A stretch of 64,000 nucleotides of DNA. Origin: an uncultured Actinomycetota bacterium. GTDB taxonomy: Bacteria; Actinomycetota; Humimicrobiia; Humimicrobiales; Humimicrobiaceae. The notes under the pieces are model-generated. The model worked only from the letters and a program-made list of their open reading frames with translations, searched no databases and was not told the DNA's origin. Where the stretch lies: the NCBI GenBank assembly GCA_964610385.1, contig CAZSXW010000001.1, positions 84,261 to 148,260 of the forward strand, in the 5' to 3' direction. How positions within the stretch are numbered: position 1 is the stretch's first letter; every line of letters begins with the position of its first letter. The position numbers were made by a program, and so were the translations under genes. Below are positions 1 through 64,000 of this stretch, in pieces.

Positions 1-375
1 CCAGATAACTCACTCTATAAAAAAGCAGTAGAGGAACTCATAAAAGGCCCGGAGAACAGCGATCTTTACCCCACCATACCTTCTGATGTAAAAGTCAATT
101 CAGTAGAGATATCGGGCGACACCGCTATAGTAGACTTCAGCAAAGAGATCATAACCAGTATTGATGAAATACCTCACAGCTCTACTACAGAAATCCTGGC
201 CATCTACTCAATCGTAAACACGCTTACCGAATTTGAAGAAATAGATAAAGTAAAAATAACCGTAGAAGGCAGAGACAGCGGCCAGATAGACGGATTCTAT
301 ATTGAAGATTTCTGGGGACATCTGGGCATCTATGAAGAATTCACGAGAAACGAAGATATAATAAAAAACCGTTAA
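1..375 (+). CDS. GerMN (sporulation/spore germination) domain protein, 3' part only; runs off the window start
   Basis: Not in the ORF track. Frame 1 reads open PDNSLYKKAVEELIKGPENSDLYPTIPSDVKVNSVEISGDTAIVDFSKE...AIYSIVNTLTEFEEIDKVKITVEG to TAA at 373-375, the GerMN pattern (L..GP, VDFS, IVNTLT, V.I.VEG). Confidence 0.8.
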   Translation, partial: PDNSLYKKAVEELIKGPENSDLYPTIPSDVKVNSVEISGDTAIVDFSKEIITSIDEIPHSSTTEILAIYSIVNTLTEFEEIDKVKITVEGRDSGQIDGFYIEDFWGHLGIYEEFTRNEDIIKNR

Positions 376-399
376 TGATAATCCCAAATATAAAATAAT

Positions 400-1557
400 A
401 TGGCACAGGTCTATAAAAGTTCAGAAAGCTCCGACTTGTTAAAAGGTAAAATAAACGATATCCAGAACTTTTTTAAAAATACTTCATCATCTCTGGATAA
501 CAGGCCCCTGATCGGTTGGTTCTGCACTTATACTCCAGAAGAACTTATAATCGCCGGAGGATTCACCCCTTTAAGAATCATGGGGAGCAAAAAGATAACC
601 AAATCTGAAAGCTACTTCCCTATAAATTTCTGCCCCTATATAAAATCAAGCTGGGACAGTCTGCTGTCAAGAATAAATAATCTTAAAGGGCTGGTATTTA
701 CCAACTCCTGTGATGGGATGAGAAGATTGTATGACACTGCAAATACCTACCTGAAAGACATACCCCTGTACCTACTGGATGTCCCCCGGCTCCGAGGAGA
801 AGATTCTACAGTTTTTTTTCAATATAATCTTGCCGGTATGAAAAGATTTATCGAAAACACAGCCGGGGTAAAAATAAGCGATAAAGAAATAAGAAAAGCT
901 GCGGCTCTCGTAAATAAAAAAAGAGAGCTCCTGGAAAAATTCAGCCTTCTCTTCAGAAAATTTCCCCGCTATATCCGTATTTCTACCTATTACAGGATCA
1001 TGGAACTGTCTATGACATCCGAAACCAAAATCTTTGTAGACGAGCTTGATAAATATTTAAAACTAATAAAAGAATCAACAGCCAAAAATGCAACTGTCCC
1101 GGGGTCAGATGCGGAAAACATCCCTGGAATAATGATAATCGGTAATTTTATTACTGAAGATAAATTATGGGATATGCTGTCATCAATGAAACTGAGAATA
1201 TCTTCTGATGACCTTTGCATCTCAAGCAGGTACTTTAAAAATCCTGTAGATACAGACGGAAGCCAGGATATGCTTGCCTCCCTGGCCCGGAGATATTTAA
1301 GTAAGTCTCCCTGCATGAGAATGGCTGACCTGGGCTTGAAGCTTAAAGAGATTGAAAATAACATAATAAAAAACAATATAGAAGGTATAATATTTATTAG
1401 TCTGAAATTCTGTGATACAGTATTATATTTCTTTCCCCTCCTGAAAGATAGATTAAACCAAATGGGAATCCCGGTGCTGTATCTGGAAATGGAATATAAC
1501 AATTTTTCAGAAGGCCAGTTAAAGACAAGAATACAAGCTTTTTTAGAGATGCTGTAA
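400..1557 (+). CDS. 2-hydroxyacyl-CoA dehydratase family subunit (HgdB/FldC/HadC-like, beta-type)
   Basis: GWFCTYTPEELIIAGG, FCPY, NSCDGMRR, PCM and KFCD Cys motifs, C-terminal GQLKTRIQAFLEM; first of three co-oriented genes. Confidence 0.85.
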   Translation: MAQVYKSSESSDLLKGKINDIQNFFKNTSSSLDNRPLIGWFCTYTPEELIIAGGFTPLRIMGSKKITKSESYFPINFCPYIKSSWDSLLSRINNLKGLVFTNSCDGMRRLYDTANTYLKDIPLYLLDVPRLRGEDSTVFFQYNLAGMKRFIENTAGVKISDKEIRKAAALVNKKRELLEKFSLLFRKFPRYIRISTYYRIMELSMTSETKIFVDELDKYLKLIKESTAKNATVPGSDAENIPGIMIIGNFITEDKLWDMLSSMKLRISSDDLCISSRYFKNPVDTDGSQDMLASLARRYLSKSPCMRMADLGLKLKEIENNIIKNNIEGIIFISLKFCDTVLYFFPLLKDRLNQMGIPVLYLEMEYNNFSEGQLKTRIQAFLEML

Positions 1558-1574
1558 AATAGACATAAAAAAAG

Positions 1575-2864
1575 ATGGGATTAAAAGACAGATTAAAAAC
1601 AGGGATACAGAAGAACTTAAATCAGAAATACATTAAGAGGCTGTTGAGTATAATCGCTAAAAAACCCATACTTTATACCTATGGAAGCACTTTTTCCTCA
1701 GTCTCTGATAAATACCTGAACATTTTTACTATAGAAAGCCTGAGGGATGCCTATTCAGATAACAGCCATCCGTTAGGATATGGATCACTCTTTATACCAT
1801 ATGAGATGCTGCACGCGCTTGAAGTCACACCCTTTCCCCCGGAAGTAATGGCAGGCTTTACTGCAGGACTCGGCATAGCACCGCAGACTATCAAACAGTC
1901 TGCCTCAAACTGGTATTCACAGGACCTGTGTACTTTCCACAGGAGTGCCTCCGGCGCATTAGAGCTTGATGTATTTCCCAAACCTGATTTTATCCTGGTC
2001 ACCAATCTGGCCTGTGATGCCGCTCAAAAATCTTTTTACATATACTCGAAAAAATATGATATTGAAAAAAATTTCTATCTAATCGATGTTCCCTACCACT
2101 ATTCAAAAGAATCTCTGAAGTATCTTACCGGCCAGCTTAAAAGAATATATATGGATATAAGTTCAAAAACAGGCAGGAAACCTGACTACTCTAAATTCAG
2201 GGAAGTCATAAATCTTTCAAATAAATTCAGAAACTGGGCCATCAGGGTAAATAAATTAAGAATGGATCTTACAGAGTATCCCCCTTATTTTAATGCTCTA
2301 AATTACATCCTTCCCTTTCATGTACTTTCAGGAACAGAAAAGGCAGTCACTCTCTATAAGCATATATACAAGGAATTAAAAAGATACCTGGAAATACAGC
2401 AGGGGAAAAACGTAAGTAAAAAAAACAGCCCCAAAAGGATCCTGTGGCTGCATCTCAAACCATACTATAAAAGCGAGATATTTGATATTCTTAAAAAAGA
2501 AAACTGCATAGTATCCTTTGAGGAGATAAATTATGTTTACTGGCCCGAGCTTGACCCGCAAAAGCCATTTGAAAGCCTGGCCAAAAAGATGCTTTCCCAC
2601 TTCCTTGGTGGTAAGATCGACAATCGTATCAGGATGATCCTTAAACTTGCCAGGGAATATAAAATAGACGGAGCCATACTTTTTTCTCACTGGGGATGCA
2701 GACAGAGTAACGGCGGGGCAAGGATAATAAAAGACAATCTTAAGAAATTGGGTATCCCTACCCTGGCAATAGATGGAGATTGTGTGGACCGCAACAATTC
2801 ATCTCAAGGACAGATAAAGACCAGGATGCAGGGATTTTTGGAAATCTTAAACTCTAAAACATAA
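1575..2864 (+). CDS. 2-hydroxyacyl-CoA dehydratase family subunit (HgdA/FldB/HadB-like, alpha-type)
   Basis: DLCTF, TNLACD and HWGCRQ cluster ligands; C-terminal IDGDCVD...GQIKTRMQGFLE. Confidence 0.85.
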   Translation: MGLKDRLKTGIQKNLNQKYIKRLLSIIAKKPILYTYGSTFSSVSDKYLNIFTIESLRDAYSDNSHPLGYGSLFIPYEMLHALEVTPFPPEVMAGFTAGLGIAPQTIKQSASNWYSQDLCTFHRSASGALELDVFPKPDFILVTNLACDAAQKSFYIYSKKYDIEKNFYLIDVPYHYSKESLKYLTGQLKRIYMDISSKTGRKPDYSKFREVINLSNKFRNWAIRVNKLRMDLTEYPPYFNALNYILPFHVLSGTEKAVTLYKHIYKELKRYLEIQQGKNVSKKNSPKRILWLHLKPYYKSEIFDILKKENCIVSFEEINYVYWPELDPQKPFESLAKKMLSHFLGGKIDNRIRMILKLAREYKIDGAILFSHWGCRQSNGGARIIKDNLKKLGIPTLAIDGDCVDRNNSSQGQIKTRMQGFLEILNSKT

Positions 2865-2882
2865 TCGAGAGAAAGGAAACAG

Positions 2883-3656
2883 ATGTATACCTGCGGAATC
2901 GATGTTGGCTCGGTATCAACTGAAGCAGTGATACTTGATGGAAAAGATGATAAGATTTTATCTTACGCCATTGCCCCTACCGGCTCCAGCAGTAAAACTG
3001 CTGCAGAAAACGCCTTTAAAGATACTTTGAATAAAGCAAATCTTAAAAGCAAGGACATCAAAGCAATTATCGCCACAGGCTATGGTAGGATAAATATTCC
3101 CTTTGCAGATAAAAATATAACCGAGATTAGCTGCCACGCCCGGGGAGCAATATCTATATTTCCTGACCTTAAAACAGTAATCGATATCGGCGGACAGGAC
3201 AGCAAAGTCATCAAACTTGAAAACGGAAGTCCTATTGACTTTTTAATGAACGACAAATGTGCAGCCGGAACGGGGAGATTCCTGGAAGTCATGGCCAAGG
3301 CCATGGAAATAGACCTTGAGCATTTCGCTCCCATTTTCATCAAAACGGACGGAAAGGTGGATATAACATCGACCTGTACCGTATTTGCCGAATCCGAAAT
3401 AGTCTCACTTATCGGACGGGGAATAGATAAAAATAAGATTATAAAAGGACTCATTTATTCCATAGCAAACAGGATAACTTCAATGGTTGAAAGAATTGGG
3501 CTTGAAGAACCGGTTTGTATGACCGGAGGAGTGGCTAAAAATCTGGGAGTGGTAAAAGCACTAGAAGAAAAACTGGGAGTTAAAATAAATATTCCGGACG
3601 AGCCGCAGATAACCGGTGCACTTGGTGCAGCCTATCTGGCACAGAACCTGCATTAA
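2883..3656 (+). CDS. ATP-dependent [4Fe-4S] activator (archerase, HgdC/BadF-BadG-BcrA-BcrD family)
   Basis: GIDVGSVST, ATGYGR, EISCH, DIGGQDSK, MNDKCAAGTG, STCTVFAESE, GGVAKN. Confidence 0.92.
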   Translation: MYTCGIDVGSVSTEAVILDGKDDKILSYAIAPTGSSSKTAAENAFKDTLNKANLKSKDIKAIIATGYGRINIPFADKNITEISCHARGAISIFPDLKTVIDIGGQDSKVIKLENGSPIDFLMNDKCAAGTGRFLEVMAKAMEIDLEHFAPIFIKTDGKVDITSTCTVFAESEIVSLIGRGIDKNKIIKGLIYSIANRITSMVERIGLEEPVCMTGGVAKNLGVVKALEEKLGVKINIPDEPQITGALGAAYLAQNLH

Positions 3657-3668
3657 ATAGCAGAACAA

Positions 3669-4157
3669 TTACAGTTCAGCTACGTACTTTTTAAAATCAA
3701 CTACCTGGTATCTTTTCCCTCTTGAAATAATTTTAAATCCTTCTTTTTCCAGCAGCTTTTTCTGTGATTCATGTCCGCCCAGATATTTCTCATTTAGGAA
3801 CCCATCGGCTTTTAGTGTTCTCCAGTAAGGAATATTTAAATTCCTACCTTCTTCTAACGATTCTTCGGCTGCATTAGCAGCAACCATTATAAAGATACCC
3901 GTAGTCAGTGAACAACAACCCTTTACCTTATGTTTCTTCGCAATCGCTCTGCAGATTTCTACAATTGTAATAATCTTTCCCCTGGGTATTTTCTTCATCA
4001 ATTCCACTACCTCGCTTGGATTGACAAGCACTATATCGTCACCTTCTTCAGCTCCCATCTTGTGAACGGCATTATAGCAGGGGAATTTCTTTTCCAATTT
4101 CAATATCTTAGGCAGCCCTTTTTTATCTGCTAATTTTTCGTTCCAGGTTTTTTTCAT
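3669..4157 (-). CDS. MGMT DNA-binding-domain family protein, alkyltransferase-like (no catalytic Cys)
   Basis: IPRGKIIT...IAK helix-turn-helix; NIPYWRT where active methyltransferases have PCHR; ends QKKLLEKEG. Confidence 0.7.
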   Translation of the reverse strand: MKKTWNEKLADKKGLPKILKLEKKFPCYNAVHKMGAEEGDDIVLVNPSEVVELMKKIPRGKIITIVEICRAIAKKHKVKGCCSLTTGIFIMVAANAAEESLEEGRNLNIPYWRTLKADGFLNEKYLGGHESQKKLLEKEGFKIISRGKRYQVVDFKKYVAEL

Positions 4158-4181
4158 ATTTTAAAATCGTTATTAAAATTT

Positions 4182-4736
4182 TTACTTTTTCCTCAGTTTC
4201 AGATAGTATCCTTTTTTATCCGCTATCCTGTCAAGGATCGAATGTGCAAGTTTGGCCTTTTCTTTTATATCAAGTCCATTAGAATTGACATCTGCTTCTT
4301 CTATTGCCTCCTTTAATTCATTTACATCTAATACCGTAGCAGCAAGGCAGAAGTAACTCTTAGACCGCCCCTCATTAAATCCATTAAGGAGCTTCCAGAG
4401 CAGTTTTTCCCTCATTTTCTGTGATTTTCTAAACTCAGCCAGACCGTGTTTCTGAATGAAAGCAATATCATCTTCAAGTTTCTGGTAACACTTGAAGGAA
4501 TCATACTTCTTTCCTCTTTCGCGGTGTCTTTTCCATTTTTCACAGGTCTCACTCTCATCACAATCACTGCAGAACTCAACATTCCTTTTGACTGCGCAAT
4601 GTAATATAGAACATGGACCCCCAAGGCGCCAATCCGTTTTGCAGCCACGGCATCGGCTCTTTGTCTTCATAACATAACCGGGACAAAGGCGACAGGAAAG
4701 ACCACATACACCTATTTCAGGATATTCAGATTTCAT
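4182..4736 (-). CDS. Cys-rich DUF3795-like protein
   Basis: IGVCGLSCRLC, CRGC, CSILHC, FCSDC pattern; RBS aggaggg upstream. Confidence 0.7.
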   Translation of the reverse strand: MKSEYPEIGVCGLSCRLCPGYVMKTKSRCRGCKTDWRLGGPCSILHCAVKRNVEFCSDCDESETCEKWKRHRERGKKYDSFKCYQKLEDDIAFIQKHGLAEFRKSQKMREKLLWKLLNGFNEGRSKSYFCLAATVLDVNELKEAIEEADVNSNGLDIKEKAKLAHSILDRIADKKGYYLKLRKK

Positions 4737-4767
4737 ATCCCTCCTTTCTAAATAAAAGACATGCCTT

Positions 4768-5223
4768 TTATGTCTGTTCCCAGCGGTACTTGTTTTCTAA
4801 TATTTCCAGCTTTTTGATATCACATATAAAACATAGTCCGTTATGGCAGCATATGAACTCGCCGCACTTACTGCACTGCCATTTCTTACTCTCTGATAAT
4901 AAAAATTTATCAATCCCCTTATCCCTTATATAATTTAAATTATCAATCATGCTCATCCGGTACCGCTCCCTATAACGCTTATCTAGGGTTTTTAATCTGT
5001 CGCAGGGAAACTCACTGCATTCATAACAATATCTTATTTCCTTCTCCAATAAGAGTGGGCATTTCTTTTTTAAGAAGGCACATTTCTTATCCCTAGGCCG
5101 GCACCCATCACAATAGGGCATCTTTATGCCTTTTTCTTTTATATCATTTTTCTTTGCCAGATAACTGCTGCACAGGGCACAGTTCATTCCACAGGGCGCA
5201 ATCAACTCTTCGTTGTTTTCCAT
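4768..5223 (-). CDS. Cys-rich DUF3795-like protein with C-terminal CxxC-CC cluster
   Basis: IAPCGMNCALC, CDGC, YCYECSEFPC, CSKCGEFICCHNGLCFIC. Confidence 0.7.
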   Translation of the reverse strand: MENNEELIAPCGMNCALCSSYLAKKNDIKEKGIKMPYCDGCRPRDKKCAFLKKKCPLLLEKEIRYCYECSEFPCDRLKTLDKRYRERYRMSMIDNLNYIRDKGIDKFLLSESKKWQCSKCGEFICCHNGLCFICDIKKLEILENKYRWEQT

Positions 5224-5313
5224 ATTTTTATTCTATCGAGAAATTGTACCTTCAGTGTTTTAAAGAATTACTCTATACTGCTAACAGTTTTTTACAAACT
5301 ATTTATTAATAAG

Positions 5314-5390
5314 TGGTGGGCGATATTGGATTTGAACCAATGACCTCTGCGATGTCGACGCAGCGCTCTAACCATCTGAGCTAACCGCCC
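5314..5390 (-). tRNA. tRNA-Val(GAC), CCA encoded
   Basis: Reverse complement folds as GGGCGGT/ATCGCCC acceptor, GCTC/GAGC D-stem, CTGCG-TCGACAT-CGCAG anticodon arm, ATTGG-TTCAAAT-CCAAT T-arm, ending ACCA. Confidence 0.95.
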
Positions 5391-5413
5391 TCGGATATAA
5401 ACTTTACCAGAGT

Positions 5414-5443
5414 ATTATATACAATCAAATAAAAATATATCAA
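5414..5443 (-). promoter_or_regulatory. Probable sigma-70 promoter of tRNA-Val
   Basis: Minus strand TTGATA-N18-TATAAT ending about 24 nt upstream of the tRNA. Confidence 0.5.
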
Positions 5444-5481
5444 GATTCGCTTCGCCGTGTTTTACCTCAGTCGTGATAACT

Positions 5482-8052
5482 TCAACCAGATCGTTCACCC
5501 ATCAACTTTTTCAAATTAGAGATCTCATCTTTTCTACCGGCTATTTTGCCGTCCAGCTTCATCTTAAACAATTTTTTCAGAACATCTCCAAATTTTTCAG
5601 AAGGTTTGTACCCCATATCCTTTAATGTATTGCCATTTATTTCAAGATGTAAAGAAGAAAGGTCTGTCAGATACTTTTTGATATTTTTAAGATATTTATT
5701 TCCCCAGCTGCAGGCAATGACCTGTAATTCGGGAGGGATATTATTTACTCTGTAATAAATAGTTGAATTCTTTTTTATGATACTTTTAAGATTCCTTCTG
5801 GTATCATTCCACATTTTATAGGTCTCAAGTATTATATTTACATCTCTCTTTTTAACCTTCATCTCAGAGCACCATCTCTCAATCTTATCAGGCTTAATAC
5901 CCTTAAGAAGAAGGGTAAAAAGCAACCTCCACTTTTTAACCTCACTGCCTGTTTTATTATAATAATCTTTCATCTCGCCGTAATATTTCAATATCCTTTT
6001 AACCTGCCCTGTAAACTTTTTATCAACTTTTACTTTTATTCCTATTTTCCTAAGCGCATCAAGCTCATAAAGTCTTTCGATAGCCTCCAGAGGATTTTTT
6101 TCATTAAAAATATAAATAAGCTCATCTCTTATCCTGACACCGTTTAGTTTTGAGACTATATTCATATTTATAGTAGTCCTGGCCAGTTTTTCGGTCTGGC
6201 TGTCCATTTTAAACCCAAGCCTCTTCTCGAACCTTACTGCCCTAAAAATCCTTGTCGGATCTTCAATAAAACTCATTTTATGAAGGACCTTTATCTTCCT
6301 ATTTTTTAGATCCTCCCTTCCTCCAAAATAATCGAGGATCTCGCCAAAATTTTCTTTATTAAGAGAAACAGCCATAGTATTTATAGTAAAATCTCTTCTG
6401 GAAAGGTCCTGTTTTATATTTCCCGACTCAACGCTGGGAAGTGCTGCCGGGCTCTTATAATATTCCACTCTTGCCGAAGCTATATCTATATGCTGCCCGT
6501 CACTTAATACCAGGACAGCAGTCCCAAATTTCCGGTGGCATTCCAGTCTGCAGTCAAATCTTGAAGATAATTTTTTTCCAAATCTTATACCGTCACCCTC
6601 CACCACAATATCTATATCAAAATTAGGTATCTTTAGGATTGCATCTCTTACAATCCCTCCCACCAGATAGGTATTATATTTTAAAACCTGTGAGACACCT
6701 GAAATTATCTTTAGTATCCCTTTTACTTTTTCAGGGAAAAATCCCCAGAAATTTTCGTAACTCCGGCCATGCAAGAACCTCAATACATCTTTTCTAGTGA
6801 TAATACCTATGATCTTTTTCTTATCCGTAATGGGTACTCTTCCAATACCGTTTTCCACCATAAGATTCTGTATTTCACCGATACTGGTATTCGCATCGGC
6901 CCTTACAACACTCCGGGACTTAAAACCTTTTACGGGAGCATGCGAAAGACCATGGCCTATTGCCTTATCTATATCCTTCCTCGTTATTATACCTACCAGG
7001 TTTTCAGTATTATCTACAATGGGTATCCCCGAATGACCGTACTTTTTCAAGATTTTATCTACCTGAGCTATGCTGGCATCCTCCTTTACCACCCTTACCG
7101 GATAAGACATCACATCCCTTGCCAGCATCGGCCTTTTTATATGCTTTTTAAGGGATCCTATCAGCTTTTTTTCTACTTCTTTAAAAGCTATATCGTTTAC
7201 AACTGCAGAAGCTGCCTGAGGGTGTCCACCGCCCCCTACCGCTTCCAATATCTCGGACACATCAACATTTTTATTATCACTTCTGCCGACTGCGTAAATC
7301 TTCCCTTTCATTTTAGCCCAGCATATAACTATACTTATATCTTCGATCTGGGATAATTTCCTGGTCAGCACAGAAAGCCCTTCAACAAAATCAGGCATTT
7401 CTGCCTGAGAAAGCAGGATCTCAGTTTCATTTACATTTATCTTTTTACAGTTCATTATCAACTTCTCCAAAAGTCTGTGCTGGTCTTCAGTAAGTGAAAG
7501 ATTTAAAAATTTTGATACCACGAATAAATTGGCCCCTTTCTCCATAAGAAAGGCGGCTGCTTCAAGATCACTGGAGGTAGTGCCCGGATAAGTAAATGAG
7601 CCTGTGTCCTCGTATATGCCAAGGGTAAAGAGTGTTGCATCAAGTGGAGTGATACTGATCTTTTTTTCTTTAATAAGATTTACCAGAATAGATGTAGCAG
7701 CTCCCACCTCCCTTGAATAATCACGGGTTGCTTTCAGATCTCTGGAAGTCTTCTGATGATGGTCGTAAACTACAACCTCGATACCCTTATTATCCAGTGC
7801 CACTTTAGCCGGACCAAGCCTTGATGCAAACTTGGTATCGATTACTATGGCTCTTTTTATCTTTGAAAAATCAATACTCTTGGGGTCCAAAAGGGATGGA
7901 AGCTCATCTTCATAAAGGGTGATAAACTTTCTTACGTTTTGATTTATTGCGGTAGGAAGTACGATTTGAGCCCGTTTGTATATTTTCTTAGCCGCTACCA
8001 TTCCAGCAAAAGAATCAAAATCAGAGCTCAAATGGGTTATAATTATTTCCAT
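5482..8052 (-). CDS. Multidomain tRNA nucleotidyltransferase (DHH/DHHA1 + 2xCBS + class II NTase), CCA- or A-adding
   Basis: THLSSDFDS and YDHH (DHH), GGGGHPQAASA (DHHA1), CBS pair, then VGGIVRD, DIDIVV, RRDFTIN, EDPTRIFRAVRF. Confidence 0.9.
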   Translation of the reverse strand: MEIIITHLSSDFDSFAGMVAAKKIYKRAQIVLPTAINQNVRKFITLYEDELPSLLDPKSIDFSKIKRAIVIDTKFASRLGPAKVALDNKGIEVVVYDHHQKTSRDLKATRDYSREVGAATSILVNLIKEKKISITPLDATLFTLGIYEDTGSFTYPGTTSSDLEAAAFLMEKGANLFVVSKFLNLSLTEDQHRLLEKLIMNCKKINVNETEILLSQAEMPDFVEGLSVLTRKLSQIEDISIVICWAKMKGKIYAVGRSDNKNVDVSEILEAVGGGGHPQAASAVVNDIAFKEVEKKLIGSLKKHIKRPMLARDVMSYPVRVVKEDASIAQVDKILKKYGHSGIPIVDNTENLVGIITRKDIDKAIGHGLSHAPVKGFKSRSVVRADANTSIGEIQNLMVENGIGRVPITDKKKIIGIITRKDVLRFLHGRSYENFWGFFPEKVKGILKIISGVSQVLKYNTYLVGGIVRDAILKIPNFDIDIVVEGDGIRFGKKLSSRFDCRLECHRKFGTAVLVLSDGQHIDIASARVEYYKSPAALPSVESGNIKQDLSRRDFTINTMAVSLNKENFGEILDYFGGREDLKNRKIKVLHKMSFIEDPTRIFRAVRFEKRLGFKMDSQTEKLARTTINMNIVSKLNGVRIRDELIYIFNEKNPLEAIERLYELDALRKIGIKVKVDKKFTGQVKRILKYYGEMKDYYNKTGSEVKKWRLLFTLLLKGIKPDKIERWCSEMKVKKRDVNIILETYKMWNDTRRNLKSIIKKNSTIYYRVNNIPPELQVIACSWGNKYLKNIKKYLTDLSSLHLEINGNTLKDMGYKPSEKFGDVLKKLFKMKLDGKIAGRKDEISNLKKLMGERSG

Positions 8053-8077
8053 AAATAAATTGATCTATAAATCTTTA

Positions 8078-8611
8078 TCAGTCTATATATTTATCGTAGG
8101 AGACTATTTTGGCAAGGGGTTTTCTTCCTCTAGCCCCACCTTCTTTAGCAGGGTAACCTAACGGTGTTACTGCGACCACTCTTACATTATCCGGAACATT
8201 AAGAAGGTCCTTTACCAGTTTTTCCTTAAATGCCCCGATCCAGCAGGTGCCCAATCCTTTTTCAGTAGCAGCAAGTATTAGATGTTCCAGAGCAATCGCC
8301 ACATCTATAGGATAGCTGCTCATATAACCGCCCATCACCCCGTAAGCTTCATCTTCTTTGGCACAGGCCACAATAAGTATTGGAGCCTCCGCAAGAAAAG
8401 TCTGGTTATTGCATGCTATGGATAGATCACCTATTTTTTTCTTGTCCTTTACCACAATCAATTTCCACGGCTGGAGATTTTTAGCAGATGGAGCTTTTCT
8501 AAACGCCTGTAGTATATAATTTAATTTTTCTTCTTCCACTTCCTGGGGTTTATAAGATCTGATGCTTTTTCTGGATTCTATCAGATTCATCAAATTTGTG
8601 AACTGCTTCAC
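8078..8611 (-). CDS. Nitroreductase family protein
   Basis: RKSIRSY, APSAKNLQPW, GLGTCWIG, TPLGYP; GTG start with GGGGG RBS. Confidence 0.9.
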   Translation of the reverse strand: MKQFTNLMNLIESRKSIRSYKPQEVEEEKLNYILQAFRKAPSAKNLQPWKLIVVKDKKKIGDLSIACNNQTFLAEAPILIVACAKEDEAYGVMGGYMSSYPIDVAIALEHLILAATEKGLGTCWIGAFKEKLVKDLLNVPDNVRVVAVTPLGYPAKEGGARGRKPLAKIVSYDKYID

Positions 8612-8741
8612 TTTCCATTACCCCCTATTTATATTTAGAAATTTATTTTTCCTTTGATCTAAGCAATCAAATACTAATTTTAAATATTTAAGCAGACGCC
8701 CATTATATTAACACTATGGTTTTCTTAAGTAAAATCGTTTC

Positions 8742-9725
8742 TTACCACAGGCTGTGGACATGCATTTTAATATACTTCCGGTAAATCTCAGCTACTTTTT
8801 CCATCTGCTCATCAGTCAGTGGCGGAAGATCCGAAGCATTTGCATTATCTTCGATCTGGGATACCCTGCTTGCCCCCGGTATGACACAGCTTACACAGTC
8901 ATTCATAAGTATCCACCGCAGTGCATACTGGGCAAGTTTTCCTTCAGGAAATACTTTCTTCAATTCCTCTACTGCTTCCAGTCCTACTTCATAGGGAACT
9001 CCCGAAAATGTCTCGCCCTTGTCAAAAACCTGGCCTTCCCGGTTAAAGAACCTGTGATCTCCTTTTGAAAATACGGTGTCCTTTTTAAATTTACCGGTCA
9101 GCATACCGCTTGCCAGAGGAACTCTTGCTATTATTCCTATATTTTTGTTTTTTGCCCGTATAAAGAAATCCTCGACAGGCTTAAACCTGAACATATTATA
9201 TATGATCATAACGGTAGCCAGATTGGGATACTGGATAGCTTTTATTGCTTCTTCAACCTTTTCAACGCTTACTCCGTAATTCAGTACCTTCCCTTTGCTG
9301 ACCAGCTCGTCCAGAACGCCGAAGACTTCCGGCCTTGAATATACTTCAGTAGGGGGACAATGAAGCTGGATCAGGTCTATGGTTTCAAGATCCAGATTTT
9401 TCAGGCTGTCATCAACGAAGGCTACTATGTTTTTTTTGTTATATCCTTCTGAAGTGTGCGGGTCCAGTCTTCTTCCCGACTTTGTGGCTATGTAGATTCT
9501 CCGGTTTACCTTTTTTAAAAACTTTCCAATGGCTTTTTCACTCAGGCCATCGTTGTATACATCGGCAGTGTCTATAAAATTTACTCCTTCATCCACCGCT
9601 TTTTCCAGGATTGTCTCAGCCGTTTCGTAACTGAATCTCGTGCCCCACTTTCCGCCAAGCTGCCAGGTGCCCAGTGAGACCTCGGAAATCTTAAAACCGG
9701 TTTTTCCTAAAGTCCTGTATTTCAT
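8742..9725 (-). CDS. Aldo/keto reductase (start refined to MKYRTLGKTG)
   Basis: LGTWQLGG, DTADVY, ATK, LQLH, GVS, RVPLASGMLTGK, PGAS; the ORF-track N-terminal 53 aa precede the usual family start. Confidence 0.9.
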   Translation of the reverse strand: MKYRTLGKTGFKISEVSLGTWQLGGKWGTRFSYETAETILEKAVDEGVNFIDTADVYNDGLSEKAIGKFLKKVNRRIYIATKSGRRLDPHTSEGYNKKNIVAFVDDSLKNLDLETIDLIQLHCPPTEVYSRPEVFGVLDELVSKGKVLNYGVSVEKVEEAIKAIQYPNLATVMIIYNMFRFKPVEDFFIRAKNKNIGIIARVPLASGMLTGKFKKDTVFSKGDHRFFNREGQVFDKGETFSGVPYEVGLEAVEELKKVFPEGKLAQYALRWILMNDCVSCVIPGASRVSQIEDNANASDLPPLTDEQMEKVAEIYRKYIKMHVHSLW

Positions 9726-9993
9726 ATTAATCCTTTCTGCAACTCGATTTCCAAATATCTTATTTAAAGACGCTGTATTTATTGTAACAATAAAGCAGCC
9801 CAATGCAAATTTATAAACCTGTAAAACCTTAATCACATTATCAATCATACTTATATTTTCCATAACATTCTTACTGCCCACCAATCCAGCCTCCGCTGCG
9901 CATATAATAAGTTACGACTATGGAACTTTGCTTTACTTTACGGTAATATACCGATAATAAAGAGAATAACATCATTAAAGGAAAATCTATATC

Positions 9994-12228
9994 GTGAAAG
10001 CATTCAGATATTTATTCGTGTTTCTGCTTATACTTGTCCTCCTGGCGGCCTGTAAAAAAGTAGAAAAAGTTCCTGAGGAAGAGACTATTACAGAAGAGGC
10101 TGGTATAGAAGAGGTTGATATAGAAGAGGCTCTTATTGAAGAAAATATTCCCTCACTCAAAGATGTCTTTAAGGATGATTTTTATATAGGTACGGCAATA
10201 GGGCCTTCACAACTGGAAATACCCGCATGCACGCAGTTATTAGAGAAGCATTTCTCCAGCATTACCGCAGAAAATGCCATGAAACCTGAAGAAATCCAGC
10301 CCTTAGAGGGAATCTTTGATTTCAGAGATGCTGATAAAATCGTAAATTTTGCTGAAGATAACGGAATCGCTCTGCGCGGTCACGTGCTTATCTGGCATAA
10401 TCAAACACCTGACTGGTTTTTCTTAGAAAACGGTGAAGAAGTCTCCAAGGAAAAATTAAAGGAACGTATGAAGTCTCATATAACCGAAGTAATGCAGCAT
10501 TACAAGGGACAGATCTACGCATGGGATGTAGTAAATGAACCAGTAGACCCTGATACGCCGGATGGGTTTAGAAGAAACAAATGGTTTGACATACTTGGTG
10601 AAGAATACGTAGAACTCGCATTTCAATATGCAAGAGAGGCGGACCCGGAAGCAAAACTCTTTTTAAATGAGTATGACACCACAAACGCCAACAAGCGTCA
10701 AGCGATAATAGACCTTGTCAAAGAGCTCCAGTCAAAAGGCGTGCCTATAGACGGCATTGGCATGCAGATGCACATTTCACTTGAACAACCCACGCTTGAG
10801 GATTTCGAAGAAACACTAAAGGAATTTTCCGAACTTGGATTGGAAATCCAAATTACCGAACTGGACATCACTGTATACGAAAATAGAACAGAGTCATATT
10901 CAACCATAAGCGACGAACTTTTAAACGAACAGGGGCACCGCGTAAAAGATTTGTTTGCTATCATTGATAAATATAAGGAACATATAACCAGCGTGACTTT
11001 CTGGGGTTTAACGGATGAGCGAACCTGGCTCAGATCGTATTTTGTGCAGCGGAATGACTGGCCCCTGCCCTTTGATGAAGAACAAAAAGCAAAGCCTTTT
11101 TACTGGGGAATGGTCGATCCCCAAAAATTAACTCCCAGAATAAACAAAGCAAAAGCAATTGAGGGTACCGCTGATATTGACGGAAAAGAGGATGAAATAT
11201 GGTATTTTGTTAAAGCTTTTTCTGATTTACCCGAGTCAGAAGACTTTGATCTGGAAGCAAAGGCACTCTGGGATGAAGAATATTTATATATCCTGCTTAA
11301 AGTAACCGATAAGAGTCCCGGACAGGATGATGCTGTTCTACTTTTTATTGATGAGAAAAACGAAAAGTCAGATTCTCTGGATGAAAATGACAGAATAATT
11401 GAATTTAATCTTGACTCCAGCTGTAAAGATACTGAAGATTCCGCTTTAAATAAAACAGCAGGCGGATACATTTTTGAGACCCGCGTTCCCTTTGAATATA
11501 TAGAAGGAAGTGAAGGCACTTCAATAGGATTGGATATTCAGGTCAAGGACGGAGATCAGGCATTTATCAAATGGAATGATAAGTATGACACCGCAGGCCA
11601 GGTACCAAAATATTGGGGTAACCTTAGTTTCGTAATGGCACCCAGCGGGGCGACAGCATATTATGGAACTGCCGAAATCGATAGCATCAAGGATGAAGAA
11701 TATAATGCAGGCAGTCCCCTGGTTGTAGAGAAATTTATTCAGGGAATAGAAGACGAAAAAAATGTATTCCAGGGCGCAACTGCAAAGGCCTGGGTGCTGT
11801 GGGATGAAAACGCGCTTTATGTATATATGGAAGTAAATGATCCCGTATTAAGCGTCTCCAGCACTACTGTTTATATGCAGGACAGTATCGAGGTCTTCAT
11901 AGACGAGAACAACAATAAAACAACTTCCTATGAACCTGATGACGGCCAATTTAGAGTCAACTTTAATAATGAACAATCCTTTGGCTCTACCGGCAGTGTA
12001 GATGGCTTTGAAAGCGCGTCCCAGATCATCGAGGGTGGATATGCAGTCGAGGTAAAAATCCCATACCGAAGTCTGACACCGCAAGACGGCACGATTATCG
12101 GCTTTGACCTTCAGGTAAATGACGACCAGGGAAGCGGAGCGAGAGACAGTATTTCAAAATGGAACGACCCCACAAACGAGTCCTGGCGGTCAACTGCGGG
12201 ACTTGGGGTTTTAATCTTTAGTAAATAA
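9994..12228 (+). CDS. Lipoprotein endo-1,4-beta-xylanase: GH10 + two CBM9-like domains
   Basis: Lipobox LLAAC; GH10 motifs ENAMKP, RGHVLIWH, WDVVNEP (acid/base), DGIGMQMH, ITELD (nucleophile), FWG; CBM9-like repeats with LWDE..LY, DSIEVFIDE, IGFDLQVND. Confidence 0.9.
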   Translation: MKAFRYLFVFLLILVLLAACKKVEKVPEEETITEEAGIEEVDIEEALIEENIPSLKDVFKDDFYIGTAIGPSQLEIPACTQLLEKHFSSITAENAMKPEEIQPLEGIFDFRDADKIVNFAEDNGIALRGHVLIWHNQTPDWFFLENGEEVSKEKLKERMKSHITEVMQHYKGQIYAWDVVNEPVDPDTPDGFRRNKWFDILGEEYVELAFQYAREADPEAKLFLNEYDTTNANKRQAIIDLVKELQSKGVPIDGIGMQMHISLEQPTLEDFEETLKEFSELGLEIQITELDITVYENRTESYSTISDELLNEQGHRVKDLFAIIDKYKEHITSVTFWGLTDERTWLRSYFVQRNDWPLPFDEEQKAKPFYWGMVDPQKLTPRINKAKAIEGTADIDGKEDEIWYFVKAFSDLPESEDFDLEAKALWDEEYLYILLKVTDKSPGQDDAVLLFIDEKNEKSDSLDENDRIIEFNLDSSCKDTEDSALNKTAGGYIFETRVPFEYIEGSEGTSIGLDIQVKDGDQAFIKWNDKYDTAGQVPKYWGNLSFVMAPSGATAYYGTAEIDSIKDEEYNAGSPLVVEKFIQGIEDEKNVFQGATAKAWVLWDENALYVYMEVNDPVLSVSSTTVYMQDSIEVFIDENNNKTTSYEPDDGQFRVNFNNEQSFGSTGSVDGFESASQIIEGGYAVEVKIPYRSLTPQDGTIIGFDLQVNDDQGSGARDSISKWNDPTNESWRSTAGLGVLIFSK

Positions 12229-12233
12229 AAATT

Positions 12234-13118
12234 TTATTTATAAACAGTTCTATGACTATAATCAATTCTGCTCTTATATAATTCCATGATCCTTAAGGTA
12301 ATATTACCGGGAAGTTTTTTCCCAATTACAAACCAGTCGATTTTCCTTACAGGTACCACCCCGGCAACTGAACTGGTTTTGAAAACTTCATCTGCATTTA
12401 TGATATCCCGGTAGTGTATTTTCTTCTCTTTTATCCTTATCATGTTTTCTCTGCATATATCTATCACTACTTCCCTGGTGACACCAGGTAAAATATTTTG
12501 GGTCAGTGGAGGAGTATATACCGAACCTCTTTTTACCAGAAATATATTGCTTGATGCCCCCTCCAGTACCAGCCGGTCCCTGTTCAGAAAAACAGCCTCC
12601 CCTGCATTTTTTTTATGGGCTTCATCCTTTGCAAAAATATTCTCAAAATAGTTGATGAGCTTATGAGAATAGAGACTCCGTCCAACTGACTGCCTTTTTA
12701 TTGAAGAAGAGATGACATTTATACCTTCAATATAATCTTCCTGAGGGTAGGGTCTTAGTTTTTCGGCAATTATTATAAGGTTTGGACTACTGCTGCTCGA
12801 AAAATGAAAATCTCCGTTATAAATTCCCCTGGTCACGATAATCTTTATATAAGAATCGCACACGATCAGGTTATTCTTTTTCACCGTTTTAATTACGGCA
12901 TCCTTTAAATATTCATTATCAAAAGTGACCCTGTATTTTAATACCTTAAGCGAGTGAAACAACCTCTGAATATGAGCATCAAGCATAAACAGATTACCTT
13001 TGAAACCCCTAAGGGTCTCATACAGCCCGTCGCCATATAAAAATCCTCTGTCCTTTACCGATATTCTTGCTTTTGGTTCGATGACCAGTTTTCCGTTAAT
13101 AAAAACGTATTTAAACAT
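12234..13118 (-). CDS. pabC: Class IV PLP aminotransferase family, probable aminodeoxychorismate lyase
   Basis: DRGFLYGDGLYET, HK (PLP lysine), EGASSNIF, ILPGVTR; last gene of the pabA-pabB operon. Confidence 0.75.
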   Translation of the reverse strand: MFKYVFINGKLVIEPKARISVKDRGFLYGDGLYETLRGFKGNLFMLDAHIQRLFHSLKVLKYRVTFDNEYLKDAVIKTVKKNNLIVCDSYIKIIVTRGIYNGDFHFSSSSSPNLIIIAEKLRPYPQEDYIEGINVISSSIKRQSVGRSLYSHKLINYFENIFAKDEAHKKNAGEAVFLNRDRLVLEGASSNIFLVKRGSVYTPPLTQNILPGVTREVVIDICRENMIRIKEKKIHYRDIINADEVFKTSSVAGVVPVRKIDWFVIGKKLPGNITLRIMELYKSRIDYSHRTVYK

Positions 13119-13140
13119 AGCAGTCTGCCCCGCAGAAATC

Positions 13141-14739
13141 TTATAAAAATTTTTTTAAATTCCCTGCCATAAAAAATCTTAGAGTATCTTTAAGTGCGAT
13201 ACTCTTATCCAGGGTCTCATTATATTCTTCTTCCGGAACAGAATCCTCAACTATTCCCCCGCCTACATTATAATAGAACTTATTTTTCTTTATAACAAAT
13301 GTCCTTATAACAATATTTATATCCATACCGCAGTCGACACCTATATAGCCCAGTGAACCTGTATAAACATTCCTGGCGACCGTTTCCAGCTCATCGATTA
13401 TCTCCATCGCCCTTATCTTGGGCGCACCCGTTATTGAACCCCCGGGAAATGACGCCTTTATAATATCAGAGATATCCACCCGCTTTTTTACCCTGCCTGT
13501 CACCGTCGAAACGGAATGAAAAACGGTCGAATATTTTTCAACTACAGCATGCTCTGCTACTTTTACTGTACCGTAATAGCAGAATTTTCCCAGATCATTT
13601 CGCTCCAGATCCACAATCATATTAAGTTCTGCCCTGTCCTTCATGCTCCCTTTTAGTTCCGTTATTTTTCCCCTGTCACTCAAGTCGTCCTTTCCTCTGG
13701 GCCTGGTCCCTTTTATAGGCCTGGTCTCTATGACATCTCCCTTCAGAAGTAAAAACCTTTCCGGTGATGAACTGCCTATACTGAAGCCGTCAAAATCCAT
13801 AAAAGCAGAAAATGGCGCAGCGTTCTTTTCCCTCAGTATATAATAAAGGTCTATCGGTTCTACCGGCAGGTCTGCTTCGAACCTCTGCGTGAAGTTTGCC
13901 TGATATATATCGCCGTTATGGATGTATTCCTTGGCTTTCATGACTCTTCTTATGTAATCGGGCTTCTTGATATTTGATTTAAACTTTATACTGGATATCT
14001 TTTTTTTATAGTATTTTTCTATTATATTTTTTCTGATATCATCCGGCTTTTCAAAACCACTTAAAATGTCCTCTAATTCCTTACCAACCTTTTCTGTAAG
14101 TTCACCGTCCTTCACACCAGGATCCACATAATCATCTTTTAAGAAGGCCGCTTCAAAAACACCACTGCTTTCCTTTTCTTTTCCCTTTACCAGAAAATTT
14201 CTAATAAAGTACCACCTTTCCTCGATATGACTGTATGCAAGTACTCTGTCGTAATAATTAAGATAAAACACGGGAAGACCGATATCATCCAAAACACTTT
14301 GAGGAAGTTTTTCAATATAGTTCTTAAGGTCATAAGAAAAATAACCGGTAAAGCCGCCCCTGAATTCAGGCAGCTTTTCCTCCCGGCCTTTAGCTGCTTT
14401 CTCCACTCTACCGCCGCTTATATATACAAGCTTTATATTCCCTATTTCACTGCCGGAAGGGCTCAGGGTATAATTTTTTATATTCTCCTTTAGAAATGAA
14501 AGAGGATGCTGGTATGAATAATACCTTATACCTACTGGGCCAGCGGCAAACTCATTCTTATACCCCAGGCTTTTTATTACAAATTTAGGATCCCAGGCAA
14601 TATAAGAAAATTTGGAATATTTATTAGGGTATAGACTGCTGTCTAAAAAACAAAGGTGATTTTTATCCTTTAGACTATACGCCGTATCCTGAGGCATCAT
14701 TTTCAGGTCGATGGCCGAGATTGTAGAGAGGATGTTCAT
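13141..14739 (-). CDS. pabB: Aminodeoxychorismate synthase component I
   Basis: GDIYQAN, SSPERF, PIKGT (PabB-type rather than TrpE PIAGT), MIVDLERNDLG, FPGGSITGAPK. Confidence 0.85.
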   Translation of the reverse strand: MNILSTISAIDLKMMPQDTAYSLKDKNHLCFLDSSLYPNKYSKFSYIAWDPKFVIKSLGYKNEFAAGPVGIRYYSYQHPLSFLKENIKNYTLSPSGSEIGNIKLVYISGGRVEKAAKGREEKLPEFRGGFTGYFSYDLKNYIEKLPQSVLDDIGLPVFYLNYYDRVLAYSHIEERWYFIRNFLVKGKEKESSGVFEAAFLKDDYVDPGVKDGELTEKVGKELEDILSGFEKPDDIRKNIIEKYYKKKISSIKFKSNIKKPDYIRRVMKAKEYIHNGDIYQANFTQRFEADLPVEPIDLYYILREKNAAPFSAFMDFDGFSIGSSSPERFLLLKGDVIETRPIKGTRPRGKDDLSDRGKITELKGSMKDRAELNMIVDLERNDLGKFCYYGTVKVAEHAVVEKYSTVFHSVSTVTGRVKKRVDISDIIKASFPGGSITGAPKIRAMEIIDELETVARNVYTGSLGYIGVDCGMDINIVIRTFVIKKNKFYYNVGGGIVEDSVPEEEYNETLDKSIALKDTLRFFMAGNLKKFL

Positions 14740-15341
14740 AGGTCAATGAAATTTTTAAGTATTTTCATTCCAACCGGAGTAAGAAAAGACTCGGGGTGAA
14801 ATTGTATCCCTTCCAGCCTGTAATCCTTATGCCTTACTCCCATAACAATACCGTCCTGGGTGTGCGCTGTGACTATAAAGGAGGGAGGGATTGTGTCCTT
14901 TTTTAAAATCAGAGAGTGGTATCTTGCAGCTTCAAAAGGACTTTTAATGCCTTTAAAAATACTTTTACCGTCATGGTATATCATTGAAGTCTTACCATGG
15001 ACAACTACTCCGGAATTTATGACTTCCGCCCCAAATACCTCTCCGATACACTGGTGACCCAGACACACTCCCAGTATAGGTATTTCTCTGTAGAAATGCT
15101 TTATCAGGTCTTTTGAAATACCTGCATCTGAAGGCCGGCCGGGTCCGGGCGAGATGACTATTTTTGACGGCGACATCCTTTCGATCTCCTCAAGACTTAT
15201 CTTATCATTTCTTCTGACTTTTATATTCTCCCCTAAAATCCCCAGAAACTGCACCAGATTAAAAGTGAAGGAATCATAATTGTCTATCATAAGGATATCT
15301 ATTTTTTTGGTTTTTATTTTTGTACTCATATCCATTCCCAT
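14736..15341 (-). CDS. pabA: Glutamine amidotransferase component II (PabA/TrpG)
   Basis: IDNYDSFTFNL, SPGPG, GVCLGHQ, RYHSL, QFHPES; 4-nt overlap with pabB. Confidence 0.88.
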   Translation of the reverse strand: MGMDMSTKIKTKKIDILMIDNYDSFTFNLVQFLGILGENIKVRRNDKISLEEIERMSPSKIVISPGPGRPSDAGISKDLIKHFYREIPILGVCLGHQCIGEVFGAEVINSGVVVHGKTSMIYHDGKSIFKGIKSPFEAARYHSLILKKDTIPPSFIVTAHTQDGIVMGVRHKDYRLEGIQFHPESFLTPVGMKILKNFIDL

Positions 15342-15504
15342 ATAATTATTTTAATAAAGCGCTGAACTCTTCTGTTCTCTAATAAAAGAAATTATATTAG
15401 AAGCTGGTCAAAATCTCAAAAGGAATATAGATTCTATACTAAAACTTTTAATTCCTTAATCTCTTAATTGATAAATAAAGACATTAAAGGTAAAATTTTA
15501 TCCT

Positions 15505-16428
15505 ATGATAACAGTAGAGAATCTTACCAGAAAATTTGGCGATATAACTGCAGTCGAAAACATTTCTTTTGGTATAGATGAAAGTGAGATATTCGGCTTT
15601 TTAGGTCCCAATGGGGCCGGAAAGACTACCACCATCAGGATGCTCTCAACACTAATTTCCCCGGATTCAGGGAAAATAATCATAGACGGAAAGGATACCC
15701 TAAGCCACGGTGAGTATATAAGACAAATAACGGGACTTCTGACCGAATCTCCCGGGATGTATGAAAAAATATCTGCCTATGAAAATCTTAAATATTATTC
15801 CAGCTTCTATAATATTCCGGATAATAAGAGAAAAGACAATATCGAAAAATACCTGAAAATGTTTGACCTCTGGGATAGAAAAGACGATCTTGCCGGCACT
15901 TATTCCAAGGGCATGAAACAAAAGCTGGCGCTGTCCAGGGCACTTATACACGAACCCAAGATACTGCTGCTGGATGAACCGACAGCGGGGCTGGATCCGG
16001 AAAGCGCACATATGGTAAGGAATTTTATTGACAGCTTAAAAGAAGAGAGAACGACGGTATTCCTCTGTACCCATAATCTTGAAGAAGCATCCAGTCTTTC
16101 CGACAGGGTATGCATCATAAAGAAAAAGATAATAAGGATCGCTACCCTTTCAGAGCTTCAGAGCGGCGACAGAGGTAAAAGGGTGGAGATTGTTTTTAGA
16201 GACGATGCGGACAGATATACCAAATTGATGAAAGAGATAAGCCAGATAAAAAATATTCAGACGGATAAAAACAGGGCAACACTGGTGATTGAAAATCCAG
16301 AGACATCAAATCCAATAATTTTAAAAAAAATGGTATACAGCGGGGCTAAAATCATTTACTTTAACCAGATAAAGGCAAGTCTGGAGGAAATATATCTGGA
16401 TCTTATAAGGGGCGAAAAGGGGAAATGA
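15505..16428 (+). CDS. ABC-2 type exporter ATP-binding protein
   Basis: Walker A GPNGAGKTT, signature YSKGMKQK, LLDEPT, H-loop. Confidence 0.92.
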   Translation: MITVENLTRKFGDITAVENISFGIDESEIFGFLGPNGAGKTTTIRMLSTLISPDSGKIIIDGKDTLSHGEYIRQITGLLTESPGMYEKISAYENLKYYSSFYNIPDNKRKDNIEKYLKMFDLWDRKDDLAGTYSKGMKQKLALSRALIHEPKILLLDEPTAGLDPESAHMVRNFIDSLKEERTTVFLCTHNLEEASSLSDRVCIIKKKIIRIATLSELQSGDRGKRVEIVFRDDADRYTKLMKEISQIKNIQTDKNRATLVIENPETSNPIILKKMVYSGAKIIYFNQIKASLEEIYLDLIRGEKGK

Positions 16429-17216
16429 AAAACGCCTGGATAATCTTTAAAAAAGAAATAAAAGAGATAATAAAAAACAAGAACATTTGGATGCCCATCC
16501 TGATAATAACGATAATATTTTCAATTTCCCTTCCACTCGGCTTTATTCTGGGAAGTTCCCATATCCTGGAAGATGAAGATACCCTGAATTTTATAAATAA
16601 GGTCTTCGGCCAGGTCGACGACCCCCTAAAAGTACTCATAGGATTTATTTTAAAACAGCTCCTCATTTTCCTTTTAATAATGCCTGCTATGGTTCCCAGT
16701 CTAATCGCTCCCGCTTCCATAATAATGGAAAAAGAAAACAATACGCTTGAGCCTCTGCTGGCAACACCGTTAAAGACATCGGAACTGCTTCTTGGAAAAT
16801 CACTTACTGCACTTATACCTACATTTGTCATCTCGACCATTAATTTTATTATACTGGTTATAGTAGTAGATATATCCGCTTATATCAAAATGGGTTACAT
16901 TCCCCTGCCCACCGCAGAATGGGTCATTGTAGCTTTTGTTTTAAGCCCCATACTGTCTTTTATAATCACAATGGCCAGCGTCATAGTCTCATCCAGATCT
17001 ACAGACATAAGGTCAGCCCAGGGAGTAGGTGCAGTTATAATATTGCCCATCTACCTTATTATAGGCCTTCAGCTGGCAGGTTTCTTCCTTCTGAACATAA
17101 CCTACCTTCTAATAGGCTGCCTGGTCCTGCTTGTAGTATGCCCATTTGTCCTGAGGCTTGCAGTCAAGATTTTTGACCGGGAAAACATACTTACCAGATG
17201 GAAGATGAAGGCTTAA
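16425..17216 (+). CDS. ABC-2 type exporter permease
   Basis: Six hydrophobic segments, EKENNTLEPLLATP motif; ATGA overlap with the ATPase gene. Confidence 0.85.
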   Translation: MKNAWIIFKKEIKEIIKNKNIWMPILIITIIFSISLPLGFILGSSHILEDEDTLNFINKVFGQVDDPLKVLIGFILKQLLIFLLIMPAMVPSLIAPASIIMEKENNTLEPLLATPLKTSELLLGKSLTALIPTFVISTINFIILVIVVDISAYIKMGYIPLPTAEWVIVAFVLSPILSFIITMASVIVSSRSTDIRSAQGVGAVIILPIYLIIGLQLAGFFLLNITYLLIGCLVLLVVCPFVLRLAVKIFDRENILTRWKMKA

Positions 17217-17221
17217 AACAG

Positions 17222-18121
17222 CTAAACCCCCTTCATAAAATCTTCTTTTATCTTATCATCCAGTACCGGAGTGGGTCCAACCTTTGAACATACCCACGAG
17301 CCCAATCTATTTGCGGAATTACTTATTTCCTCAATAGAGCTGCCGTCTAAATACTTGATTATCACAGCAGCCGTAAAGGCATCACCTGCACCCACTGTAT
17401 CGGAAACAGTAATCCTGTAGCCAGGGTGATCATAATAATTGTTTTCATTAACAAGCAGGCTTCCTTTTTCTCCTCTGGTAAGACATATAAGTCTTATACC
17501 GTATTTATCTATAAGACCTCTGCAGACTTCAATACTTTTCTTTCCCTCGTAGTAACCCATCAAATTCTTTATTATCTCCAGCTCTTCCACGCTGAGTTTC
17601 AATATAGTAGCAAATTCCATCGATTGAACGATTGTCTCAAGAGAATAGAAGTTCTGCCTTAGATTGATATCAAGTATCTTAACAGCACTGCTCCCGGACA
17701 TCTTAAGAAAGTCAATTATGGTTGCCCTGGATCTTAAAGATCTCTGGGCAAGTGTACCAAAACATATGACATCGGCTTCTCCGGCCAGCTTTTTTAATCC
17801 CTTATTTAATTCCAGGAAATCCCAGGCCACATTTTCATTAATGATATAATCCGGCTGACCGCTGTTATCCACTCTCACATCAACTGTCCCGGTTGGATAT
17901 ATGGAATCTATCTGTATGTAATCTTTATCAAGACCGAGCTTAGCCAGAGAATCAAGAATCTCTTTTCCCAATAGATCGCTGCCGATTCTGCTGGCAATCA
18001 ATCCATCCTGCCCTAATTTTTTTACAAAATAAGCAAAATTTGCCGGAGCACCCCCGAGTTTTTTGCCACCCGGAAAAACATCCCATAGTATTTCACCGAT
18101 ACCCACTATCTTATAGGACAT
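17222..18121 (-). CDS. PfkB family carbohydrate kinase (fructokinase-like)
   Basis: GGAPANFA, DINLR, TRGEKGS, DTVGAGDAF. Confidence 0.9.
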   Translation of the reverse strand: MSYKIVGIGEILWDVFPGGKKLGGAPANFAYFVKKLGQDGLIASRIGSDLLGKEILDSLAKLGLDKDYIQIDSIYPTGTVDVRVDNSGQPDYIINENVAWDFLELNKGLKKLAGEADVICFGTLAQRSLRSRATIIDFLKMSGSSAVKILDINLRQNFYSLETIVQSMEFATILKLSVEELEIIKNLMGYYEGKKSIEVCRGLIDKYGIRLICLTRGEKGSLLVNENNYYDHPGYRITVSDTVGAGDAFTAAVIIKYLDGSSIEEISNSANRLGSWVCSKVGPTPVLDDKIKEDFMKGV

Positions 18122-18173
18122 TATTATTCCCTTCCGTAATTAAATAATGGATTAATTTTTTATTCTTATAAGA

Positions 18174-18203
18174 ATTTTAACCGGATGGAATATTATTAGT
18201 CAA
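18174..18203 (-). promoter_or_regulatory. Probable sigma-70 promoter of the pfkB-like gene
   Basis: Minus strand TTGACT-N18-TAAAAT about 50 nt upstream of the start codon. Confidence 0.5.
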
Positions 18204-18298
18204 GTGGTTCGAGTCTCTTTGGGGCTACCGGATAGAATAGAACTAAGGATAATTAAAACTTAAGTTATTTTTCAATATAGTTATAAACCTTAGGTATT

Positions 18299-19168
18299 CT
18301 ATATAAAATCCTTTAAAGCCTTACTGATGCTTGAATTCCTTAGTTTACCTAACGTTTTAAATTCTATCTGTCTAATTCTCTCTCTTGTAACATTAAATTC
18401 TCGACCAACTTCTTCCAGCGTTCTCGGGTAGCCATCATTTAATCCAAATCTAAGTTGAATAATTCTTCTTTCTCTATCAGCCAGAGTGCCTAGCACTTTC
18501 TGAAGCTGTTCCTGTAATAATACAAATAAGGCAGCATCCGAGGGCTTTTCAATTTCTGAATCTTTAATGAAATCTCCCAGTTGGGTATCACTTTCTTCAC
18601 CTATAGGTGTTTCAAACGAAATTGGGTGCTGACTTATTTTAATTATTTCCCTTACCTTTTCAGGTGTAGAGTCCATTTTTTCTGAAATCTCTTCAACAGA
18701 AGGATCCCTTCCGAATTCCTGCATCAAATTCTTTTGCACCCTCATTAATTTATTAATATTTTCTACCATATGGACTGGTACTCTTATGGTTCTTGCTTGA
18801 TCAGATATTGCCCTTGTAATACCCTGCCTAATCCACCAAGTCGCATAAGTAGAGAATTTGTATCCTCTTTTATAATCAAATTTCTCTGTTGCTTTGATAA
18901 GACCAATATTACCTTCCTGTATTAGGTCCAGAAATAGCATTCCCCGACTGGCATACTTCTTTGCAATACTTACTACTAATCTAAGATTTGACTCTACCAG
19001 CAGTCTTTTCGCTTCAATATCCCCGGTTTCAATTCTTTTAGCCAGTTTTACCTCCTGAGAGGCAGACAGCAGCTTTATGCTGCCAATCTTCTTAAGATAC
19101 ATCCTTACCGGGTCAATAATCCTCTTATAAGTAAATGTTTTCTCTGACTTTCTTTTCTTTAAGGGCAC
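18299..19168 (-). CDS. RpoD-like sigma-70 factor lacking region 1.1
   Basis: DPVRMYLK (1.2), [60 protein letters not shown] (4.2); only 289 aa. Confidence 0.9.
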
Positions 19169-19256
19169 CTTTACTTCTTCAATTTTGATACTTGTTCCTA
19201 TTGTAATCTTAAATCCCCCTAGCCTTTGTGAATAATATAGATTTTAGTAAAACCGA

Positions 19257-19607
19257 TTAATACCTTTTTCTTAATCTCCTAAGTCTAGAATTCAAGTCAT
19301 CTTGAGGTCTTCTATTATTATACCCTCTATACCCTCTTTGGTTCTCACTGAATCCTCTACTTTTTGGGGGCCTGGCTTCATTGACCCAAATGGTCCTATC
19401 TTTAAAACTGCTTTGATCATATTTTTCCATAGCTTTAGATGCTTCTTCCTCAGTTTCCATTTCTACAAATCCGAAACCTTTAGACCTTCCATCCAAACTT
19501 CTGATTACTTTGGCAGAAGTTACACTGCCTTCACTAGAAAATAATTTCTCTAGTTCCTCATTCGTCACAGAATATGCTAAATTACCTATATGCAATCTTC
19601 TATTCAC
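19257..19607 (-). CDS. Single-RRM RNA-binding protein with basic C-terminal tail
   Basis: RNP2 LHIGNL, RNP1 KGFGFVEM, VNEARP. Confidence 0.9.
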   Translation of the reverse strand: MNRRLHIGNLAYSVTNEELEKLFSSEGSVTSAKVIRSLDGRSKGFGFVEMETEEEASKAMEKYDQSSFKDRTIWVNEARPPKSRGFSENQRGYRGYNNRRPQDDLNSRLRRLRKRY

Positions 19608-19674
19608 TTTAATTTCCTTTCATCTTTTATTAATTTTTTCAATCTCTCTATATGTAAAACCAAAAATACCTAAA

Positions 19675-21192
19675 TCAATTTCCTCTATAATAAGAATCAT
19701 ACTGCCTTGCCCATGCAAGTGTCTTGAAATGCAGAAGCCCTAGGGGCAAACCAAATGCATAGGGCAGGAGACCAGGTCTTTTAAACAAACTCCACAAAAT
19801 CAAATTCCAGTAGTACCATCTTCCATCTTCTCTAATACCAAGAAACCACAATGAGGAAAACAAACCCCTGATATAATAAAAACTTACTTTTGTACGTCTT
19901 AATCTTTTAGGTTTATACTCTCTTAAAAATGTTCTTATTCTTTCAAAATAACATCTTGGTGAATAAATAGTTTTAAGCACTTTGCCATAACCCTCTAAAA
20001 GTGTACTTGCTTTCATTTTTGGGATAAAGTTCAATTTAAACAACTCTGAAGTATTATTATCACTACTATTTGTATTATCTATCAACCTATTGGCCTTTTT
20101 TAATCTCTTATACAGTCTGCTTTTAGGAGAAACATTAAGAATCCCTACCATTGCTGCAACAATTCCGCTTTTCTGAATAAAATCAATTTGATTCTGAAAC
20201 ACAGTATCTTTATCACTGTCAAAACCTAGTATGAACCCCGCATTGACTTCAAAACCCATGTTTTGAATTCTTTTAACGGACTCAAGCAGGTTCCTATTTT
20301 TATTGTGGTATTTGCCGCATTCCTGAAGCCCGTCAGGATCAGGGGTCTCTATACCGATAAAGACAGTGGCAAAACCAGCCTTTATCATCAACTCCATTAA
20401 CTCATTATCATCCGACATATTGACTGATATCTGAGTACTTAAGGCAAATGGATATTTTCTTTCTTTTTGCCATTCCACTATTGCCGGCAGGACTTCCTTT
20501 TTTATAATGGCCTTATTGCCTAAAAAGTTATCATCAACAAAGAATACACCGGCTCTCCAGCCACGTTTATAAATCGAATCAAGTTCAGCGATAATCTTAT
20601 CCCTACTTTTTATACGGGGTATTCTCCCATTGAGCTGAACCACATCGCAAAATTCACAATTATAGGGGCAACCCCTTGAAATCTGTATGCATACTGAATT
20701 ATAGTAAGATAAGTTTACAAGATCCCATGCCGGCACAGGAGTTTTCTGTATAGCGGGAAAATCCTTCATAGAATACATCTTTTTAAGATTATTATTTTCC
20801 ATATCTTTTATAAGAAAAGAAATTATTTCTTCTGATTCCCCCAGTACAATAGTATCTATATTGGAAAATTCTTTCCAATCCGTTGTAAAAAGAGAACCCC
20901 CTGCGATAACAGTCTTGCCGATTTTCTGTACCTTATCTACTACTTCCTTTGTGGAACGCTTCTGACCTATTATCGAACTTATCAATACATAATCTGCCCA
21001 CTTTATATGCTTTTCCTTTAAAGTTTCACAATTCATATCAATTAATTTTTTCTCCCAGTGGGAAGGGAGCATTGCCGCAACAGTTAAAAGTCCAAGCGGT
21101 GGATAGCCTGCTTTCTTACCCAAAACCCTTAGGACTTTTTTTACATTCCAGAATGTATTTTCATATTCTGGATGAATAAGTAAAATTTTCAT
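19675..21192 (-). CDS. B12-binding radical SAM protein (DUF4070/HpnP-like architecture)
   Basis: N-terminal YPPLGLLTVAAML B12-binding domain, CPYNCEFC radical-SAM motif, VDDNF, FIGIETP, GFILGFD. Confidence 0.88.
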   Translation of the reverse strand: MKILLIHPEYENTFWNVKKVLRVLGKKAGYPPLGLLTVAAMLPSHWEKKLIDMNCETLKEKHIKWADYVLISSIIGQKRSTKEVVDKVQKIGKTVIAGGSLFTTDWKEFSNIDTIVLGESEEIISFLIKDMENNNLKKMYSMKDFPAIQKTPVPAWDLVNLSYYNSVCIQISRGCPYNCEFCDVVQLNGRIPRIKSRDKIIAELDSIYKRGWRAGVFFVDDNFLGNKAIIKKEVLPAIVEWQKERKYPFALSTQISVNMSDDNELMELMIKAGFATVFIGIETPDPDGLQECGKYHNKNRNLLESVKRIQNMGFEVNAGFILGFDSDKDTVFQNQIDFIQKSGIVAAMVGILNVSPKSRLYKRLKKANRLIDNTNSSDNNTSELFKLNFIPKMKASTLLEGYGKVLKTIYSPRCYFERIRTFLREYKPKRLRRTKVSFYYIRGLFSSLWFLGIREDGRWYYWNLILWSLFKRPGLLPYAFGLPLGLLHFKTLAWARQYDSYYRGN

Positions 21193-21220
21193 AAGACCTT
21201 CTTTTTATTTTTTTAAAGAA

Positions 21221-21258
21221 TGATTCTCTGTTTATAAATTAATCTAAACAGAGAATCA
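21221..21258 (-). terminator. Intrinsic terminator-like hairpin between the RRM gene and the radical-SAM gene
   Basis: 13-bp perfect stem TGATTCTCTGTTT/AAACAGAGAATCA with a 12-nt loop, followed on the minus strand by TTCTTT. Confidence 0.6.
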
Positions 21259-21323
21259 CTGGCGTGATAAATCAAGCTTGTATATAGCTTTTTAAAAACC
21301 TTACGCATGCTTGATTATTTGTT

Positions 21324-21587
21324 TTATCTTCTGAAGTTTCTGTCAGGTCTGCTTCTCTGTGGACGAGCTTCATCAACTCTTAAAGTTCTTCCTTCAAATT
21401 CTGAACCATTCAGAGCTTCCTTTGCTTTTTCAGCTTCTTCTGCACTTGACATCTCAACAAATCCAAAACCTTTGTCCCCGATAATATTGACGCTTTTAAC
21501 CTGGCCAAATGGGGAAAATAGTTTTTCCAATTGTGAGTCAACAGTGGAGTAGCCGAAATTGCCAACATATAGTTTACTACCTTGCAT
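21324..21587 (-). CDS. Single-RRM RNA-binding protein
   Basis: KLYVGNF, KGFGFVEM, LRVDEARP; RBS aaggaggt. Confidence 0.92.
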   Translation of the reverse strand: MQGSKLYVGNFGYSTVDSQLEKLFSPFGQVKSVNIIGDKGFGFVEMSSAEEAEKAKEALNGSEFEGRTLRVDEARPQRSRPDRNFRR

Positions 21588-22022
21588 ACTTACCTCCTTA
21601 AATAATATTATTTCTCTGAAAGCTTGATAATATTTCTTTTGGAGAGGCAGTATAGAGTAATAAACCCGCTCTTAATTAAAATATCATTAAACAAAAGAGA
21701 AACCCAAGTATATTCTTAACTAACTAGAATGTCAAATTACATATTTAAAATGTCCTCTGCTATAGAAAAGATTTTATCTGAAATAAAATATATATTCCTA
21801 TTAAACCACTAGTAGAACTTAATATTGACATATTTCCTTTTTCCTCTATGATTACAAATATTATAAATATTCATTTCACCGCAATTTATTCCAATCACCA
21901 TCCAATTTAAATACATTCCAACTGCTATCTCCAAGCAAATATCACTTATACACTTTTTATAAGTTTTACGAAATCCATTGTTTCATAAAATAATCAATAA
22001 CCCTATCTCGAAAGAAGGAGAC

Positions 22023-23033
22023 ATGAAAACTAGAAATTCAAAAACATCAAACCAACTCATGAAATTTATTATGGAGAAATGGATAAGCAAGCCAATCTAT
22101 GCAGTATCTAAACTGGGTATTGCGGATATTTTAAAAAATGGTCCAAAAACTATTGAGGATATAGCCAGTATGAGCAATACCCACTGTCCTACCTTATACA
22201 GGATAATGAGGGCACTGGCCAGTGTTGGAATCTTTACTGAAGTTGAATATAAAAAATTTGCCCTTGCTCCAATGGCTGAAATGTTACAAACAGGAAAGTC
22301 TGGTTCTGTATATTCTCTGATGTTTCATTCTGATTGGAATGATAAAGCCTGGACGAAACTCATAGAGTGTATTAGAACTGGAAAAACTGCTTTTGATATA
22401 GCTCAAGGTATGCCTCTATTTAAATGGCTCGAAAAAAAACCGAAGGCAGCAGAACTTCTTCATGAAGCCAACAATATTAAAACCCGAAACTCGCATGCAA
22501 TAATAAATGATTTCTACAATTTCTCCAGTGTGGAAAAAATTATAGACATAGGTGGAGGAAAAGGATCTTTACTGCTGGAAATTCTTAAGAAAAACCCTCA
22601 TATTAACGGAATTATCGCTGAGCTTCCTTCAGTAATACCAGAAACGGATAAAGAAATTAAAAGAAACGGCCTTCAAAATAGATGTAGGACAAAGAGCTGT
22701 GATTTTTTTAAAAATATCCCTTCCGGCGGTGATGTATACATACTGTCAAATATTCTGCATGACTGGCCTAATAAAAAATGTCAAATAATTTTAAAGAAAT
22801 ACTATGAAGCAATGACAGATGATTCCAAATTACTAATTATCGAAATGATAGTTCCCGAAGGGAATAAGCCTTCTATTTCAAAATTGCTTGACCTTGAAAT
22901 GCTTGTAATCACTGGAGGGGCTGAGCGAACCAAAAAAGAATTTATTCAGCTATTTGATCTATCAGGCTTTAAAATCTCAAGGATGATTCCAATGAAAGGA
23001 GAAGTTTCTATTATCGAGTTGACTAAACTTTAA
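22023..23033 (+). CDS. SAM-dependent O-methyltransferase (dimerisation domain + methyltransf_2); start refined
   Basis: LYRIMRALASVGIF, IDIGGGKG, DFF, LSNILHDW, DLEML...GGAERT; RBS gaaggag before ATG 22023. Confidence 0.88.
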   Translation: MKTRNSKTSNQLMKFIMEKWISKPIYAVSKLGIADILKNGPKTIEDIASMSNTHCPTLYRIMRALASVGIFTEVEYKKFALAPMAEMLQTGKSGSVYSLMFHSDWNDKAWTKLIECIRTGKTAFDIAQGMPLFKWLEKKPKAAELLHEANNIKTRNSHAIINDFYNFSSVEKIIDIGGGKGSLLLEILKKNPHINGIIAELPSVIPETDKEIKRNGLQNRCRTKSCDFFKNIPSGGDVYILSNILHDWPNKKCQIILKKYYEAMTDDSKLLIIEMIVPEGNKPSISKLLDLEMLVITGGAERTKKEFIQLFDLSGFKISRMIPMKGEVSIIELTKL

Positions 23034-23093
23034 ATTCCCTAAAACCTTAAACTCTTACAGTGTTGTAATCTTTGCTTTTTTACGAAGTCAATT

Positions 23094-24068
23094 CTATAAA
23101 TTCAGGGCCTCTATTGTATTATTGACTTTTTCTATATCGCTCTTCTCTATTAAACAATCCCCTGCTTTTGCATTCTCTTCTGCCTGTCTTTCATTTCTTG
23201 CACCACAGAGTGCTACTACACCATCCTGCGATACAAGGGCAGCAACAGATAATTGTGCTATGGATAGACCATACTTCTCTGCAATAGGTTTAAACTCATC
23301 TTCCAGAACGGAATTCACTTTCTTCCTGTTCTCTATGCTGAATCTGGTATCATCCTTTCTTAGATCATCGCCTCTAAACTCTCTATCAGGATCAATTTTT
23401 CCGGTAAGCAGTCCTTTAGCTAAAGAACTATATGCGAGCATGGTTACCCTGTTATCTCTACACCAGGGAAGAATTTCCTGCTCGACTTCATTATCAATAA
23501 GATTATACTTTTCCTGATCGACATCCAGCTGCCCTGCATGGTTATACTGCTTTAGTTGGCCAAGAGTGGCATTGCTGGCTCCTATGGATCTTATCTTTCC
23601 TTCCTTTTTTAAATCCATTAAAGTTTCCATTGTGTCTTCAATAGGTGTAGTCTTATCCTGCCAGTGTGTCTGATAAAGATCTACATAATCAATCCCAAGC
23701 CTGGAAAGACTCTGCTCAATTTCATATCTTATCGATTTCGGTCCCAGGAATCTATATACCTTCTCTCCCGATTCGTAAATAAAAAATAATTCACCCTTAT
23801 CAAACTTCCATACCAGGCCACACTTAGTGGCAATAATAACCTTATCCCTTTTACCTTTGATGGCTTTGCCGACGATTTTTTCTGAAAGTCCCTTTCCGTA
23901 AGCTGGTGCGGTGTCAATAAGGCTTATTCCCATATCTATTGCAGTATTGATGGCTCTGATTGATTCAGATTCATTGGTACCTCCCCACATCCATCCGCCT
24001 ATAGCCCATGTCCCAAGGCCAACAACTGAAACCTTTATATCTGTTTTTCCAAGCTTCACATAACGCAT
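23094..24068 (-). CDS. Aldo/keto reductase
   Basis: GLGTWAIGG, DTAPAYG, ATKCG, DLYQTHW, IGASN, YSSLAKGLLTGK. Confidence 0.92.
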   Translation of the reverse strand: MRYVKLGKTDIKVSVVGLGTWAIGGWMWGGTNESESIRAINTAIDMGISLIDTAPAYGKGLSEKIVGKAIKGKRDKVIIATKCGLVWKFDKGELFFIYESGEKVYRFLGPKSIRYEIEQSLSRLGIDYVDLYQTHWQDKTTPIEDTMETLMDLKKEGKIRSIGASNATLGQLKQYNHAGQLDVDQEKYNLIDNEVEQEILPWCRDNRVTMLAYSSLAKGLLTGKIDPDREFRGDDLRKDDTRFSIENRKKVNSVLEDEFKPIAEKYGLSIAQLSVAALVSQDGVVALCGARNERQAEENAKAGDCLIEKSDIEKVNNTIEALNL

Positions 24069-24177
24069 TTTTTATTTCCCATCTTTTTCCGTTTTTTTTA
24101 ACTTATATCCATTTTATAATGAATATTAAGATTCTTCTAACACCAATCTAAAAATATGGAAAGAAAAGCCAATACCT

Positions 24178-24336
24178 TCACTTACGCGATTTAATTTTTC
24201 TTTTCTCTTCACACATATCGGAATAAGGGCAAAAATCACATGCGTTTTTTGCTTTAAACTGCTTTACAATAAACCATATAGTTACCGCAAGTGCAGCAAT
24301 TCCTATCAAGACAATTAATATTATTTCTAACAACAT
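24178..24336 (-). CDS. FeoB-associated Cys-rich small membrane protein (52 aa, below the ORF-track cutoff)
   Basis: Translated by hand: MLLEIILIVLIGIAALAVTIWFIVKQFKAKNACDFCPYSDMCEEKRKIKSRK*; RBS gaggtg; one TM helix plus CxxC...C; directly downstream of feoB. Confidence 0.85.
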   Translation of the reverse strand: MLLEIILIVLIGIAALAVTIWFIVKQFKAKNACDFCPYSDMCEEKRKIKSRK

Positions 24337-24389
24337 ACAATCACCTCATAAAAATCAACGTACAGTCTGACATATCCGCTTTTCAGCAA

Positions 24390-26531
24390 TTAAATAAATA
24401 ATTTTCCTATCTGATATACCAGAAGTGATATCACCCAGGCCAGCAGCAGTGTGTACCCTGCCTGAAAAAGCATCTCTTTCGTACCGGCTTCTTTCCTGAA
24501 AATCACCATGGCAGTAAGGCAGGGGAAATAAAGCAGGGTAAAAAGCATAAAATTATACCCGACCAGAGGATGATAGTTCTTACTGAGCGCCGTTTTTAAG
24601 GTATCAGACTGTCCCTCTCCTTCCTCGATGCTGTAAAGAGTACCCATCGTGGATATTATTACTTCTTTTGCCGCAATTCCAGAGATAGTGGCAACCGTCA
24701 TCTTCCAATCAAAACCAAGCAGCCTGAATACCGGTTCCAGAAAATTTCCTATCCTCCCCGCTGCCGAATAGCCAAGCCGCTCACCTGCCATTTTGCCTTC
24801 TATCTCCGTAACCTTTTCGTCCATTTCCTCCTGGCTTACCACGCCGGACTGATAGGACTGCTCGATTTCGCTGATTTGAGCTTCGTAATCCGTAGAGTAG
24901 TTATTTCCTATAAGAGGAAATGTAAATAATATCCACATCAGTATTGATATGGCAAGTATGACTGTACCTGCCTTCTTTAAATATATCCAGGTCCTTTCCC
25001 AGGTATGGATCAATATTCCTTTAAGGGTGGGAACACGGTAAGGAGGAAGTTCCATTACGAAAGGATCTGACATACCCTTGAATCTTGTAGCCCTAAGCAC
25101 CCTTGCCATTATGATAGCCATCAACACTCCTATTATGTAAATCGAAAATATGACGTTTCCAGCTATTTGGGGAAAAAATGCCCCGGCAAAAAGTATATAG
25201 ACCGGAAGACGCGCTCCGCAGCTCATAAAGGTATTTATATGCATGGTCACCAGACGGTCCCTTTTATTCTCGAGTATTCTTGAACCCATATAAGCCGGTA
25301 CGGTACATCCGAATCCAATAATAAGCGGGATGAAAGATTTTCCATGAAGACCGATCTTATGCATTATCCTGTCCATTACAAAAGCAGCTCTAGCCATGTA
25401 TCCTGAATCCTCAAGGATGGCTATTGAAAAAAACAAAAGCATTATATTAGGTGTAAATATGATTACCCCGCCTACTCCACCTATTATTCCGTCGACCAAA
25501 AGAGAGGTTATAAGCCCCTCCGGCATAATACTGGTTATCAGAGCTCCTAATTTTTCAAAACCCAGTTCTATCCAGCTCATAGGGTACTTGCCAAGCGTGA
25601 ATACAAACTGGAACATGAGCCACATTATCAGAGCAAATATTGGCAACCCAAGTATTCTATTGGTAAATATTCTGTCAACCTTTCCGCTCACATCCATTCT
25701 TACCTTATTGACTTCCCTATAAGATTCAAGCAATGCGCCGCTTATGAATCCGTATCGTGCCTCTGCGATTATGACCTCTGGAGTATTCCTAAGTATGCTG
25801 GTTATGTGTTTTATCGAATTTGCTATTTCTTCTTCAAGCTTGGAGTACTTTGGGCCTGCTGCCTTTTTTACAGTATCAATAACCTCATTATCCTGTTCCA
25901 GAAGTTTCACTATAGCCCACCTGTTATCAAACTTGAATTCAGGGATTTTTTCTCTCTTCAGAACTGATTTTATTCTTACGATCTCATTTTCAATTTCTTC
26001 TCCATAACTTATCTCAATTCTTTTTCTCTTCTTTCTGTTCAATACATCTATTACTGCTTCAAGTACTTCTTTATTACCCATTCCGCTTCTGCCCACAGTC
26101 TCTACAATAGGTGCACCAAAAAGTTCGGATAGTAATTCTATATCTATTTTTCTTCCACTTTTTCTGGCAATATCAGCCATGTTAAAAACAAGGACCAGGG
26201 GCGCTTTGAGTTCAATAAGCTGGACTGCAAGATAAAGATTTCGCTCTAAATTGGAGGAATCTATAATATCGACTACCACATCGGGCTTTTGATCAATAAC
26301 GAAATTTCTTGCGATAATCTGTTCTGTTGAATATGCCGTAAGGCTGTAAGTTCCTGGGAGATCGACGACATTTATCTTGTATTCTTTATAGTTGATGATC
26401 CCGCTCTTTTTTTCAACAGTGACTCCGGGATAATTACCAACATGTTGTCTTAAGCCGGTTAGATTATTAAAGATGGTGGTTTTGCCTGAATTTGGATTTC
26501 CTGAGAGAGCTATGGATATTTCTTTTCTCAT
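24390..26531 (-). CDS. feoB: Ferrous iron transporter B
   Basis: GNPNSGKTT, GNYPGVTVE, DLPGTYSL, NLERNL, FVMELPPY, YFPC gate motifs. Confidence 0.96.
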   Translation of the reverse strand: MRKEISIALSGNPNSGKTTIFNNLTGLRQHVGNYPGVTVEKKSGIINYKEYKINVVDLPGTYSLTAYSTEQIIARNFVIDQKPDVVVDIIDSSNLERNLYLAVQLIELKAPLVLVFNMADIARKSGRKIDIELLSELFGAPIVETVGRSGMGNKEVLEAVIDVLNRKKRKRIEISYGEEIENEIVRIKSVLKREKIPEFKFDNRWAIVKLLEQDNEVIDTVKKAAGPKYSKLEEEIANSIKHITSILRNTPEVIIAEARYGFISGALLESYREVNKVRMDVSGKVDRIFTNRILGLPIFALIMWLMFQFVFTLGKYPMSWIELGFEKLGALITSIMPEGLITSLLVDGIIGGVGGVIIFTPNIMLLFFSIAILEDSGYMARAAFVMDRIMHKIGLHGKSFIPLIIGFGCTVPAYMGSRILENKRDRLVTMHINTFMSCGARLPVYILFAGAFFPQIAGNVIFSIYIIGVLMAIIMARVLRATRFKGMSDPFVMELPPYRVPTLKGILIHTWERTWIYLKKAGTVILAISILMWILFTFPLIGNNYSTDYEAQISEIEQSYQSGVVSQEEMDEKVTEIEGKMAGERLGYSAAGRIGNFLEPVFRLLGFDWKMTVATISGIAAKEVIISTMGTLYSIEEGEGQSDTLKTALSKNYHPLVGYNFMLFTLLYFPCLTAMVIFRKEAGTKEMLFQAGYTLLLAWVISLLVYQIGKLFI

Positions 26532-26824
26532 CCTTTGATTTCCCTTATAAGAATTTTCTCGGCCATTCCTCTTCCAATTGCAAATTTAGTTCCTTTGACC
26601 ACTACGCACAAAGACCCGCCTCTTGATACGTCAGAGACAGTAAAAACTTCATAAGGTATAAATCCCATAGCACAAAGATGTGAGTTTAACCTGCAGCCTC
26701 CATTTATTCTTACTATCATGTATTTTTTTCCGGGAACAGCATCATTAAGTGATAAAATCCCATCACCAGACTGCGGTGCCTGCCAGTAATTTTTTCTTCT
26801 ATGTCTAAAACCCCATCTTCTCAT
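26528..26824 (-). CDS. feoA: Ferrous iron transport protein A
   Basis: L.AMGF...G....V.VKGTKFAIGRGMAEKI; 4-nt overlap with feoB. Confidence 0.88.
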   Translation of the reverse strand: MRRWGFRHRRKNYWQAPQSGDGILSLNDAVPGKKYMIVRINGGCRLNSHLCAMGFIPYEVFTVSDVSRGGSLCVVVKGTKFAIGRGMAEKILIREIKG

Positions 26825-26848
26825 TTTATAAGCTCTCTTTATAAAATA

Positions 26849-26890
26849 TTAGGCATGTCTAACTTTAATAGATTTATTTACTATTGTCAA
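26849..26890 (-). promoter_or_regulatory. feoA promoter with overlapping DtxR-type operator
   Basis: TTGACA (26885-26890), N17, TAAAGT (26862-26867); palindrome TTAGGCATGTCTAA at 26849-26862. Confidence 0.75.
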
Positions 26891-26935
26891 GAACTTTTTA
26901 AAAAGGATAAAAAATAGAAAGAAAACCCAGATTAT

Positions 26936-27409
26936 TTATTCCCTGTCATCATCATTGACATAGCTTGCAGGATGTCTTCCGTATTTGGCAAAATAGTTAT
27001 AGTTTTTTAACCATCTGGGATAACCTTCGGGGCAAGTATCTATAAAATTTATAAATTTTATCATCCTGTCTAATGTTTCCTCGCTTATATAATGCTCAAT
27101 ATTACAGGCATCCAGCTTGGAAACTTCATCACTTACACCAAGAACGTCACTAAAAAATTTATAGATTTTATTGTGCTTCTCATAGACTTCTCTTGCCATC
27201 TGACAGCCCTTATCTGTAAGTTCCAGATATCCATATTTTTCATGTTCTACAAGACCTCTGGCAATCAATTTCCTAACGGCATCAACTACAGAGGGCGTTT
27301 TTACATTTAAATATTCTGCAATTTCCTTTACTCTGATTACTTTATTAGTAAGATTGATCACATACATTGCTTCAATGTAATCTTCCATACTATGTGATAA
27401 CTTCTTCAT
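26936..27409 (-). CDS. DtxR/MntR/IdeR family metal-dependent repressor
   Basis: SMEDYIEAMY, RVKEIA...VKTPSV, DACNIEH metal site. Confidence 0.92.
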   Translation of the reverse strand: MKKLSHSMEDYIEAMYVINLTNKVIRVKEIAEYLNVKTPSVVDAVRKLIARGLVEHEKYGYLELTDKGCQMAREVYEKHNKIYKFFSDVLGVSDEVSKLDACNIEHYISEETLDRMIKFINFIDTCPEGYPRWLKNYNYFAKYGRHPASYVNDDDRE

Positions 27410-27440
27410 AACATTTCTACTTTATATTTAACCTAAAAAT

Positions 27441-27483
27441 GTTAGATTAATCTAACTATAGACCCAAACATGACCTTTGTCAA
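27441..27483 (-). promoter_or_regulatory. Repressor-gene promoter with overlapping DtxR-type operator
   Basis: TTGACA (27478-27483), N17, TATAGT (27455-27460); perfect 16-bp palindrome GTTAGATTAATCTAAC at 27441-27456. Confidence 0.78.
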
Positions 27484-27518
27484 ATTTATAAAAGCAAGCC
27501 GGTTTATTTATATATTAA

Positions 27519-28535
27519 CTATACAACTACTTTGTTTCTACCTCCTGCTTTTGCTCTATATAATGCATCATCGGCATATTTTATTAAATTATTGATTTTT
27601 GTAGCATCAAAAGGAAAATTTGCGACCCCTATGCTTATGGTGAGATTACTATTCGGTTTGATCTTTTCCTCCCCTTCAAATTTTCCATTACTTACCACTT
27701 CCCGCAGTCTCTCGGCAAAGACTCTGGCATTTTCCTTATTGGTCTCACGGCATATCACAGAAAATTCTTCCCCTCCATAACGGTATATCCTATCAGTCGT
27801 TCTCTTATTCTCAATAAATACTTTACCTATTTTTCTTAAGATCATATCCCCCATCTGATGACCGTGAAAATCATTATATTTTTTAAAATAGTCTATATCT
27901 ATCATAAGAAGCGACAGACTCTTTACATATCTTATAGCTTCATTTACTGTATCCCTTAAATCTATATCGAACTTTCTCCTGTTAAAGACACCGGTAAGTT
28001 CGTCTACTACAGTCAATCTTTTTATCTCTTCATAGTTTAATGCTCTCTCTATGGCAATTGATATTTCATGAGCAAGTATGTTTAAGAAGTATTCATGCTT
28101 GCTCGAAAAAGCATTAGTCTTTCTGGAATCAATATAAATGATCCCCTTTACTTCATCTCTTACTATAATAGGGATGCATATCATTGAAGTAGTCTGTTCT
28201 CCCTTGGGGATGCTGTATTTAAAATATGAATTTTCAATGTTACCGATAAAAAGTTTATTTTTTGTGGATAGGATATATTTTATCAGAGGCATTTCCTTGG
28301 TGAATTCTACCTCTTTGATACTTTTACCAAAACCTATTTCGCTCTGGAGTTTTACTCCTTTTTCATCTATTAAAATTATGGCACAGCCGTTGCAGTTTAT
28401 TACCTTAAAAACCTTTTCAACAATCAGGTCACAGACTTTTTCGAGTTCAAGTTCGGATCCTATGGAACTTGCTATGCCGAAGATTGCTTTTAGTATCTTT
28501 AAATCGATGCTTTCTTTATCGCTCATTACTGTCAT
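27519..28535 (-). CDS. GAF-GGDEF diguanylate cyclase
   Basis: DELTGVFNRR, DIDYFKKYND, RxxD I-site (RTTD), RYGGEEF, ADDALYRAK; GAF domain N-terminal. Confidence 0.92.
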   Translation of the reverse strand: MTVMSDKESIDLKILKAIFGIASSIGSELELEKVCDLIVEKVFKVINCNGCAIILIDEKGVKLQSEIGFGKSIKEVEFTKEMPLIKYILSTKNKLFIGNIENSYFKYSIPKGEQTTSMICIPIIVRDEVKGIIYIDSRKTNAFSSKHEYFLNILAHEISIAIERALNYEEIKRLTVVDELTGVFNRRKFDIDLRDTVNEAIRYVKSLSLLMIDIDYFKKYNDFHGHQMGDMILRKIGKVFIENKRTTDRIYRYGGEEFSVICRETNKENARVFAERLREVVSNGKFEGEEKIKPNSNLTISIGVANFPFDATKINNLIKYADDALYRAKAGGRNKVVV

Positions 28536-28721
28536 AAATAGAAACTTCTTTATTAAATTTTTAATTGATTTTTACTCATTTAATAATATTATATACCAAA
28601 GGATACAAAACCGACACAGAGTATACAACGCGTAGAATATGCCGGTCAAGACAAAAAAATGCTTAAATTCTCTGTTTTCGGGTATAATTAAATATATAAA
28701 CAAAAAAATGATTAAATTATA

Positions 28722-29153
28722 ATGGACGTCTATCTTTTCAGAAGGTTCAAAAAAGAGAAGGGGTTTACTTTAGTTGAACTTCTTATAATCGTAATTGTTG
28801 TAGCAATCCTTATTGGTATCTCTGTCCAGAGTTTCATATTACTACAAAATAGAGCCAGGGAAACAACTACCGAAGTTGAAATGAGCAATATTACAAAAGC
28901 ACTCCAAATATACGTCACACTCTCAAGCAATTATCCTGAGGAAAGCGATTTTCCCGATGCACTGGAAGCCGCAGGGATTATGAAAAATGTACCCGAATTT
29001 GATATCTGGGAGAATCCCTATCATTATTCTTCTATTGCCGGTGTCACTTATACTCTAGAAAGCTACGGGATAAACCAGGTTGATGGTGGAGGAGACGATA
29101 TTGTATATATGAACGGAATACTGATAGAAGACGGAGCCTATCCCAATGACTAA
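28722..29153 (+). CDS. Prepilin-type (GspG-like) pseudopilin
   Basis: Class III signal KKEKG|FTLVE with hydrophobic helix; DIWENPYHY resembles the GspG DPWGNPY motif. Confidence 0.8.
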   Translation: MDVYLFRRFKKEKGFTLVELLIIVIVVAILIGISVQSFILLQNRARETTTEVEMSNITKALQIYVTLSSNYPEESDFPDALEAAGIMKNVPEFDIWENPYHYSSIAGVTYTLESYGINQVDGGGDDIVYMNGILIEDGAYPND

Positions 29154-29174
29154 GGTTCAATTTACTCCTGATTT

Positions 29175-30266
29175 TCAGGCTTGAGTTCTTTTAATCTTTC
29201 CTGCAATTGCATCAGCAAACTCATCTGTACCTACAGCCGTAGGATCATCCCTGTCGGGCTTCAGATCATAGGTCACATATTTTCCTTCTCTTATATTTTC
29301 CGCAATTGCATTTTCTAGAAGGTCAGCGTGCTCTTTCTCTCCTATGTATTTAAGCATCAATACTGCTGAAAGCATCATTGCAGTGGGATTTACCTTGTTC
29401 TGCCCTTTATATTTTGGAGCGCTGCCGTGTGTCGGCTCGAACAATGCGATATCTTTGCCTATGTTTCCACCGGGAGCGACACCCAGGCCTCCAACCAATC
29501 CAGCAGCAAGGTCAGAAATTATATCTCCATATAGATTTGGCAGGACTATGACATCATAAAGCTCCGGTTTCTGTACCAGCTGCATGCACATATTGTCTAT
29601 GATTCTATCTTCTGATTCTATATCATTATATTCTGACGCAATCTTTTTAAAAATTTCAAGAAACAAGCCGTCGGAATATTTCATTATATTTGCCTTGTGA
29701 ACTCCAGTTACCTTTTTACGGTTATTTTTACGGGCATATTCGAATGCAAATCTGATTATATCTTCCGAAGCGGTAATAGAAATCGGCTTTATGCTTATGC
29801 CGCTGTCGCTTCTTATCCCCTGGCCCTTCTTTTCTTTCACAAAATCAATAAGCTCTTTTGTTTCAGCTTTTCCTTTCTCAAACTCTATTCCTGAATAGAG
29901 GTCTTCTGTATTTTCCCTGATTATTACAAGGTCTATATCATCGTATCTACTCTTGACGCCCAGGTAACTTTTACACGGTCTTACACATGCATATAGATTG
30001 AATAATTTTCTCATAGCCACGTTAACACTTCTAAAACCTACTCCCACAGGAGTGGTTATAGGTCCTTTTATCCCTACCCTGTTTTTCTTAAGGGAGCTTA
30101 TGACACTTTCGGGGAGGACCGTACCCTCTTTTTCATAGATTTCCGCTCCGGCATTGACAACATCCCACTTTATATCAACTCCGGTCGCCTCAACCACTTT
30201 AACCATTGCCCTGGTTATTTCCGGCCCTATGCCATCTCCAGGTATCAGCGTTATGCTATGTTTCAT
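29175..30266 (-). CDS. Isocitrate/homoisocitrate/isopropylmalate dehydrogenase family, ICDH-like substrate loop
   Basis: [16 protein letters not shown]...[37 protein letters not shown]. Confidence 0.88.
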
Positions 30267-30784
30267 AGATTAAACCCTTTATTTTTAGCAATATGTTTGA
30301 TAAGCCCCCCATCACTTAAGATCTTTATCATTACTTCAGGCAGAGGATTGAATTCTAACTTCAGATTACCTGTCTTGTTATTGATTATCCCTTTCTTTAA
30401 ATCTATCTCCAATATATCCCCATTTTCGATCTTATCAGTATTACATATCAGAACCGGTAATCCTATGTTAATACTGTTCCTGAAAAATATACGGGCAAAG
30501 GACTTGGCAAGCACCGCTCCCACACCAGCTTCTTTTATTACTGTAGGAGCATGTTCCCTGCTCGAGCCGAGACCGAAATTTCTTCCTCCCACCACGAAAT
30601 CACCGGGCTTCACTTTTTTTATAAAATCAGGATCGGCGTCTTCAAGGGTATGCTTTGCAAGTTCAGTTATATCGGACCTCAAATGAAAATATCTTCCTGG
30701 AATGATCAAATCGGTTGAAATATCATCGCCAAATTTAAAACTTTTTCCCACAAGGATATTGGATTTCTTACCTTTTGCCGCCAT
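30263..30784 (-). CDS. 3-isopropylmalate dehydratase/homoaconitase small subunit (LeuD/HacB-type); start refined
   Basis: [38 protein letters not shown]; TAATG coupling with the large subunit. Confidence 0.9.
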
Positions 30785-32040
30785 TATCCCAAAACCTCCC
30801 TTGGATCTGCGATATAACCTTTCACAGCGCTCCATGCAGCCGTTGCAGGAGAAGACAGATAGATGAATGACTTTGGATTCCCCATTCTCCCTTTAAAATT
30901 CCGATTCTGAGTAGTAAGGCATACCTCTCCGTCACCCAGCACTCCCTGATGCACGCCTACACATGGACCGCACCCCGGAGATTGTATTACTGCTCCGCTG
31001 TCTATAAATGTCTTTATGACTCCCTTATCAAGAGCTTCAATGTAGGTGCGTTTCGAAGCCGGGACTACAATAAGTCTCACACCATCCGCCACTTTTTTAT
31101 CCTTGAGGATATCTGCCGCAATTTTTAGATCACTGAAACGTCCATTGGTACATGTCCCTATAAATACCTGGTCTACAGTGACTTTCTCCAGGTTGCTTAC
31201 AGGTAAAGCATTATCTACAGCATGAGGTTGTGATACCATTGGCTCGATGACCGAACAATCTATATCTATGACCTTCTCATATTTTGCTCCCTTATCAGCC
31301 GTGATTTTTCTGAAGCAACCCTTTCTGCCCTGGCTTTCCAGATATATTTCCGTTATCTCGTCGGAAGGGAAAATACCTGCTTTTGCCCCTGCTTCCACCG
31401 CCATGTTTGAAATAGTGAATCTATCATCTATGCCCAGCCTGGACCCTACCTCGCCGCCGAATTCAAGAGCTTTATAAGTCGCCCCGTCAGAAGTGATTTT
31501 TCCTATCAAATAGATTATTAAGTCTTTGGAAAACACTCCTTTATTTATCTTCCTGTTGAAATTCACTTTAATGGTATCAGGTACCATAAGCCATGTCTTA
31601 GCCAGTATATAACCTACTGCAATATCTGTAGAGCCCATTCCGGTAGAAAAAGCTCCTAAAGCGCCTGAAGTGCAGGTATGTGAATCCGCTCCTATAACTA
31701 TATCGCCCGGACAGGTATAATCTTCCACCAGCAGCTGGTGGCAGATTCCCTCTCCTATATCTCTTAATATTGCTCCCGTTCTGGCAGCAAAATTTCTCAT
31801 AACTATATGAGCATTTGAAAGCTCCTTTTTGGGACTTGGTGCAGCATGATCAATAAAAAAAATTGACTTATCGGGCTTTCTCACCATATCGAAACCTATT
31901 TTTTTAGCCTGGCTTACCGCCAGGGGTCCTGTACCATCATGGGACATGACCACATCAACGTCCACAACTGCAATATCTCCAGCAGCAAGTTCTTTATGGG
32001 CATGCTCGCTTATAATCTTTTCTGAAATTGTCTTTCTCAA
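30784..32040 (-). CDS. 3-isopropylmalate dehydratase/homoaconitase large subunit (LeuC/HacA-type)
   Basis: DH, GICHQ, GADSHTCT, IGTCTNGR, CGPCVG, NRNFKGRMG; TTG start with RBS gaggag. Confidence 0.92.
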   Translation of the reverse strand: MRKTISEKIISEHAHKELAAGDIAVVDVDVVMSHDGTGPLAVSQAKKIGFDMVRKPDKSIFFIDHAAPSPKKELSNAHIVMRNFAARTGAILRDIGEGICHQLLVEDYTCPGDIVIGADSHTCTSGALGAFSTGMGSTDIAVGYILAKTWLMVPDTIKVNFNRKINKGVFSKDLIIYLIGKITSDGATYKALEFGGEVGSRLGIDDRFTISNMAVEAGAKAGIFPSDEITEIYLESQGRKGCFRKITADKGAKYEKVIDIDCSVIEPMVSQPHAVDNALPVSNLEKVTVDQVFIGTCTNGRFSDLKIAADILKDKKVADGVRLIVVPASKRTYIEALDKGVIKTFIDSGAVIQSPGCGPCVGVHQGVLGDGEVCLTTQNRNFKGRMGNPKSFIYLSSPATAAWSAVKGYIADPREVLG

Positions 32041-32051
32041 AAGAGACTCCT

Positions 32052-33206
32052 CTAATTTTGGTTTTTCTTTTTTTTCTTATAATTATTATAGATATACATA
32101 AGTTCCTTATCAAAAAGCGGTCTTTTCAGATCTACCGACATATCTCTTGACAGTCCCAGTATATCATTGGCCTGCTTGTCAGTAAGCTCTATGTCAAATT
32201 CTTTAAACTTATGCAGGATAGTATGAGAACCGGAATGTTTACCAACGACCAACTGCCTGGTCAGCCCCACTTCACTCGGTTTAAATACTTCATAATTTTT
32301 GGGATTTTTGATTACCCCATCCGCATGTATACCCGATTCATGTGCAAATATGTTTGTTCCAACGATTGCCTTCCAGACAGGAATAGCCCTGGACGAAGCT
32401 CTGGAAACATATTCAGCTATTTCTCTGAATTTTGAAGTCTTTATACTCAGTTCTATATTCTCGAGATACTTCAATGCCATTACTATCTCCTCAAAGGCCG
32501 CATTTCCTGTCCCTTCGCCCAATCCACCCACGCTGACTACCAGGCTGGATGCACCTCCTCTTATTGCCGCTATTCCGTTAGCAGTTGCCATGCCGAAATC
32601 ATTATGATTATAAACTTCCAGAGGAAAATCAACAGCACTGACTATAGTGTTTATCAGAAGGAAAGTCCTGAAGGGATCAAACTTACTCACAGTATCACAG
32701 ATCCTAAACCTATACGCACCTTTCTTTCTTGCAATAGAAATAAGCTTTAACAAGAATTCAAGGTCAGCACGAGTAGCATCCTCAGCACTTACTATGAAAT
32801 TAAGATCATTCTGCCTGGCAGCTCTTATGGTCTTTTTCAGTTTGTTTATAACCCAGGTCCTGCTTTTCCTGTATTTTTCTTTGAGATGTATATCTGAAGT
32901 AGATATATTTATAATCACATTTTTAACTCCGCATTGAGCTGCTAACCTTATATTCTCGGGTTCAGCCTCACAGTAGGCAAATATCTTGCATTTAAATTTA
33001 TCTTTCATTATTTCTGTGATTATCTCCCTTTCTATCTTCCCCAGTGAAGGAGTGCCCACTTCAATTTCAGGAACACCTATTTCATCCAGCATTTTGGCTA
33101 TTCTTATTTTTTCGTTTTTGGAAAAAACTACTCCTGCTGTCTGTTCACCATTCCTTAAAGTTGTATCTATGATATTTATATGTCTTTCACTTTTTACTTC
33201 TTCCAT
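32052..33206 (-). CDS. Homocitrate/Re-citrate synthase-like paralogue B (degenerate metal site, intact C-terminal HESGIH lid); start refined
   Basis: DTTLRNGEQ, EVYNHNDFG, GGLGEGTGN, FAHESGIHADG, GKHSG; RBS ggagg before ATG 33206. Confidence 0.85.
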   Translation of the reverse strand: MEEVKSERHINIIDTTLRNGEQTAGVVFSKNEKIRIAKMLDEIGVPEIEVGTPSLGKIEREIITEIMKDKFKCKIFAYCEAEPENIRLAAQCGVKNVIINISTSDIHLKEKYRKSRTWVINKLKKTIRAARQNDLNFIVSAEDATRADLEFLLKLISIARKKGAYRFRICDTVSKFDPFRTFLLINTIVSAVDFPLEVYNHNDFGMATANGIAAIRGGASSLVVSVGGLGEGTGNAAFEEIVMALKYLENIELSIKTSKFREIAEYVSRASSRAIPVWKAIVGTNIFAHESGIHADGVIKNPKNYEVFKPSEVGLTRQLVVGKHSGSHTILHKFKEFDIELTDKQANDILGLSRDMSVDLKRPLFDKELMYIYNNYKKKKKNQN

Positions 33207-34422
33207 CTTTTCCTCCATTTTTATGTACCCTGCTGCCAGTCGATTTTTTCTTGTATGATTTATAAGTATCAACGATCTCATTATCAAAAAGAGCCCTTTT
33301 AAGGGATACTGTTTTACCCCTTATTATTTCAGCCAGTTCTTCCGCCTCTTTCCTGGTTACCTTAAATCCAAGATCCTTCATCTTATAGATTATAGCATTG
33401 ACTCCTGAATACTTGCCTAGTATTATACTCCTCTCCAGGCCTACATCTTTTTCATCGAATAACTCATAAGTTTTAGTATTATTCAATATGCCCGATGCTT
33501 TACTCTCGCTTTCATAAACAAACAATTTACCTCCTACTATCGGCTTCCAGGTAGGAAGGATCCTGTTGGAGGCTTTTGCTACATATTCAGACAGTGACCT
33601 GAAGTGTGCAGTGTTAAAGCCCATATCAACTCCCTCTATATATTTTAAAGCCATAACCAATTCTTCAAAGGCAGCATTGCCTGCTCTCTCACCTAGTCCA
33701 TTAATAGTGGTATTGACATAGGTAGCTCCTGCTTTGATCCCGGCAATAGCATTGGCAATAGCCATTCCGAAATCATTATGGGTATGCATCTCGACATCTA
33801 TTCCGATTATATCAATAATGTCTTTTACCCTTATGAAAGTCTCGAAAGGATCGAGGATACCCAGAGTATCGCAATACCTTAATCTATCAGCACCGGTGTC
33901 TCTTGCCGTTCGTGCAAATTGAAGAAGGAATTCCATATCAGACCTTGAAGCGTCTTCAGCATTCACCGATACATAGAGATTGAATCCCTTGGCATAATCT
34001 ACACAGGTCTTTATGCTTTCCAGAACCCACTCCCTGCTCTTCATAAGCTTGTGTTCAATATGTATATCTGAAGATGATATTGAAATAGCCACTGCATCTA
34101 CGCCGCAATCTATTGAAGCATCTATATCCGATTTTACCGCCCTGTTCCAGCCCAGTACACTACAGTTAAGGTCAAGAGAAGCGATCTTTTTTATAGCTTC
34201 CTTTTCATTTCCTCCCATTGTGGGTATACCGGCCTCAATCTGGTGTACTCCTATTTTATCCAGCATCTTAGCGATATATACTTTTTCATCATTTGCAAAC
34301 ACCACACCTGCGGTTTGTTCCCCGTCTCTTAATGTAGTATCATCAATTTTTATATTCTTTGGGTCAAGTTCTGTACCCGCTTTCTGTGAAAACTCGGTAA
34401 GTAAATTAAGTTCTCTCATCAT
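33187..34422 (-). CDS. Homocitrate/Re-citrate synthase-like paralogue A (intact barrel, degenerate lid)
   Basis: DTTLRDGEQ, HTHNDFG, NGLGERAGN, but FVYESESK in place of FAHESGIH. Confidence 0.88.
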   Translation of the reverse strand: MMRELNLLTEFSQKAGTELDPKNIKIDDTTLRDGEQTAGVVFANDEKVYIAKMLDKIGVHQIEAGIPTMGGNEKEAIKKIASLDLNCSVLGWNRAVKSDIDASIDCGVDAVAISISSSDIHIEHKLMKSREWVLESIKTCVDYAKGFNLYVSVNAEDASRSDMEFLLQFARTARDTGADRLRYCDTLGILDPFETFIRVKDIIDIIGIDVEMHTHNDFGMAIANAIAGIKAGATYVNTTINGLGERAGNAAFEELVMALKYIEGVDMGFNTAHFRSLSEYVAKASNRILPTWKPIVGGKLFVYESESKASGILNNTKTYELFDEKDVGLERSIILGKYSGVNAIIYKMKDLGFKVTRKEAEELAEIIRGKTVSLKRALFDNEIVDTYKSYKKKSTGSRVHKNGGKDGRSKK

Positions 34423-34708
34423 TATCGCCCCTTAAAACACGTAAATATCCATAATATTCCTAAAAAATAGTTAAAAAACACAAATTTTTTAAATTTTTGT
34501 AGTAATTATATCACTTTTTACGAAAAATATGATATTTATAATAAAAAATTCTATTATTTTAAAAATAAGACATCTTTTTTTAAGATTTTCAGCCCTTTTT
34601 ATTAAATAATGCCGGTACATTTTAGGTTTGTTAAGATGAAGTAAAAGAAATATAATTAACTTAGTCCAATATATAAGAAGTATTTAAATACTGAATAAAA
34701 GGTAATAT

Positions 34709-35110
34709 ATGATAAGTATTATTAGTAAACCAAAAAACCGTACAGCCAGAACGATTATATGGATCGCGCGTATACTGGGTTCCATAGCCGGAGCTTTCTG
34801 GGCACTGAGTCTTATTATAAGCACCATACAGGAAATTGGCATGCCCATAACAACCAGAGTCATGATCGAGGGACTAATCCTCACAGGCCTGATAGCAGTT
34901 ATTTTGGCCGGTATTATTGTCGCATGGCGGAATGAAAAAATAGGGGGGATAATAACAACTGTAGCAGCTGCCGCGCTGTGCATTTTCTCTTATATTGATG
35001 CCGGTCATAATAAAATATTTGCTGTGATGATCTCGGGTTTCCCGTTCCTGGTATCGGGCGCATTGTTTTTAACAGGATGGTGGATTTCAAAAACTATCGA
35101 TGTGAAATAG
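34709..35110 (+). CDS. Hypothetical 4-TM membrane protein
   Basis: Four hydrophobic segments, WR.E..GG loop; no family recognised with confidence. Confidence 0.6.
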   Translation: MISIISKPKNRTARTIIWIARILGSIAGAFWALSLIISTIQEIGMPITTRVMIEGLILTGLIAVILAGIIVAWRNEKIGGIITTVAAAALCIFSYIDAGHNKIFAVMISGFPFLVSGALFLTGWWISKTIDVK

Positions 35111-35164
35111 GCAAAAATTCCGCAGCATAAAAATAATAAACTATCGGATAGTAGATCTGGCGTA

Positions 35165-36082
35165 TTGTTTATAGTAAAAATTTTAAAAAACAGAAACTTC
35201 ATTTTTATATTAGCCTTCATCCTGGGATTATCGATAGGCAATTATATAGGATGGGTAAGACACCTGACCCTCCCGGCCCTTGCCATTGTCATGACGGTAT
35301 CAATGACAGAAATCCCATTAAAATCGTTTCTTCCCTTAAAAAGTCTTATAAAACCCGTATTTTTGACCATACTTCTGAATTACTTCGTTTTTGCTGCAGT
35401 TATGCTTGCAATGGCATGGTTTATCATTCCGGAAAAAGAACTCTGGATAGGTTTTGTCATTATAGCTTTTGCTCCTCCTGGAGTAGCCATACCCCCTTTT
35501 ACCAGCATATTGAGAGGAGATGTAAAATTTTCTCTCACAGGAGTAATCGGAGCATATATTGCAGCAGTCATTATCATACCATTGTCAGGCATTATTCTTA
35601 TCGGTCAGAGTTTTATTCAGCCAATCATGCTTATTATTATATTTGCCGAACTTATAGCAGGGCCCTTGATACTATCACAGATATTTATAAGATTAAAAAT
35701 TGATAAATATATACTTAAATTCAGAGGGCCCATCGTTAATTGGGGCCTGTTCATAGTCATCCTTTCGGCCGTAGGTCTTAACCGCAGTGTTTTCTTCAAT
35801 GAACCGAAGACACTTGGGAAAATATCCATTATCTGTGTGGTAACCATTATAGGACTGGGATTCCTGTATGAGATTATAACCAAAAGACTAAAAATCGACC
35901 GCAGGCTCTCCAGCTGCATAATACTTCTGGGAACTATAAAAAACGGAGGTTTTGCTGTTGCCACTTCAATAGCACTTTTTGGGGACAGGGCATCTCTTCC
36001 TGCCGCAATATCGAGCGTTTTTCTGATAATCTTCCTTATTTATTTAAGTTTCCGCGCCAGAAAGACAGGTCGTAAACAATAA
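35165..36082 (+). CDS. Bile acid:sodium symporter (BASS/SBF) family transporter
   Basis: About 10 TM segments; APPGVA...T....GD and GTIKNGG motifs. Confidence 0.75.
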   Translation: MFIVKILKNRNFIFILAFILGLSIGNYIGWVRHLTLPALAIVMTVSMTEIPLKSFLPLKSLIKPVFLTILLNYFVFAAVMLAMAWFIIPEKELWIGFVIIAFAPPGVAIPPFTSILRGDVKFSLTGVIGAYIAAVIIIPLSGIILIGQSFIQPIMLIIIFAELIAGPLILSQIFIRLKIDKYILKFRGPIVNWGLFIVILSAVGLNRSVFFNEPKTLGKISIICVVTIIGLGFLYEIITKRLKIDRRLSSCIILLGTIKNGGFAVATSIALFGDRASLPAAISSVFLIIFLIYLSFRARKTGRKQ

Positions 36083-36169
36083 AATACCGGGGCCAATTAC
36101 AAAACCGACCCCAGCATTTATTTTAATATAAATATAAAAACTTTCTTTCAGACCAGATCGATCAGTCTG

Positions 36170-36397
36170 TCAGCTTCTTCGAAACTCCAGCACCAGCAGT
36201 ATTAAACTTACAATAACAGCCACTCCAAGTGCTGAACCAATAATGTAGATATTCAGATTAGCTAGAAACCCTATTACCTTATTGACCACTTCTTTCCAGA
36301 CAAAAAGATTCATAAATTTATTTACAACAGCCACAACTGAAAATGCGATTATTTTAAGCAATACTAAAATTGTCACTACCTTGTTAAATACGGTCAT
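36170..36397 (-). CDS. Small hypothetical membrane protein
   Basis: 75 aa, two hydrophobic helices, strong RBS ggaggggg. Confidence 0.6.
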   Translation of the reverse strand: MTVFNKVVTILVLLKIIAFSVVAVVNKFMNLFVWKEVVNKVIGFLANLNIYIIGSALGVAVIVSLILLVLEFRRS

Positions 36398-36489
36398 TAT
36401 TCACCCCCCTCCTTAAGTCTTTTCCAGAAGTTCTTCTCGGTCACTGAAATATCTCTATAAATTCTAACTACTACCGATTATAAATTCAA

Positions 36490-37014
36490 CTAATACTTGA
36501 TTATTTGAGGTAATTTTTTAGCCTGCTCAATCCAACCTCTTACCATACTGACTGTAAGAGGTTTACTTAAAATTTTAATACGATCATTTATTCCAATTAA
36601 TATATTTTGAAAAACTTCTGGGTTTCTCTGAGAAAGTTCTGCTACACTGTTTATATTAGCCTCTTTTAAAAGATGAATATGTTCTAGATTTATGCCCCTT
36701 ATACGGATCAGATCCGAAATGCTTATCCATTCAAGGATCAGACTATCACCAATCCCACTAGTATTTACTATTTTCTTTCTCCCCTCAGGGGAAGCACCTC
36801 TTTTCAACAGCTCACCTGAAGATTTTATGCCCAGCTTGGATAGTTTATCAAAATATTCCATGCCTTTATTCTTAGATTTTTCTACTTCGATCAATATATC
36901 TTTTAATTTCGGCTCTTTTATCTTTTTTACTACCCAGCCAATAATAGTAGCTATTACAACCACAATTATCCAGACTATAGCAATGATGCAAAATGTGCCG
37001 CTAACAAACTGCAT
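36490..37014 (-). CDS. DUF4332-like protein with N-terminal TM helix
   Basis: L..LGI.S..ELL..GA...GR, LEW...SDL.RI.GI, L..A.I.SV.EL..RNP, MV..WI.QAK.L. Confidence 0.75.
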   Translation of the reverse strand: MQFVSGTFCIIAIVWIIVVVIATIIGWVVKKIKEPKLKDILIEVEKSKNKGMEYFDKLSKLGIKSSGELLKRGASPEGRKKIVNTSGIGDSLILEWISISDLIRIRGINLEHIHLLKEANINSVAELSQRNPEVFQNILIGINDRIKILSKPLTVSMVRGWIEQAKKLPQIIKY

Positions 37015-37042
37015 TAAAATAAAAAAACCTTCCCTTTATCGG

Positions 37043-37576
37043 CTACTCACCGTAATTTAAATATTTTTTTGCCAGTGGATGATTAATTCTTTTCCATAGA
37101 GTTGCTCCTATAATGGTACCGATAGGAAAACCAAACATAGTTATTACTAAGATTACTCTGGTATAAGGAACTGAGAATGGTTTCCTTTTAATAATTCCTA
37201 CTAAAGGAATTACATAAATTGCTATCCACACACCAAAAACAAGAATCAGTATCATAATACTCTGGGCAACATTCGCGCCAGTCATAACTACTCCCGTAGT
37301 CTCCGGTGAGGTAATGATTATTGGGATAAAAACAACAATATAAAGGGCCAACACTACAATTACAAACCAATATAAAGCTCTTATTCCTCCTAATTGCCTC
37401 CTGCCTTCTTCCAACTCCTGTTCAGGAGTCAAAGTAATAGTCTCGGCAGATGTTTTCAGCTCTCTTACCTGTACACCGCAATACGGACATACAACCGCAT
37501 CTTTTTTTATTGGTTTAGCACAACTGGGGCAGTAGATCTCGTCCGGCTTTTTTTCTTGAATCTTATCATCAACCAT
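37043..37576 (-). CDS. Zinc-ribbon membrane protein
   Basis: CPSC...CPYCG ribbon followed by three TM helices. Confidence 0.7.
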   Translation of the reverse strand: MVDDKIQEKKPDEIYCPSCAKPIKKDAVVCPYCGVQVRELKTSAETITLTPEQELEEGRRQLGGIRALYWFVIVVLALYIVVFIPIIITSPETTGVVMTGANVAQSIMILILVFGVWIAIYVIPLVGIIKRKPFSVPYTRVILVITMFGFPIGTIIGATLWKRINHPLAKKYLNYGE

Positions 37577-37984
37577 TTTAATCTTAACTCCCTCGTTTTA
37601 ATCTTAATATTTTAAATCCATTTATTTTTAAAGTTGTATCAGAGTTATAACAGATAAATTGTCCATCTCCTAACAACCAATTAAAATATCCAAAAAGTAG
37701 GGATTCTATATCCTGTTAAAGCTTCTTAAATGTATTAATGATATTATAATTCTATTACTTTTATTTAAAATTTGAAGTTTTTTTTTGAACTACCATTCAT
37801 TATAGTCAATCAAGGTCGTTAAAATTTCAGGAAAATATCTTTTTTTTGTTCTCACCATAAATTAACTGTACAAAATATTATACTTTCAAGAAATCTATAT
37901 AGCTTTTTAGTCTTTAAGAGTATATAATCATTATATAAATTAGTATATAGTATTTAGCCTAAATATTAGTTATATTTAATTAAC

Positions 37985-38464
37985 ATGGGCCAGAATCTTA
38001 TAGCCTTATTAGGTAAAATCTCAAACAATATTGAAAAAATACTTCATATAAAAACCGATAAAGACAACAATTATAATATTATCGCATCCGGAACTGATAT
38101 AAAAGGCAGAATTTATTCTCCCCACCCTATTAAGATAGAAGGTATTGTAGCAGGAGAAATCATATCAAGAGGAAAACTTGTAATAGGAAGGGAAGGAAAA
38201 GTAAAAGCAAATATCAAAACCAAAAATACGGTAATAGAAGGAAGTTTTATCGGCAACATAATATCAGCAGGAGAAGTTTCAATAACTTCCACCGGTAAAC
38301 TTGAAGGCAATATTATTCAAAGAGATACTTATCTAATAATAAAAGACTGCGGCCTGTTCAAGGGCAATAATATAATTATAGACAATAAGAAAATATTTAG
38401 AATATCCGACAGCGATAAACTCTCAACCATTAGAATAAAACCCAAGAAAATATTAAAATTTTAA
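37985..38464 (+). CDS. Bactofilin (polymer-forming cytoskeletal protein)
   Basis: IIASGTDIKGRI, IKIEGIVAGEI, KLVIGREGKVKANI, VIEGSFIGNI, ITSTGKLEGNI, G.FKG beta-helix repeats. Confidence 0.82.
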   Translation: MGQNLIALLGKISNNIEKILHIKTDKDNNYNIIASGTDIKGRIYSPHPIKIEGIVAGEIISRGKLVIGREGKVKANIKTKNTVIEGSFIGNIISAGEVSITSTGKLEGNIIQRDTYLIIKDCGLFKGNNIIIDNKKIFRISDSDKLSTIRIKPKKILKF

Positions 38465-38523
38465 AAACTTTAATTATATTTTACACGCAAGTTATTTCCG
38501 GAATATAAATTTCCTGTCCTGAA

Positions 38524-39039
38524 TTATAATTTAAGGCTGTCATCTATATCATTAAGCTGGAATTCCTCAAACTCATCTTCTTTCTCTTTTTTATCGGTTT
38601 TGACACTTACTTTTTTCTCTTCACCACTTTTTATTTTGGGTTTTCTCTTACCCATCTTTTTATCCTGACTGATCCTGGTAACCTTTCCGCTGAAAATTCC
38701 TCCCTCATTTATAATCAATGAGTCTGTTTTTATATTACCATCCACCACTCCTGTTTCCGTAATTTCAACTTTATCGGTGCCCTTTAAATTTCCTTCAAAT
38801 TTCCCGACTATTTTGGCACCAACAGTGGTTACATTGGCATTGACAATCCCTTCTTTCTGGATTACCATCTGCCCATCTACTACTAATTCGCCTATAACCT
38901 CACACCCTATCTCTATGGACTGAGAAACATCCAGCTTTCCTTCTATTTTTGCCTTTTTCCCTACAATGGTCAGCAATGTCCTGGATTCTTCCTTATCAAC
39001 AATTCCGCGTTCATCTGAATCCCTGCCTGAAAAAACCAT
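38524..39039 (-). CDS. Bactofilin with charged C-terminal tail
   Basis: TIVGKKAKIEGKL, IGCEVIGEL, IQKEGIVNANV, IVGKFEGNL, ITETGVVDGNI, INEGGIFSG; RBS aggaggg. Confidence 0.88.
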   Translation of the reverse strand: MVFSGRDSDERGIVDKEESRTLLTIVGKKAKIEGKLDVSQSIEIGCEVIGELVVDGQMVIQKEGIVNANVTTVGAKIVGKFEGNLKGTDKVEITETGVVDGNIKTDSLIINEGGIFSGKVTRISQDKKMGKRKPKIKSGEEKKVSVKTDKKEKEDEFEEFQLNDIDDSLKL

Positions 39040-39074
39040 ATTTACCCTCCTTCTAATTTTTTAATATATAGTTA

Positions 39075-39917
39075 TCAGTTCAAACCTGCTACCGTCTTTT
39101 CAATTTGAGAAAACAACTTTATAATATCATCTGATGCTTCCGCCTTTGGATATGATATAAAAACCGGTTCTTTTTTTAAGGATATTGATTTTTGATAGTG
39201 AACTAGATATCTTATCTTCTGATCAAATACAGTTAATCTGCCGCCGTATTTCTCTTTGAGAATATTTATTATTTGCCTGGGCATCTTCTTTCTTTTTTCA
39301 AAAGCATTAATTACAATTCCGGCAATCTTTATCTTAACGTTATATTTCCTTTCCAGGTTTCTAATTATTTTGCTAAGGTAATTAATATCCAGCAGAGAGA
39401 ATAGTTCCGGCTTTATTACCACGATAACTTTATTGGCGTAAATTATTGATGTGGTTGAAAGAAGAGAAAAATTAGGCTGTGAGTCTATCACTATATAATC
39501 ATAATCATCTTTGCTTATATTTTCTTCAAATATATTTTTTACTATTATATTTCTGTATAGTGCTTTATAAATTTTTCTCTCGTTTAAAGCTTTTTTTAAC
39601 AGATAATCCGTCAGGCATTCCTCGATAAGTGAAATGTTGTTGGAAGAAGGCAGTAAATCGATATTATCAGTTATTCTTATAATATAATCCTTAAAATTTA
39701 TATCCTTCCCTTTAAGGTAGTCAATCATAAGATTATCAATATTAACCCTGCTGTCATGCGATACTTTATTAAAAGCCTGAACAAGATTAATCTGCGGGTC
39801 AAAATCAATAAAAAGAACCTTTTTATCCCTTTTTTCCGCTAAATACCAGCCATAGTTATAGCAAATAGTCGTTTTCCCGGTCCCGCCCTTGGTGTTAAAA
39901 AAGACAACTTTTTCCAT
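39075..39917 (-). CDS. ParA/Soj family ATPase (orphan, no parB)
   Basis: Deviant Walker A KGGTGKTT, IDFDPQ.NL, YIVIDSQP, conserved LPS motif. Confidence 0.88.
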   Translation of the reverse strand: MEKVVFFNTKGGTGKTTICYNYGWYLAEKRDKKVLFIDFDPQINLVQAFNKVSHDSRVNIDNLMIDYLKGKDINFKDYIIRITDNIDLLPSSNNISLIEECLTDYLLKKALNERKIYKALYRNIIVKNIFEENISKDDYDYIVIDSQPNFSLLSTTSIIYANKVIVVIKPELFSLLDINYLSKIIRNLERKYNVKIKIAGIVINAFEKRKKMPRQIINILKEKYGGRLTVFDQKIRYLVHYQKSISLKKEPVFISYPKAEASDDIIKLFSQIEKTVAGLN

Positions 39918-40183
39918 TCAACCCATTCCATTCCCAATCTTTATACTGAACTTAGATTTTTAAAATACTTTTAAAAGAATTGTTTTATTTAGATTTACAA
40001 TGATAAATATAATACTATAATTTTAGAGTTAACTATATTATAATAATATTCCTTTTTAAATAAAAGACTTAATATTAAAATCCTATTCCAATGATTATAG
40101 ATTACCTTTTCATAGGAAAAGTTATGGATTAACCATTAAGATTGCTGATTCTGTATATCTTCCTGATAGTTTGCAGATATTTA

Positions 40184-41635
40184 TCAGCCCTTCAAGACAC
40201 CAAGGGGCCTCAGTCTTATCGCCTTTTTAGATATCCCGGCATGGTGAGTTATATCTACTACTCTGCTCACATCTTTATAGGCCAGGGGAGCTTCTTCTGC
40301 GAGTCCGGACATACTCCCGGCCATTACTACTATTCCTTTCTTATTGAAAAGCTCCTTTTTAAGTTCACTTCCCTGTACTTTTTTCTTTGCTTTAGTCCTG
40401 CTCATAAGTCTTCCTGCACCATGGCAGGTAGAGCCGAAGCTTTCAGTCATCGCCCTCTCAGTACCCAGAAGGATAAAGGAATAGCGACCCATATCTCCCG
40501 GGATTATTACCGGCTGGCCGATATCCTTATATTTTTTACAGATTTCCTTATGCCCCGGCGGATAGGACCGGGTAGCACCTTTTCTGTGGACACAGACTTT
40601 CATCATACTGCCGTCAACATTGTGCTCTTCCATCTTGGCTATATTATGAGATACATCATAAATAACATTAAGACCCAATTTCTCTGAGGACTTGCCGAAA
40701 AATCTTTCAAAGGATTTTCTTACCCAGTGAGAGAGGCAGTGTCTGTTTGTCATTGCATAATTTACCGCACAGATCATAGCACTATAATACCTCTTCCCCT
40801 CGGGGGAAGACAGGGGCGTACAGGCCAGTTGCCGGTCTGCTAATTTTATTCCATACTTTAAAGCGGATTGCTGCATGACCTTTATATAATCACTGCATAT
40901 CTGATGACCAAGTCCCCTTGAACCGGAATGGATCATCACCGTTATCTGACCCTTCTCCAGACCAAACAGGTTTGCTGCTTCACTGTCATAGATCTCATCT
41001 ACAACCTGTATCTCCAAAAAATGATTTCCCGACCCCAGAGTCCCCACCTGGTTTATACCTCTTTCAATGGCACGGTTGCTTATAAAATCAGGGTTAGCTC
41101 CTTCCATACAGCCATTTTCTTCTATACAGTAATCATCTCCCTCCTGGCCGTATCCATTTCTAATAGCCCACGGGACACCTTCTTTTAGTAATTTCTTCAA
41201 CTGATCTCTGGACAAGCTTATCCTGCCCTTTCTTCCCAGACCTTTTGGTATGTTGAAGGACAGGATACCCATTATATCTTTAAGATGCTTCTCGATATCA
41301 CTGATATAAAGACCAGTCCTCATAATCCTTACCCCGCAGGATATATCAAAACCAACACCGCCGGGTGAAATGACTCCTTCTTCCTCATCAAAAGCAGCTA
41401 CTCCTCCAATAGGGAACCCATATCCATAGTGAATATCCGGCATAGCATACGAAGCCTTAAGTATGCCGGGGAGAGTAGAAACGTTTACTACCTGATCGAT
41501 AGTCTTTTCATTTACGGCATGGTCCAAAAGCTCCCTGTCAGCAAAGATTATTCCTGGGACCCTCATTCCATACCTGTCATCCTTTTCTACTTCCCATTTG
41601 TAATCATTTATTTTTTTAATATTGTAATCAGAAAT
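40184..41635 (-). CDS. rtcB: RNA-splicing/repair ligase RtcB; likely start at ATT 41635 (first ATG at 41566)
   Basis: MPDIHYGYGFPIGG, DISCG, GTLGSGNHFLE, HSGSRG, HNIAK, HRKGAT, CHGAGR; the frame stays open upstream through KKINDYKWEV to an RBS GAGGAG. Confidence 0.93.
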   Translation of the reverse strand: MSDYNIKKINDYKWEVEKDDRYGMRVPGIIFADRELLDHAVNEKTIDQVVNVSTLPGILKASYAMPDIHYGYGFPIGGVAAFDEEEGVISPGGVGFDISCGVRIMRTGLYISDIEKHLKDIMGILSFNIPKGLGRKGRISLSRDQLKKLLKEGVPWAIRNGYGQEGDDYCIEENGCMEGANPDFISNRAIERGINQVGTLGSGNHFLEIQVVDEIYDSEAANLFGLEKGQITVMIHSGSRGLGHQICSDYIKVMQQSALKYGIKLADRQLACTPLSSPEGKRYYSAMICAVNYAMTNRHCLSHWVRKSFERFFGKSSEKLGLNVIYDVSHNIAKMEEHNVDGSMMKVCVHRKGATRSYPPGHKEICKKYKDIGQPVIIPGDMGRYSFILLGTERAMTESFGSTCHGAGRLMSRTKAKKKVQGSELKKELFNKKGIVVMAGSMSGLAEEAPLAYKDVSRVVDITHHAGISKKAIRLRPLGVLKG

Positions 41636-41652
41636 AATAGACTCCTCTCTTC

Positions 41653-42144
41653 TCAGACATCAAATATGACCCTTCCTTTCCAATTGTAGTTTCTCCCGTC
41701 TTTTTTTACTTCCAGCATATGGTAGGTCGGTGCTTTAATGGCCGTTTTTATGATATGCATGTCGGGGTCTATTTTTTCACCGGACACTTCAGCTGACAGC
41801 TCTATACCGCCGTTCTTTTTGTGGATACTGCTTACCTCAAATCCTTCAAACAAGATATTATCAACTTCATGCCAGTAAAGCAGTTTTTCAAGCCACGATA
41901 TCAGGAGATCTTCAAAACTCCCACTTTTCACGCTGATCTTCACCTTTCTTTTTTCTAAAGGTCTGATTTTCCCCAAATCACTAATAATAGAAAACATCCC
42001 CTCGCCGGCATTCTCAAATAATTCCCCTATTGTATTTCCGTAGAATTCCAGTCCTATATCGGAAACGTGCTCGATATATTTATATTTTTTAATTACTCTC
42101 CCGGGTTTCATCTTAATTCGTAAAAATCTCACAATACACGCCAA
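41653..42144 (-). CDS. Archease (RtcB activator); exact start uncertain
   Basis: YIEHVSDIG, LFENAG, EDLLISWL, IKAPTYH, C-terminal VIFDV; immediately upstream of rtcB. Confidence 0.88.
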   Translation of the reverse strand: MACIVRFLRIKMKPGRVIKKYKYIEHVSDIGLEFYGNTIGELFENAGEGMFSIISDLGKIRPLEKRKVKISVKSGSFEDLLISWLEKLLYWHEVDNILFEGFEVSSIHKKNGGIELSAEVSGEKIDPDMHIIKTAIKAPTYHMLEVKKDGRNYNWKGRVIFDV

Positions 42145-42252
42145 TAATACTCCACCCCATTATACATTGACGGATCACTCTTCTTAAAGCCTGTAACCAG
42201 CATGTTATATTTTATCAGCAACTTAAAAAAAATTATAAACTAAAAAAATTAT

Positions 42253-43063
42253 CCTGTTCTATTTAAAGATCAGAATCAAATTAAATAAAGTACTATAAAA
42301 TTGTTTAATAAATCGATTTTTAGTGCTAAAATCTTTCGAAATAGAATAGACCTACGACACTTAATATAATTTGAGGAGGAATACAATATGTCACAATTCG
42401 GAAAACCTAAAGGTTTTTTAGGGAGATTGCTGGCAAAAGGTATGGCATGGGGTCATAGTGATTTTTATAAAAATACTGCCAAGACGCTTGACCTAAAATA
42501 TAATGACAAATATCTTGAAATAGGATTTGGTTCCGGAATGTTTATAAAAAGATATGCTTCACATGCCGCAAAAATAGCCGGGCTGGATTATTCAAAGGAT
42601 ATGGTAGAACTGGCAAGCAGTATCAATAAAGATCTTATCAAATCAGGAAAAGTTGAATTTAAGCAAGGAAATGTATTATCTATACCCTGGCAAAATAATG
42701 AATTTTCCGCAGTCGTCGTAATTGAAACTTCTTTCTTCTGGCCAGAGCCGGTAGCAGCACTCAAGGAAATATATAGGGTATTATCTCCGGGAGGCCGTCT
42801 GGTAATTGAAATGGCATATAATAAAGATGACGGGCTGGACCATACTAAGGACATTAAAAAAATAAATTTGACTCTATACAGCACTCCCGAAATGGAAAAA
42901 ATCTTAAAAGAATCAGGCTTTAGTAAAATAGTCATAGATTATTATAAAGCTTTATGGTTGCCGTTCAAAGGTTATATTGTCCCAAAAGGTATGATCGTCA
43001 AAGCTTTCAAATGAGCAGTAATTTGATTGAAAATAAATATTATTTTGATTAAAATAGAACAGG
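42253..43063. repeat. 12-bp inverted repeat pair (CCTGTTCTATTT at 42253-42264; AAATAGAACAGG at 43052-43063) flanking the methyltransferase gene
   Basis: Exact 12-mer reverse-complement match, extended imperfectly by A7-T(T)A on both sides. Confidence 0.55.
42388..43014 (+). CDS. Class I SAM-dependent methyltransferase
   Basis: LEIGFGSG, GLDYSKDM, GNVLSIPW, EIYRVLSPGGRL; RBS gaggagg. Confidence 0.88.
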   Translation: MSQFGKPKGFLGRLLAKGMAWGHSDFYKNTAKTLDLKYNDKYLEIGFGSGMFIKRYASHAAKIAGLDYSKDMVELASSINKDLIKSGKVEFKQGNVLSIPWQNNEFSAVVVIETSFFWPEPVAALKEIYRVLSPGGRLVIEMAYNKDDGLDHTKDIKKINLTLYSTPEMEKILKESGFSKIVIDYYKALWLPFKGYIVPKGMIVKAFK

Positions 43064-43217
43064 TTATTTTTTTAAATTTTTCCTATGTATAAATCTAGAC
43101 ATAACAAAAACAAAGGAAATTTAAATCCTACCAAAGTTTTAGAAATACTTCCCCACCCCGGAACCGACCTTCTAAATAATCAAATCACAGGCAAACCTAT
43201 ATTTCAAAGGAGCTTAT

Positions 43218-44108
43218 ATGAACAATAAAAAAACTACTGTTATACCAGTTATCAGCATCCAGGGTCAGAACTGCACCGGCTGTGTCACTTCAATCCTGTG
43301 CTCCGAATTTCCAGCAATCAAAAATGTACTGCTGCAGGATATAATACCAGGTTTCAAGCTTGATTTCGTATTCCATCCCAATATCATGACTGCAAGCGGA
43401 AACCGTGCCATGGAAATACTTGAAAACTCTTCAAAGGAAAAGGGCTATGTCTTGATCATTGACGGTGCTATCCCCACCAATGACAATGGAGTCCACTGCG
43501 TCACAGGTGAAAAGGACGGTAAAAAATATACCATACTGGAAGAGACTTTAAAACTGGCACCTGATGCACTTATGGTAATCGCTCTGGGGACATGCGCGGC
43601 ATTCGGCGGAATTGCAGCCGCAAACCCGAATCCGACAGGAGCACAAAGTGTGGGAGACATCTTACAAGCCAACAAGATCAAAACTCCACTTATAAACATC
43701 CCCGGCTGTCCTCCTCATCCGGACTGGCTTTTCGGCACTATAGAGGAAGTGCTGGTAAAAGGATTGGAAAATGTACAGCTGGATGATTTAAAAAGGCCAA
43801 AGACTTTTTACGGACAGCTGATCCACGAAAATTGCCCCAACAGAGCTTATTTCGATGAAGGTAAATTTGCCAAAAAATTAGGGGATGAAGGGTGCCTTTA
43901 TGAACTGGGATGCAAGGGGTCCATAACCTATGCCGACTGCCCCAAAAGACAATGGAACAGCAAAACCAACTGGGTCATCGGATGCGGAGCTCCATGCAGC
44001 GGCTGTACATCGCCCGAATACCCGGATCTTTTGGGAGATCTCTATGAAAAGATCATTGACGTAGAAGTCCCTGTTAATAAGAAAAAGACCGGGATCCAAA
44101 AAAAATAA
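43218..44108 (+). CDS. [NiFe]-hydrogenase small subunit without Tat leader
   Basis: CTGC, GTCAAFGG, GCPPHP (proximal); HENC...CLYELGCKG (distal); DC...PCSGC (medial); RBS aaggag; no RRxFxK. Confidence 0.92.
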   Translation: MNNKKTTVIPVISIQGQNCTGCVTSILCSEFPAIKNVLLQDIIPGFKLDFVFHPNIMTASGNRAMEILENSSKEKGYVLIIDGAIPTNDNGVHCVTGEKDGKKYTILEETLKLAPDALMVIALGTCAAFGGIAAANPNPTGAQSVGDILQANKIKTPLINIPGCPPHPDWLFGTIEEVLVKGLENVQLDDLKRPKTFYGQLIHENCPNRAYFDEGKFAKKLGDEGCLYELGCKGSITYADCPKRQWNSKTNWVIGCGAPCSGCTSPEYPDLLGDLYEKIIDVEVPVNKKKTGIQKK

Positions 44109-44129
44109 TTATTTTAGAAAGGTGAAATC

Positions 44130-45680
44130 GTGAAAAAAATCGTAATACACCCCATAACCAGAATTGAAGGCCATTTAAAAGTAGAAGCCGTGGTGGACAA
44201 TGGCGAAATAAAAGATGCCAGTATAAGCGGTACCATGTTCAGAGGTATAGAAATAATGTTAAAGGGCAGAGACCCCAGGGATGCGGTTATGATCACTCAG
44301 AGAATATGCGGTGTATGCCCGGAGCCTCATGCCATAGCATCAGTCAGTGCAGTAGAAGAATATGCGGGACTCAAAGACAAGATCCCCGTAAATGGGATTC
44401 TTTTAAGAAACCTGATCCTTGGTACCAGAAGTATTGCCGACCATATACTGCATTTCTATATTCTAAGCGGGCTGGATTATATAGACCCGGCACAGGTCAT
44501 GGAATATAACGGTGCAAATCAAGATTTAAACACTCTAAAATTTTTTCTCCAACAGGGATATTCAAAACCATTTCTCCCCAGAGATGAAATAGACTACAGA
44601 CTTGATACAAAAACCACAAATATTGTAGTAGGCCATTATATCAAAGCAATGGATGTCTATAGAAAAGCACAGCAGGCAGCCACTCTTTTCGGCGGAAAAT
44701 GGCCCCACGACGCTGCTGTCGTGTCCGGTGGCGTATCGCAGCGGCTTACAGCCGACAGGATTACTGAATTTATATGGAGACTGGAAGAGATAGCAGATTT
44801 TGTCAAAAATTATTATCTGCCTGATGTCATTGCAGTAGCTAAGGCTTACAATGATTATCTCGAGATAGGAAAAGGGTGCAGCAACCTGCTGGCATATGAT
44901 TCATACCAGACCAGTTCCAACGGCAAGTACAATGACTATCTTTTTAAAGGCGGTCTGATAAATAATATCGATAAATACAGTAAAATAAACATAGATAATA
45001 TAACTGAAGATATTACCCACAGCTGGTATCAGGAGTCCGAACCCCTATATCCGGGCGAAGGAAAGACCGAGCCGACAGCAGATAAAAAAAAGGCGTACTC
45101 ATGGGTAAAATCTCCAAGATATGGCAGCATGGTTTATGAAGTAGGGCCTCTGGCAAGCGTCCTTACCACTTATTTTGGAAAAAAAGATCCCCATATTAAA
45201 AATATGGTCGACAGTTCACTATCCGAAATAGGTACAGACGTTTCCAGTATGTACTCAGTAGCAGGAAGACATCTTGCCAGGGTACTTTCTGCGAATATAT
45301 TAGCGGACCAGCTGTCAGTATGGGCGCGTGAACTTAAAGTGGAAGAACCTACCACAGTAGAATATAATCCACCTTCTGATGGGAAAGGTATTGGGCTCTG
45401 TGCAGCACCGAGAGGAGCTCTGGGGCACTGGCTGAATGTAGAAGACGGCAGGATTTCAAACTACCAGGTGATTACTCCCACTGCATGGAATGCATCTCCA
45501 AAGGATAAAGACGGACAGCCCGGCCCCTATGAGCAGGCATTAATAGGTATCAAAGTAAAGGAAAGTCAAAGTCCTGTAGAAATTTTAAGAGTCATCAGAA
45601 GCTTTGACCCCTGTACCGCATGTGCGGTGCATCTTGTTACATCAAAGAAAGACTTAATAGGTAAATATAAAGTAGTCTGA
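44130..45680 (+). CDS. [NiFe]-hydrogenase large subunit (group 1-like, Cys not Sec)
   Basis: PITRIEGH, L1 QRICGVC, APRGALGHW, L2 DPCTACAVH plus a 15-aa cleavable tail. Confidence 0.95.
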   Translation: MKKIVIHPITRIEGHLKVEAVVDNGEIKDASISGTMFRGIEIMLKGRDPRDAVMITQRICGVCPEPHAIASVSAVEEYAGLKDKIPVNGILLRNLILGTRSIADHILHFYILSGLDYIDPAQVMEYNGANQDLNTLKFFLQQGYSKPFLPRDEIDYRLDTKTTNIVVGHYIKAMDVYRKAQQAATLFGGKWPHDAAVVSGGVSQRLTADRITEFIWRLEEIADFVKNYYLPDVIAVAKAYNDYLEIGKGCSNLLAYDSYQTSSNGKYNDYLFKGGLINNIDKYSKINIDNITEDITHSWYQESEPLYPGEGKTEPTADKKKAYSWVKSPRYGSMVYEVGPLASVLTTYFGKKDPHIKNMVDSSLSEIGTDVSSMYSVAGRHLARVLSANILADQLSVWARELKVEEPTTVEYNPPSDGKGIGLCAAPRGALGHWLNVEDGRISNYQVITPTAWNASPKDKDGQPGPYEQALIGIKVKESQSPVEILRVIRSFDPCTACAVHLVTSKKDLIGKYKVV

Positions 45681-45710
45681 AAATTTAAAAAAGCTTTTGC
45701 AGGAGGATTT

Positions 45711-46388
45711 ATGATATTAACTGAATTTAAACCGTTAGAGGAACTGATTGAGAAACTGGAAGGTGAGAAAAAGATATTCATCATGGGCTGCGGCGGCTGC
45801 CCCGAAGGTGCGGATACCGGCGGAAAAGAAGTGCTGGCAGATTTTAAAGAAAAACTTGAAAAAGAAGGAAAAACTGTCACCGGAGTAATGGAAATTGACT
45901 TTCTGTGTCAGAAAGCGCTGATACGATCCAGGATAAAACCAAGATCTTCCCAGCTAAATGATTCAGATTCTGTACTGGTGTTCTCATGCGGGATCGGAGT
46001 CCAGGCAGTATCAGCAGTCATAGACAAGACCTGTCACCCCGCCCTGAACACAACTACTTTCGGAGGCATAACCGGAATGTGGCAGGGTACCGAAAGATGC
46101 GACACTTGCAGCGACTGCATACTGGACTACACCGGCGGAATATGTCCTTACACAGCCTGTCCTAAAAAATTGTTGAACGGCGCCTGCGCTGGACAGAGTA
46201 ATGATAAATGCGAGACAGATCCGGAAAGAGAATGCGGATGGGTTCAGATCTACAACAGTTTGAAAAGAACAGGAAACCTGAACAGGTTACAAAAGTTTAT
46301 ACCTCCCAGAGATTATACAAAAAAATTGCCCCCATCAGCTTTAAGAAAAAGCAGACTATGGGCACTTGACGAGGAGGATGCGGTATGA
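45711..46388 (+). CDS. metV: Methylene-THF reductase Fe-S subunit (MetV-like)
   Basis: GCGGC, DFLC, SCGIGVQ and C-terminal RCDTCSDC...GGICPYTACPKKLLNGAC...KC...ECGW Cys cluster. Confidence 0.88.
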   Translation: MILTEFKPLEELIEKLEGEKKIFIMGCGGCPEGADTGGKEVLADFKEKLEKEGKTVTGVMEIDFLCQKALIRSRIKPRSSQLNDSDSVLVFSCGIGVQAVSAVIDKTCHPALNTTTFGGITGMWQGTERCDTCSDCILDYTGGICPYTACPKKLLNGACAGQSNDKCETDPERECGWVQIYNSLKRTGNLNRLQKFIPPRDYTKKLPPSALRKSRLWALDEEDAV

Positions 46389-47287
46389 CTACAGAAAAAA
46401 TAAAAGAATCAAAATTTGAGAAAACACTGAACAGCGGAAAATTTGCAGTCACCTGTGAAATAGGCCCTCCTAAAGGTGCAGAGATCGAAGAAATCGAAGA
46501 GGCAGCAGAATATTTAAGAGATGTTGCAGATGGGATAAATATAACAGACCTACAGAGTTCTGTAATGAGGCTGGGATCTCTTACCACCTGTTACTTTATA
46601 AAACAAATGGGTCTGGATCCTATATTTCAGATAACATGCAGAGACAGGAACAGGCTGGCACTGCAGTCCGATCTCTTAAGCGCCAGCGTATTAGGAATAA
46701 GAAATGTACTGGCTCTTACCGGCGACTACACCACTATCGGCGATCATCCACAAGCTGAACCCGTATTCGATCTTGACTCGGTTCAACTCCTATGGGCCAT
46801 TAAAAAATTGGAAGAAGGATTTGACCTTTCAGAAAAGGAACTCACCCAAAAACCTTCCTTTTTTAAGGGTGCGGTAGTAAATCCAGGTGCGGATACAGAA
46901 GCATCTTACGAACTTCAGATAATAAAAATGAAGAAGAAAATAGACCAGGGAGCACAGTTTTTCCAGACCCAGGCAATATATGATGCTGAGGTTTTTAAAA
47001 GGTTCATGGAAAGGATACGCAGTGAAAACATCGATATCCCAGTCCTGGCAGGAATAATTCTATTAAAATCCGAGAAAATGGCCAATTATATGAACAAATT
47101 CGTACCGGGTGTGTTTGTACCGGAATCAATAATAAAAAAGATGGAATCGACTGATGACAAGGTCTCTATGTGCATAGAAATCGCATCCGGACTCATAGAG
47201 GAAGTAAAGCCATATTGTGCCGGAGTTCATATTCAGGCTCTGGGGTGGGAAAAACATGTACCTGCGGTAGTCAAAGACATTAGATAA
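46385..47287 (+). CDS. metF: Methylenetetrahydrofolate reductase catalytic subunit
   Basis: VTCEIGPPKG, INITD, ITCRDRNR, LALTGD, FFQTQ; ATGA overlap with metV. Confidence 0.92.
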   Translation: MTTEKIKESKFEKTLNSGKFAVTCEIGPPKGAEIEEIEEAAEYLRDVADGINITDLQSSVMRLGSLTTCYFIKQMGLDPIFQITCRDRNRLALQSDLLSASVLGIRNVLALTGDYTTIGDHPQAEPVFDLDSVQLLWAIKKLEEGFDLSEKELTQKPSFFKGAVVNPGADTEASYELQIIKMKKKIDQGAQFFQTQAIYDAEVFKRFMERIRSENIDIPVLAGIILLKSEKMANYMNKFVPGVFVPESIIKKMESTDDKVSMCIEIASGLIEEVKPYCAGVHIQALGWEKHVPAVVKDIR

Positions 47288-47291
47288 CACA

Positions 47292-47840
47292 GTGAAAAAT
47301 CCAAAAAACATCAAAACTGTAATACTAGGTATCGGTAATATTCTGCTTGGAGATGAAGGTGTAGGAGTTCACACCGTTAAAGTACTCCAAAAAGAAAAGC
47401 TTCCTCCTGATGTGCTGGTAATAGACGGTTCAACTGCAGGATTCAGGTTGTTTCCAATATTTGATGAATATAAAAAAAGCAGATTCATAATAATCGATGC
47501 CCTTAGAATAGAAAAATCTTCAGAAGAGACTTCCCAAATTAAAAATAAAAAATCTTCTTCCCATGAAGGTATATTTGTCATACCCCTGGACGATTTTTAC
47601 CATACAGGCGGTTTTAATCATCCGGGTGAAGGTCTTATCTCATTTCATCAGACTTCACTGATTGACGTGCTGAATTTATATTATCTAGCATATAAGGTAA
47701 AAATCAGGGGATATTTGATCGGTATTGATATATCCGAAAGTATAGACGGCGGCCTACCATTTTCTATGAATCTATCCCGCAAAATAGAACAAAAGATTCC
47801 CACCATCATTGATCTAATTAAAAAACATATAAACCCGTAA
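47292..47840 (+). CDS. Hydrogenase maturation endopeptidase (HyaD/HybD family)
   Basis: LGIGNILLGDEGVG, IDG, IIIDA, SFHQ. Confidence 0.88.
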   Translation: MKNPKNIKTVILGIGNILLGDEGVGVHTVKVLQKEKLPPDVLVIDGSTAGFRLFPIFDEYKKSRFIIIDALRIEKSSEETSQIKNKKSSSHEGIFVIPLDDFYHTGGFNHPGEGLISFHQTSLIDVLNLYYLAYKVKIRGYLIGIDISESIDGGLPFSMNLSRKIEQKIPTIIDLIKKHINP

Positions 47841-47841
47841 A

Positions 47842-48282
47842 TTACTGGCGCCTGTACAGTCCCACAAGCTGTGCCTCGGTAAGAATACTGGCTTCCATCT
47901 CTCTTTCAATATCTCCTGCTCTCGTAAATGAACCGAGATCCAGCTCGGTTTTCAGTGCAAAGAGTTTGAAAAAATAACGGTGTGTTCCTGACGGCGGACA
48001 CGGCCCCACATATCCGGGCCTTCCTGCATCTGTAACTCCCTCCACAGCCCCTGTCGGTACGCTGTTTTCTGGTATTCCTGTAACTTTAGGATCTATATTC
48101 CATACCGTCCAGTGTATATAGGTCCCTGCTGCAGCATCTGGGTCATCCACAATAAGTACCAGACTTTTCGCATTTTCAGGTACATCATTTATAATCAGCG
48201 GAGGATTTATATTCTCTCCATCGCAGGTATATACTTTCGGGATCAACTTATTGTTTTTAAAAGCGGTGCTTTCAATTTTCAT
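47842..48282 (-). CDS. YbhB/YbcL family Raf-kinase-inhibitor-like (PEBP) protein
   Basis: YTCDG.NINPPL, DDPDA, HW.VWNI, GPCPPSGTHRYFFKLFAL. Confidence 0.92.
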   Translation of the reverse strand: MKIESTAFKNNKLIPKVYTCDGENINPPLIINDVPENAKSLVLIVDDPDAAAGTYIHWTVWNIDPKVTGIPENSVPTGAVEGVTDAGRPGYVGPCPPSGTHRYFFKLFALKTELDLGSFTRAGDIEREMEASILTEAQLVGLYRRQ

Positions 48283-48469
48283 AGTCCCTCCTTATATACT
48301 ATACCAATTCAAATTTAATTACCTCTAATGTTATCATTTTTTAATTTTAATTTCGATTTACAACACAATGTCTTTAGAAATATCCGCCGAATAAACTACT
48401 TTCAAAATTTATAATGAAGAAATAATATGATAAAATAAATTCTGGTCAGATTATATAATTATATAAAAA

Positions 48470-48982
48470 ATGATAGAAAAAGAGCTTCTGGATAAAATTA
48501 AAAAAAGACTTAAGGAAATAAATACAATCAGGGATTTAAACAGCAGGGATCTCAGGTTTAAAAACTGGCATGCAAGTACTGCAAATCTCCTAAAAACTCT
48601 GCCCTCTGATTTCATTATTGATATAAACGACTTTAGAAAGTTGACTTTTACCGATACCAAATACCACAGGGGAAAAAAGTTTTTCAATCCTGAAGATGAT
48701 ACCCAGTATAGAGAAGATCTCGATTCTGCAGCAAAGATCTTAAAAAAAATCATCTCAATAAAAAAGGAATCAGAAGTTCCAAAAAAGACAAAGCCAAAAT
48801 CAAAAGCTGCAGCCAGAAAAGAGGTTAAAAGGGTGCCTGCTAAGAGAAAGATATCTACCGGCATAAAAAAACCGGATAAAAAAGTAAAAAAGACAAGGAG
48901 CAGATCTATTCCTAAAAAATCACCTGTCCCGAAAATAAAAAAGTCTTCTTCCGCTAAAACTAAGAAAACAAAAAAGAAATAA
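48470..48982 (+). CDS. Hypothetical protein with a long Lys-rich C-terminal tail
   Basis: About 95-aa globular N-terminus followed by about 75 aa of K/R/P/S/A low-complexity sequence. Confidence 0.7.
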   Translation: MIEKELLDKIKKRLKEINTIRDLNSRDLRFKNWHASTANLLKTLPSDFIIDINDFRKLTFTDTKYHRGKKFFNPEDDTQYREDLDSAAKILKKIISIKKESEVPKKTKPKSKAAARKEVKRVPAKRKISTGIKKPDKKVKKTRSRSIPKKSPVPKIKKSSSAKTKKTKKK

Positions 48983-49038
48983 CCAAAAGTCCGCCTGTAT
49001 TTAAACTAATAATTTGCCGAATAAATTAGATTGTATAT

Positions 49039-49923
49039 CTATTTTAATATTTCATGCCAGTAGTCATCAGCTATTGAATCAAAATCTTTTTGCGGGAAAT
49101 CATCATCTAATATTTTCATATCCTCCTGTGTAAGCTGCCAGCCCAAAGAGTCAAGATTTTCTTTAAGGTGCTCTATTTTTCTCGAGCCGGGAATTGTTAC
49201 CACATTTTTCTGGCTGATAAGCCAATTGATTGCTATCTGATTGGGTGTCTTTTTATAGATCAGGCATATTTTATCCAGTAGTCCTATTCCTTTTCTTGAT
49301 AACATGCCTCCCTCGATAGGTCTCCAGGCAGTGATCATTACCTCATTTTTTTTGGCATAGTCTATAAAGCCATCGGCCTGAAACTTCCTATTTATCAGAC
49401 TATAAGGTATCTGGTTGCAGATTATTTTATTTTTTGTACATCTTTGCGCTTCTTTAAATTGCCGGAGGTTAAAATTGCTGACTCCTATATATTTTACAAT
49501 GCCTTCTTCCACCAGATAATCCATGGCTTCCATAGTTTCAGCAATAGGTATTTTGAAATTTGGGTAATGTATCATATATAAATCCAGGTAATCGGTATCC
49601 AACCTCTCGAGACTTCCCCTTGCGGCACTGATGACCTCATTATAATGCAGATTTACAGGAGAAACTTTGGTAGCGATGACCAGTTTTGACCTATCATATC
49701 CTTTGATTGCCCTGCCTACCAGTATCTCGCTATAACCCCAGGCATACATTTCCGCAGTATCAATATGAGTGATACCCAGATTCAATGCTTCCTTTATAAT
49801 AGATATGTCTTTTTTATCATCATTGTCCGGATCATGGGCAGAGATACCGCCTACTCTGTATGCTCCAAAACCAAACACTGGTAATTCAAAACCACTTTTT
49901 AGTTTTTTTACCGGTATTTCCAT
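49039..49923 (-). CDS. Aldo/keto reductase
   Basis: GFGAY, IDTAEMY, ATKV, DLYMIHYP, IGVSNF, AWRPI, PGS. Confidence 0.9.
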   Translation of the reverse strand: MEIPVKKLKSGFELPVFGFGAYRVGGISAHDPDNDDKKDISIIKEALNLGITHIDTAEMYAWGYSEILVGRAIKGYDRSKLVIATKVSPVNLHYNEVISAARGSLERLDTDYLDLYMIHYPNFKIPIAETMEAMDYLVEEGIVKYIGVSNFNLRQFKEAQRCTKNKIICNQIPYSLINRKFQADGFIDYAKKNEVMITAWRPIEGGMLSRKGIGLLDKICLIYKKTPNQIAINWLISQKNVVTIPGSRKIEHLKENLDSLGWQLTQEDMKILDDDFPQKDFDSIADDYWHEILK

Positions 49924-49957
49924 ATAGAACTTTAAAAAATTTATAAAAATAGCCCTA

Positions 49958-49994
49958 AATATTTAAGCCCCACTTTATATGGGGCTTAAATATT
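49958..49994. terminator. Strong hairpin between the DUF4190-like and AKR genes
   Basis: AATATTTAAGCCCCA / TGGGGCTTAAATATT, 15-bp perfect stem with 7-nt loop; U-tail is weak. Confidence 0.5.
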
Positions 49995-50038
49995 ACTACC
50001 AGCGCATAAATTTTACTGTTATCACACGCTAAAAATTT

Positions 50039-50299
50039 TTAATAAAGATTGTTGAAAAGCAAACCTGATCCTAATACTGTTAATACGATGGCCATTATTA
50101 ACCATCCTATCGTCCATATGGCTCCAAGAACAATACCTGCAATGTCAAAGCCCCTTCCGGCTGCACCTGCCTCACCTTTTTTTATTTTCCCAAGATCAAT
50201 ACCACCCAGTATAATCGGTATAATTGACATTCCTAAAAGACCTGTTACCAGAGCTGCGATGGCAAGCCCGCTTGGACTTTGATTCCTATCTGCAATCAT
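50039..50299 (-). CDS. DUF4190-like small membrane protein
   Basis: LAIAALVTGLLG...LG.I.L..IKK...GRG..IAGIVLG; RBS aaggag. Confidence 0.75.
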   Translation of the reverse strand: MIADRNQSPSGLAIAALVTGLLGMSIIPIILGGIDLGKIKKGEAGAAGRGFDIAGIVLGAIWTIGWLIMAIVLTVLGSGLLFNNLY

Positions 50300-50415
50300 T
50301 AGAGTCTCCTTTCAAAAATTTGTAATCTTAACTAATATTATATTCATATGAAGTTAAAAATGAAAATAAATATTTAAAATAATAAAAAAATACTTATCTA
50401 TTATACTATTTACTT

Positions 50416-50832
50416 TTATATCTCTTCAGCAAGTGTGGATCTGGAAAGAGAAATATGCTTTACGCCCTTTATTGATTTTAACTTGGATTCCAATTGATAG
50501 ATTTCGCTTATTTTCCCCCTGACTACTATCACTTCCAGGCACACCCTTGGATCAAGGTGGATGTGCTGTGTTGAGATAATGGTCTTGTGATAATCATGCT
50601 GGATATCCACCAGATTATCCATAAGCTCCCTCCTGTGATGGTCAAAAACCAGTACTATTGCACCTGCTGCATTTTTATCCGTATTCAGCCACTGCTCTTC
50701 AACAAATTCCTTCCTGATTAGATCCCGCAGTGCTTCAGAGCGATTGGTGTAATTTTTTGATTTGATATAACTGTCAAACTTTTTTAACAGATCGCTCTCA
50801 ATTGAAACCCCAAATCTTTTAGTATCATCCAT
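50416..50832 (-). CDS. nikR: Nickel-responsive regulator
   Basis: RFGVSI ribbon, NRSEALRDLIR, DHH, QHDYH, HIHLD..CLEV. Confidence 0.93.
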   Translation of the reverse strand: MDDTKRFGVSIESDLLKKFDSYIKSKNYTNRSEALRDLIRKEFVEEQWLNTDKNAAGAIVLVFDHHRRELMDNLVDIQHDYHKTIISTQHIHLDPRVCLEVIVVRGKISEIYQLESKLKSIKGVKHISLSRSTLAEEI

Positions 50833-50953
50833 ATAGATTATTATAGTTTTAATAAATCAATTTATTGTGCCTATTATTGCATATTTTATTTTATTATTCA
50901 TTACCTAAACGTTACTTGCCGTTGTGTTCTTCCAACTATCCACTCCACTATTT

Positions 50954-50984
50954 TAATACCATAAGCAATTATCATATGGTATTA
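50954..50984. promoter_or_regulatory. Spaced palindrome in the nikR / methyltransferase divergent region (candidate operator)
   Basis: TAATACCATA-N11-TATGGTATTA, abutting a plus-strand TATAAT at 50983-50988. Confidence 0.45.
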
Positions 50985-51018
50985 TAATTTAAATATACAA
51001 AAACATATAAGTCATGCT

Positions 51019-51588
51019 ATGCAATTTACACCTGCGTTTAAAATAGGTATATGGAATGCCTGGATCTTTTCAGTATTTTTTCTACTTATACCATATTCAT
51101 TATTTTTGATAAACAGAGCCGCTTATAAAAAAATGGGCAATCCCCCTGACAGTGAGCCAGGAAAGAGCATTAAAATAATAGGTTATATCGCTACCGCAAT
51201 ATATTATATCGTTTTTTTATACACTATATTTCTACCGCTTAAACTGGGTACAGCCTGGTTCTATGCAGGTCTTATTATTTTCCTGCTGGCTCTTCTTATG
51301 ACGATAACGGCAGGTCTAAATTTTATTACAACACCGCCAGGCAGGCCCGTAACTAAAGGATTATACCGTTATTCCAGGCACCCGATGTATCTTTCTCAAT
51401 ACCTGGCTCTTGTGGGAATAGGCATAGCTGCAGCTTCATGGATAATTCTGCTGGTCTCAATTGTATTTATGATCTTAGTAAAGATCTATACTGATTACGA
51501 AGAACAATACTGTAAAGAGCGCTACGGGGACAGCTATAAAGAATACCTGGCAGCGACACCGAAATGGATAGGTATACCAAGACTCTGA
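51019..51588 (+). CDS. Isoprenylcysteine carboxyl methyltransferase / PEMT family membrane protein
   Basis: TM helices, TKGLYRYSRHPMY, EEQ.C...YG..Y.EY...TP.W. Confidence 0.85.
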   Translation: MQFTPAFKIGIWNAWIFSVFFLLIPYSLFLINRAAYKKMGNPPDSEPGKSIKIIGYIATAIYYIVFLYTIFLPLKLGTAWFYAGLIIFLLALLMTITAGLNFITTPPGRPVTKGLYRYSRHPMYLSQYLALVGIGIAAASWIILLVSIVFMILVKIYTDYEEQYCKERYGDSYKEYLAATPKWIGIPRL

Positions 51589-51602
51589 AATTTCATCCAA
51601 GC

Positions 51603-51690
51603 TGGTGCCCGAGGCCAGAATCGAACTGGCACGAGGCATAACCTCAACGGATTTTAAGTCCGTTGCGTCTACCAATTCCGCCACTCGGGC
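51603..51690 (-). tRNA. tRNA-Leu(TAA), long variable arm, CCA encoded
   Basis: GCCCGAG/CTCGGGC acceptor, ACGGA-CTTAAAA-TCCGT anticodon arm, GCCAG-TTCGATT-CTGGC T-arm, ACCA end. Confidence 0.96.
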
Positions 51691-51717
51691 ATGCCATTGA
51701 TTTGCTGGTTAATATTA

Positions 51718-52662
51718 TCAAAAATCAATAAGGCTGTAAATAATTCCGTCCAGTATGTCCTTCTCGCTTACCATTAAATATCTGTTTTTTGTAAGCTTTA
51801 GGACTGCAAGCAGAATTGCAGTACCTCCGATTATAATATCCGCCCTTTTGGGATTAAGCCCCGCCACCCTTTTCCTGTTTTCAAGACTCAGGCTGCATAA
51901 TTTTTTATAGATTTCTTCCACCCTTTTAAAACTTAATATATGCCGGTGTATCCTGTTACTGTCATATTTTTTTAATTCCAGATCAACAGCCGCAAGGGCT
52001 GTTATAGTTCCCGCTACTCCGATCATAGAAACCGGGCCGAGGGAATTTATTTTTCTAATGACCTTTTTAAGGCTATCTTCGATAAAACCATGCATCCTCT
52101 CCAAACTGTCCTTATCCAGGACATTCCCGCCGATAAACCTTTCGGTCAAACTGACACATCCTATATCTATACTTTCGATAAGCTTTGGATCACATCTTTC
52201 ATTACCAAGTATAAACTCGGTACTGCCCCCGCCGATATCCAGTACCAAAATATTGCCGGGTTTATTTTTTTTAAAGAAAGATGATTTTAAATCCGTTTCC
52301 TTTACCGCCCCATAAAAACTCAAAACCGCTTCTTCTTCTCCGCTAATTATATCGATACTAATCCCAGAATTTTTATATATATAGGAAACGAACCAATCAC
52401 TGTTCAATGATTTTCTTAATGCACTGGTCCCGACCGCCCGGTAACTTCCCACATTATAGCTTTTGATCAAACCTTTGTAATCAAGTACTACATCAAGTGT
52501 CCTTTTTGCAGAGTCACTAAGGATAATACCTTTCTCTTCCAGACCTTTTCCGAGACGGGTTATTTTCATTTTTCTTTCCAGTGGCATGAACTTATTTTTT
52601 TGGTGATCTGCTATAAGCAGCCTTGTGGAGTTGGTCCCAATATCAATAGAAGCTAATTTCAT
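51718..52662 (-). CDS. ppx: Ppx/GppA family phosphatase
   Basis: IDIGTNSTRL, VGTSALR, ISGEEEA, DIGGGSTE, P.RADII.GG. Confidence 0.88.
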   Translation of the reverse strand: MKLASIDIGTNSTRLLIADHQKNKFMPLERKMKITRLGKGLEEKGIILSDSAKRTLDVVLDYKGLIKSYNVGSYRAVGTSALRKSLNSDWFVSYIYKNSGISIDIISGEEEAVLSFYGAVKETDLKSSFFKKNKPGNILVLDIGGGSTEFILGNERCDPKLIESIDIGCVSLTERFIGGNVLDKDSLERMHGFIEDSLKKVIRKINSLGPVSMIGVAGTITALAAVDLELKKYDSNRIHRHILSFKRVEEIYKKLCSLSLENRKRVAGLNPKRADIIIGGTAILLAVLKLTKNRYLMVSEKDILDGIIYSLIDF

Positions 52663-52695
52663 TTAAAGTTATTTGTGCGTGTTATTAATCCCTGA

Positions 52696-53127
52696 TCAAT
52701 TTCTTCTGATTTCCCGGTTATAAAAAATCTTTATATTCTCCCACAAATCAGAATTTGAATAAACATCCTGTTCGGACATTGAATAACTATCGTTTTCGAG
52801 ATCCTGCCCATCTCCGCTCTCTTCTATGACCACAGTCATATTTGTCTCATCACCGGCAGTCATATTAAACTGTTCTCTTGCTTCAAGCCTTATGGCTTCC
52901 TCTCCATACAGACTTTTTACCAGTGCAAGAAGTGCAATGTTTTCATTCCTATGCCAATCCAGTTCTTCTTCAAGTTCTATTATCTTTTCCCTTTTTTCAA
53001 CAATGTTCTTGATTTGATTTATTGAAGTAAGGATAGTGATTAAAATAAAAAGTAAGACGATTACGACAATAATATTAATTTTAGCTTTTCTGGACAGTCT
53101 GCTGACAATTTTTATATCATCATCCAT
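52696..53127 (-). CDS. Septum formation initiator (FtsB/DivIC-like)
   Basis: Single TM, coiled coil, IRLEAREQFNM; position upstream of ppx matches the usual synteny. Confidence 0.7.
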   Translation of the reverse strand: MDDDIKIVSRLSRKAKINIIVVIVLLFILITILTSINQIKNIVEKREKIIELEEELDWHRNENIALLALVKSLYGEEAIRLEAREQFNMTAGDETNMTVVIEESGDGQDLENDSYSMSEQDVYSNSDLWENIKIFYNREIRRN

Positions 53128-53387
53128 ATTAATCTTATTACTATGTTTATATTACTTATCAATTTACTATATTGTTGCTACTTTAATTCCAGCTGCTGTA
53201 ATCAAAATTCATCTAAATATTCATATAAGTATAAAACATATAATACAATAATCCAATATCCGCCAAATTTCGGCAATATTATATAAATTAATCAGGTAAA
53301 AATAAAATTGTTGTTTTTAATTGCCAATTTTATTAAAATATCAACCTATATGTTTGATTTTATTCAATAATTGAATCCTAATATACA

Positions 53388-54734
53388 ATGAAGGAAATAC
53401 CTTTATTTTCTTCCAAAACACAGAACAAGATCGCCCAGCAGGTACTGCTCGGATTTCTTATAGCGATAATTCTTGGATCACTGATCCTTATGATCCCACA
53501 GATGACCCAGAGCGGAAAGATAACCTACATAGATGCTGCCTTTACTTCTACTTCCGCCATCTGTGTTACGGGATTGATAGTCCAGGATACACCGACATAT
53601 TTTACCAAGCTGGGTAAAATCATAATACTTATAATGATACAGATAGGCGGACTGGGGATCATGACTATTGGTTCTATTTTCGGTCTGATCCTGGGAAGGA
53701 AGATTCATATCAAGGATAAATTCTACATCGATACCAGCTTTGGTTCAAAACAGCCCTTCAGCACCGCCAAATTTTTTATGGTAATAGCAGGTACCACATT
53801 TACCATAGAATTTATTGCATTCCTGATCATGACCGCTATCTTTTATTTCAAGCATCTCTATCCGCTCAAGACATCGATGACTTACGGCCTGTTTCATACT
53901 ATCAGTGCTTTTTGTAATGCAGGTTTCTCTCTTTATTCAAACAGCCTGCAGAATTTTAGTTCGGATATTCCGCTAAATCTGATATTTATGGTTTTGATCG
54001 TCCTGGGAGGTCTGGGATTTCCGGTACTCTCGGAAATAATCACTTACAGAAGAATAAGGCGCTTTTCACTGCATACCAAGGTAGTCTTTATCACCACCGC
54101 CGCTTTGATATTGATCGGTGCGGTTATGTTCCTTATTATTGAATTTAATAATCCGGAATCAATTGCAGGAAGACCACTGCCAACTAAAATAATGGCCAGT
54201 TTTTTCCAGTCTATCACTGCAAGAACGGCCGGTTTTAATACCATTAATACAGGCAGTCTAAATGTGGCCACTTTATTTTTCCTTGCCTTTTTTATGTTTA
54301 TCGGTGCATCACCTGGAGGGACCGGCGGAGGCATAAAGACAACCACCTTTATCACTGTTACTGCAGGCGGGTTCAGCTACCTCAGAGGAAGAAGTCACGT
54401 AACGTTATTAAAAAGAAGACTTCCACCAGGATTAATCAACAGGGCACTTACCATAACGATAACCGCGACTGCCATAATCATGATCTCTACAATAGGAGTG
54501 CTGCTGTTTGAACAGTGCACCCTTAAAGAAGCGATATTTGAAGTAATATCGGCATTCGGTACTGTAGGGTTAAGTACCGGAATAACACAATCGCTTTCTG
54601 TGGGAAGCAAGATCATATTGATACTGACTATGTTTATTGGTAGAATTGGAATCAGTACCCTGTCTGTAGCTATTGCAATAAGAGGAACGATAAATAAAAT
54701 GGCTTACCCTGAAGAAACAATAACCATCGGATAG
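53388..54734 (+). CDS. ktrB: Trk/Ktr potassium uptake membrane subunit
   Basis: TSAICVTGL, SAFCNAGF, TARTAGF, SAFGTVGLS pore loops. Confidence 0.9.
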   Translation: MKEIPLFSSKTQNKIAQQVLLGFLIAIILGSLILMIPQMTQSGKITYIDAAFTSTSAICVTGLIVQDTPTYFTKLGKIIILIMIQIGGLGIMTIGSIFGLILGRKIHIKDKFYIDTSFGSKQPFSTAKFFMVIAGTTFTIEFIAFLIMTAIFYFKHLYPLKTSMTYGLFHTISAFCNAGFSLYSNSLQNFSSDIPLNLIFMVLIVLGGLGFPVLSEIITYRRIRRFSLHTKVVFITTAALILIGAVMFLIIEFNNPESIAGRPLPTKIMASFFQSITARTAGFNTINTGSLNVATLFFLAFFMFIGASPGGTGGGIKTTTFITVTAGGFSYLRGRSHVTLLKRRLPPGLINRALTITITATAIIMISTIGVLLFEQCTLKEAIFEVISAFGTVGLSTGITQSLSVGSKIILILTMFIGRIGISTLSVAIAIRGTINKMAYPEETITIG

Positions 54735-54739
54735 GCATT

Positions 54740-55402
54740 ATGAAAAAACAATTTTTAATAATAGGATTGGGGAGATTCGGAGCAAGCGTAGCCACTACAC
54801 TGACAGAATCAGGTCATAGTGTAGTGGGCATAGACCAGTCCGAAGAGCGGGTCCAGAGAGTCTCAGAAGAAATAACAGATGTAATAAAATGTGATGCCAC
54901 TGATGCGGATATACTGGAATCTATGGGCATTCCCGATTATGAAGCAGTTATCGTATGTATTGGAGAAAAATATATACAAAACTCGATACTGGTCACTCTT
55001 TTACTCAAAGAAAAAGGTGCAAAAAAGATAATCGCCAAAGCGGGGACCAAGACACAGGGGAGGGTACTTTCAAAAGTCGGTGCAGACATTATAGTATATC
55101 CCGAAAAAGATATGGGAGAAAGAGTCGCAAGAAATCTTGTAAGCTCTAATATTATAGACTTTCTGGAAGTCAGTCCCGATGTAAGTATCGTTGAAATACC
55201 GGCACCAAAAACAATGGTGGGGAAAAGTCTGATTGATCTAAACTTACGTAATAAATATGGTGTTACTATAATAAGTATAAAAAACAGCAAAAATGAAATA
55301 ATATCTCCTCCGGATGTCAAATACAAGTTTCAGAAAGATGATGTTTTAACATTAATCGGTGAAAACAAGCTGTTAAAGAAACTTCGGTTTACAGAAGAAT
55401 AA
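54740..55402 (+). CDS. ktrA: Trk/Ktr RCK regulatory subunit
   Basis: IGLGRFG Rossmann motif, PEKDMG, TrkA-C domain. Confidence 0.9.
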   Translation: MKKQFLIIGLGRFGASVATTLTESGHSVVGIDQSEERVQRVSEEITDVIKCDATDADILESMGIPDYEAVIVCIGEKYIQNSILVTLLLKEKGAKKIIAKAGTKTQGRVLSKVGADIIVYPEKDMGERVARNLVSSNIIDFLEVSPDVSIVEIPAPKTMVGKSLIDLNLRNKYGVTIISIKNSKNEIISPPDVKYKFQKDDVLTLIGENKLLKKLRFTEE

Positions 55403-55429
55403 ATCACATAATCAATCTTCGGTTATAAA

Positions 55430-56908
55430 CTATTCTACTTCTTTTACATTTATAAGATTGGTGCTTCCCGGTTTATTTACCAGAACTCCGGCTGTGATCG
55501 CCACCGTATCACCGTTTCTTATATATTTCAGCTTCTTTGAAGCGTTTACGGATTCATCAATCATCGCATCAATGTTTTTGGTGAACTTCACCTTTGCCGG
55601 TACCACACCCCAGCTCATCATCAACTGCCTGACTACCCACCAGTGCGGACTGGTGCCTATTATCATACTTTTCGGTCTGTTTTTAGAAACCTGCCTGGCA
55701 GTATATCCTGATTCAGTCGAAGAAATGATCGCTCTAACGTTTAGTATATTGGCAATCTCACAGGAAGCATAACTTATGGCTTCAGTAATGGTATTATGAC
55801 TGATCTTTAACTTCTTCCTGAGGATTGCACTATTTCTTAAAATAGTATCATAATCAAGTGATACTTCTGTCTTATTTATTATTTTTACCATCATCTTCAG
55901 GGACTCCAGTGGATACTTACCGACAGCAGTCTCACCGGAAAGCATAACCGAATCCGAGCCGTCTATGATTGCATTCGCCACGTCACTGACCTCAGCTCGG
56001 GTCGGCCTGGAGTTTTTTATCATAGAATTCAGCATCTGAGTGGCAGTTATTACTGGTTTGCCGGCCATATTGGCTTTTTTTATAATATTTTTCTGAATAT
56101 GGGGGACTTCTTCTTCATTCATTTCAATACCAAGATCCCCTCTGGCCACCATAATAGCATCTGCTGAATTTAAAATAGTATCAAAATTATCAACTGCTTC
56201 ATGCCTCTCGATTTTCGCTATGACCATTACATGACTTTTTTTACTCTTTATAACTTTTTTAATCTTTTCTATATCAGATGCGCTTCTTACAAAAGATTGA
56301 GCTATAAAATCCACTTCAAGCTCGATACCAAGATCTAAAAACTTGAAATCCTTTTTGGTAACTGTACTCTCACTTATAGACACTCCCGGCAGGTTGATTC
56401 CTTTAAAAGAGCCGAGTATTCCGCCGGTAATCACCTCACAGACAGCAAACTTTTTAGGAACATTGACATCCAGCACCTTACATTCGATCAAGCCGTCATC
56501 GATGAAGACATGGCTACCCTTCTTGATATCTTTTATGAATTTATTATAAGTGACCTTGATTACATTATTTATATTTGAGTAGTCCGAATTATGTTTATCG
56601 GTAGTAGTAAAAATAAATTTCTGCTTTCTTCCTAGGTTTATCTTATTTTTTAGACTGCCGACTCTGATTTTAGGACCCTGAAGATCCAGTATTATTGCAG
56701 TATTTTTTTTAAGCTCCCTGGATACTTTTCTTATTTTCTTAACCAATTCTATAACTTCCTGGGTGTTACTGTGAGAAGTATTTATTCGGGCTATATCCAT
56801 TCCTCCTTCTATCAATTCCCTTAAAATATCCTCTCCTTCACTGGCAGGTCCGATAGTACAGATTATCTTGGTCTTTCTTACGGTATTTCTTTTTTTGCTA
56901 TTTCCCAT
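55430..56908 (-). CDS. pyk: Pyruvate kinase
   Basis: TKIICTIGPAS, DLQGPKIR, KGINLP, AKIE, MVARGDLG, ATQML.SM, RAEVSDVAN, MLSGETA. Confidence 0.97.
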   Translation of the reverse strand: MGNSKKRNTVRKTKIICTIGPASEGEDILRELIEGGMDIARINTSHSNTQEVIELVKKIRKVSRELKKNTAIILDLQGPKIRVGSLKNKINLGRKQKFIFTTTDKHNSDYSNINNVIKVTYNKFIKDIKKGSHVFIDDGLIECKVLDVNVPKKFAVCEVITGGILGSFKGINLPGVSISESTVTKKDFKFLDLGIELEVDFIAQSFVRSASDIEKIKKVIKSKKSHVMVIAKIERHEAVDNFDTILNSADAIMVARGDLGIEMNEEEVPHIQKNIIKKANMAGKPVITATQMLNSMIKNSRPTRAEVSDVANAIIDGSDSVMLSGETAVGKYPLESLKMMVKIINKTEVSLDYDTILRNSAILRKKLKISHNTITEAISYASCEIANILNVRAIISSTESGYTARQVSKNRPKSMIIGTSPHWWVVRQLMMSWGVVPAKVKFTKNIDAMIDESVNASKKLKYIRNGDTVAITAGVLVNKPGSTNLINVKEVE

Positions 56909-57717
56909 AATTTATCTTTTTCCTTAAGAGGCAGTTTTTTAAAATCCAAACTGTTTTTATCGGCATACTTCTCCATAGAATCAAATCTTTTTATAAACTT
57001 TTTACTGGTTTCGTATAAGCTTTGTTCACAATCCATATCCAAGTGCCTGCTTATATTTACCATGGTAAAAAGGACATCACCAATCTCACCCGAGATATAC
57101 TTTTTCCTATCCTTTTTTATCTCATTTCTGAGTTCAGTCAGCTCCTCTTCCATTTTTTCGAATATATCACCTGTATTCTCCCAATCAAAACCCAGCCTTG
57201 AAGCTCTGTTCTGAATCTCAAAAGCATAATGAAGCGAGGGCAAGGATCTCGGAATGCCGCTGAAAATTGAACCAGGTTTTTTAAATTTCTCCTTCCTTTC
57301 CCTTTTCTTTATTTCTTCCCAGTTTTGCAGTATTTTTTCACTGGTGGTCAGGTCCAATCCATTGAACACATGGGGATGTCTTCTTATAAGTTTTTTTATA
57401 ATACCTTTAAGTACACTGCTTATATCAAACTCTTTATCTTCAGACGCTATCTGGCAGTGAAAGACTACTTGCAGAAGCAGATCTCCCAGTTCTTCCCTGA
57501 GTCCGTTATAATCATCATTTTCGATACTCTCAACAGCCTCGTATGTCTCTTCAATAAGATTTTTCTTAATGGTTTTGTGGTTTTGCTCTCTGTCCCACAT
57601 ACACCCGTCAGGTGATCTGAGTTTTTTCATTATATTTACTAAAATGGCAAACAGCTTACCACTATCGCTGATTTTATCTATATTTTCCAGATCACTACTG
57701 TTTAGGCCTGATTTCAT
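56878..57717 (-). CDS. mazG: Nucleoside triphosphate pyrophosphohydrolase (tandem domain)
   Basis: LRSPDGCMWD, EETYE, EELGDLL, KLIRRHPHVF, GFDW, EIGDVLF. Confidence 0.93.
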   Translation of the reverse strand: MKSGLNSSDLENIDKISDSGKLFAILVNIMKKLRSPDGCMWDREQNHKTIKKNLIEETYEAVESIENDDYNGLREELGDLLLQVVFHCQIASEDKEFDISSVLKGIIKKLIRRHPHVFNGLDLTTSEKILQNWEEIKKRERKEKFKKPGSIFSGIPRSLPSLHYAFEIQNRASRLGFDWENTGDIFEKMEEELTELRNEIKKDRKKYISGEIGDVLFTMVNISRHLDMDCEQSLYETSKKFIKRFDSMEKYADKNSLDFKKLPLKEKDKLWEIAKKEIP

Positions 57718-58754
57718 TCTTGTTCTTCCTCTTGGTCATTATTAAGAGTACCCTCTACATCTGTAAAGTATTTTATATTCACTTTCTCTATCAATGAATA
57801 AATAAAATTGATCCATTCTTCTGATTTATGTGAATCCAATAGATATGTTTTTAAATCTTCTTCGATTTCTTCATAATCCTGATAATACTCTTCCTTACGG
57901 TCAATTGCTTTTATGATATGAAATCCATATACAGTCTCAACGATACCGCTTGTTTCCCCCTCATCCAGTGAAAATAATGCCTGGTCAAATTCTTCTACCA
58001 TTTGTCCTTCGCTTATATAGCCCAGGTCTCCTCCGTTTTCAGCAGTTGACTGGTCGTCCGAATACAGTCGTGCCAGCTCTTCAAAATCTTCCCCATCTTT
58101 TAATTTATCCCGTATCATCTCTATTTTATCCCGGGCTTCTTCTCTTCCCTCTTCAGTTTCTTCAGAACCGTCTTCCACCCAGGGGAACATAGCCAGAATA
58201 TGGCTTGCTTTTATCTGCACCGGGACTAAAAAATCTTCTTTTTTATCATTATAATACTCTCTTGCTTCCCGGTCAGTCACTTCTATGTTCACAGTGATTT
58301 TCTCATATATTTCGCTGCTTATCATCTGGTTTTTTAAATAGTCCTTTAAGAAACCTCTATCCATACCCATGCTCTTTAAAGCACTTTCAAAATCTTTTTC
58401 CGACCCGTATGTATCGACCAACGACTCCACCTGTTCATCAACTTCCTGATCGCTTACATTAATATTATTTTCTTCAGCATACTTCTCAAGAAGTTTTATG
58501 ACTATAAGTGAATCGATAATATTTACTTCCAGTGTCTTTAATTCCTCTTCGTTTTCGGCTAATTCTCCATCCTGACTCTGACTGCTTATAAAATTCATAT
58601 AGGCATCTACTTCTTTTTGTTTTACCTCTATTCCATCCACCGTAGCTACAGTTTTACTGTAAAAAACAAATAAATAGATAAGTGTTGCAGAAACCAATAA
58701 AACAACGGAGAATACGATAATGAGAATTACGTTTCTTTTTAATTTTCCCTTCAA
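57714..58754 (-). CDS. Membrane-anchored parvulin/PpiC foldase (PrsA/SurA-like)
   Basis: N-terminal TM, SurA_N-like helices, ASHIL, FEELARLYSDD, GGDLG, MV.EF, YGFHII. Confidence 0.88.
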   Translation of the reverse strand: MKGKLKRNVILIIVFSVVLLVSATLIYLFVFYSKTVATVDGIEVKQKEVDAYMNFISSQSQDGELAENEEELKTLEVNIIDSLIVIKLLEKYAEENNINVSDQEVDEQVESLVDTYGSEKDFESALKSMGMDRGFLKDYLKNQMISSEIYEKITVNIEVTDREAREYYNDKKEDFLVPVQIKASHILAMFPWVEDGSEETEEGREEARDKIEMIRDKLKDGEDFEELARLYSDDQSTAENGGDLGYISEGQMVEEFDQALFSLDEGETSGIVETVYGFHIIKAIDRKEEYYQDYEEIEEDLKTYLLDSHKSEEWINFIYSLIEKVNIKYFTDVEGTLNNDQEEEQE

Positions 58755-58782
58755 TCCTTACCTTCCTTCTTTTTGATAAATG

Positions 58783-61700
58783 TTACGTAAAACTTATTAT
58801 ATCATTTAGATAGCTTAACACTAAATCCAAATCAATATCTCTTTGAACTTTTTTTATTACAATTTGTTTCGGTACCTGCTCATATACCAGATTTTTATTC
58901 TTTCTATTTATTTCTCTTGCTTTTTTCTCATTCATGATCACTTTTTTTAAGATAATCCCCTTCCTGCTGGAGAAAATGAGCTTTTCTATTTTTACTTTCT
59001 TAAGCAAATATTTTATTTTTGCTATGTTTATAAGGTTTTCCACCACTGGCGGTGCTTCTTTATATCTTGAAATCATCTTTTTTCTGATCTCTTCTATATC
59101 TTCAAGACTTTCGGCACCACCGAGAACTTTATAGATATTGATCCTGTCTCTTTCATTTTCAATATAATTTCTTGGGATATATGCACTTACAGGTAAATCT
59201 ATTTGAATGTTTATGTCCTCTTCTATCTTTTTACCCTTTAGTTTTTCAATCTCTTCATTTACTATCTGGCAGTACATATCGAAACCGACACTGTTAATAT
59301 GACCGTGCTGCCTTGGACCCAGTATTTCCCCCGCTCCCCTTATCTCCAGATCTCTCATAGCCACATTATATCCCGAGCCGAGGTCGGTATATTCGGTCAG
59401 GGCTTTGAGCCTTTGAAACGCAGCAAGACTTATATTTCCCTTATGAGGATAGAAGAAATAAGAATAAGCTCTTTCGGAAGATCTGCCCACTCTGCCCCTT
59501 AATTGATAAAGCTGGGAAAGACCGAATAAATGCGAATTCTCCACAATCAATGTATTGACATTGGCAATATCCATACCGGATTCTATTATTGAAGTGGTAA
59601 GAAGTAAATCGTACTTTTTAGCTATAAAATCGCTCATTATTTTTTCAATCCTGCTTCCCTCCATACGACCATGGGTCAGGGCAATCCTTGCTTCCGGTAT
59701 CAACTGCCGAAGATGGTTTTTTTTATTCTCTATATTTAATATTCTGTTATATACATAATAAACCTGCCCACCCCTGCTTATTTCCCTCTCTATCGCTCTT
59801 TTTATTACTATATAATCTGTCTCACCTACAAAAGTCTCTATTGGGTTTCTTCCTTCAGGATATGTCTCGATCAAAACGACGTCTCTTACTCCTGCAAGAG
59901 ACATATACAGGGTTCTGGGAATCGGGGTAGCACTAAGAGTTAGTACATCTGCCTTGGTCTTTAACAACTTTATCTTTTCCTTGCTGTTGACTCCGAATCT
60001 CTGCTCTTCATCAACGATTATAAAGCCCAGGTCTCTGGGTTTTACATCTTCCTGCAGGATACGGTGTGTTCCTATTATCATGTCTATCTTTCCATTATTA
60101 AAATCGTCAATTATTTCCTTCTGTTTTTTTCTGCTCCTGAACCGGCTTAAGACTTCCAGGATTACAGGATAGTCACTGTAACGCTGGCTGAATGTTTGAT
60201 AATGCTGATCAGCAAGAATAGTAGTGGGTACAAGCATCATAACCTGCTTCCCATCCTCTATAGCTTTAAAAGCTGCTCTTACAGCTACTTCGGTCTTTCC
60301 AAATCCCACATCCCCTATCATAAGTATATCCATCGGCTTGGGTTTACGCATGGCATTTTTTACCTGTCCTATAGCCTTTATCTGATCAGGAGTCTCTTTA
60401 AAAGGAAATAGATCTTCTATTTCTTTCTGCCAGGGACTGTCTTCCGGGAATGAATAGCCCCTGGTAGATTCTCTTTCTGCATATAATTTAGCAAGGTCAA
60501 TTGCAAGCTTCCTTACTGATTTTCTTACTCTATTTTTTAGGTTATTCCACTGCCTGGAATCAAGTGTAGTCACAACAGGTTCTTTGGCCCCTATATATCT
60601 GCCTATCCTGTCAGCCTGCCAGGTAGGGACATACAGCTTATCATTATTTGCATATTCTATTAAAAAGTATTCCCTCTTATGCCCACCGGCCTGTTTAGAA
60701 ACGATATCAATATACTTTCCTATACCATGGTTTTTATGGACTACATACTCTCCGGATCTAAAATCTTTGAAATCTTTTCCTGCAGAAATCCTTTCTTCAA
60801 ATACTTCGTAAAGCATCTGCTCATAGATATCCAATTCTCCGTATAATGAGAAATCCCCGGACTGGTAACCTCTGTACAACCTGCTGTCCGAAATATTAAT
60901 AATGTCTGGTTTAAGCAAAGAATATTTTACTTTGGATTCTGATTTTAGATGGCTGTATGATAACGAGTTATTCAATAATAACTCTTCTACTTTCTTTCTT
61001 CTCTCATCCCTTTTCACAGAGATGATGACTTTTTTACGACTCCTTATGTCCTTTTTAATATTGTCTATAAAAAGAGCAGAGTTCCCATAACTTTTTTTCT
61101 GCCTTGTTATACTGTTTAGATTATATTTATTTTTACATTTGCTCTCTTGCTTCGTGGAAACCAAATTTAATTTAAGATAAAAATCTCCGCTTTCAAGAAA
61201 ATCCTCCCTCACAAGGTAGGACTCGATGACCTTTATGTTGTCTGTTACAAGAATATCTTTATCCCTGTCCAATGACCTGTTTAGAATGTCTATATCGCTT
61301 TTTACTTTTAAACAGATCTCTAATGGGTCACATAATATGACTGCAAACTGCTTTATATTTTTCTTTAAAAGATCAATAAGGGAAATCATCTTACCGGTTG
61401 ATTCTCTTCTATCTTTCTTTTTTATTTCCCAGGGATTTATGTTTGGGAAGATAGATATTTTTTTTACTTTCTTTTCAGGCTTTTGATTCGAGACATTATA
61501 AAAGAATATCTTTTCTGCCGTGTCGCCAAAAAAATCAATCCTTATCGGGTTTTTGCCTGTCATGTCAAAAACATCAATAACCTCACCCCTTATGCTAAAC
61601 TCTCCCCTATCGTAGACCTGATTCACCCTTTCATAACCGCTTTTAATCAACCAGTCCATAAGTTTATCCCTTTCATACTCGCCCTCGGTCTCTATGGTCA

Positions 61701-62151
61701 TGCTTTTTAATCTACTTATTTCCGATGACGGCATTAAATTCATCAAAGAACTACTGGGAGCGATTATAAAAAAATTATTGCCGGATCTGCTGTCGTTGAT
61801 TAAAATTTTAATAGTCCTCAATCTACTGGTAAGATTCTCTGCAGCAGTGAGCTTGTTTTTATAAAAAATACTGTTGCCCAAACTAGTAAAGCTTAAAATC
61901 TCGACCCCGGGAACAATACATTTTATCTCATTCTCAAGCTCACACGCCCTTTCCAGCGTGGATGTAATCACTAGAGCGGGGGTCTTGAATTCATGCTGGA
62001 AACTGCTTATTATAAAAGGCCAGACATCCTCATCTGCAATAATAGTATCAGTACTTTTGTTGTCTTCTTTTGCATTCTCTGACCTTTTCCTTTTATAAAG
62101 CTCTACGAACTCCTGCCACTGTTTTTCACTTATAAAATTTTCTAAAAACAC
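58783..62151 (-). CDS. mfd: Transcription-repair coupling factor
   Basis: UvrB-like GEFSIRGEVID, RID VVHKNHGIG, GDVGFGKTEV, DEEQRFG, SATPIPRTL, QLRGRVGR, RDLEIRGAG. Confidence 0.96.
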   Translation of the reverse strand: MFLENFISEKQWQEFVELYKRKRSENAKEDNKSTDTIIADEDVWPFIISSFQHEFKTPALVITSTLERACELENEIKCIVPGVEILSFTSLGNSIFYKNKLTAAENLTSRLRTIKILINDSRSGNNFFIIAPSSSLMNLMPSSEISRLKSMTIETEGEYERDKLMDWLIKSGYERVNQVYDRGEFSIRGEVIDVFDMTGKNPIRIDFFGDTAEKIFFYNVSNQKPEKKVKKISIFPNINPWEIKKKDRRESTGKMISLIDLLKKNIKQFAVILCDPLEICLKVKSDIDILNRSLDRDKDILVTDNIKVIESYLVREDFLESGDFYLKLNLVSTKQESKCKNKYNLNSITRQKKSYGNSALFIDNIKKDIRSRKKVIISVKRDERRKKVEELLLNNSLSYSHLKSESKVKYSLLKPDIINISDSRLYRGYQSGDFSLYGELDIYEQMLYEVFEERISAGKDFKDFRSGEYVVHKNHGIGKYIDIVSKQAGGHKREYFLIEYANNDKLYVPTWQADRIGRYIGAKEPVVTTLDSRQWNNLKNRVRKSVRKLAIDLAKLYAERESTRGYSFPEDSPWQKEIEDLFPFKETPDQIKAIGQVKNAMRKPKPMDILMIGDVGFGKTEVAVRAAFKAIEDGKQVMMLVPTTILADQHYQTFSQRYSDYPVILEVLSRFRSRKKQKEIIDDFNNGKIDMIIGTHRILQEDVKPRDLGFIIVDEEQRFGVNSKEKIKLLKTKADVLTLSATPIPRTLYMSLAGVRDVVLIETYPEGRNPIETFVGETDYIVIKRAIEREISRGGQVYYVYNRILNIENKKNHLRQLIPEARIALTHGRMEGSRIEKIMSDFIAKKYDLLLTTSIIESGMDIANVNTLIVENSHLFGLSQLYQLRGRVGRSSERAYSYFFYPHKGNISLAAFQRLKALTEYTDLGSGYNVAMRDLEIRGAGEILGPRQHGHINSVGFDMYCQIVNEEIEKLKGKKIEEDINIQIDLPVSAYIPRNYIENERDRINIYKVLGGAESLEDIEEIRKKMISRYKEAPPVVENLINIAKIKYLLKKVKIEKLIFSSRKGIILKKVIMNEKKAREINRKNKNLVYEQVPKQIVIKKVQRDIDLDLVLSYLNDIISFT

Positions 62152-62273
62152 GCCGTACTCCCATAAACCAATAATCTCCGAGCAGAATAATTATATAAAA
62201 AAACAATTAAAAAATAAGAATAATAAGAGGATTTTATCGGGAATAAAACTAAATGCTTTCAATCAAGATACCT

Positions 62274-62831
62274 TCAGTTGTATTTATTCATGGCATATTC
62301 AATACCTTCTTCAAGGTAATCCTTGATCATATCCAGTGATCTGATTATGCATATCTCGACTTCTTCTCTTTCTCTTTTCCCAAACTCCTCAAGTACATAA
62401 TCAGACGGGTTCTGTCTTCCCGGAGGCCTTCCCAAACCAAAACGGAGACGGTCGAAATCATGGCTTCCAAGTTTTTCCACAATTGACTCGAGCCCCTTAT
62501 GCCCCCCGGTATTTCCGCCCGATTTCATCTTTAATTCTCCAAAATCAATATCAATATCGTCATGGATTACAAGTATTGTCTTTATCTTCTTTCCAAAGAA
62601 CCTGCAGCATAGATCAACGGCAGTACCTGAATCATTCATAAAAGTCTGAGGTTTTAAGATTATTAGTTTTTTCCTGTTATAGGTAGATTCTGTTACCAAA
62701 GAATTGAATTTGCGGTAAGTCTTCTTCTTTTCAAGACTGTCTGTTACTTTATCAGCAATTCTGAATCCTATATTATGCCTGGTAAATTCATAACTTTTTC
62801 CAGGATTGCCGAGACCGACAATTAAAACCAT
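62274..62831 (-). CDS. pth: Peptidyl-tRNA hydrolase
   Basis: GLGNPG, TRHNIGF, KPQTFMN.SG, HDDID, GGHKGL.S. Confidence 0.96.
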   Translation of the reverse strand: MVLIVGLGNPGKSYEFTRHNIGFRIADKVTDSLEKKKTYRKFNSLVTESTYNRKKLIILKPQTFMNDSGTAVDLCCRFFGKKIKTILVIHDDIDIDFGELKMKSGGNTGGHKGLESIVEKLGSHDFDRLRFGLGRPPGRQNPSDYVLEEFGKREREEVEICIIRSLDMIKDYLEEGIEYAMNKYN

Positions 62832-62833
62832 GA

Positions 62834-63577
62834 TTACTGTTTTTCCTTGGAACCTTTTTCCTTCTTATGTTCTTCTTCCTTCGGTTGTTCTTTACCTTCC
62901 TCTTCAGGTTCCTCTTTCTCCTTACCGATCACTTCGGGTTCGACGATTTCTTCTTCTTCAGCTTCTTCTTCAGTGACTAATTCTTCTTCCTTCAGTTCTG
63001 TCGGATGAATTATAGAGACAACTACTTCTTCGGGTTCGTTTAATATTTTGATTTCACCGGGAACATCAATATCAGAAACCCTGACTGCTATACCCATATC
63101 CAGATTCTTAATATCATACTCGATGTATTCCGGAATGTCTTTGGGAAGGCAGGAGATATGAAGTTCTCTCAGACCATGCTGCAGAACGCCACCGCCCTCT
63201 TTGACGCCTACGGCTATCTCTTCATTTATAATATGTATAGGCACGCTGGTCTCTATTTCATTTTCCATTTTTATCCTTAAAAAATCCAGGTGAATGAATT
63301 CTCTTGTTATAGGATCCCTTTGAAATTCTTTTATCAGAACAGTCTCTTTGGAATTCTTTTTTGCATCGTCGATCTGCATATTAAAAATCATGCTGAATAT
63401 GCTTTTCCCCTTGAGCAGGTTCTTGAATTCCTTTTCCTTTACCTTGATACTGACCGGCTCTTTATTTAAACCATATACAACAGCAGGTATATAGTAGCCG
63501 ACCCTCAATCTCTTAGAAGCCCTGCTTTTTATTTCACTTTCATTTCTCTTTTCGACTGCTAAAGCTATGTTTTCCAT
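62834..63577 (-). CDS. rplY: 50S ribosomal protein L25/Ctc with acidic tail
   Basis: IPAVVYG, Q..P....IHLDF, GVKEGGGVL, P..IPE.I..DI..L. Confidence 0.94.
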   Translation of the reverse strand: MENIALAVEKRNESEIKSRASKRLRVGYYIPAVVYGLNKEPVSIKVKEKEFKNLLKGKSIFSMIFNMQIDDAKKNSKETVLIKEFQRDPITREFIHLDFLRIKMENEIETSVPIHIINEEIAVGVKEGGGVLQHGLRELHISCLPKDIPEYIEYDIKNLDMGIAVRVSDIDVPGEIKILNEPEEVVVSIIHPTELKEEELVTEEEAEEEEIVEPEVIGKEKEEPEEEGKEQPKEEEHKKEKGSKEKQ

Positions 63578-63608
63578 TTATATCTGCACCTGCCTTGTCT
63601 ATTAGGAT

Positions 63609-64000
63609 TTAAACCAAATTTTCACCTTTGAACAACTCGCTTACCGATTTGCAATAATAAACTTTTTTTATTGTTTTTGCAAGCAGAGAGGCGATGGATA
63701 GCACTTTTATTTTATCTGTGCTTACTTTGTCTTTAAGGGGGATAGTATCCATCACTACAAGCTCTTCAATTGCAGAATTCTTTAGTCTTTTTACTGCATC
63801 ACCGGAAAAAATAGGATGCGTTGCACCCACATAGACCTTCTTTGCTTTATGTCTAAAAAGCATATCAACAGCTTTAAGCAGTGTTCCCCCGGTGTCTATG
63901 ATATCATCAAAGATTATGGCTTCTTTCCCTTCTACATCTCCTACTATATGCTCTATTTCCGCTTCATTGGGAGTAGGCCTTCTTTTATGAAGTATAGCAA
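63609..64000 (-). CDS. prs: Ribose-phosphate pyrophosphokinase, 3' part; runs off the window end
   Basis: The frame extends beyond the track ORF: KRRP..N...HIVGDVEGK.AIIFDDIIDTGGTL, then ATHPIFSG, VSELF. Confidence 0.95.
   Translation of the reverse strand, partial: AILHKRRPTPNEAEIEHIVGDVEGKEAIIFDDIIDTGGTLLKAVDMLFRHKAKKVYVGATHPIFSGDAVKRLKNSAIEELVVMDTIPLKDKVSTDKIKVLSIASLLAKTIKKVYYCKSVSELFKGENLV

Follow-up and report, generated by a model that had tools for sequence, protein, structure and literature searches.

Two adjacent genes on the minus strand of the window (the whole 64-kb stretch of DNA analysed here) code for paralogues of the homocitrate/isopropylmalate/Re-citrate synthase family, neither of which is complete on its own. 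The questions raised by this locus are whether these genes specify two enzymes, one enzyme and a decaying copy, or two subunits of a single enzyme, and, in the last case, which substrate such an enzyme would use.

Gene organisation and motifs of the pair

Gene A (33187-34422, minus strand) codes for 411 aa, and gene B (32052-33206, minus strand) for 384 aa when read from the ATG at 33206, or for 388 aa from the ATG at 33218, from which the residue numbers of B are counted here. Both proteins consist of an HMGL-like TIM barrel (PF00682) and an HCS_D2 domain (PF22617), and they align over 363 aa at 46% identity and without gaps. At the junction (33187-33216, minus strand) the B start codon (33206-33204) precedes the TGA of A (33189-33187), giving the 20-nt overlap and the B start proposed in an earlier, sequence-only reading of this DNA. 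We confirmed both: ATG 33206 is a better start than ATG 33218 because a GGAGG (33216-33212) sits 5 nt upstream of it, and the overlap suggests translational coupling. A gene for an aconitase/homoaconitase-family large subunit (30784-32040, minus strand) begins 11 nt past the B stop in the same operon, and is followed by genes for an aconitase-family small subunit of the LeuD/HacB type (30263-30787, minus strand) and for an isocitrate-dehydrogenase-like dehydrogenase (29175-30266, minus strand), which overlap by 4 nt. A and B therefore stand at the head of a five-gene operon with the order A-B-AcnL-AcnS-IDH. A scan of the operon for promoter and terminator consensus sequences was uninformative in this AT-rich DNA.

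The two proteins differ in which of their modules has been kept. The barrel of A is fully canonical and its C-terminal lid is degenerate, whereas the barrel of B lacks metal ligands together with many other conserved positions and its C-terminal subdomain is fully canonical. The metal site of the family (an Asp/Glu after a conserved Arg, an HxH pair and the Asn of NGxGER) is complete in A as RD, HTH and NGLGER: TTLRDGEQ (aa 29-36; 34315-34338) retains Arg32 and the metal ligand Asp33, HTHNDFGMA (aa 213-221; 33760-33786) retains the two His ligands, and NGLGERAGN (aa 241-249; 33676-33702) is likewise kept, all on the minus strand. The same site is incomplete in B (RN, YNH, GGLGEG), where, again on the minus strand, TTLRNGEQ (aa 19-26; 33141-33164) has Asn23 in place of the metal-ligand Asp, YNHNDFGMA (aa 203-211; 32586-32612) has Tyr203 in place of the first His ligand, and in GGLGEGTGN (aa 231-239; 32502-32528) the Asn has become Gly231 and the invariant Arg Gly236. 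As a domain, the B barrel is still strongly conserved and has invariant residues of its own; those newly conserved across the lineage are Glu51, Tyr82, Cys83, Glu84, Asn100, Tyr116 and Ile142.

The catalytic lid (HxxGxH...Y) and the GKHSG motif are, by contrast, complete in B, in the canonical FAHESGIHADG (aa 291-301, the feature running on to Tyr309; 32283-32348, minus strand) and GKHSG (aa 326-330; 32229-32243, minus strand). Both are absent from A, which has the pattern Y..E.K...Y and GKYSG in their place. The degenerate lid FVYESESKASG (aa 301-311; 33490-33522, minus strand) departs from the FAHESGIHADG of single-gene relatives by H303Y, G306E, I307S, H308K and D310S, with Y319 as its lid Tyr, and GKYSG (aa 336-340; 33403-33417, minus strand) has a Tyr in place of the His338 of the family GKHSG. 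Eleven positions before the lid Tyr, B has His298 and A has Lys308, in agreement with the count made at first sight. An alignment with S. pombe homocitrate synthase (3IVS) places B His298 on the second His of HKAGIH, and we take this residue to be the equivalent of yeast homocitrate synthase His309 and S. pombe His321. The two open reading frames and their complementary losses are thus as first described, with both genes on the minus strand, and each metal-site and lid feature is present exactly once in A and B taken jointly.

Module-wise conservation and a predicted composite site

The motif pattern is one part of a wider asymmetry. We took as reference the 168 alignment columns with a conservation of at least 93% across 54 single-gene relatives (124 in the barrel, 44 C-terminal). 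A has lost 4/124 of the barrel columns and 15/44 of the C-terminal ones, and B 39/124 and 0/44, a reciprocal asymmetry with Fisher p = 4e-7 and 2e-6 in an unbiased column scan, so that the losses span whole modules, beyond the motifs first noticed. The reciprocal motif pattern goes far beyond what chance would give. Among clusters at 90% identity it holds for 120/120 of the A type and for essentially all 120 of the B type; the HxH of A is invariant in 120/120, and the second His varies (H/Q/K) among close relatives of B. When the same 19 genomes were compared, mean pairwise identity was 0.87 for the A barrels versus 0.73 for those of B, and 0.65 for the C-terminal subdomains of A versus 0.91 for those of B, which makes the latter the slowest-evolving of the four modules. 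The asymmetry runs in the same direction in 10 genomes that hold the intermediate state described below. Within the remodelled A lid, Tyr/Phe303, Glu306, Lys/Arg308 and Tyr338 are themselves conserved and non-random, and some constraint must therefore act on them, which the heterodimer model would cover only as structural contact.

The two genes have also travelled together. They lie in A-then-B order and strictly adjacent in 28 GTDB or metagenome loci, and the A clade and the B clade are each monophyletic, with tree topologies that are mirror images. Four degenerate family members among the 50%-identity representatives (P0377, P0372, P0246 and P0284) were considered as further pairs and rejected as stand-alone genes in unrelated contexts.

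The best PDB matches of both proteins are homocitrate and isopropylmalate synthases, homocitrate synthase structures being the closest solved (E = 4e-70 and 1e-64). In enzymes of this type the dimer is domain-swapped and the lid works in trans (PMC9860122), with Tyr320* supplied by the other subunit (PMC8276798). A lid working in cis was rejected for A and B: it would leave both proteins dead, and the complementary modules are precisely those under the strongest constraint. AlphaFold 2 monomer models had pLDDT >90 in the barrels and <50 in the lid regions of A and B, and Foldseek confirmed their fold (TM 0.72-0.79 to 6KTQ/3IVS); such monomer models do not discriminate between a heterodimer and its rivals.

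Taken together, the comparative data strongly support the reading of A and B as partners. We put at about three in four the probability that they are the subunits of one heterodimeric, Re-citrate-type synthase with a single working site and a stepwise origin. They would make up a single Claisen-condensing synthase of the homocitrate/isopropylmalate/Re-citrate type, in whose domain-swapped dimers each TIM-barrel metal site is covered by the C-terminal subdomain of the partner chain, which brings the lid His/Tyr and the acetyl-CoA region GKHSG. Of the two composite sites that such a dimer could form, A:B would have just one intact, the A barrel closed by the C-terminal subdomain of B. To this site A would contribute Arg32/Asp33, His213/His215, Asn241 and the substrate pocket Trp92/Asn93/Ser152/Asn154, and B would contribute His293, His298, Tyr309 and His328, while the reciprocal half-site of B barrel and A lid would be catalytically dead and retained as scaffold. 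The original proposal of an obligate heterodimer born of duplication, with the A barrel and the B lid as its only working site, was supported by every comparative test that we ran. What the comparisons establish are the sequence patterns, selection, synteny and phylogeny; that A and B associate physically, that a dimer has one site and which substrate it uses are points that we infer.

The same proposal had described the pair as a clean case of subfunctionalisation. The history looks stepwise rather than symmetric and single-step: the A lid appears to have been lost first and the B barrel later, and the intermediate state is extant. In that state the A lid is dead and B keeps both metal ligands and lid, although its substrate pocket has already diverged; it was found at loci L004, L025-31, L062 and L075, whose carriers include Thermoleophilia and Anaerolineae MAGs. 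A fully dead B barrel is restricted to the class Ca. Humimicrobiia, where it occurs as RN/YNH/GGLGEG, RS/HTK/NGLAEG and RN/YTK, the His ligands decaying differently from lineage to lineage (YNH, HTK, YTK). The likely history begins with a single duplication, after which A lost its lid and came to depend on B; Thermoleophilia, Anaerolineae and some other MAGs are still at this stage. The B barrel, by now useless, would next have lost Asp23, Arg84 and Arg236 in the ancestor of Ca. Humimicrobiia, and the His ligands of B would have followed later, lineage by lineage.

Re-use of the dead half-site as an allosteric or ligand-sensing pocket, an additional suggestion of the sequence-only reading, is a tentative idea that we doubt. 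In its favour are the newly conserved residues of the B barrel listed above and those of the A lid (Tyr303, Glu306, Lys/Arg308, Tyr338), as well as the parallel of NAD-isocitrate dehydrogenases, in which one paralogous subunit is regulatory and whose separate chains appear among the PDB matches. This conservation is, however, equally explained by a folded scaffold with tight contact between A lid and B barrel. No ligand-binding signature was identified, and the drift of the His ligand positions (YNH/HTK/YTK/YNQ) speaks for relaxed constraint at the former metal site and against a new one. We hold as loosely to the more ambitious version of our model, rather unlikely in its entirety, in which a natural single-site heterodimer arose through a two-step ratchet with all stages extant, the dead half-site was put to fresh use, for instance in the allosteric binding of a TCA or amino-acid metabolite, and the changed B barrel of the intermediate lineages, which still has its metal ligands, may give B:B homodimers a second substrate specificity.

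Substrate of the putative heterodimer

The database name for these proteins is homocitrate synthase throughout, also for Clostridium single-gene relatives, which share 50-57% identity with B and A and have no other name in the sources. The operon context points instead to a Re-citrate synthase. In most related loci, aconitase and isocitrate dehydrogenase genes come after the pair or the single gene, and Clostridium single-gene orthologues adjoin a fused aconitase and an isocitrate dehydrogenase. C. acetobutylicum CA_C0970-0972 have been shown biochemically to encode Re-citrate synthase, aconitase and isocitrate dehydrogenase (PMC4669385). The best 32 PDB matches of the operon dehydrogenase are all isocitrate dehydrogenases, with homoisocitrate dehydrogenases appearing only from E = 7e-68, and its NCBIfam match is likewise isocitrate dehydrogenase. 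The substrate pocket tells a similar story. In S. pombe homocitrate synthase the distal carboxylate of 2-oxoglutarate is bound by His103 and Arg163; these positions are occupied by Trp92/Ser152 in A, by Trp/Ser in all 54 single-gene relatives and by Tyr82/Ile142 in B.

An A:B enzyme would most likely condense acetyl-CoA with oxaloacetate, acting as a Re-citrate synthase, an assignment that has its basis in synteny and in a link, at genus level, with the clostridial enzyme that has been characterised. The citrate formed would feed the co-transcribed aconitase and isocitrate dehydrogenase and so be converted to 2-oxoglutarate. The initial description of the pair as homocitrate-synthase-like accordingly stands for family membership and for the closest structures, and is to be amended as to the likely substrate, for which operon context and Trp92/Ser152 favour oxaloacetate over 2-oxoglutarate.

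It is possible to accept the heterodimer and still see in it a true homocitrate synthase, which would join 2-oxoglutarate to acetyl-CoA and feed a homoaconitase and a homoisocitrate dehydrogenase for the production of 2-oxoadipate, in a chain elongation of the lysine or coenzyme B type. Besides the names given in the sources, this view can draw on the best NCBIfam match of both proteins, the NifV homocitrate synthase model TIGR02660 (cut-off 462.9 bits), for which A scores 464.8, barely above the cut-off, and B 450.3, below it, and on the good scores of the large and small aconitase-family subunits against Hac family models. We nevertheless think it unlikely, given that the dehydrogenase is closest to isocitrate dehydrogenases, that the Clostridium orthologues share the neighbourhood of the C. 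acetobutylicum Re-citrate cluster, and that both residues for the distal carboxylate are replaced. Nor did nif genes turn up among the ORFs listed for the 64-kb window or the genes annotated.

Selection on the pair and comparison with known systems

The remaining alternatives deny that A and B share a site. A might be a self-sufficient homodimer in which the remodelled lid (Tyr303/Glu306/Lys308) provides an alternative catalysis, with B as a non-catalytic regulator or chaperone-like pseudoenzyme that places no residues in the A site. The complete barrel of A and the consistency of its lid substitutions across lineages would fit such an arrangement. It leaves unexplained, however, why the C-terminal subdomain of B should hold an identity of 0.91, 44/44 conserved positions and all the catalytic lid residues, which the B barrel cannot use, and why the barrel ligands of B decay only in lineages having A; we judge it very unlikely.

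Both genes are under strong purifying selection, with dN/dS of 0.02-0.12 across 11 orthologue pairs (synonymous sites were saturated in a twelfth) and of 0.04-0.12 for B. Relaxed selection or frameshifts in B, named at the outset as signs of decay, were not what we found: dN/dS is low, and the B reading frame is intact at every locus. The notion of B as a functionless, incipient pseudogene, suggested by the loss of several metal ligands and of 39/124 conserved barrel positions, is ruled out by these selection data, in keeping with unbroken frames, more than 120 clusters at 75-98% identity and 44/44 C-terminal positions retained.

To our knowledge, isopropylmalate, citramalate, homocitrate and Re-citrate synthases have all been reported as homodimers whose two composite sites are equivalent, and our literature searches for a heteromeric Re-citrate, homocitrate or isopropylmalate synthase turned up nothing relevant, nor any published account of the A/B pair. 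If the reading of A and B as one enzyme is right, a natural one-site heterodimer would be a new quaternary form for this family, and an unusually clean bacterial case in which a domain-swapped homodimer was duplicated and, through complementary losses, turned into an obligate heteromer. Sequenced lineages still offer the single-gene, half-degenerate and fully degenerate states, so that the succession of steps could be tested with extant proteins, and ideas about the interdependence of paralogues (constructive neutral evolution, duplication-degeneration-complementation) would become directly testable. In Humimicrobiia, Thermoleophilia and Anaerolineae the pair probably serves to provide 2-oxoglutarate, and metabolic reconstructions of these groups would then be led astray by the annotation as two 'homocitrate synthases'.

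Of the known systems, Re-citrate synthases (C. acetobutylicum CA_C0970 CitA and those of C. kluyveri, Dehalococcoides and Syntrophus) belong to the same family, with an HMGL-like barrel and HCS_D2, and share with the A/B locus the neighbourhood of synthase, aconitase and isocitrate dehydrogenase. The A barrel (minus 4/124) and the B C-terminal subdomain jointly supply the positions conserved in single-gene relatives, but whereas the known Re-citrate synthases have all motifs in one chain from one gene, here the catalytic residues are split over two full-length paralogues, with one composite site predicted per dimer. Homocitrate synthases (S. pombe Lys4, 3IVS; T. thermophilus, 2ZTJ; S. acidocaldarius, 6KTQ; NifV, TIGR02660) include the closest solved structures, and in their domain-swapped dimers each site needs the lid His/Tyr of the partner chain to be complete, as proposed for A:B. 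They differ in being homodimers, in having His103/Arg163 where A has Trp/Ser, and in their context, which for A/B is aconitase and isocitrate dehydrogenase rather than nif or lysine genes.

The NifV-omega/NifV-alpha pair of C. pasteurianum, the precedent named by the sequence-only reading, does resemble A and B as two adjacent genes of one family acting jointly. Wang et al. are said to have described these genes in 1991 as encoding the N- and C-terminal portions of one NifV. The precedent is weaker than claimed, because a split gene is not two full-length paralogues, and A and B each hold both domains.

The logic of duplication followed by complementary change is familiar from heterodimeric ABC exporters, whose two composite interface sites have through complementary substitutions become one consensus and one degenerate site, the latter still binding ATP and having a regulatory role. 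Fold and chemistry are unrelated to those of A/B, for which a regulatory role is only a candidate. Closer to home, the yeast isopropylmalate synthases Leu4 and Leu9 form hetero-oligomers, although each of these paralogues, unlike A and B, is catalytically complete. Artificial heterodimers of NmeIPMS, in which differently mutated chains form mixed domain-swapped dimers, have been engineered (PMC9860122). Both examples come from the superfamily of A and B, and indicate that mixed domain-swapped dimers are feasible.

The sequence features of enzyme/pseudoenzyme heteromers are found in A and B, which are paralogous, individually incomplete, under purifying selection and co-inherited. The trypanosomatid deoxyhypusine synthase DHSc/DHSp and AdoMetDC/prozyme pairs, whose activity depends on complex formation with a paralogue that is catalytically deficient (PMC3663545, PMC5201418), are likewise duplicated oligomeric enzymes with sites at shared interfaces. 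Those pairs, however, belong to eukaryotic parasites and combine one impaired with one dead subunit, whereas A and B are bacterial, with reciprocal losses distributed by module and a surviving intermediate.

Tandem paralogues with complementary motifs

Gene A (33187-34422; a 411-aa ORF) and gene B (32052-33206) lie at the head of a tight five-gene operon on the minus strand, together with genes for an aconitase/homoaconitase-family large subunit (30784-32040), an aconitase-family small subunit (30263-30787) and an isocitrate/isopropylmalate-family dehydrogenase (29175-30266). B likely starts at ATG 33206, 5 nt upstream of which is a GGAGG; with the A stop at 33189-33187, this bears out the 20-nt overlap described in the sequence-only reading, both of whose ORFs and all of whose quoted motifs were found on this strand. 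The two proteins align without gaps over 363 residues (46% identity), each possesses an HMGL-like TIM barrel and an HCS_D2 subdomain, and the solved structures that match them best are those of homocitrate and isopropylmalate synthases. Monomer structure models were confident for both barrels and for neither lid.

A carries TTLRDGEQ (containing the Arg and metal-ligand Asp), HTH (the HxH motif) and NGLGERAGN (NGxGER), followed by the lid motif FVYESESKASG...Y and by GKYSG at the GKHSG position; the corresponding B motifs are TTLRNGEQ, YNH, GGLGEGTGN, FAHESGIHADG...Y and GKHSG. The earlier count from the lid Tyr was correct in placing His298 of B (numbered from ATG 33218) and Lys308 of A at the position of yeast homocitrate synthase (HCS) His309, and an alignment to S. 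pombe HCS agrees for B, matching His298 to the second His of HKAGIH.

The nearest relatives of both proteins come from uncultured Actinomycetota and, where named, from Ca. Humimicrobiaceae and Ca. Calidifonticultor, both in the class Ca. Humimicrobiia; an 80%-identity relative has the same neighbourhood and gene order. The reciprocal losses are conserved in the 120 best 90%-identity clusters per protein: TTLRDGEQ, H[TA]H and NGLGERAGN are kept in 120/120 A-type clusters, and the lid and GKHSG in 120/120 B-type clusters, in which RN (or RS), YNH and GEG are nearly always present and the second His ligand varies (H, Q or K).

Upstream of A, on the opposite strand, is a gene for a small DUF7670 membrane protein (34709-35110, plus strand), an arrangement repeated in the 80%-identity relative (L001, 6097-6486). 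Elsewhere on the plus strand of the window (43218-47840), the genes for the small and large subunits of a NiFe hydrogenase lead straight on to those for a PF12225 MTHFR C-terminal-like protein, for methylenetetrahydrofolate reductase (PF02219) and for a probable hydrogenase maturation protease, which puts the hydrogenase in one physical cluster with a Wood-Ljungdahl-type reductase. The window also encodes two HGD-D type 2-hydroxyacyl-CoA dehydratase subunits with a BcrAD/BadFG-family activator ATPase (400-3656, plus strand) and an 856-aa protein in which DHH-DHHA1 and two CBS domains are fused to a poly(A) polymerase/CCA-adding head domain (5482-8052, minus strand).

Distribution and order of the losses

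All family members were scored in the 80 loci returned by a GTDB scan with a B-lineage profile (one genome per species), and fell into three states. A single canonical gene with RDGE, HTH, NGLGERAGN, FAHESGIHADG, Y and GKHSG was found at 54 loci (including one metagenome contig), in Clostridia, Thermoleophilia, Dictyoglomota, Ca. Aquicultoria and others. An intermediate tandem pair, in which the A lid is dead (FVYE.E.R.., GKYSG) and B keeps both metal ligands and lid, is present at 10 loci, L004 among them, in MAGs of Thermoleophilia, Anaerolineae/Chloroflexota and other Actinomycetota. The reciprocal pair, with a dead lid in A and a dead barrel in B, occurs at 19 further loci (at one, L018, A is cut off by the contig end), and its B proteins show three ligand patterns: RN/YNH/GGLGEG, RS/HTK/NGLAEG and RN/YTK. 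Loci outside the window all derive from MAGs or metagenomes, in which occasional mis-binning is possible; a contig labelled Candidatus Omnitrophota (L023), carrying an A/B pair with 85% identity to the window's B, is probably a mis-binned Humimicrobiia contig. Degenerate barrels or lids were also seen in other family members, which stand alone in unrelated contexts: P0377 (L003), P0284 (L090/L091), P0372 (L087/L088; near PrpD-like and aminotransferase genes) and P0246 (L089; flanked by a succinyl-CoA ligase alpha subunit and a Si-type citrate synthase).

In a neighbour-joining tree, a simple distance tree, A and B proteins form separate clades with mirror-image branching, and all B proteins with a dead barrel group in one subclade; D23N/S, R84E and R236G in B are common to the Humimicrobiia stem. 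This topology implies that one ancient duplication was followed by loss of the A lid before the lineages split and by later decay of the B barrel in the Humimicrobiia stem, with the B His ligands eroding further, lineage by lineage, after the stem changes. The proposal of subfunctionalisation after duplication stands as regards duplication and complementary loss, and is refined into a stepwise series of which the intermediate pairs are extant.

A probable Re-citrate synthase

Databases name A/B-type proteins and their relatives homocitrate synthase, and A scores just above the NifV model cut-off. The genomic context argues against this name: at most loci an aconitase gene, either split or fused, comes after the pair (or after its single-gene relative), usually with an IDH-type gene behind it, and the best 32 PDB matches of the window's dehydrogenase are all isocitrate dehydrogenases, with homoisocitrate and isopropylmalate dehydrogenases appearing later at much weaker E-values. 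So do the pocket residues: in S. pombe HCS, His103 and Arg163 bind the distal carboxylate of 2-oxoglutarate, and these two positions are occupied by Trp and Ser in A and in every single-gene relative. Clostridium loci in the scanned set share the gene order of C. acetobutylicum CA_C0970-0972, whose purified products are a Re-citrate synthase, an aconitase and an NADH-isocitrate dehydrogenase (PMC4669385). Taken together, these features favour a Re-citrate synthase feeding 2-oxoglutarate synthesis as the likely function over homocitrate synthase, and in this respect refine the original homocitrate-synthase-like label.

Constraint and a proposed single-site heterodimer

As an unbiased test, losses were counted over every alignment column conserved at 93% or more among the 54 single-gene proteins; the barrel has 124 such columns and the C-terminal subdomains have 44. 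In Humimicrobiia, A has lost 4/124 barrel and 15/44 C-terminal columns (Fisher p 4e-7), whereas B has lost 39/124 and 0/44 (p 2e-6); in the intermediate lineages the losses are 1/124 and 12/44 for A (p 3e-7) and 27/124 and 0/44 for B (p 2e-4). Changes include H303Y, G306E, H308K/R, Q332K/R, H338Y and K381x in A, and the substrate-pocket positions W82Y/F, N83C, S142I/V/T and N144S in B, so the complementarity reaches well past the motifs visible by eye. Module rates agree: in one shared set of 19 genomes, pairwise identity for A and B averages 0.87 and 0.73 in the barrel, 0.65 and 0.91 in the first C-terminal subdomain, and 0.65 and 0.80 in the second. In the intermediate pairs (L004, L025-L031, L062, L075), B has all metal ligands and a different, internally conserved pocket (Phe82, Cys83, Val/Thr142 and Ser144 in B numbering), raising the possibility that B:B homodimers in these lineages might have a second substrate specificity.

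In HCS, the catalytic pair consists of the lid His (His309 in yeast, His321 in S. pombe) and a barrel Glu. Dimers of the HCS/IPMS family are domain-swapped: each chain's accessory domain, which follows the barrel and contains the subdomain I His and Tyr, caps the catalytic barrel of the partner chain (PMC9860122), and in yeast HCS the Ala312-Tyr320 segment of the active site is supplied by the other subunit (PMC8276798). An A:A dimer would thus have two metal sites without a catalytic lid, and a Humimicrobiia B:B dimer lids without a metal site; only A:B would have a complete site, formed once, from the A barrel and the B C-terminal subdomain. A lid acting in cis would leave both proteins dead, which conflicts with these two modules being the most constrained. 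Nor is B a decaying copy, for which relaxed selection (dN/dS near 1) had been expected: dN/dS, taken from 11 orthologue pairs after setting aside a twelfth whose synonymous sites were saturated, is 0.02-0.12 for both genes, placing both under strong purifying selection. The best explanation, to which we give odds of roughly three in four, is that A and B associate as an active single-site heterodimer; this core proposal of the sequence-only reading is supported by column losses, module rates and selection. The other half-site (B barrel and A lid) would most simply be a retained scaffold, neither part being deletable because barrels and swapped subdomains would form the dimer. New conserved residues are present in both parts and may mark either a tighter contact of the A lid with the B barrel or a newly gained ligand site.

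No account of a naturally heteromeric member of the HCS/IPMS/Re-citrate synthase family was found in the literature searched, which mostly excluded subscription papers and so leaves absence unproven; the pair is worth an experiment. By fold and domains, A and B are DRE-TIM Claisen-condensing synthases, yet each chain alone lacks one of the group's defining catalytic features, and together they supply each of these once. The precedent first suggested, C. pasteurianum nifV-omega/alpha, fits in having two genes, but these are the N- and C-terminal portions of a split gene, whereas A and B are full-length paralogues. Relatives in concept include trypanosomatid deoxyhypusine synthase and AdoMetDC/prozyme, ABC exporters that form heterodimers in which one site is degenerate, and NAD-isocitrate dehydrogenase, which has paralogous subunits with a regulatory role.

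Follow-up and report, generated by a model that had tools for sequence, protein, structure and literature searches.

Five co-oriented genes on the plus strand of a 64,000-nucleotide stretch of DNA from an uncultured Actinomycetota bacterium (the window) encode a [NiFe]-hydrogenase small subunit, its large subunit, MetV, MetF and a maturation protease (hydS-hydL-metV-metF-protease, positions 43218-47840; Table 1). Genomic evidence suggests that they probably form one cytoplasmic unit, a soluble H2:methylene-tetrahydrofolate (methylene-THF) oxidoreductase. The proposal builds on the identification of five intact genes, the absence of an export signal or membrane anchor, the presence of the Fe-S cluster ligands, and a clade-specific linkage of the hydrogenase to MetVF. 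If it is correct, H2 enters the methyl branch of CO2 fixation directly through an uncharacterised enzyme.

Table 1. Features of the hydrogenase-metVF operon, in positions of the window
Feature	Position	Strand	Length	Basis
Candidate sigma-70-like promoter, TTGAAA-17-TAAAAT	43027..43055	+		Best match, 10/12 positions, in the 203-nt intergenic region 5' of the small subunit
Shine-Dalgarno sequence, AAAGGAG	43206..43212	+		Read from the sequence; ends 5 nt before the small-subunit ATG
[NiFe]-hydrogenase small subunit, group-1-like	43218..44108	+	296 aa	PF01058 and PF14720
[NiFe]-hydrogenase large subunit	44130..45680	+	516 aa	PF00374 at 486 bits; NF033181 at 608 bits (cut-off 600)
MetV, Fe-S/Zn electron-input subunit of MetVF-type reductases	45711..46388	+	225 aa	PF12225, 105 bits
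MetF, flavin TIM-barrel catalytic subunit (by family)	46385..47287	+	300 aa	PF02219 positions 1-285 of 287, 141 bits
HybD/HycI-family maturation endopeptidase	47292..47840	+	182 aa	TIGR00072 at 85 bits; PF01750

The open reading frames are spaced, in order, by 21, 30, -4 and 4 nt, as a first-pass annotation of this DNA had reported, and the metF start overlaps the metV stop as ATGA. The good ribosome binding site claimed for the small subunit is present, Shine-Dalgarno sequences can also be read 5' of the large subunit, metV and metF, and the protease gene has a weak one only. The best promoter match is a candidate operon promoter; because the upstream region has 22 promoter-like sites where 13.8 ± 3.7 would be expected, no strong enrichment, it is weak evidence. 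An identical large subunit occurs in two independent read-set assemblies (L089 and L090), and the gene order agrees as far as the contigs reach, the comparison with L089 ending where that contig stops inside metV. Since these independent assemblies agree, the gene order is not an assembly artefact; nor is it unique to one assembly, a possibility the earlier annotation had raised, and the linkage recurs across a clade.

The large subunit carries the Ni-Fe ligand motifs R58-I-C60-G-V-C63-PEP-H67 and D493-P-C495-TA-C498-AV-H501, and both RICGVCPEPH (58-67) and DPCTACAVH (493-501) are invariant across the large-subunit alignment. After H501 follows a 15-residue C-terminal extension, LVTSKKDLIGKYKVV, that would be cut off by the protease of the operon, which keeps the conserved GDEG, IIDA and FHQ motifs and carries an insertion of ~30 residues in its translation. 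The top solved-structure matches of the large subunit are periplasmic Desulfovibrio-type [NiFe] and [NiFeSe] enzymes (~360 bits); group 1 structures score 290-365 bits against 214 for Huc of group 2, and structures of Frh, Mvh and the NAD-reducing enzyme score at most 106 bits through an N-terminal match only, the Mvh and Frh chains covering just the N-terminal 120 residues. By sequence, the hydrogenase is closest to group 1 and not to groups 2-4. A group 3c, Mvh-type assignment was rejected (the VhuA model, with a cut-off of 800 bits, reaches 94 bits and covers just residues 1-118; MvhA structures score 95-99 bits), as was group 2b, the H2-sensing hydrogenases, on the presence of the extension and protease and the lack of a kinase in the window operon.

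The features of group 1 found here are the Ni-Fe ligand motifs, a small subunit with three clusters, and the C-terminal extension with its endopeptidase; the Tat leader and the membrane anchor or cytochrome partner of that group (a C-terminal helix, cytochrome b, c3 or a HybA-type protein) are missing. The best solved-structure match of the small subunit is the D. baculatum [NiFeSe] small subunit. Profile searches leave unmatched the N-terminal 36 positions of NF045520 and, in TIGR00391, the first 48 and last 44, and the open reading frame is already at maximum length, with an upstream stop codon blocking extension. Its N-terminus, MNNKKTTVIPV..., aligns with the mature start of periplasmic small subunits: residue 9-10 falls opposite residue 8 in the mature D. 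baculatum chain and opposite residue 43 in the 317-aa small-subunit chain 2wpn_A. Because the frame cannot be extended and its start aligns to mature periplasmic chains, a Tat leader of ~35 residues is absent, and none of the five operon proteins contains an RR motif, which bears out the claim that no twin-arginine leader is present. The small-subunit tail is 33 hydrophilic residues without a transmembrane helix, and the five-gene operon has no cytochrome b or membrane-anchor gene, as the first annotation had noted. The absence of leader, anchor helix and anchor gene supports its prediction of a cytoplasmic, Tat-less, group-1-type hydrogenase.

The small subunit provides ligands for a proximal cluster (C19/C22/C126/C164), a medial cluster (C241/C260/C263) and a His-ligated distal cluster (H203/C206/C226/C232), all kept in 66/66 linked relatives. 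Position 253, the canonical fourth medial Cys, is Val in the window and Cys256 is present instead; this fourth medial ligand is variable among relatives.

The metV-metF pair appears to encode a MetVF-type methylene-THF reductase, judging from a full-length TIM-barrel protein and an adjacent Cys-rich MetV. MetF matches the reductase half of PRK08645 at 237 bits and solved methylene-THF reductases (MTHFRs) at E ~1e-10. In MetV, eleven cysteines (C27, C30, C66, C130, C133, C136, C145, C150, C159, C167 and C175) are invariant in hydrogenase-linked copies, and C93 is kept in 62 of 69. An AF2 model of MetV gives a Rossmann-like N-terminal domain (residues 1-116) and models the Cys-rich C-terminal domain poorly. 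Two described reductase architectures were considered for the window and rejected, type III (RnfC2-MetVF) because rnfC2 is absent from the operon and no Rnf or NADH-module family occurs among window ORFs of at least 180 aa, and type IV (HdrCBA-MvhD-MetVF) because tblastn with the L091 HdrA-like and FlpD proteins found neither hdrCBA nor mvhD in the 64-kb window.

To place the operon among its relatives, 80 species-representative genomes with the closest large subunits were surveyed, comprising 68 loci of a Tat-less clade and 12 Tat-bearing sister loci. The Tat-less clade spans 68 uncultured bacterial species in about ten phyla. The gene-neighbourhood search that the first-pass annotation had proposed finds MetV adjoining the hydrogenase in 57/59 testable loci of this clade and MetF in 47/48; neither is beside the hydrogenase in any of the 12 sister loci. 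The Tat leader is absent in all 68 linked members, and an RRxFL-type leader is found in 11/11 unlinked sister loci where the small subunit was found, nine of these having a tail of ~75 aa with a hydrophobic helix, against ~31 aa in the linked ones. Linkage to metVF and the loss of both Tat leader and C-terminal anchor thus match exactly, and in a neighbour-joining tree of large subunits the linked and unlinked sequences form complementary clans. This linkage is beyond chance. Large subunit and MetV show the same steps in identity (at least 65% within the Actinomycetota group, ~52-57% to Chloroflexota), and their pairwise identities correlate (r = 0.68); this apparent co-divergence counts for functional pairing.

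Gene order within the clade varies. The placement of the protease after metVF, on which the claim that metVF sit inside the operon was based, holds in the window but is confined to the close Actinomycetota subclade containing it; elsewhere in the clade, where detected, the protease lies between large subunit and metV. In Anaerolineae MetV is upstream of hydS, most Planctomycetota and Dehalococcoidia loci have four or five of these genes in a tblastn survey, and Planctomycetota and others have a colinear fhs-folD-hydS-hydL-(protease)-metV-metF operon. Within methyl-branch operons of several phyla, the hydrogenase stands between folD and metV, and fhs and folD are near the cluster in L092. That the order varies and the neighbours stay argues for selection on the association and not for a frozen accident. 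In the 64-kb window itself the search found no fhs, folD or hyp homologues, and no CODH/ACS-type families appear among its scanned ORFs of at least 180 aa.

We hypothesize that the [NiFe] site of the large subunit, matured by the protease, would split H2, and that electrons would run through the proximal, medial and His-ligated distal clusters of the small subunit to the Cys-rich MetV, which would replace the usual group 1 cytochrome or membrane anchor. MetV would pass them to the MetF flavin for reduction of 5,10-methylene-THF to 5-methyl-THF in the Wood-Ljungdahl methyl branch. The earlier proposal of an H2-driven methylene-THF reductase stands, on comparative genomics, as to the association with MetVF; we infer the activity, a physical complex, direct transfer from distal cluster to MetV, the physiological direction and the lack of a further partner. 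Standard potentials imply that electron transfer from H2 (-414 mV) to methylene-THF (-200 mV) would yield about -41 kJ/mol under standard conditions. With H2 at a sediment-like ~1 Pa, E(H+/H2) would rise to ~ -266 mV and ~ -13 kJ/mol would be left, so the step should still run where H2 cannot reduce NAD+ (-320 mV), in keeping with the subsurface lineages in which the cluster occurs. Against the proposal, a soluble uncoupled reaction would lose up to 41 kJ/mol at high H2, a loss that energy-limited acetogens usually avoid, and no hydS/hydL-metV fusion was found among 88 loci. Purified MetVF enzymes also take reduced ferredoxin in vitro (PMC8760232).

An unlikely but tenable alternative places the hydrogenase and MetVF in a larger complex that may bifurcate electrons, or makes them dependent on a diffusible carrier; a flavoprotein of HdrA/MvhD type, with its gene at another site in the genome, would split the electrons from H2. 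On the model of Mvh-Hdr in methanogens and HdrCBA-MvhD-MetVF in Moorella, methylene-THF could then accept electrons at high potential and ferredoxin at low potential, recovering energy otherwise lost, and a hexameric Hdr-MetVF complex is known from Moorella. Some relatives favour this arrangement: in Anaerolineae and a 'delta proteobacterium' MAG (L021, L045 and L026), MetV-hydS-hydL is immediately preceded by HdrA-like and FlpD (MvhD) genes, and L091 combines an HdrA-like/FlpD/FrhB-like block and hyp genes with a GltD-like-FlpD gene flanked on each side by a MetVF pair, which makes a larger complex plausible at those loci. Such Hdr-type neighbours occur at only about 5-9 of the 80 loci, and linked loci with at least 65% large-subunit identity, the window included, yield just these five genes on the strand concerned (tblastn, excluding part of the L014 upstream flank). 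Pfam scans of ORFs of at least 180 aa and tblastn at E 1e-3 with the L091 HdrA-like and FlpD proteins found no Hdr, MvhD (FlpD), RnfC-type or NADH-module genes in the operon or the 64-kb window. The first-pass description of a system without Hdr or Rnf is therefore borne out within the window only, and some relatives do carry HdrA-like and MvhD genes immediately upstream.

Less probable still is a reversed flow, in which methyl-THF, supplied by acetate oxidation or by methyl or methoxy compounds, is oxidised and H2 released in syntrophy. Desulfovibrio-type [NiFeSe] enzymes, which are good H2 producers, are among the closest solved relatives, the lineages that carry the cluster are ones typically met in methanogenic or sulfidic sediments, and a Nernst estimate suggests feasibility at a high methyl-THF/methylene-THF ratio with H2 at about 1 Pa or less. 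Standard ratios, however, require H2 below ~1e-7 atm, group 1 enzymes are classically uptake enzymes, and the colinear fhs-folD-hyd-metVF operons allow either direction. Co-regulation alone, or a HupUV-like H2 sensor of C1 metabolism with no electron flow to MetVF, seems very improbable. Sensor hydrogenases are likewise cytoplasmic and Tat-less, which counts for a sensor, and Dehalococcoidia versions of the cluster have a histidine kinase between metV and metF plus two response regulators; kinases adjoin the cluster only in these Chloroflexota variants, and the window operon has none. To our knowledge sensor hydrogenases have neither a large-subunit C-terminal extension nor a dedicated protease, both retained here, and the sequence places the enzyme in group 1, not group 2b. 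Moreover, a heterodimer in the cytoplasm that has a full relay of three clusters must pass its electrons to some acceptor, MetV is the sole redox protein always present, and linkage is near 100% over about ten phyla with simultaneous loss of Tat leader and anchor.

The first-pass annotation knew of no description of this architecture, but its adjacency is already mentioned: a 2024 study of Great Salt Lake Ca. Bipolaricaulia MAGs (PMC11287216) reports, in one sentence on two OTUs, a group 1a HysAB (HydDB) beside MetVF and infers that the hydrogenase supplies electrons for methylene-THF reduction. Two survey loci (L066 and L070) are Bipolaricaulia-type members of the Tat-less clade. The part of that paper dealing with this adjacency does not analyse the loss of Tat leader or anchor, the spread across phyla or the variation in operon structure. 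We found no characterisation of a hydrogenase-MetVF enzyme in the literature, and the scheme of type I-IV reductases has no hydrogenase type.

Both subunits best match the group 1 (HydDB 1a) 'Hys'-type periplasmic hydrogenases of Desulfovibrio and Desulfomicrobium, with which they share the Ni-Fe motifs, three clusters with a His-ligated distal one, the C-terminal extension and a HybD-type protease. Unlike those enzymes, the window hydrogenase has no Tat leader, C-terminal anchor or cytochrome, has Val at the canonical fourth medial Cys (253) with a Cys at 256, and is partnered by metV and metF. Known MetVF reductases comprise type II of C. ljungdahlii and T. kivui, type III (RnfC2-MetVF) of A. 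woodii and type IV (HdrCBA-MvhD-MetVF) of M. thermoacetica and S. ovata (PMC8760232). The window system resembles them in its TIM-barrel MetF and Cys-rich MetV, translationally coupled genes, predicted methyl-branch role and modular build, in which MetVF is joined by a lineage-specific electron-input module (PMC8760232). Here that module would be a [NiFe]-hydrogenase heterodimer in place of RnfC2, Hdr/MvhD or free ferredoxin, whereas none of the four published types takes H2 directly.

Sporomusa ovata membranes carry out H2-dependent methylene-THF reduction via a group-1-type [NiFe] (Hup) hydrogenase (PMC9430772), so H2 is the ultimate donor there, as is predicted for the window. Hup is Tat-exported, periplasmic and cytochrome b-bound, and its electrons pass through quinone to Hdr-MetVF with energy conserved, whereas the window system would, by prediction, be soluble, cytoplasmic and free of any membrane step. 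The group 3c MvhAGD-HdrABC system of methanogens differs in hydrogenase lineage, in the MvhD and HdrA that the window does not encode, and in its acceptor, a heterodisulfide instead of methylene-THF; it is nevertheless comparable in tying a cytoplasmic [NiFe]-hydrogenase to a C1-pathway reductase, and some relatives of the window operon carry MvhD/HdrA-like genes.

The hydrogenase operon comprises five co-oriented genes encoding the small and large subunits of a [NiFe]-hydrogenase (hydS and hydL), the MetV and MetF proteins of a MetVF methylene-THF reductase, and a maturation protease. The genes are spaced by 21, 30, -4, and 4 nt (junctions at 44108/44130, 45680/45711, 46385-46388, and 47287/47292), and the layout described in the first-pass annotation, with the protease after metF, is borne out in every detail. 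Each of the first four genes (hydS, hydL, metV, and metF) has a Shine-Dalgarno sequence ahead of it, and metV and metF overlap in an ATGA. HydL contains the motifs RICGVCPEPH and DPCTACAVH, the latter followed by a 15-residue tail that is the substrate of the operon's own HybD/HycI-family protease, encoded, as the first-pass annotation says, downstream of metVF. Consensus scans of the operon for internal promoters and terminators give no more matches than the shuffled expectation. The sole forward-strand terminator-like hairpin (8-bp, GC-rich, TGTACCGCATGTGCGGTGCA) has a poor T-tract and encodes the CTACAVH nickel-ligand motif within hydL, and is probably a coding coincidence. The gene order is not unique to this assembly: an identical HydL occurs in two independent assemblies with the same order to each contig's limit (one stops within metV), and matches at 88, 78, 68, and 65% identity all retain the order hydS-hydL-metV-metF-protease. 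GCA_964578625.1 and GCA_028717265.1 are among the close relatives that share this order.

Features of the hydrogenase operon and of the surrounding window (window positions)
Feature	Position (strand)	Length	Families and description
2-Hydroxyacyl-CoA dehydratase with activator	400-3656 (+)		Two HGD-D subunits and a BcrAD/BadFG ATPase
GH10 xylanase	9994-12228 (+)	744 aa	Two CBM9 modules
Three-gene set	12234-15341 (-)		Class IV aminotransferase (ADC-lyase-like), chorismate-binding enzyme, glutamine amidotransferase
Bactofilin genes	37985-39917		Two divergent genes adjoining a ParA/MinD-like ATPase
RtcB RNA ligase and archease pair	40184-42144 (-)		Directly upstream of the operon, opposite strand
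Five-gene operon	43218-47840		Five ORFs in one orientation
hydS, [NiFe]-hydrogenase small subunit		296 aa	PF01058 and PF14720 (Pfam/NCBIfam)
HydS residues 253-259	43974-43994		Medial-cluster region
hydL, large subunit		516 aa	PF00374; NF033181, 608 bits (cut-off 600)
Terminator-like hairpin	45612-45631 (+)		Within hydL
metV		225 aa	PF12225
metF		300 aa	PF02219, full length
Maturation protease		182 aa	HybD/HycI family, TIGR00072
NikR-family nickel-responsive regulator	50416-50832 (-)		2.6 kb downstream of the operon

The best matches of HydS and HydL are periplasmic group 1 enzymes of the Desulfovibrio/Desulfomicrobium type (HydL about 360 bits against 1h2a, 5jsu, and 4u9h; HydS 230 bits against 1cc1). 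Similarity to Mvh, Frh, and NAD-reducing enzymes is limited to the first ~120 residues of HydL, and an Mvh-like (group 3c) identity was ruled out by family and structure searches. The HydS N-terminus (MNNKKTTVIPVISIQGQNCTGC) is of the mature type, with residue 9 lining up with residue 8 of mature 1cc1, and no upstream extension of the ORF is possible. HydS has no counterpart to the stretch of 36-48 positions that opens the NCBIfam small-subunit models (the Tat leader), or to the closing 44 positions of TIGR00391 (the anchor), in agreement with the lack of a twin-arginine leader noted in the first-pass annotation. None of the five operon proteins has an RR motif, making hitch-hiking export unlikely, and the hydrogenase is predicted from these signals to be cytoplasmic. 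The enzyme thus has the catalytic and cofactor features of group 1 hydrogenases and lacks the Tat leader and membrane or cytochrome partner, which suggests that the cluster functions as a MetVF reductase fitted with a new input module; annotating it as a periplasmic uptake hydrogenase would be wrong.

All three iron-sulfur clusters of HydS have their ligands, at C19/C22/C126/C164 (proximal), C241/C260/C263 (medial), and H203/C206/C226/C232 (distal, His-ligated), and the electron relay is predicted to be complete and to end at the protein surface without a classical acceptor. At the canonical fourth cysteine of the medial cluster (position 253), the window protein and most of its Actinomycetota relatives have a valine; the residue is a cysteine in 44 of 59 other MetVF-linked members and 9 of 10 Tat-bearing relatives. 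A cysteine lies three residues further on in the window protein (Cys256), and its medial cluster may be a [3Fe-4S] cluster or a [4Fe-4S] cluster with a shifted ligand.

Close relatives of HydL (65-97% identity) come from metagenome-assembled genomes (MAGs) labelled Actinomycetota, and below them identity falls to about 52% (Chloroflexota, Poribacteria, and others). The same drop is seen for MetV, whose close relatives carry the label Candidatus Humimicrobiia. A 51% match is arranged hydS-hydL-protease-metV-(histidine kinase)-metF-RR-RR (RR, response regulator). A HydL profile scan of one genome per species in GTDB r232 retrieved 80 loci, which were screened with the five window proteins. A Tat-less clade accounts for 68 of these, all from MAGs: 36 Chloroflexota, 11 Planctomycetota, 9 Actinomycetota, 2 Spirochaetota, single loci labelled Poribacteria, Aerophobetes, Fraserbacteria, Bipolaricaulia, and Omnitrophota, and a few whose labels are doubtful. 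The linkage of metV/metF to a group 1 hydrogenase recurs throughout this clade, as the first-pass annotation would lead one to expect: MetV lies beside the hydrogenase on the same strand in 57 of the 59 loci whose flanks reach at least 1.5 kb (the exceptions being a truncated contig and a locus with MetV divergent directly upstream), and MetF lies within 5 kb downstream in 47 of the 48 with at least 4 kb. MetVF is absent from all 12 remaining loci (~45% identity or less; Desulfuromonadales, Ignavibacteriales, Gemmatimonadota, and others). A canonical Tat leader is present in 11 of the 11 unlinked loci where the small subunit was found, and nine unlinked small subunits carry a C-terminal tail of ~75 residues with a hydrophobic helix, compared with ~31 residues in linked members. 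A neighbor-joining tree of HydL falls into two complementary clans, one of linked and one of unlinked sequences, which fits a single event that stripped a group 1 enzyme of export and anchoring and brought in MetVF.

Nine unlinked loci, the nearest Tat-bearing hydrogenases (L062, L068, L074, L078, L081, L082, L084, L086, and L088; Desulfuromonadales, Ignavibacteriales, Gemmatimonadota, and others), have an unusual order in which the large subunit precedes the small subunit, with the protease, where detected, between them (L082 and L086). Their small subunits are 181-370 aa as called, at least 312 aa in the eight complete ORFs (that of L074 runs off the end of the locus), and have a C-terminal helix where complete.

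MetV and MetF have the sequence features of a MetVF reductase, and partners of types III and IV are absent within the window. Eleven cysteines are invariant in MetV, compatible with its reported Fe-S/Zn content (PMC8760232). An AF2 model of MetV (pLDDT 78) gave no Foldseek match in the PDB at E <= 0.001, with only generic Rossmann-like similarity at residues 1-116, and no solved MetV structure was found. Gene fusions between the hydrogenase and MetV or MetF (Rosetta-stone) were absent from 88 loci. Anaerolineae carry MetV ahead of hydS, which shows that the constant neighbor is MetV rather than MetF. No homologues of Hyp, Hdr, FlpD, Fhs, or FolD were found in the 64-kb window. In Planctomycetota (L055, L060, L063, L064, and L072) and in L052, the order fhs-folD-hydS-hydL-(protease)-metV-metF is colinear; folD is directly upstream in L038 and L046, and fhs, folD, and thyX are close by in L092. 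In these lineages, the hydrogenase sits inserted in a methyl-branch operon.

Operon variants are common. At many loci (L014, L021, L026, L031, L040, L045, L055, L058, L083, and L091), MetVF occurs as two pairs that differ in sequence type (~50-60% and ~36-45% identity to the window), and either type may adjoin the hydrogenase. Tandem MetV-MetV-MetF occurs in L017, L022, and L037. Many Chloroflexota versions (Dehalococcoidia-type L007/L008, L016, L091, and L092; e.g., L092:11993-15637) have a histidine kinase between metV and metF, with cNMP-binding or GAF plus HisKA and HATPase domains, and two single-domain response regulators after metF. This pattern matches one reported in the deep-sea Chloroflexi cell DscP3 as 'phoBR flanking metF_1' (PMC5736913).

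Elsewhere in the window, the position of the NikR-family regulator is kept in close relatives (its RHH and NikR_C families are Pfam assignments from the neighborhood tables of relatives L001 and L090), and that of the RtcB/archease pair is kept at 88, 78, and 68% HydL identity (L001, L003, and L005). The bactofilin arrangement is kept in L003. The three-gene set looks like pabC-pabB-pabA for p-aminobenzoate, a folate precursor. The dehydratase with its activator suggests amino-acid or hydroxy-acid fermentation, and the xylanase indicates polysaccharide degradation by the host organism.

The best-supported reading of these sequences is that HydSL-MetVF would be a soluble H2:methylene-THF oxidoreductase, and at the genomic level the interpretation offered by the first-pass annotation is supported. 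From the genes present, the signals of location, the cofactor ligands, and the linkage, all of them observed, we infer contact, activity, and direction: electrons would leave the [NiFe] site by way of the three small-subunit clusters, enter the MetV clusters, and finally reach methylene-THF by way of the MetF flavin. The quoted potentials (-414 and -200 mV) give an energy yield of about -41 kJ/mol at standard state, of which, by our own calculation, about -13 kJ/mol is left at 1 Pa H2. At that pressure NAD+ is no longer reducible by H2, which would account for the hard-wiring of H2 to the methylene-THF step in energy-starved subsurface lineages.

HydSL and MetVF could belong to a larger, possibly bifurcating complex. 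Genes for HdrA-like, FlpD(MvhD), and MetV proteins precede hydS and hydL, in that order, in Anaerolineae and one 'delta proteobacterium' MAG (L021:1-7600, L045:1977-9554, and L026:1-9554; MetF follows MetV in L026 only), and L091 combines Hdr-like, hyp, and hydSL genes with two MetVF pairs and a GltD-like-MvhD protein. In the first three loci, a group-1-type hydrogenase appears to take Mvh's place in Mvh-Hdr complexes, making these a candidate new bifurcating assembly. No HdrA-like or MvhD gene occurs within the 64-kb window, and the earlier suggestion of a route without Hdr or Rnf stands for the window only; at those other loci a larger complex is plausible. Operation in reverse, with methyl-THF oxidized to H2 in syntrophy, would need very low H2 to be feasible. 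The kinases of the Chloroflexota variants suggest instead an H2 sensor, or co-regulation only; this alternative is opposed by the retained HydL extension and protease, by the group 1 affinity of the hydrogenase, and by the lack of a kinase in the window.

Taken together, we hypothesize that HydSL-MetVF is a fifth, uncharacterized type of methylene-THF reductase, a soluble four-subunit enzyme in which a group 1 hydrogenase was internalized once, losing its Tat leader and anchor and recruiting MetV as a third subunit. The enzyme would have spread across ~10 phyla of mostly subsurface bacteria as the main entry of H2 to the methyl branch at very low H2, and the HdrA/MvhD lineages would have elaborated it into a new hydrogenase-driven bifurcating complex. 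We give this joint reading an even chance of being correct.

The physiological electron donor of MetVF is a long-standing open question of Wood-Ljungdahl pathway (WLP) bioenergetics, with four recognized partner types, none using H2 directly. If true, a dedicated cytoplasmic hydrogenase would be a fifth solution, and group 1 [NiFe]-hydrogenases could no longer be taken, as a rule, to be exported respiratory enzymes; annotation in the HydDB style now labels such enzymes 'group 1a, periplasmic uptake'. Metabolic models would change for abundant uncultured sediment and subsurface lineages (Dehalococcoidia, Anaerolineae, Planctomycetota, Humimicrobiia-like Actinomycetota, and Bipolaricaulia), and the five-gene cluster is a compact target for direct biochemistry.

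The first-pass annotation knew of no description of this architecture. In the available excerpts of the full-text literature searched, the sole mention found of hydrogenase-MetVF adjacency is one sentence from 2024 on a HydDB group 1a HysAB adjacent to MetVF in Great Salt Lake Bipolaricaulia (PMC11287216); the adjacency has thus been noted in passing, and these excerpts yielded no characterization and no description of Tat or anchor loss, clade structure, phylogenetic breadth, or operon variants. For WLP-bearing Actinobacteria, marine Chloroflexi, and Oman Acetothermia, published work reports Hdr-MvhD-MetVF instead. Acetogen methylene-THF reductases fall into four types, MetF alone, MetVF, RnfC2-MetVF, and HdrCBA-MvhD-MetVF, none of which is hydrogenase-linked (PMC8760232), whereas MetVF in the window lies beside a [NiFe]-hydrogenase. 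H2-dependent methylene-THF reduction has been demonstrated in Sporomusa ovata, by a route that runs from a Tat-exported, cytochrome-b-bound hydrogenase through quinone to Hdr-MetVF (PMC9430772), unlike the hydrogenase of the window, which is predicted to be cytoplasmic.
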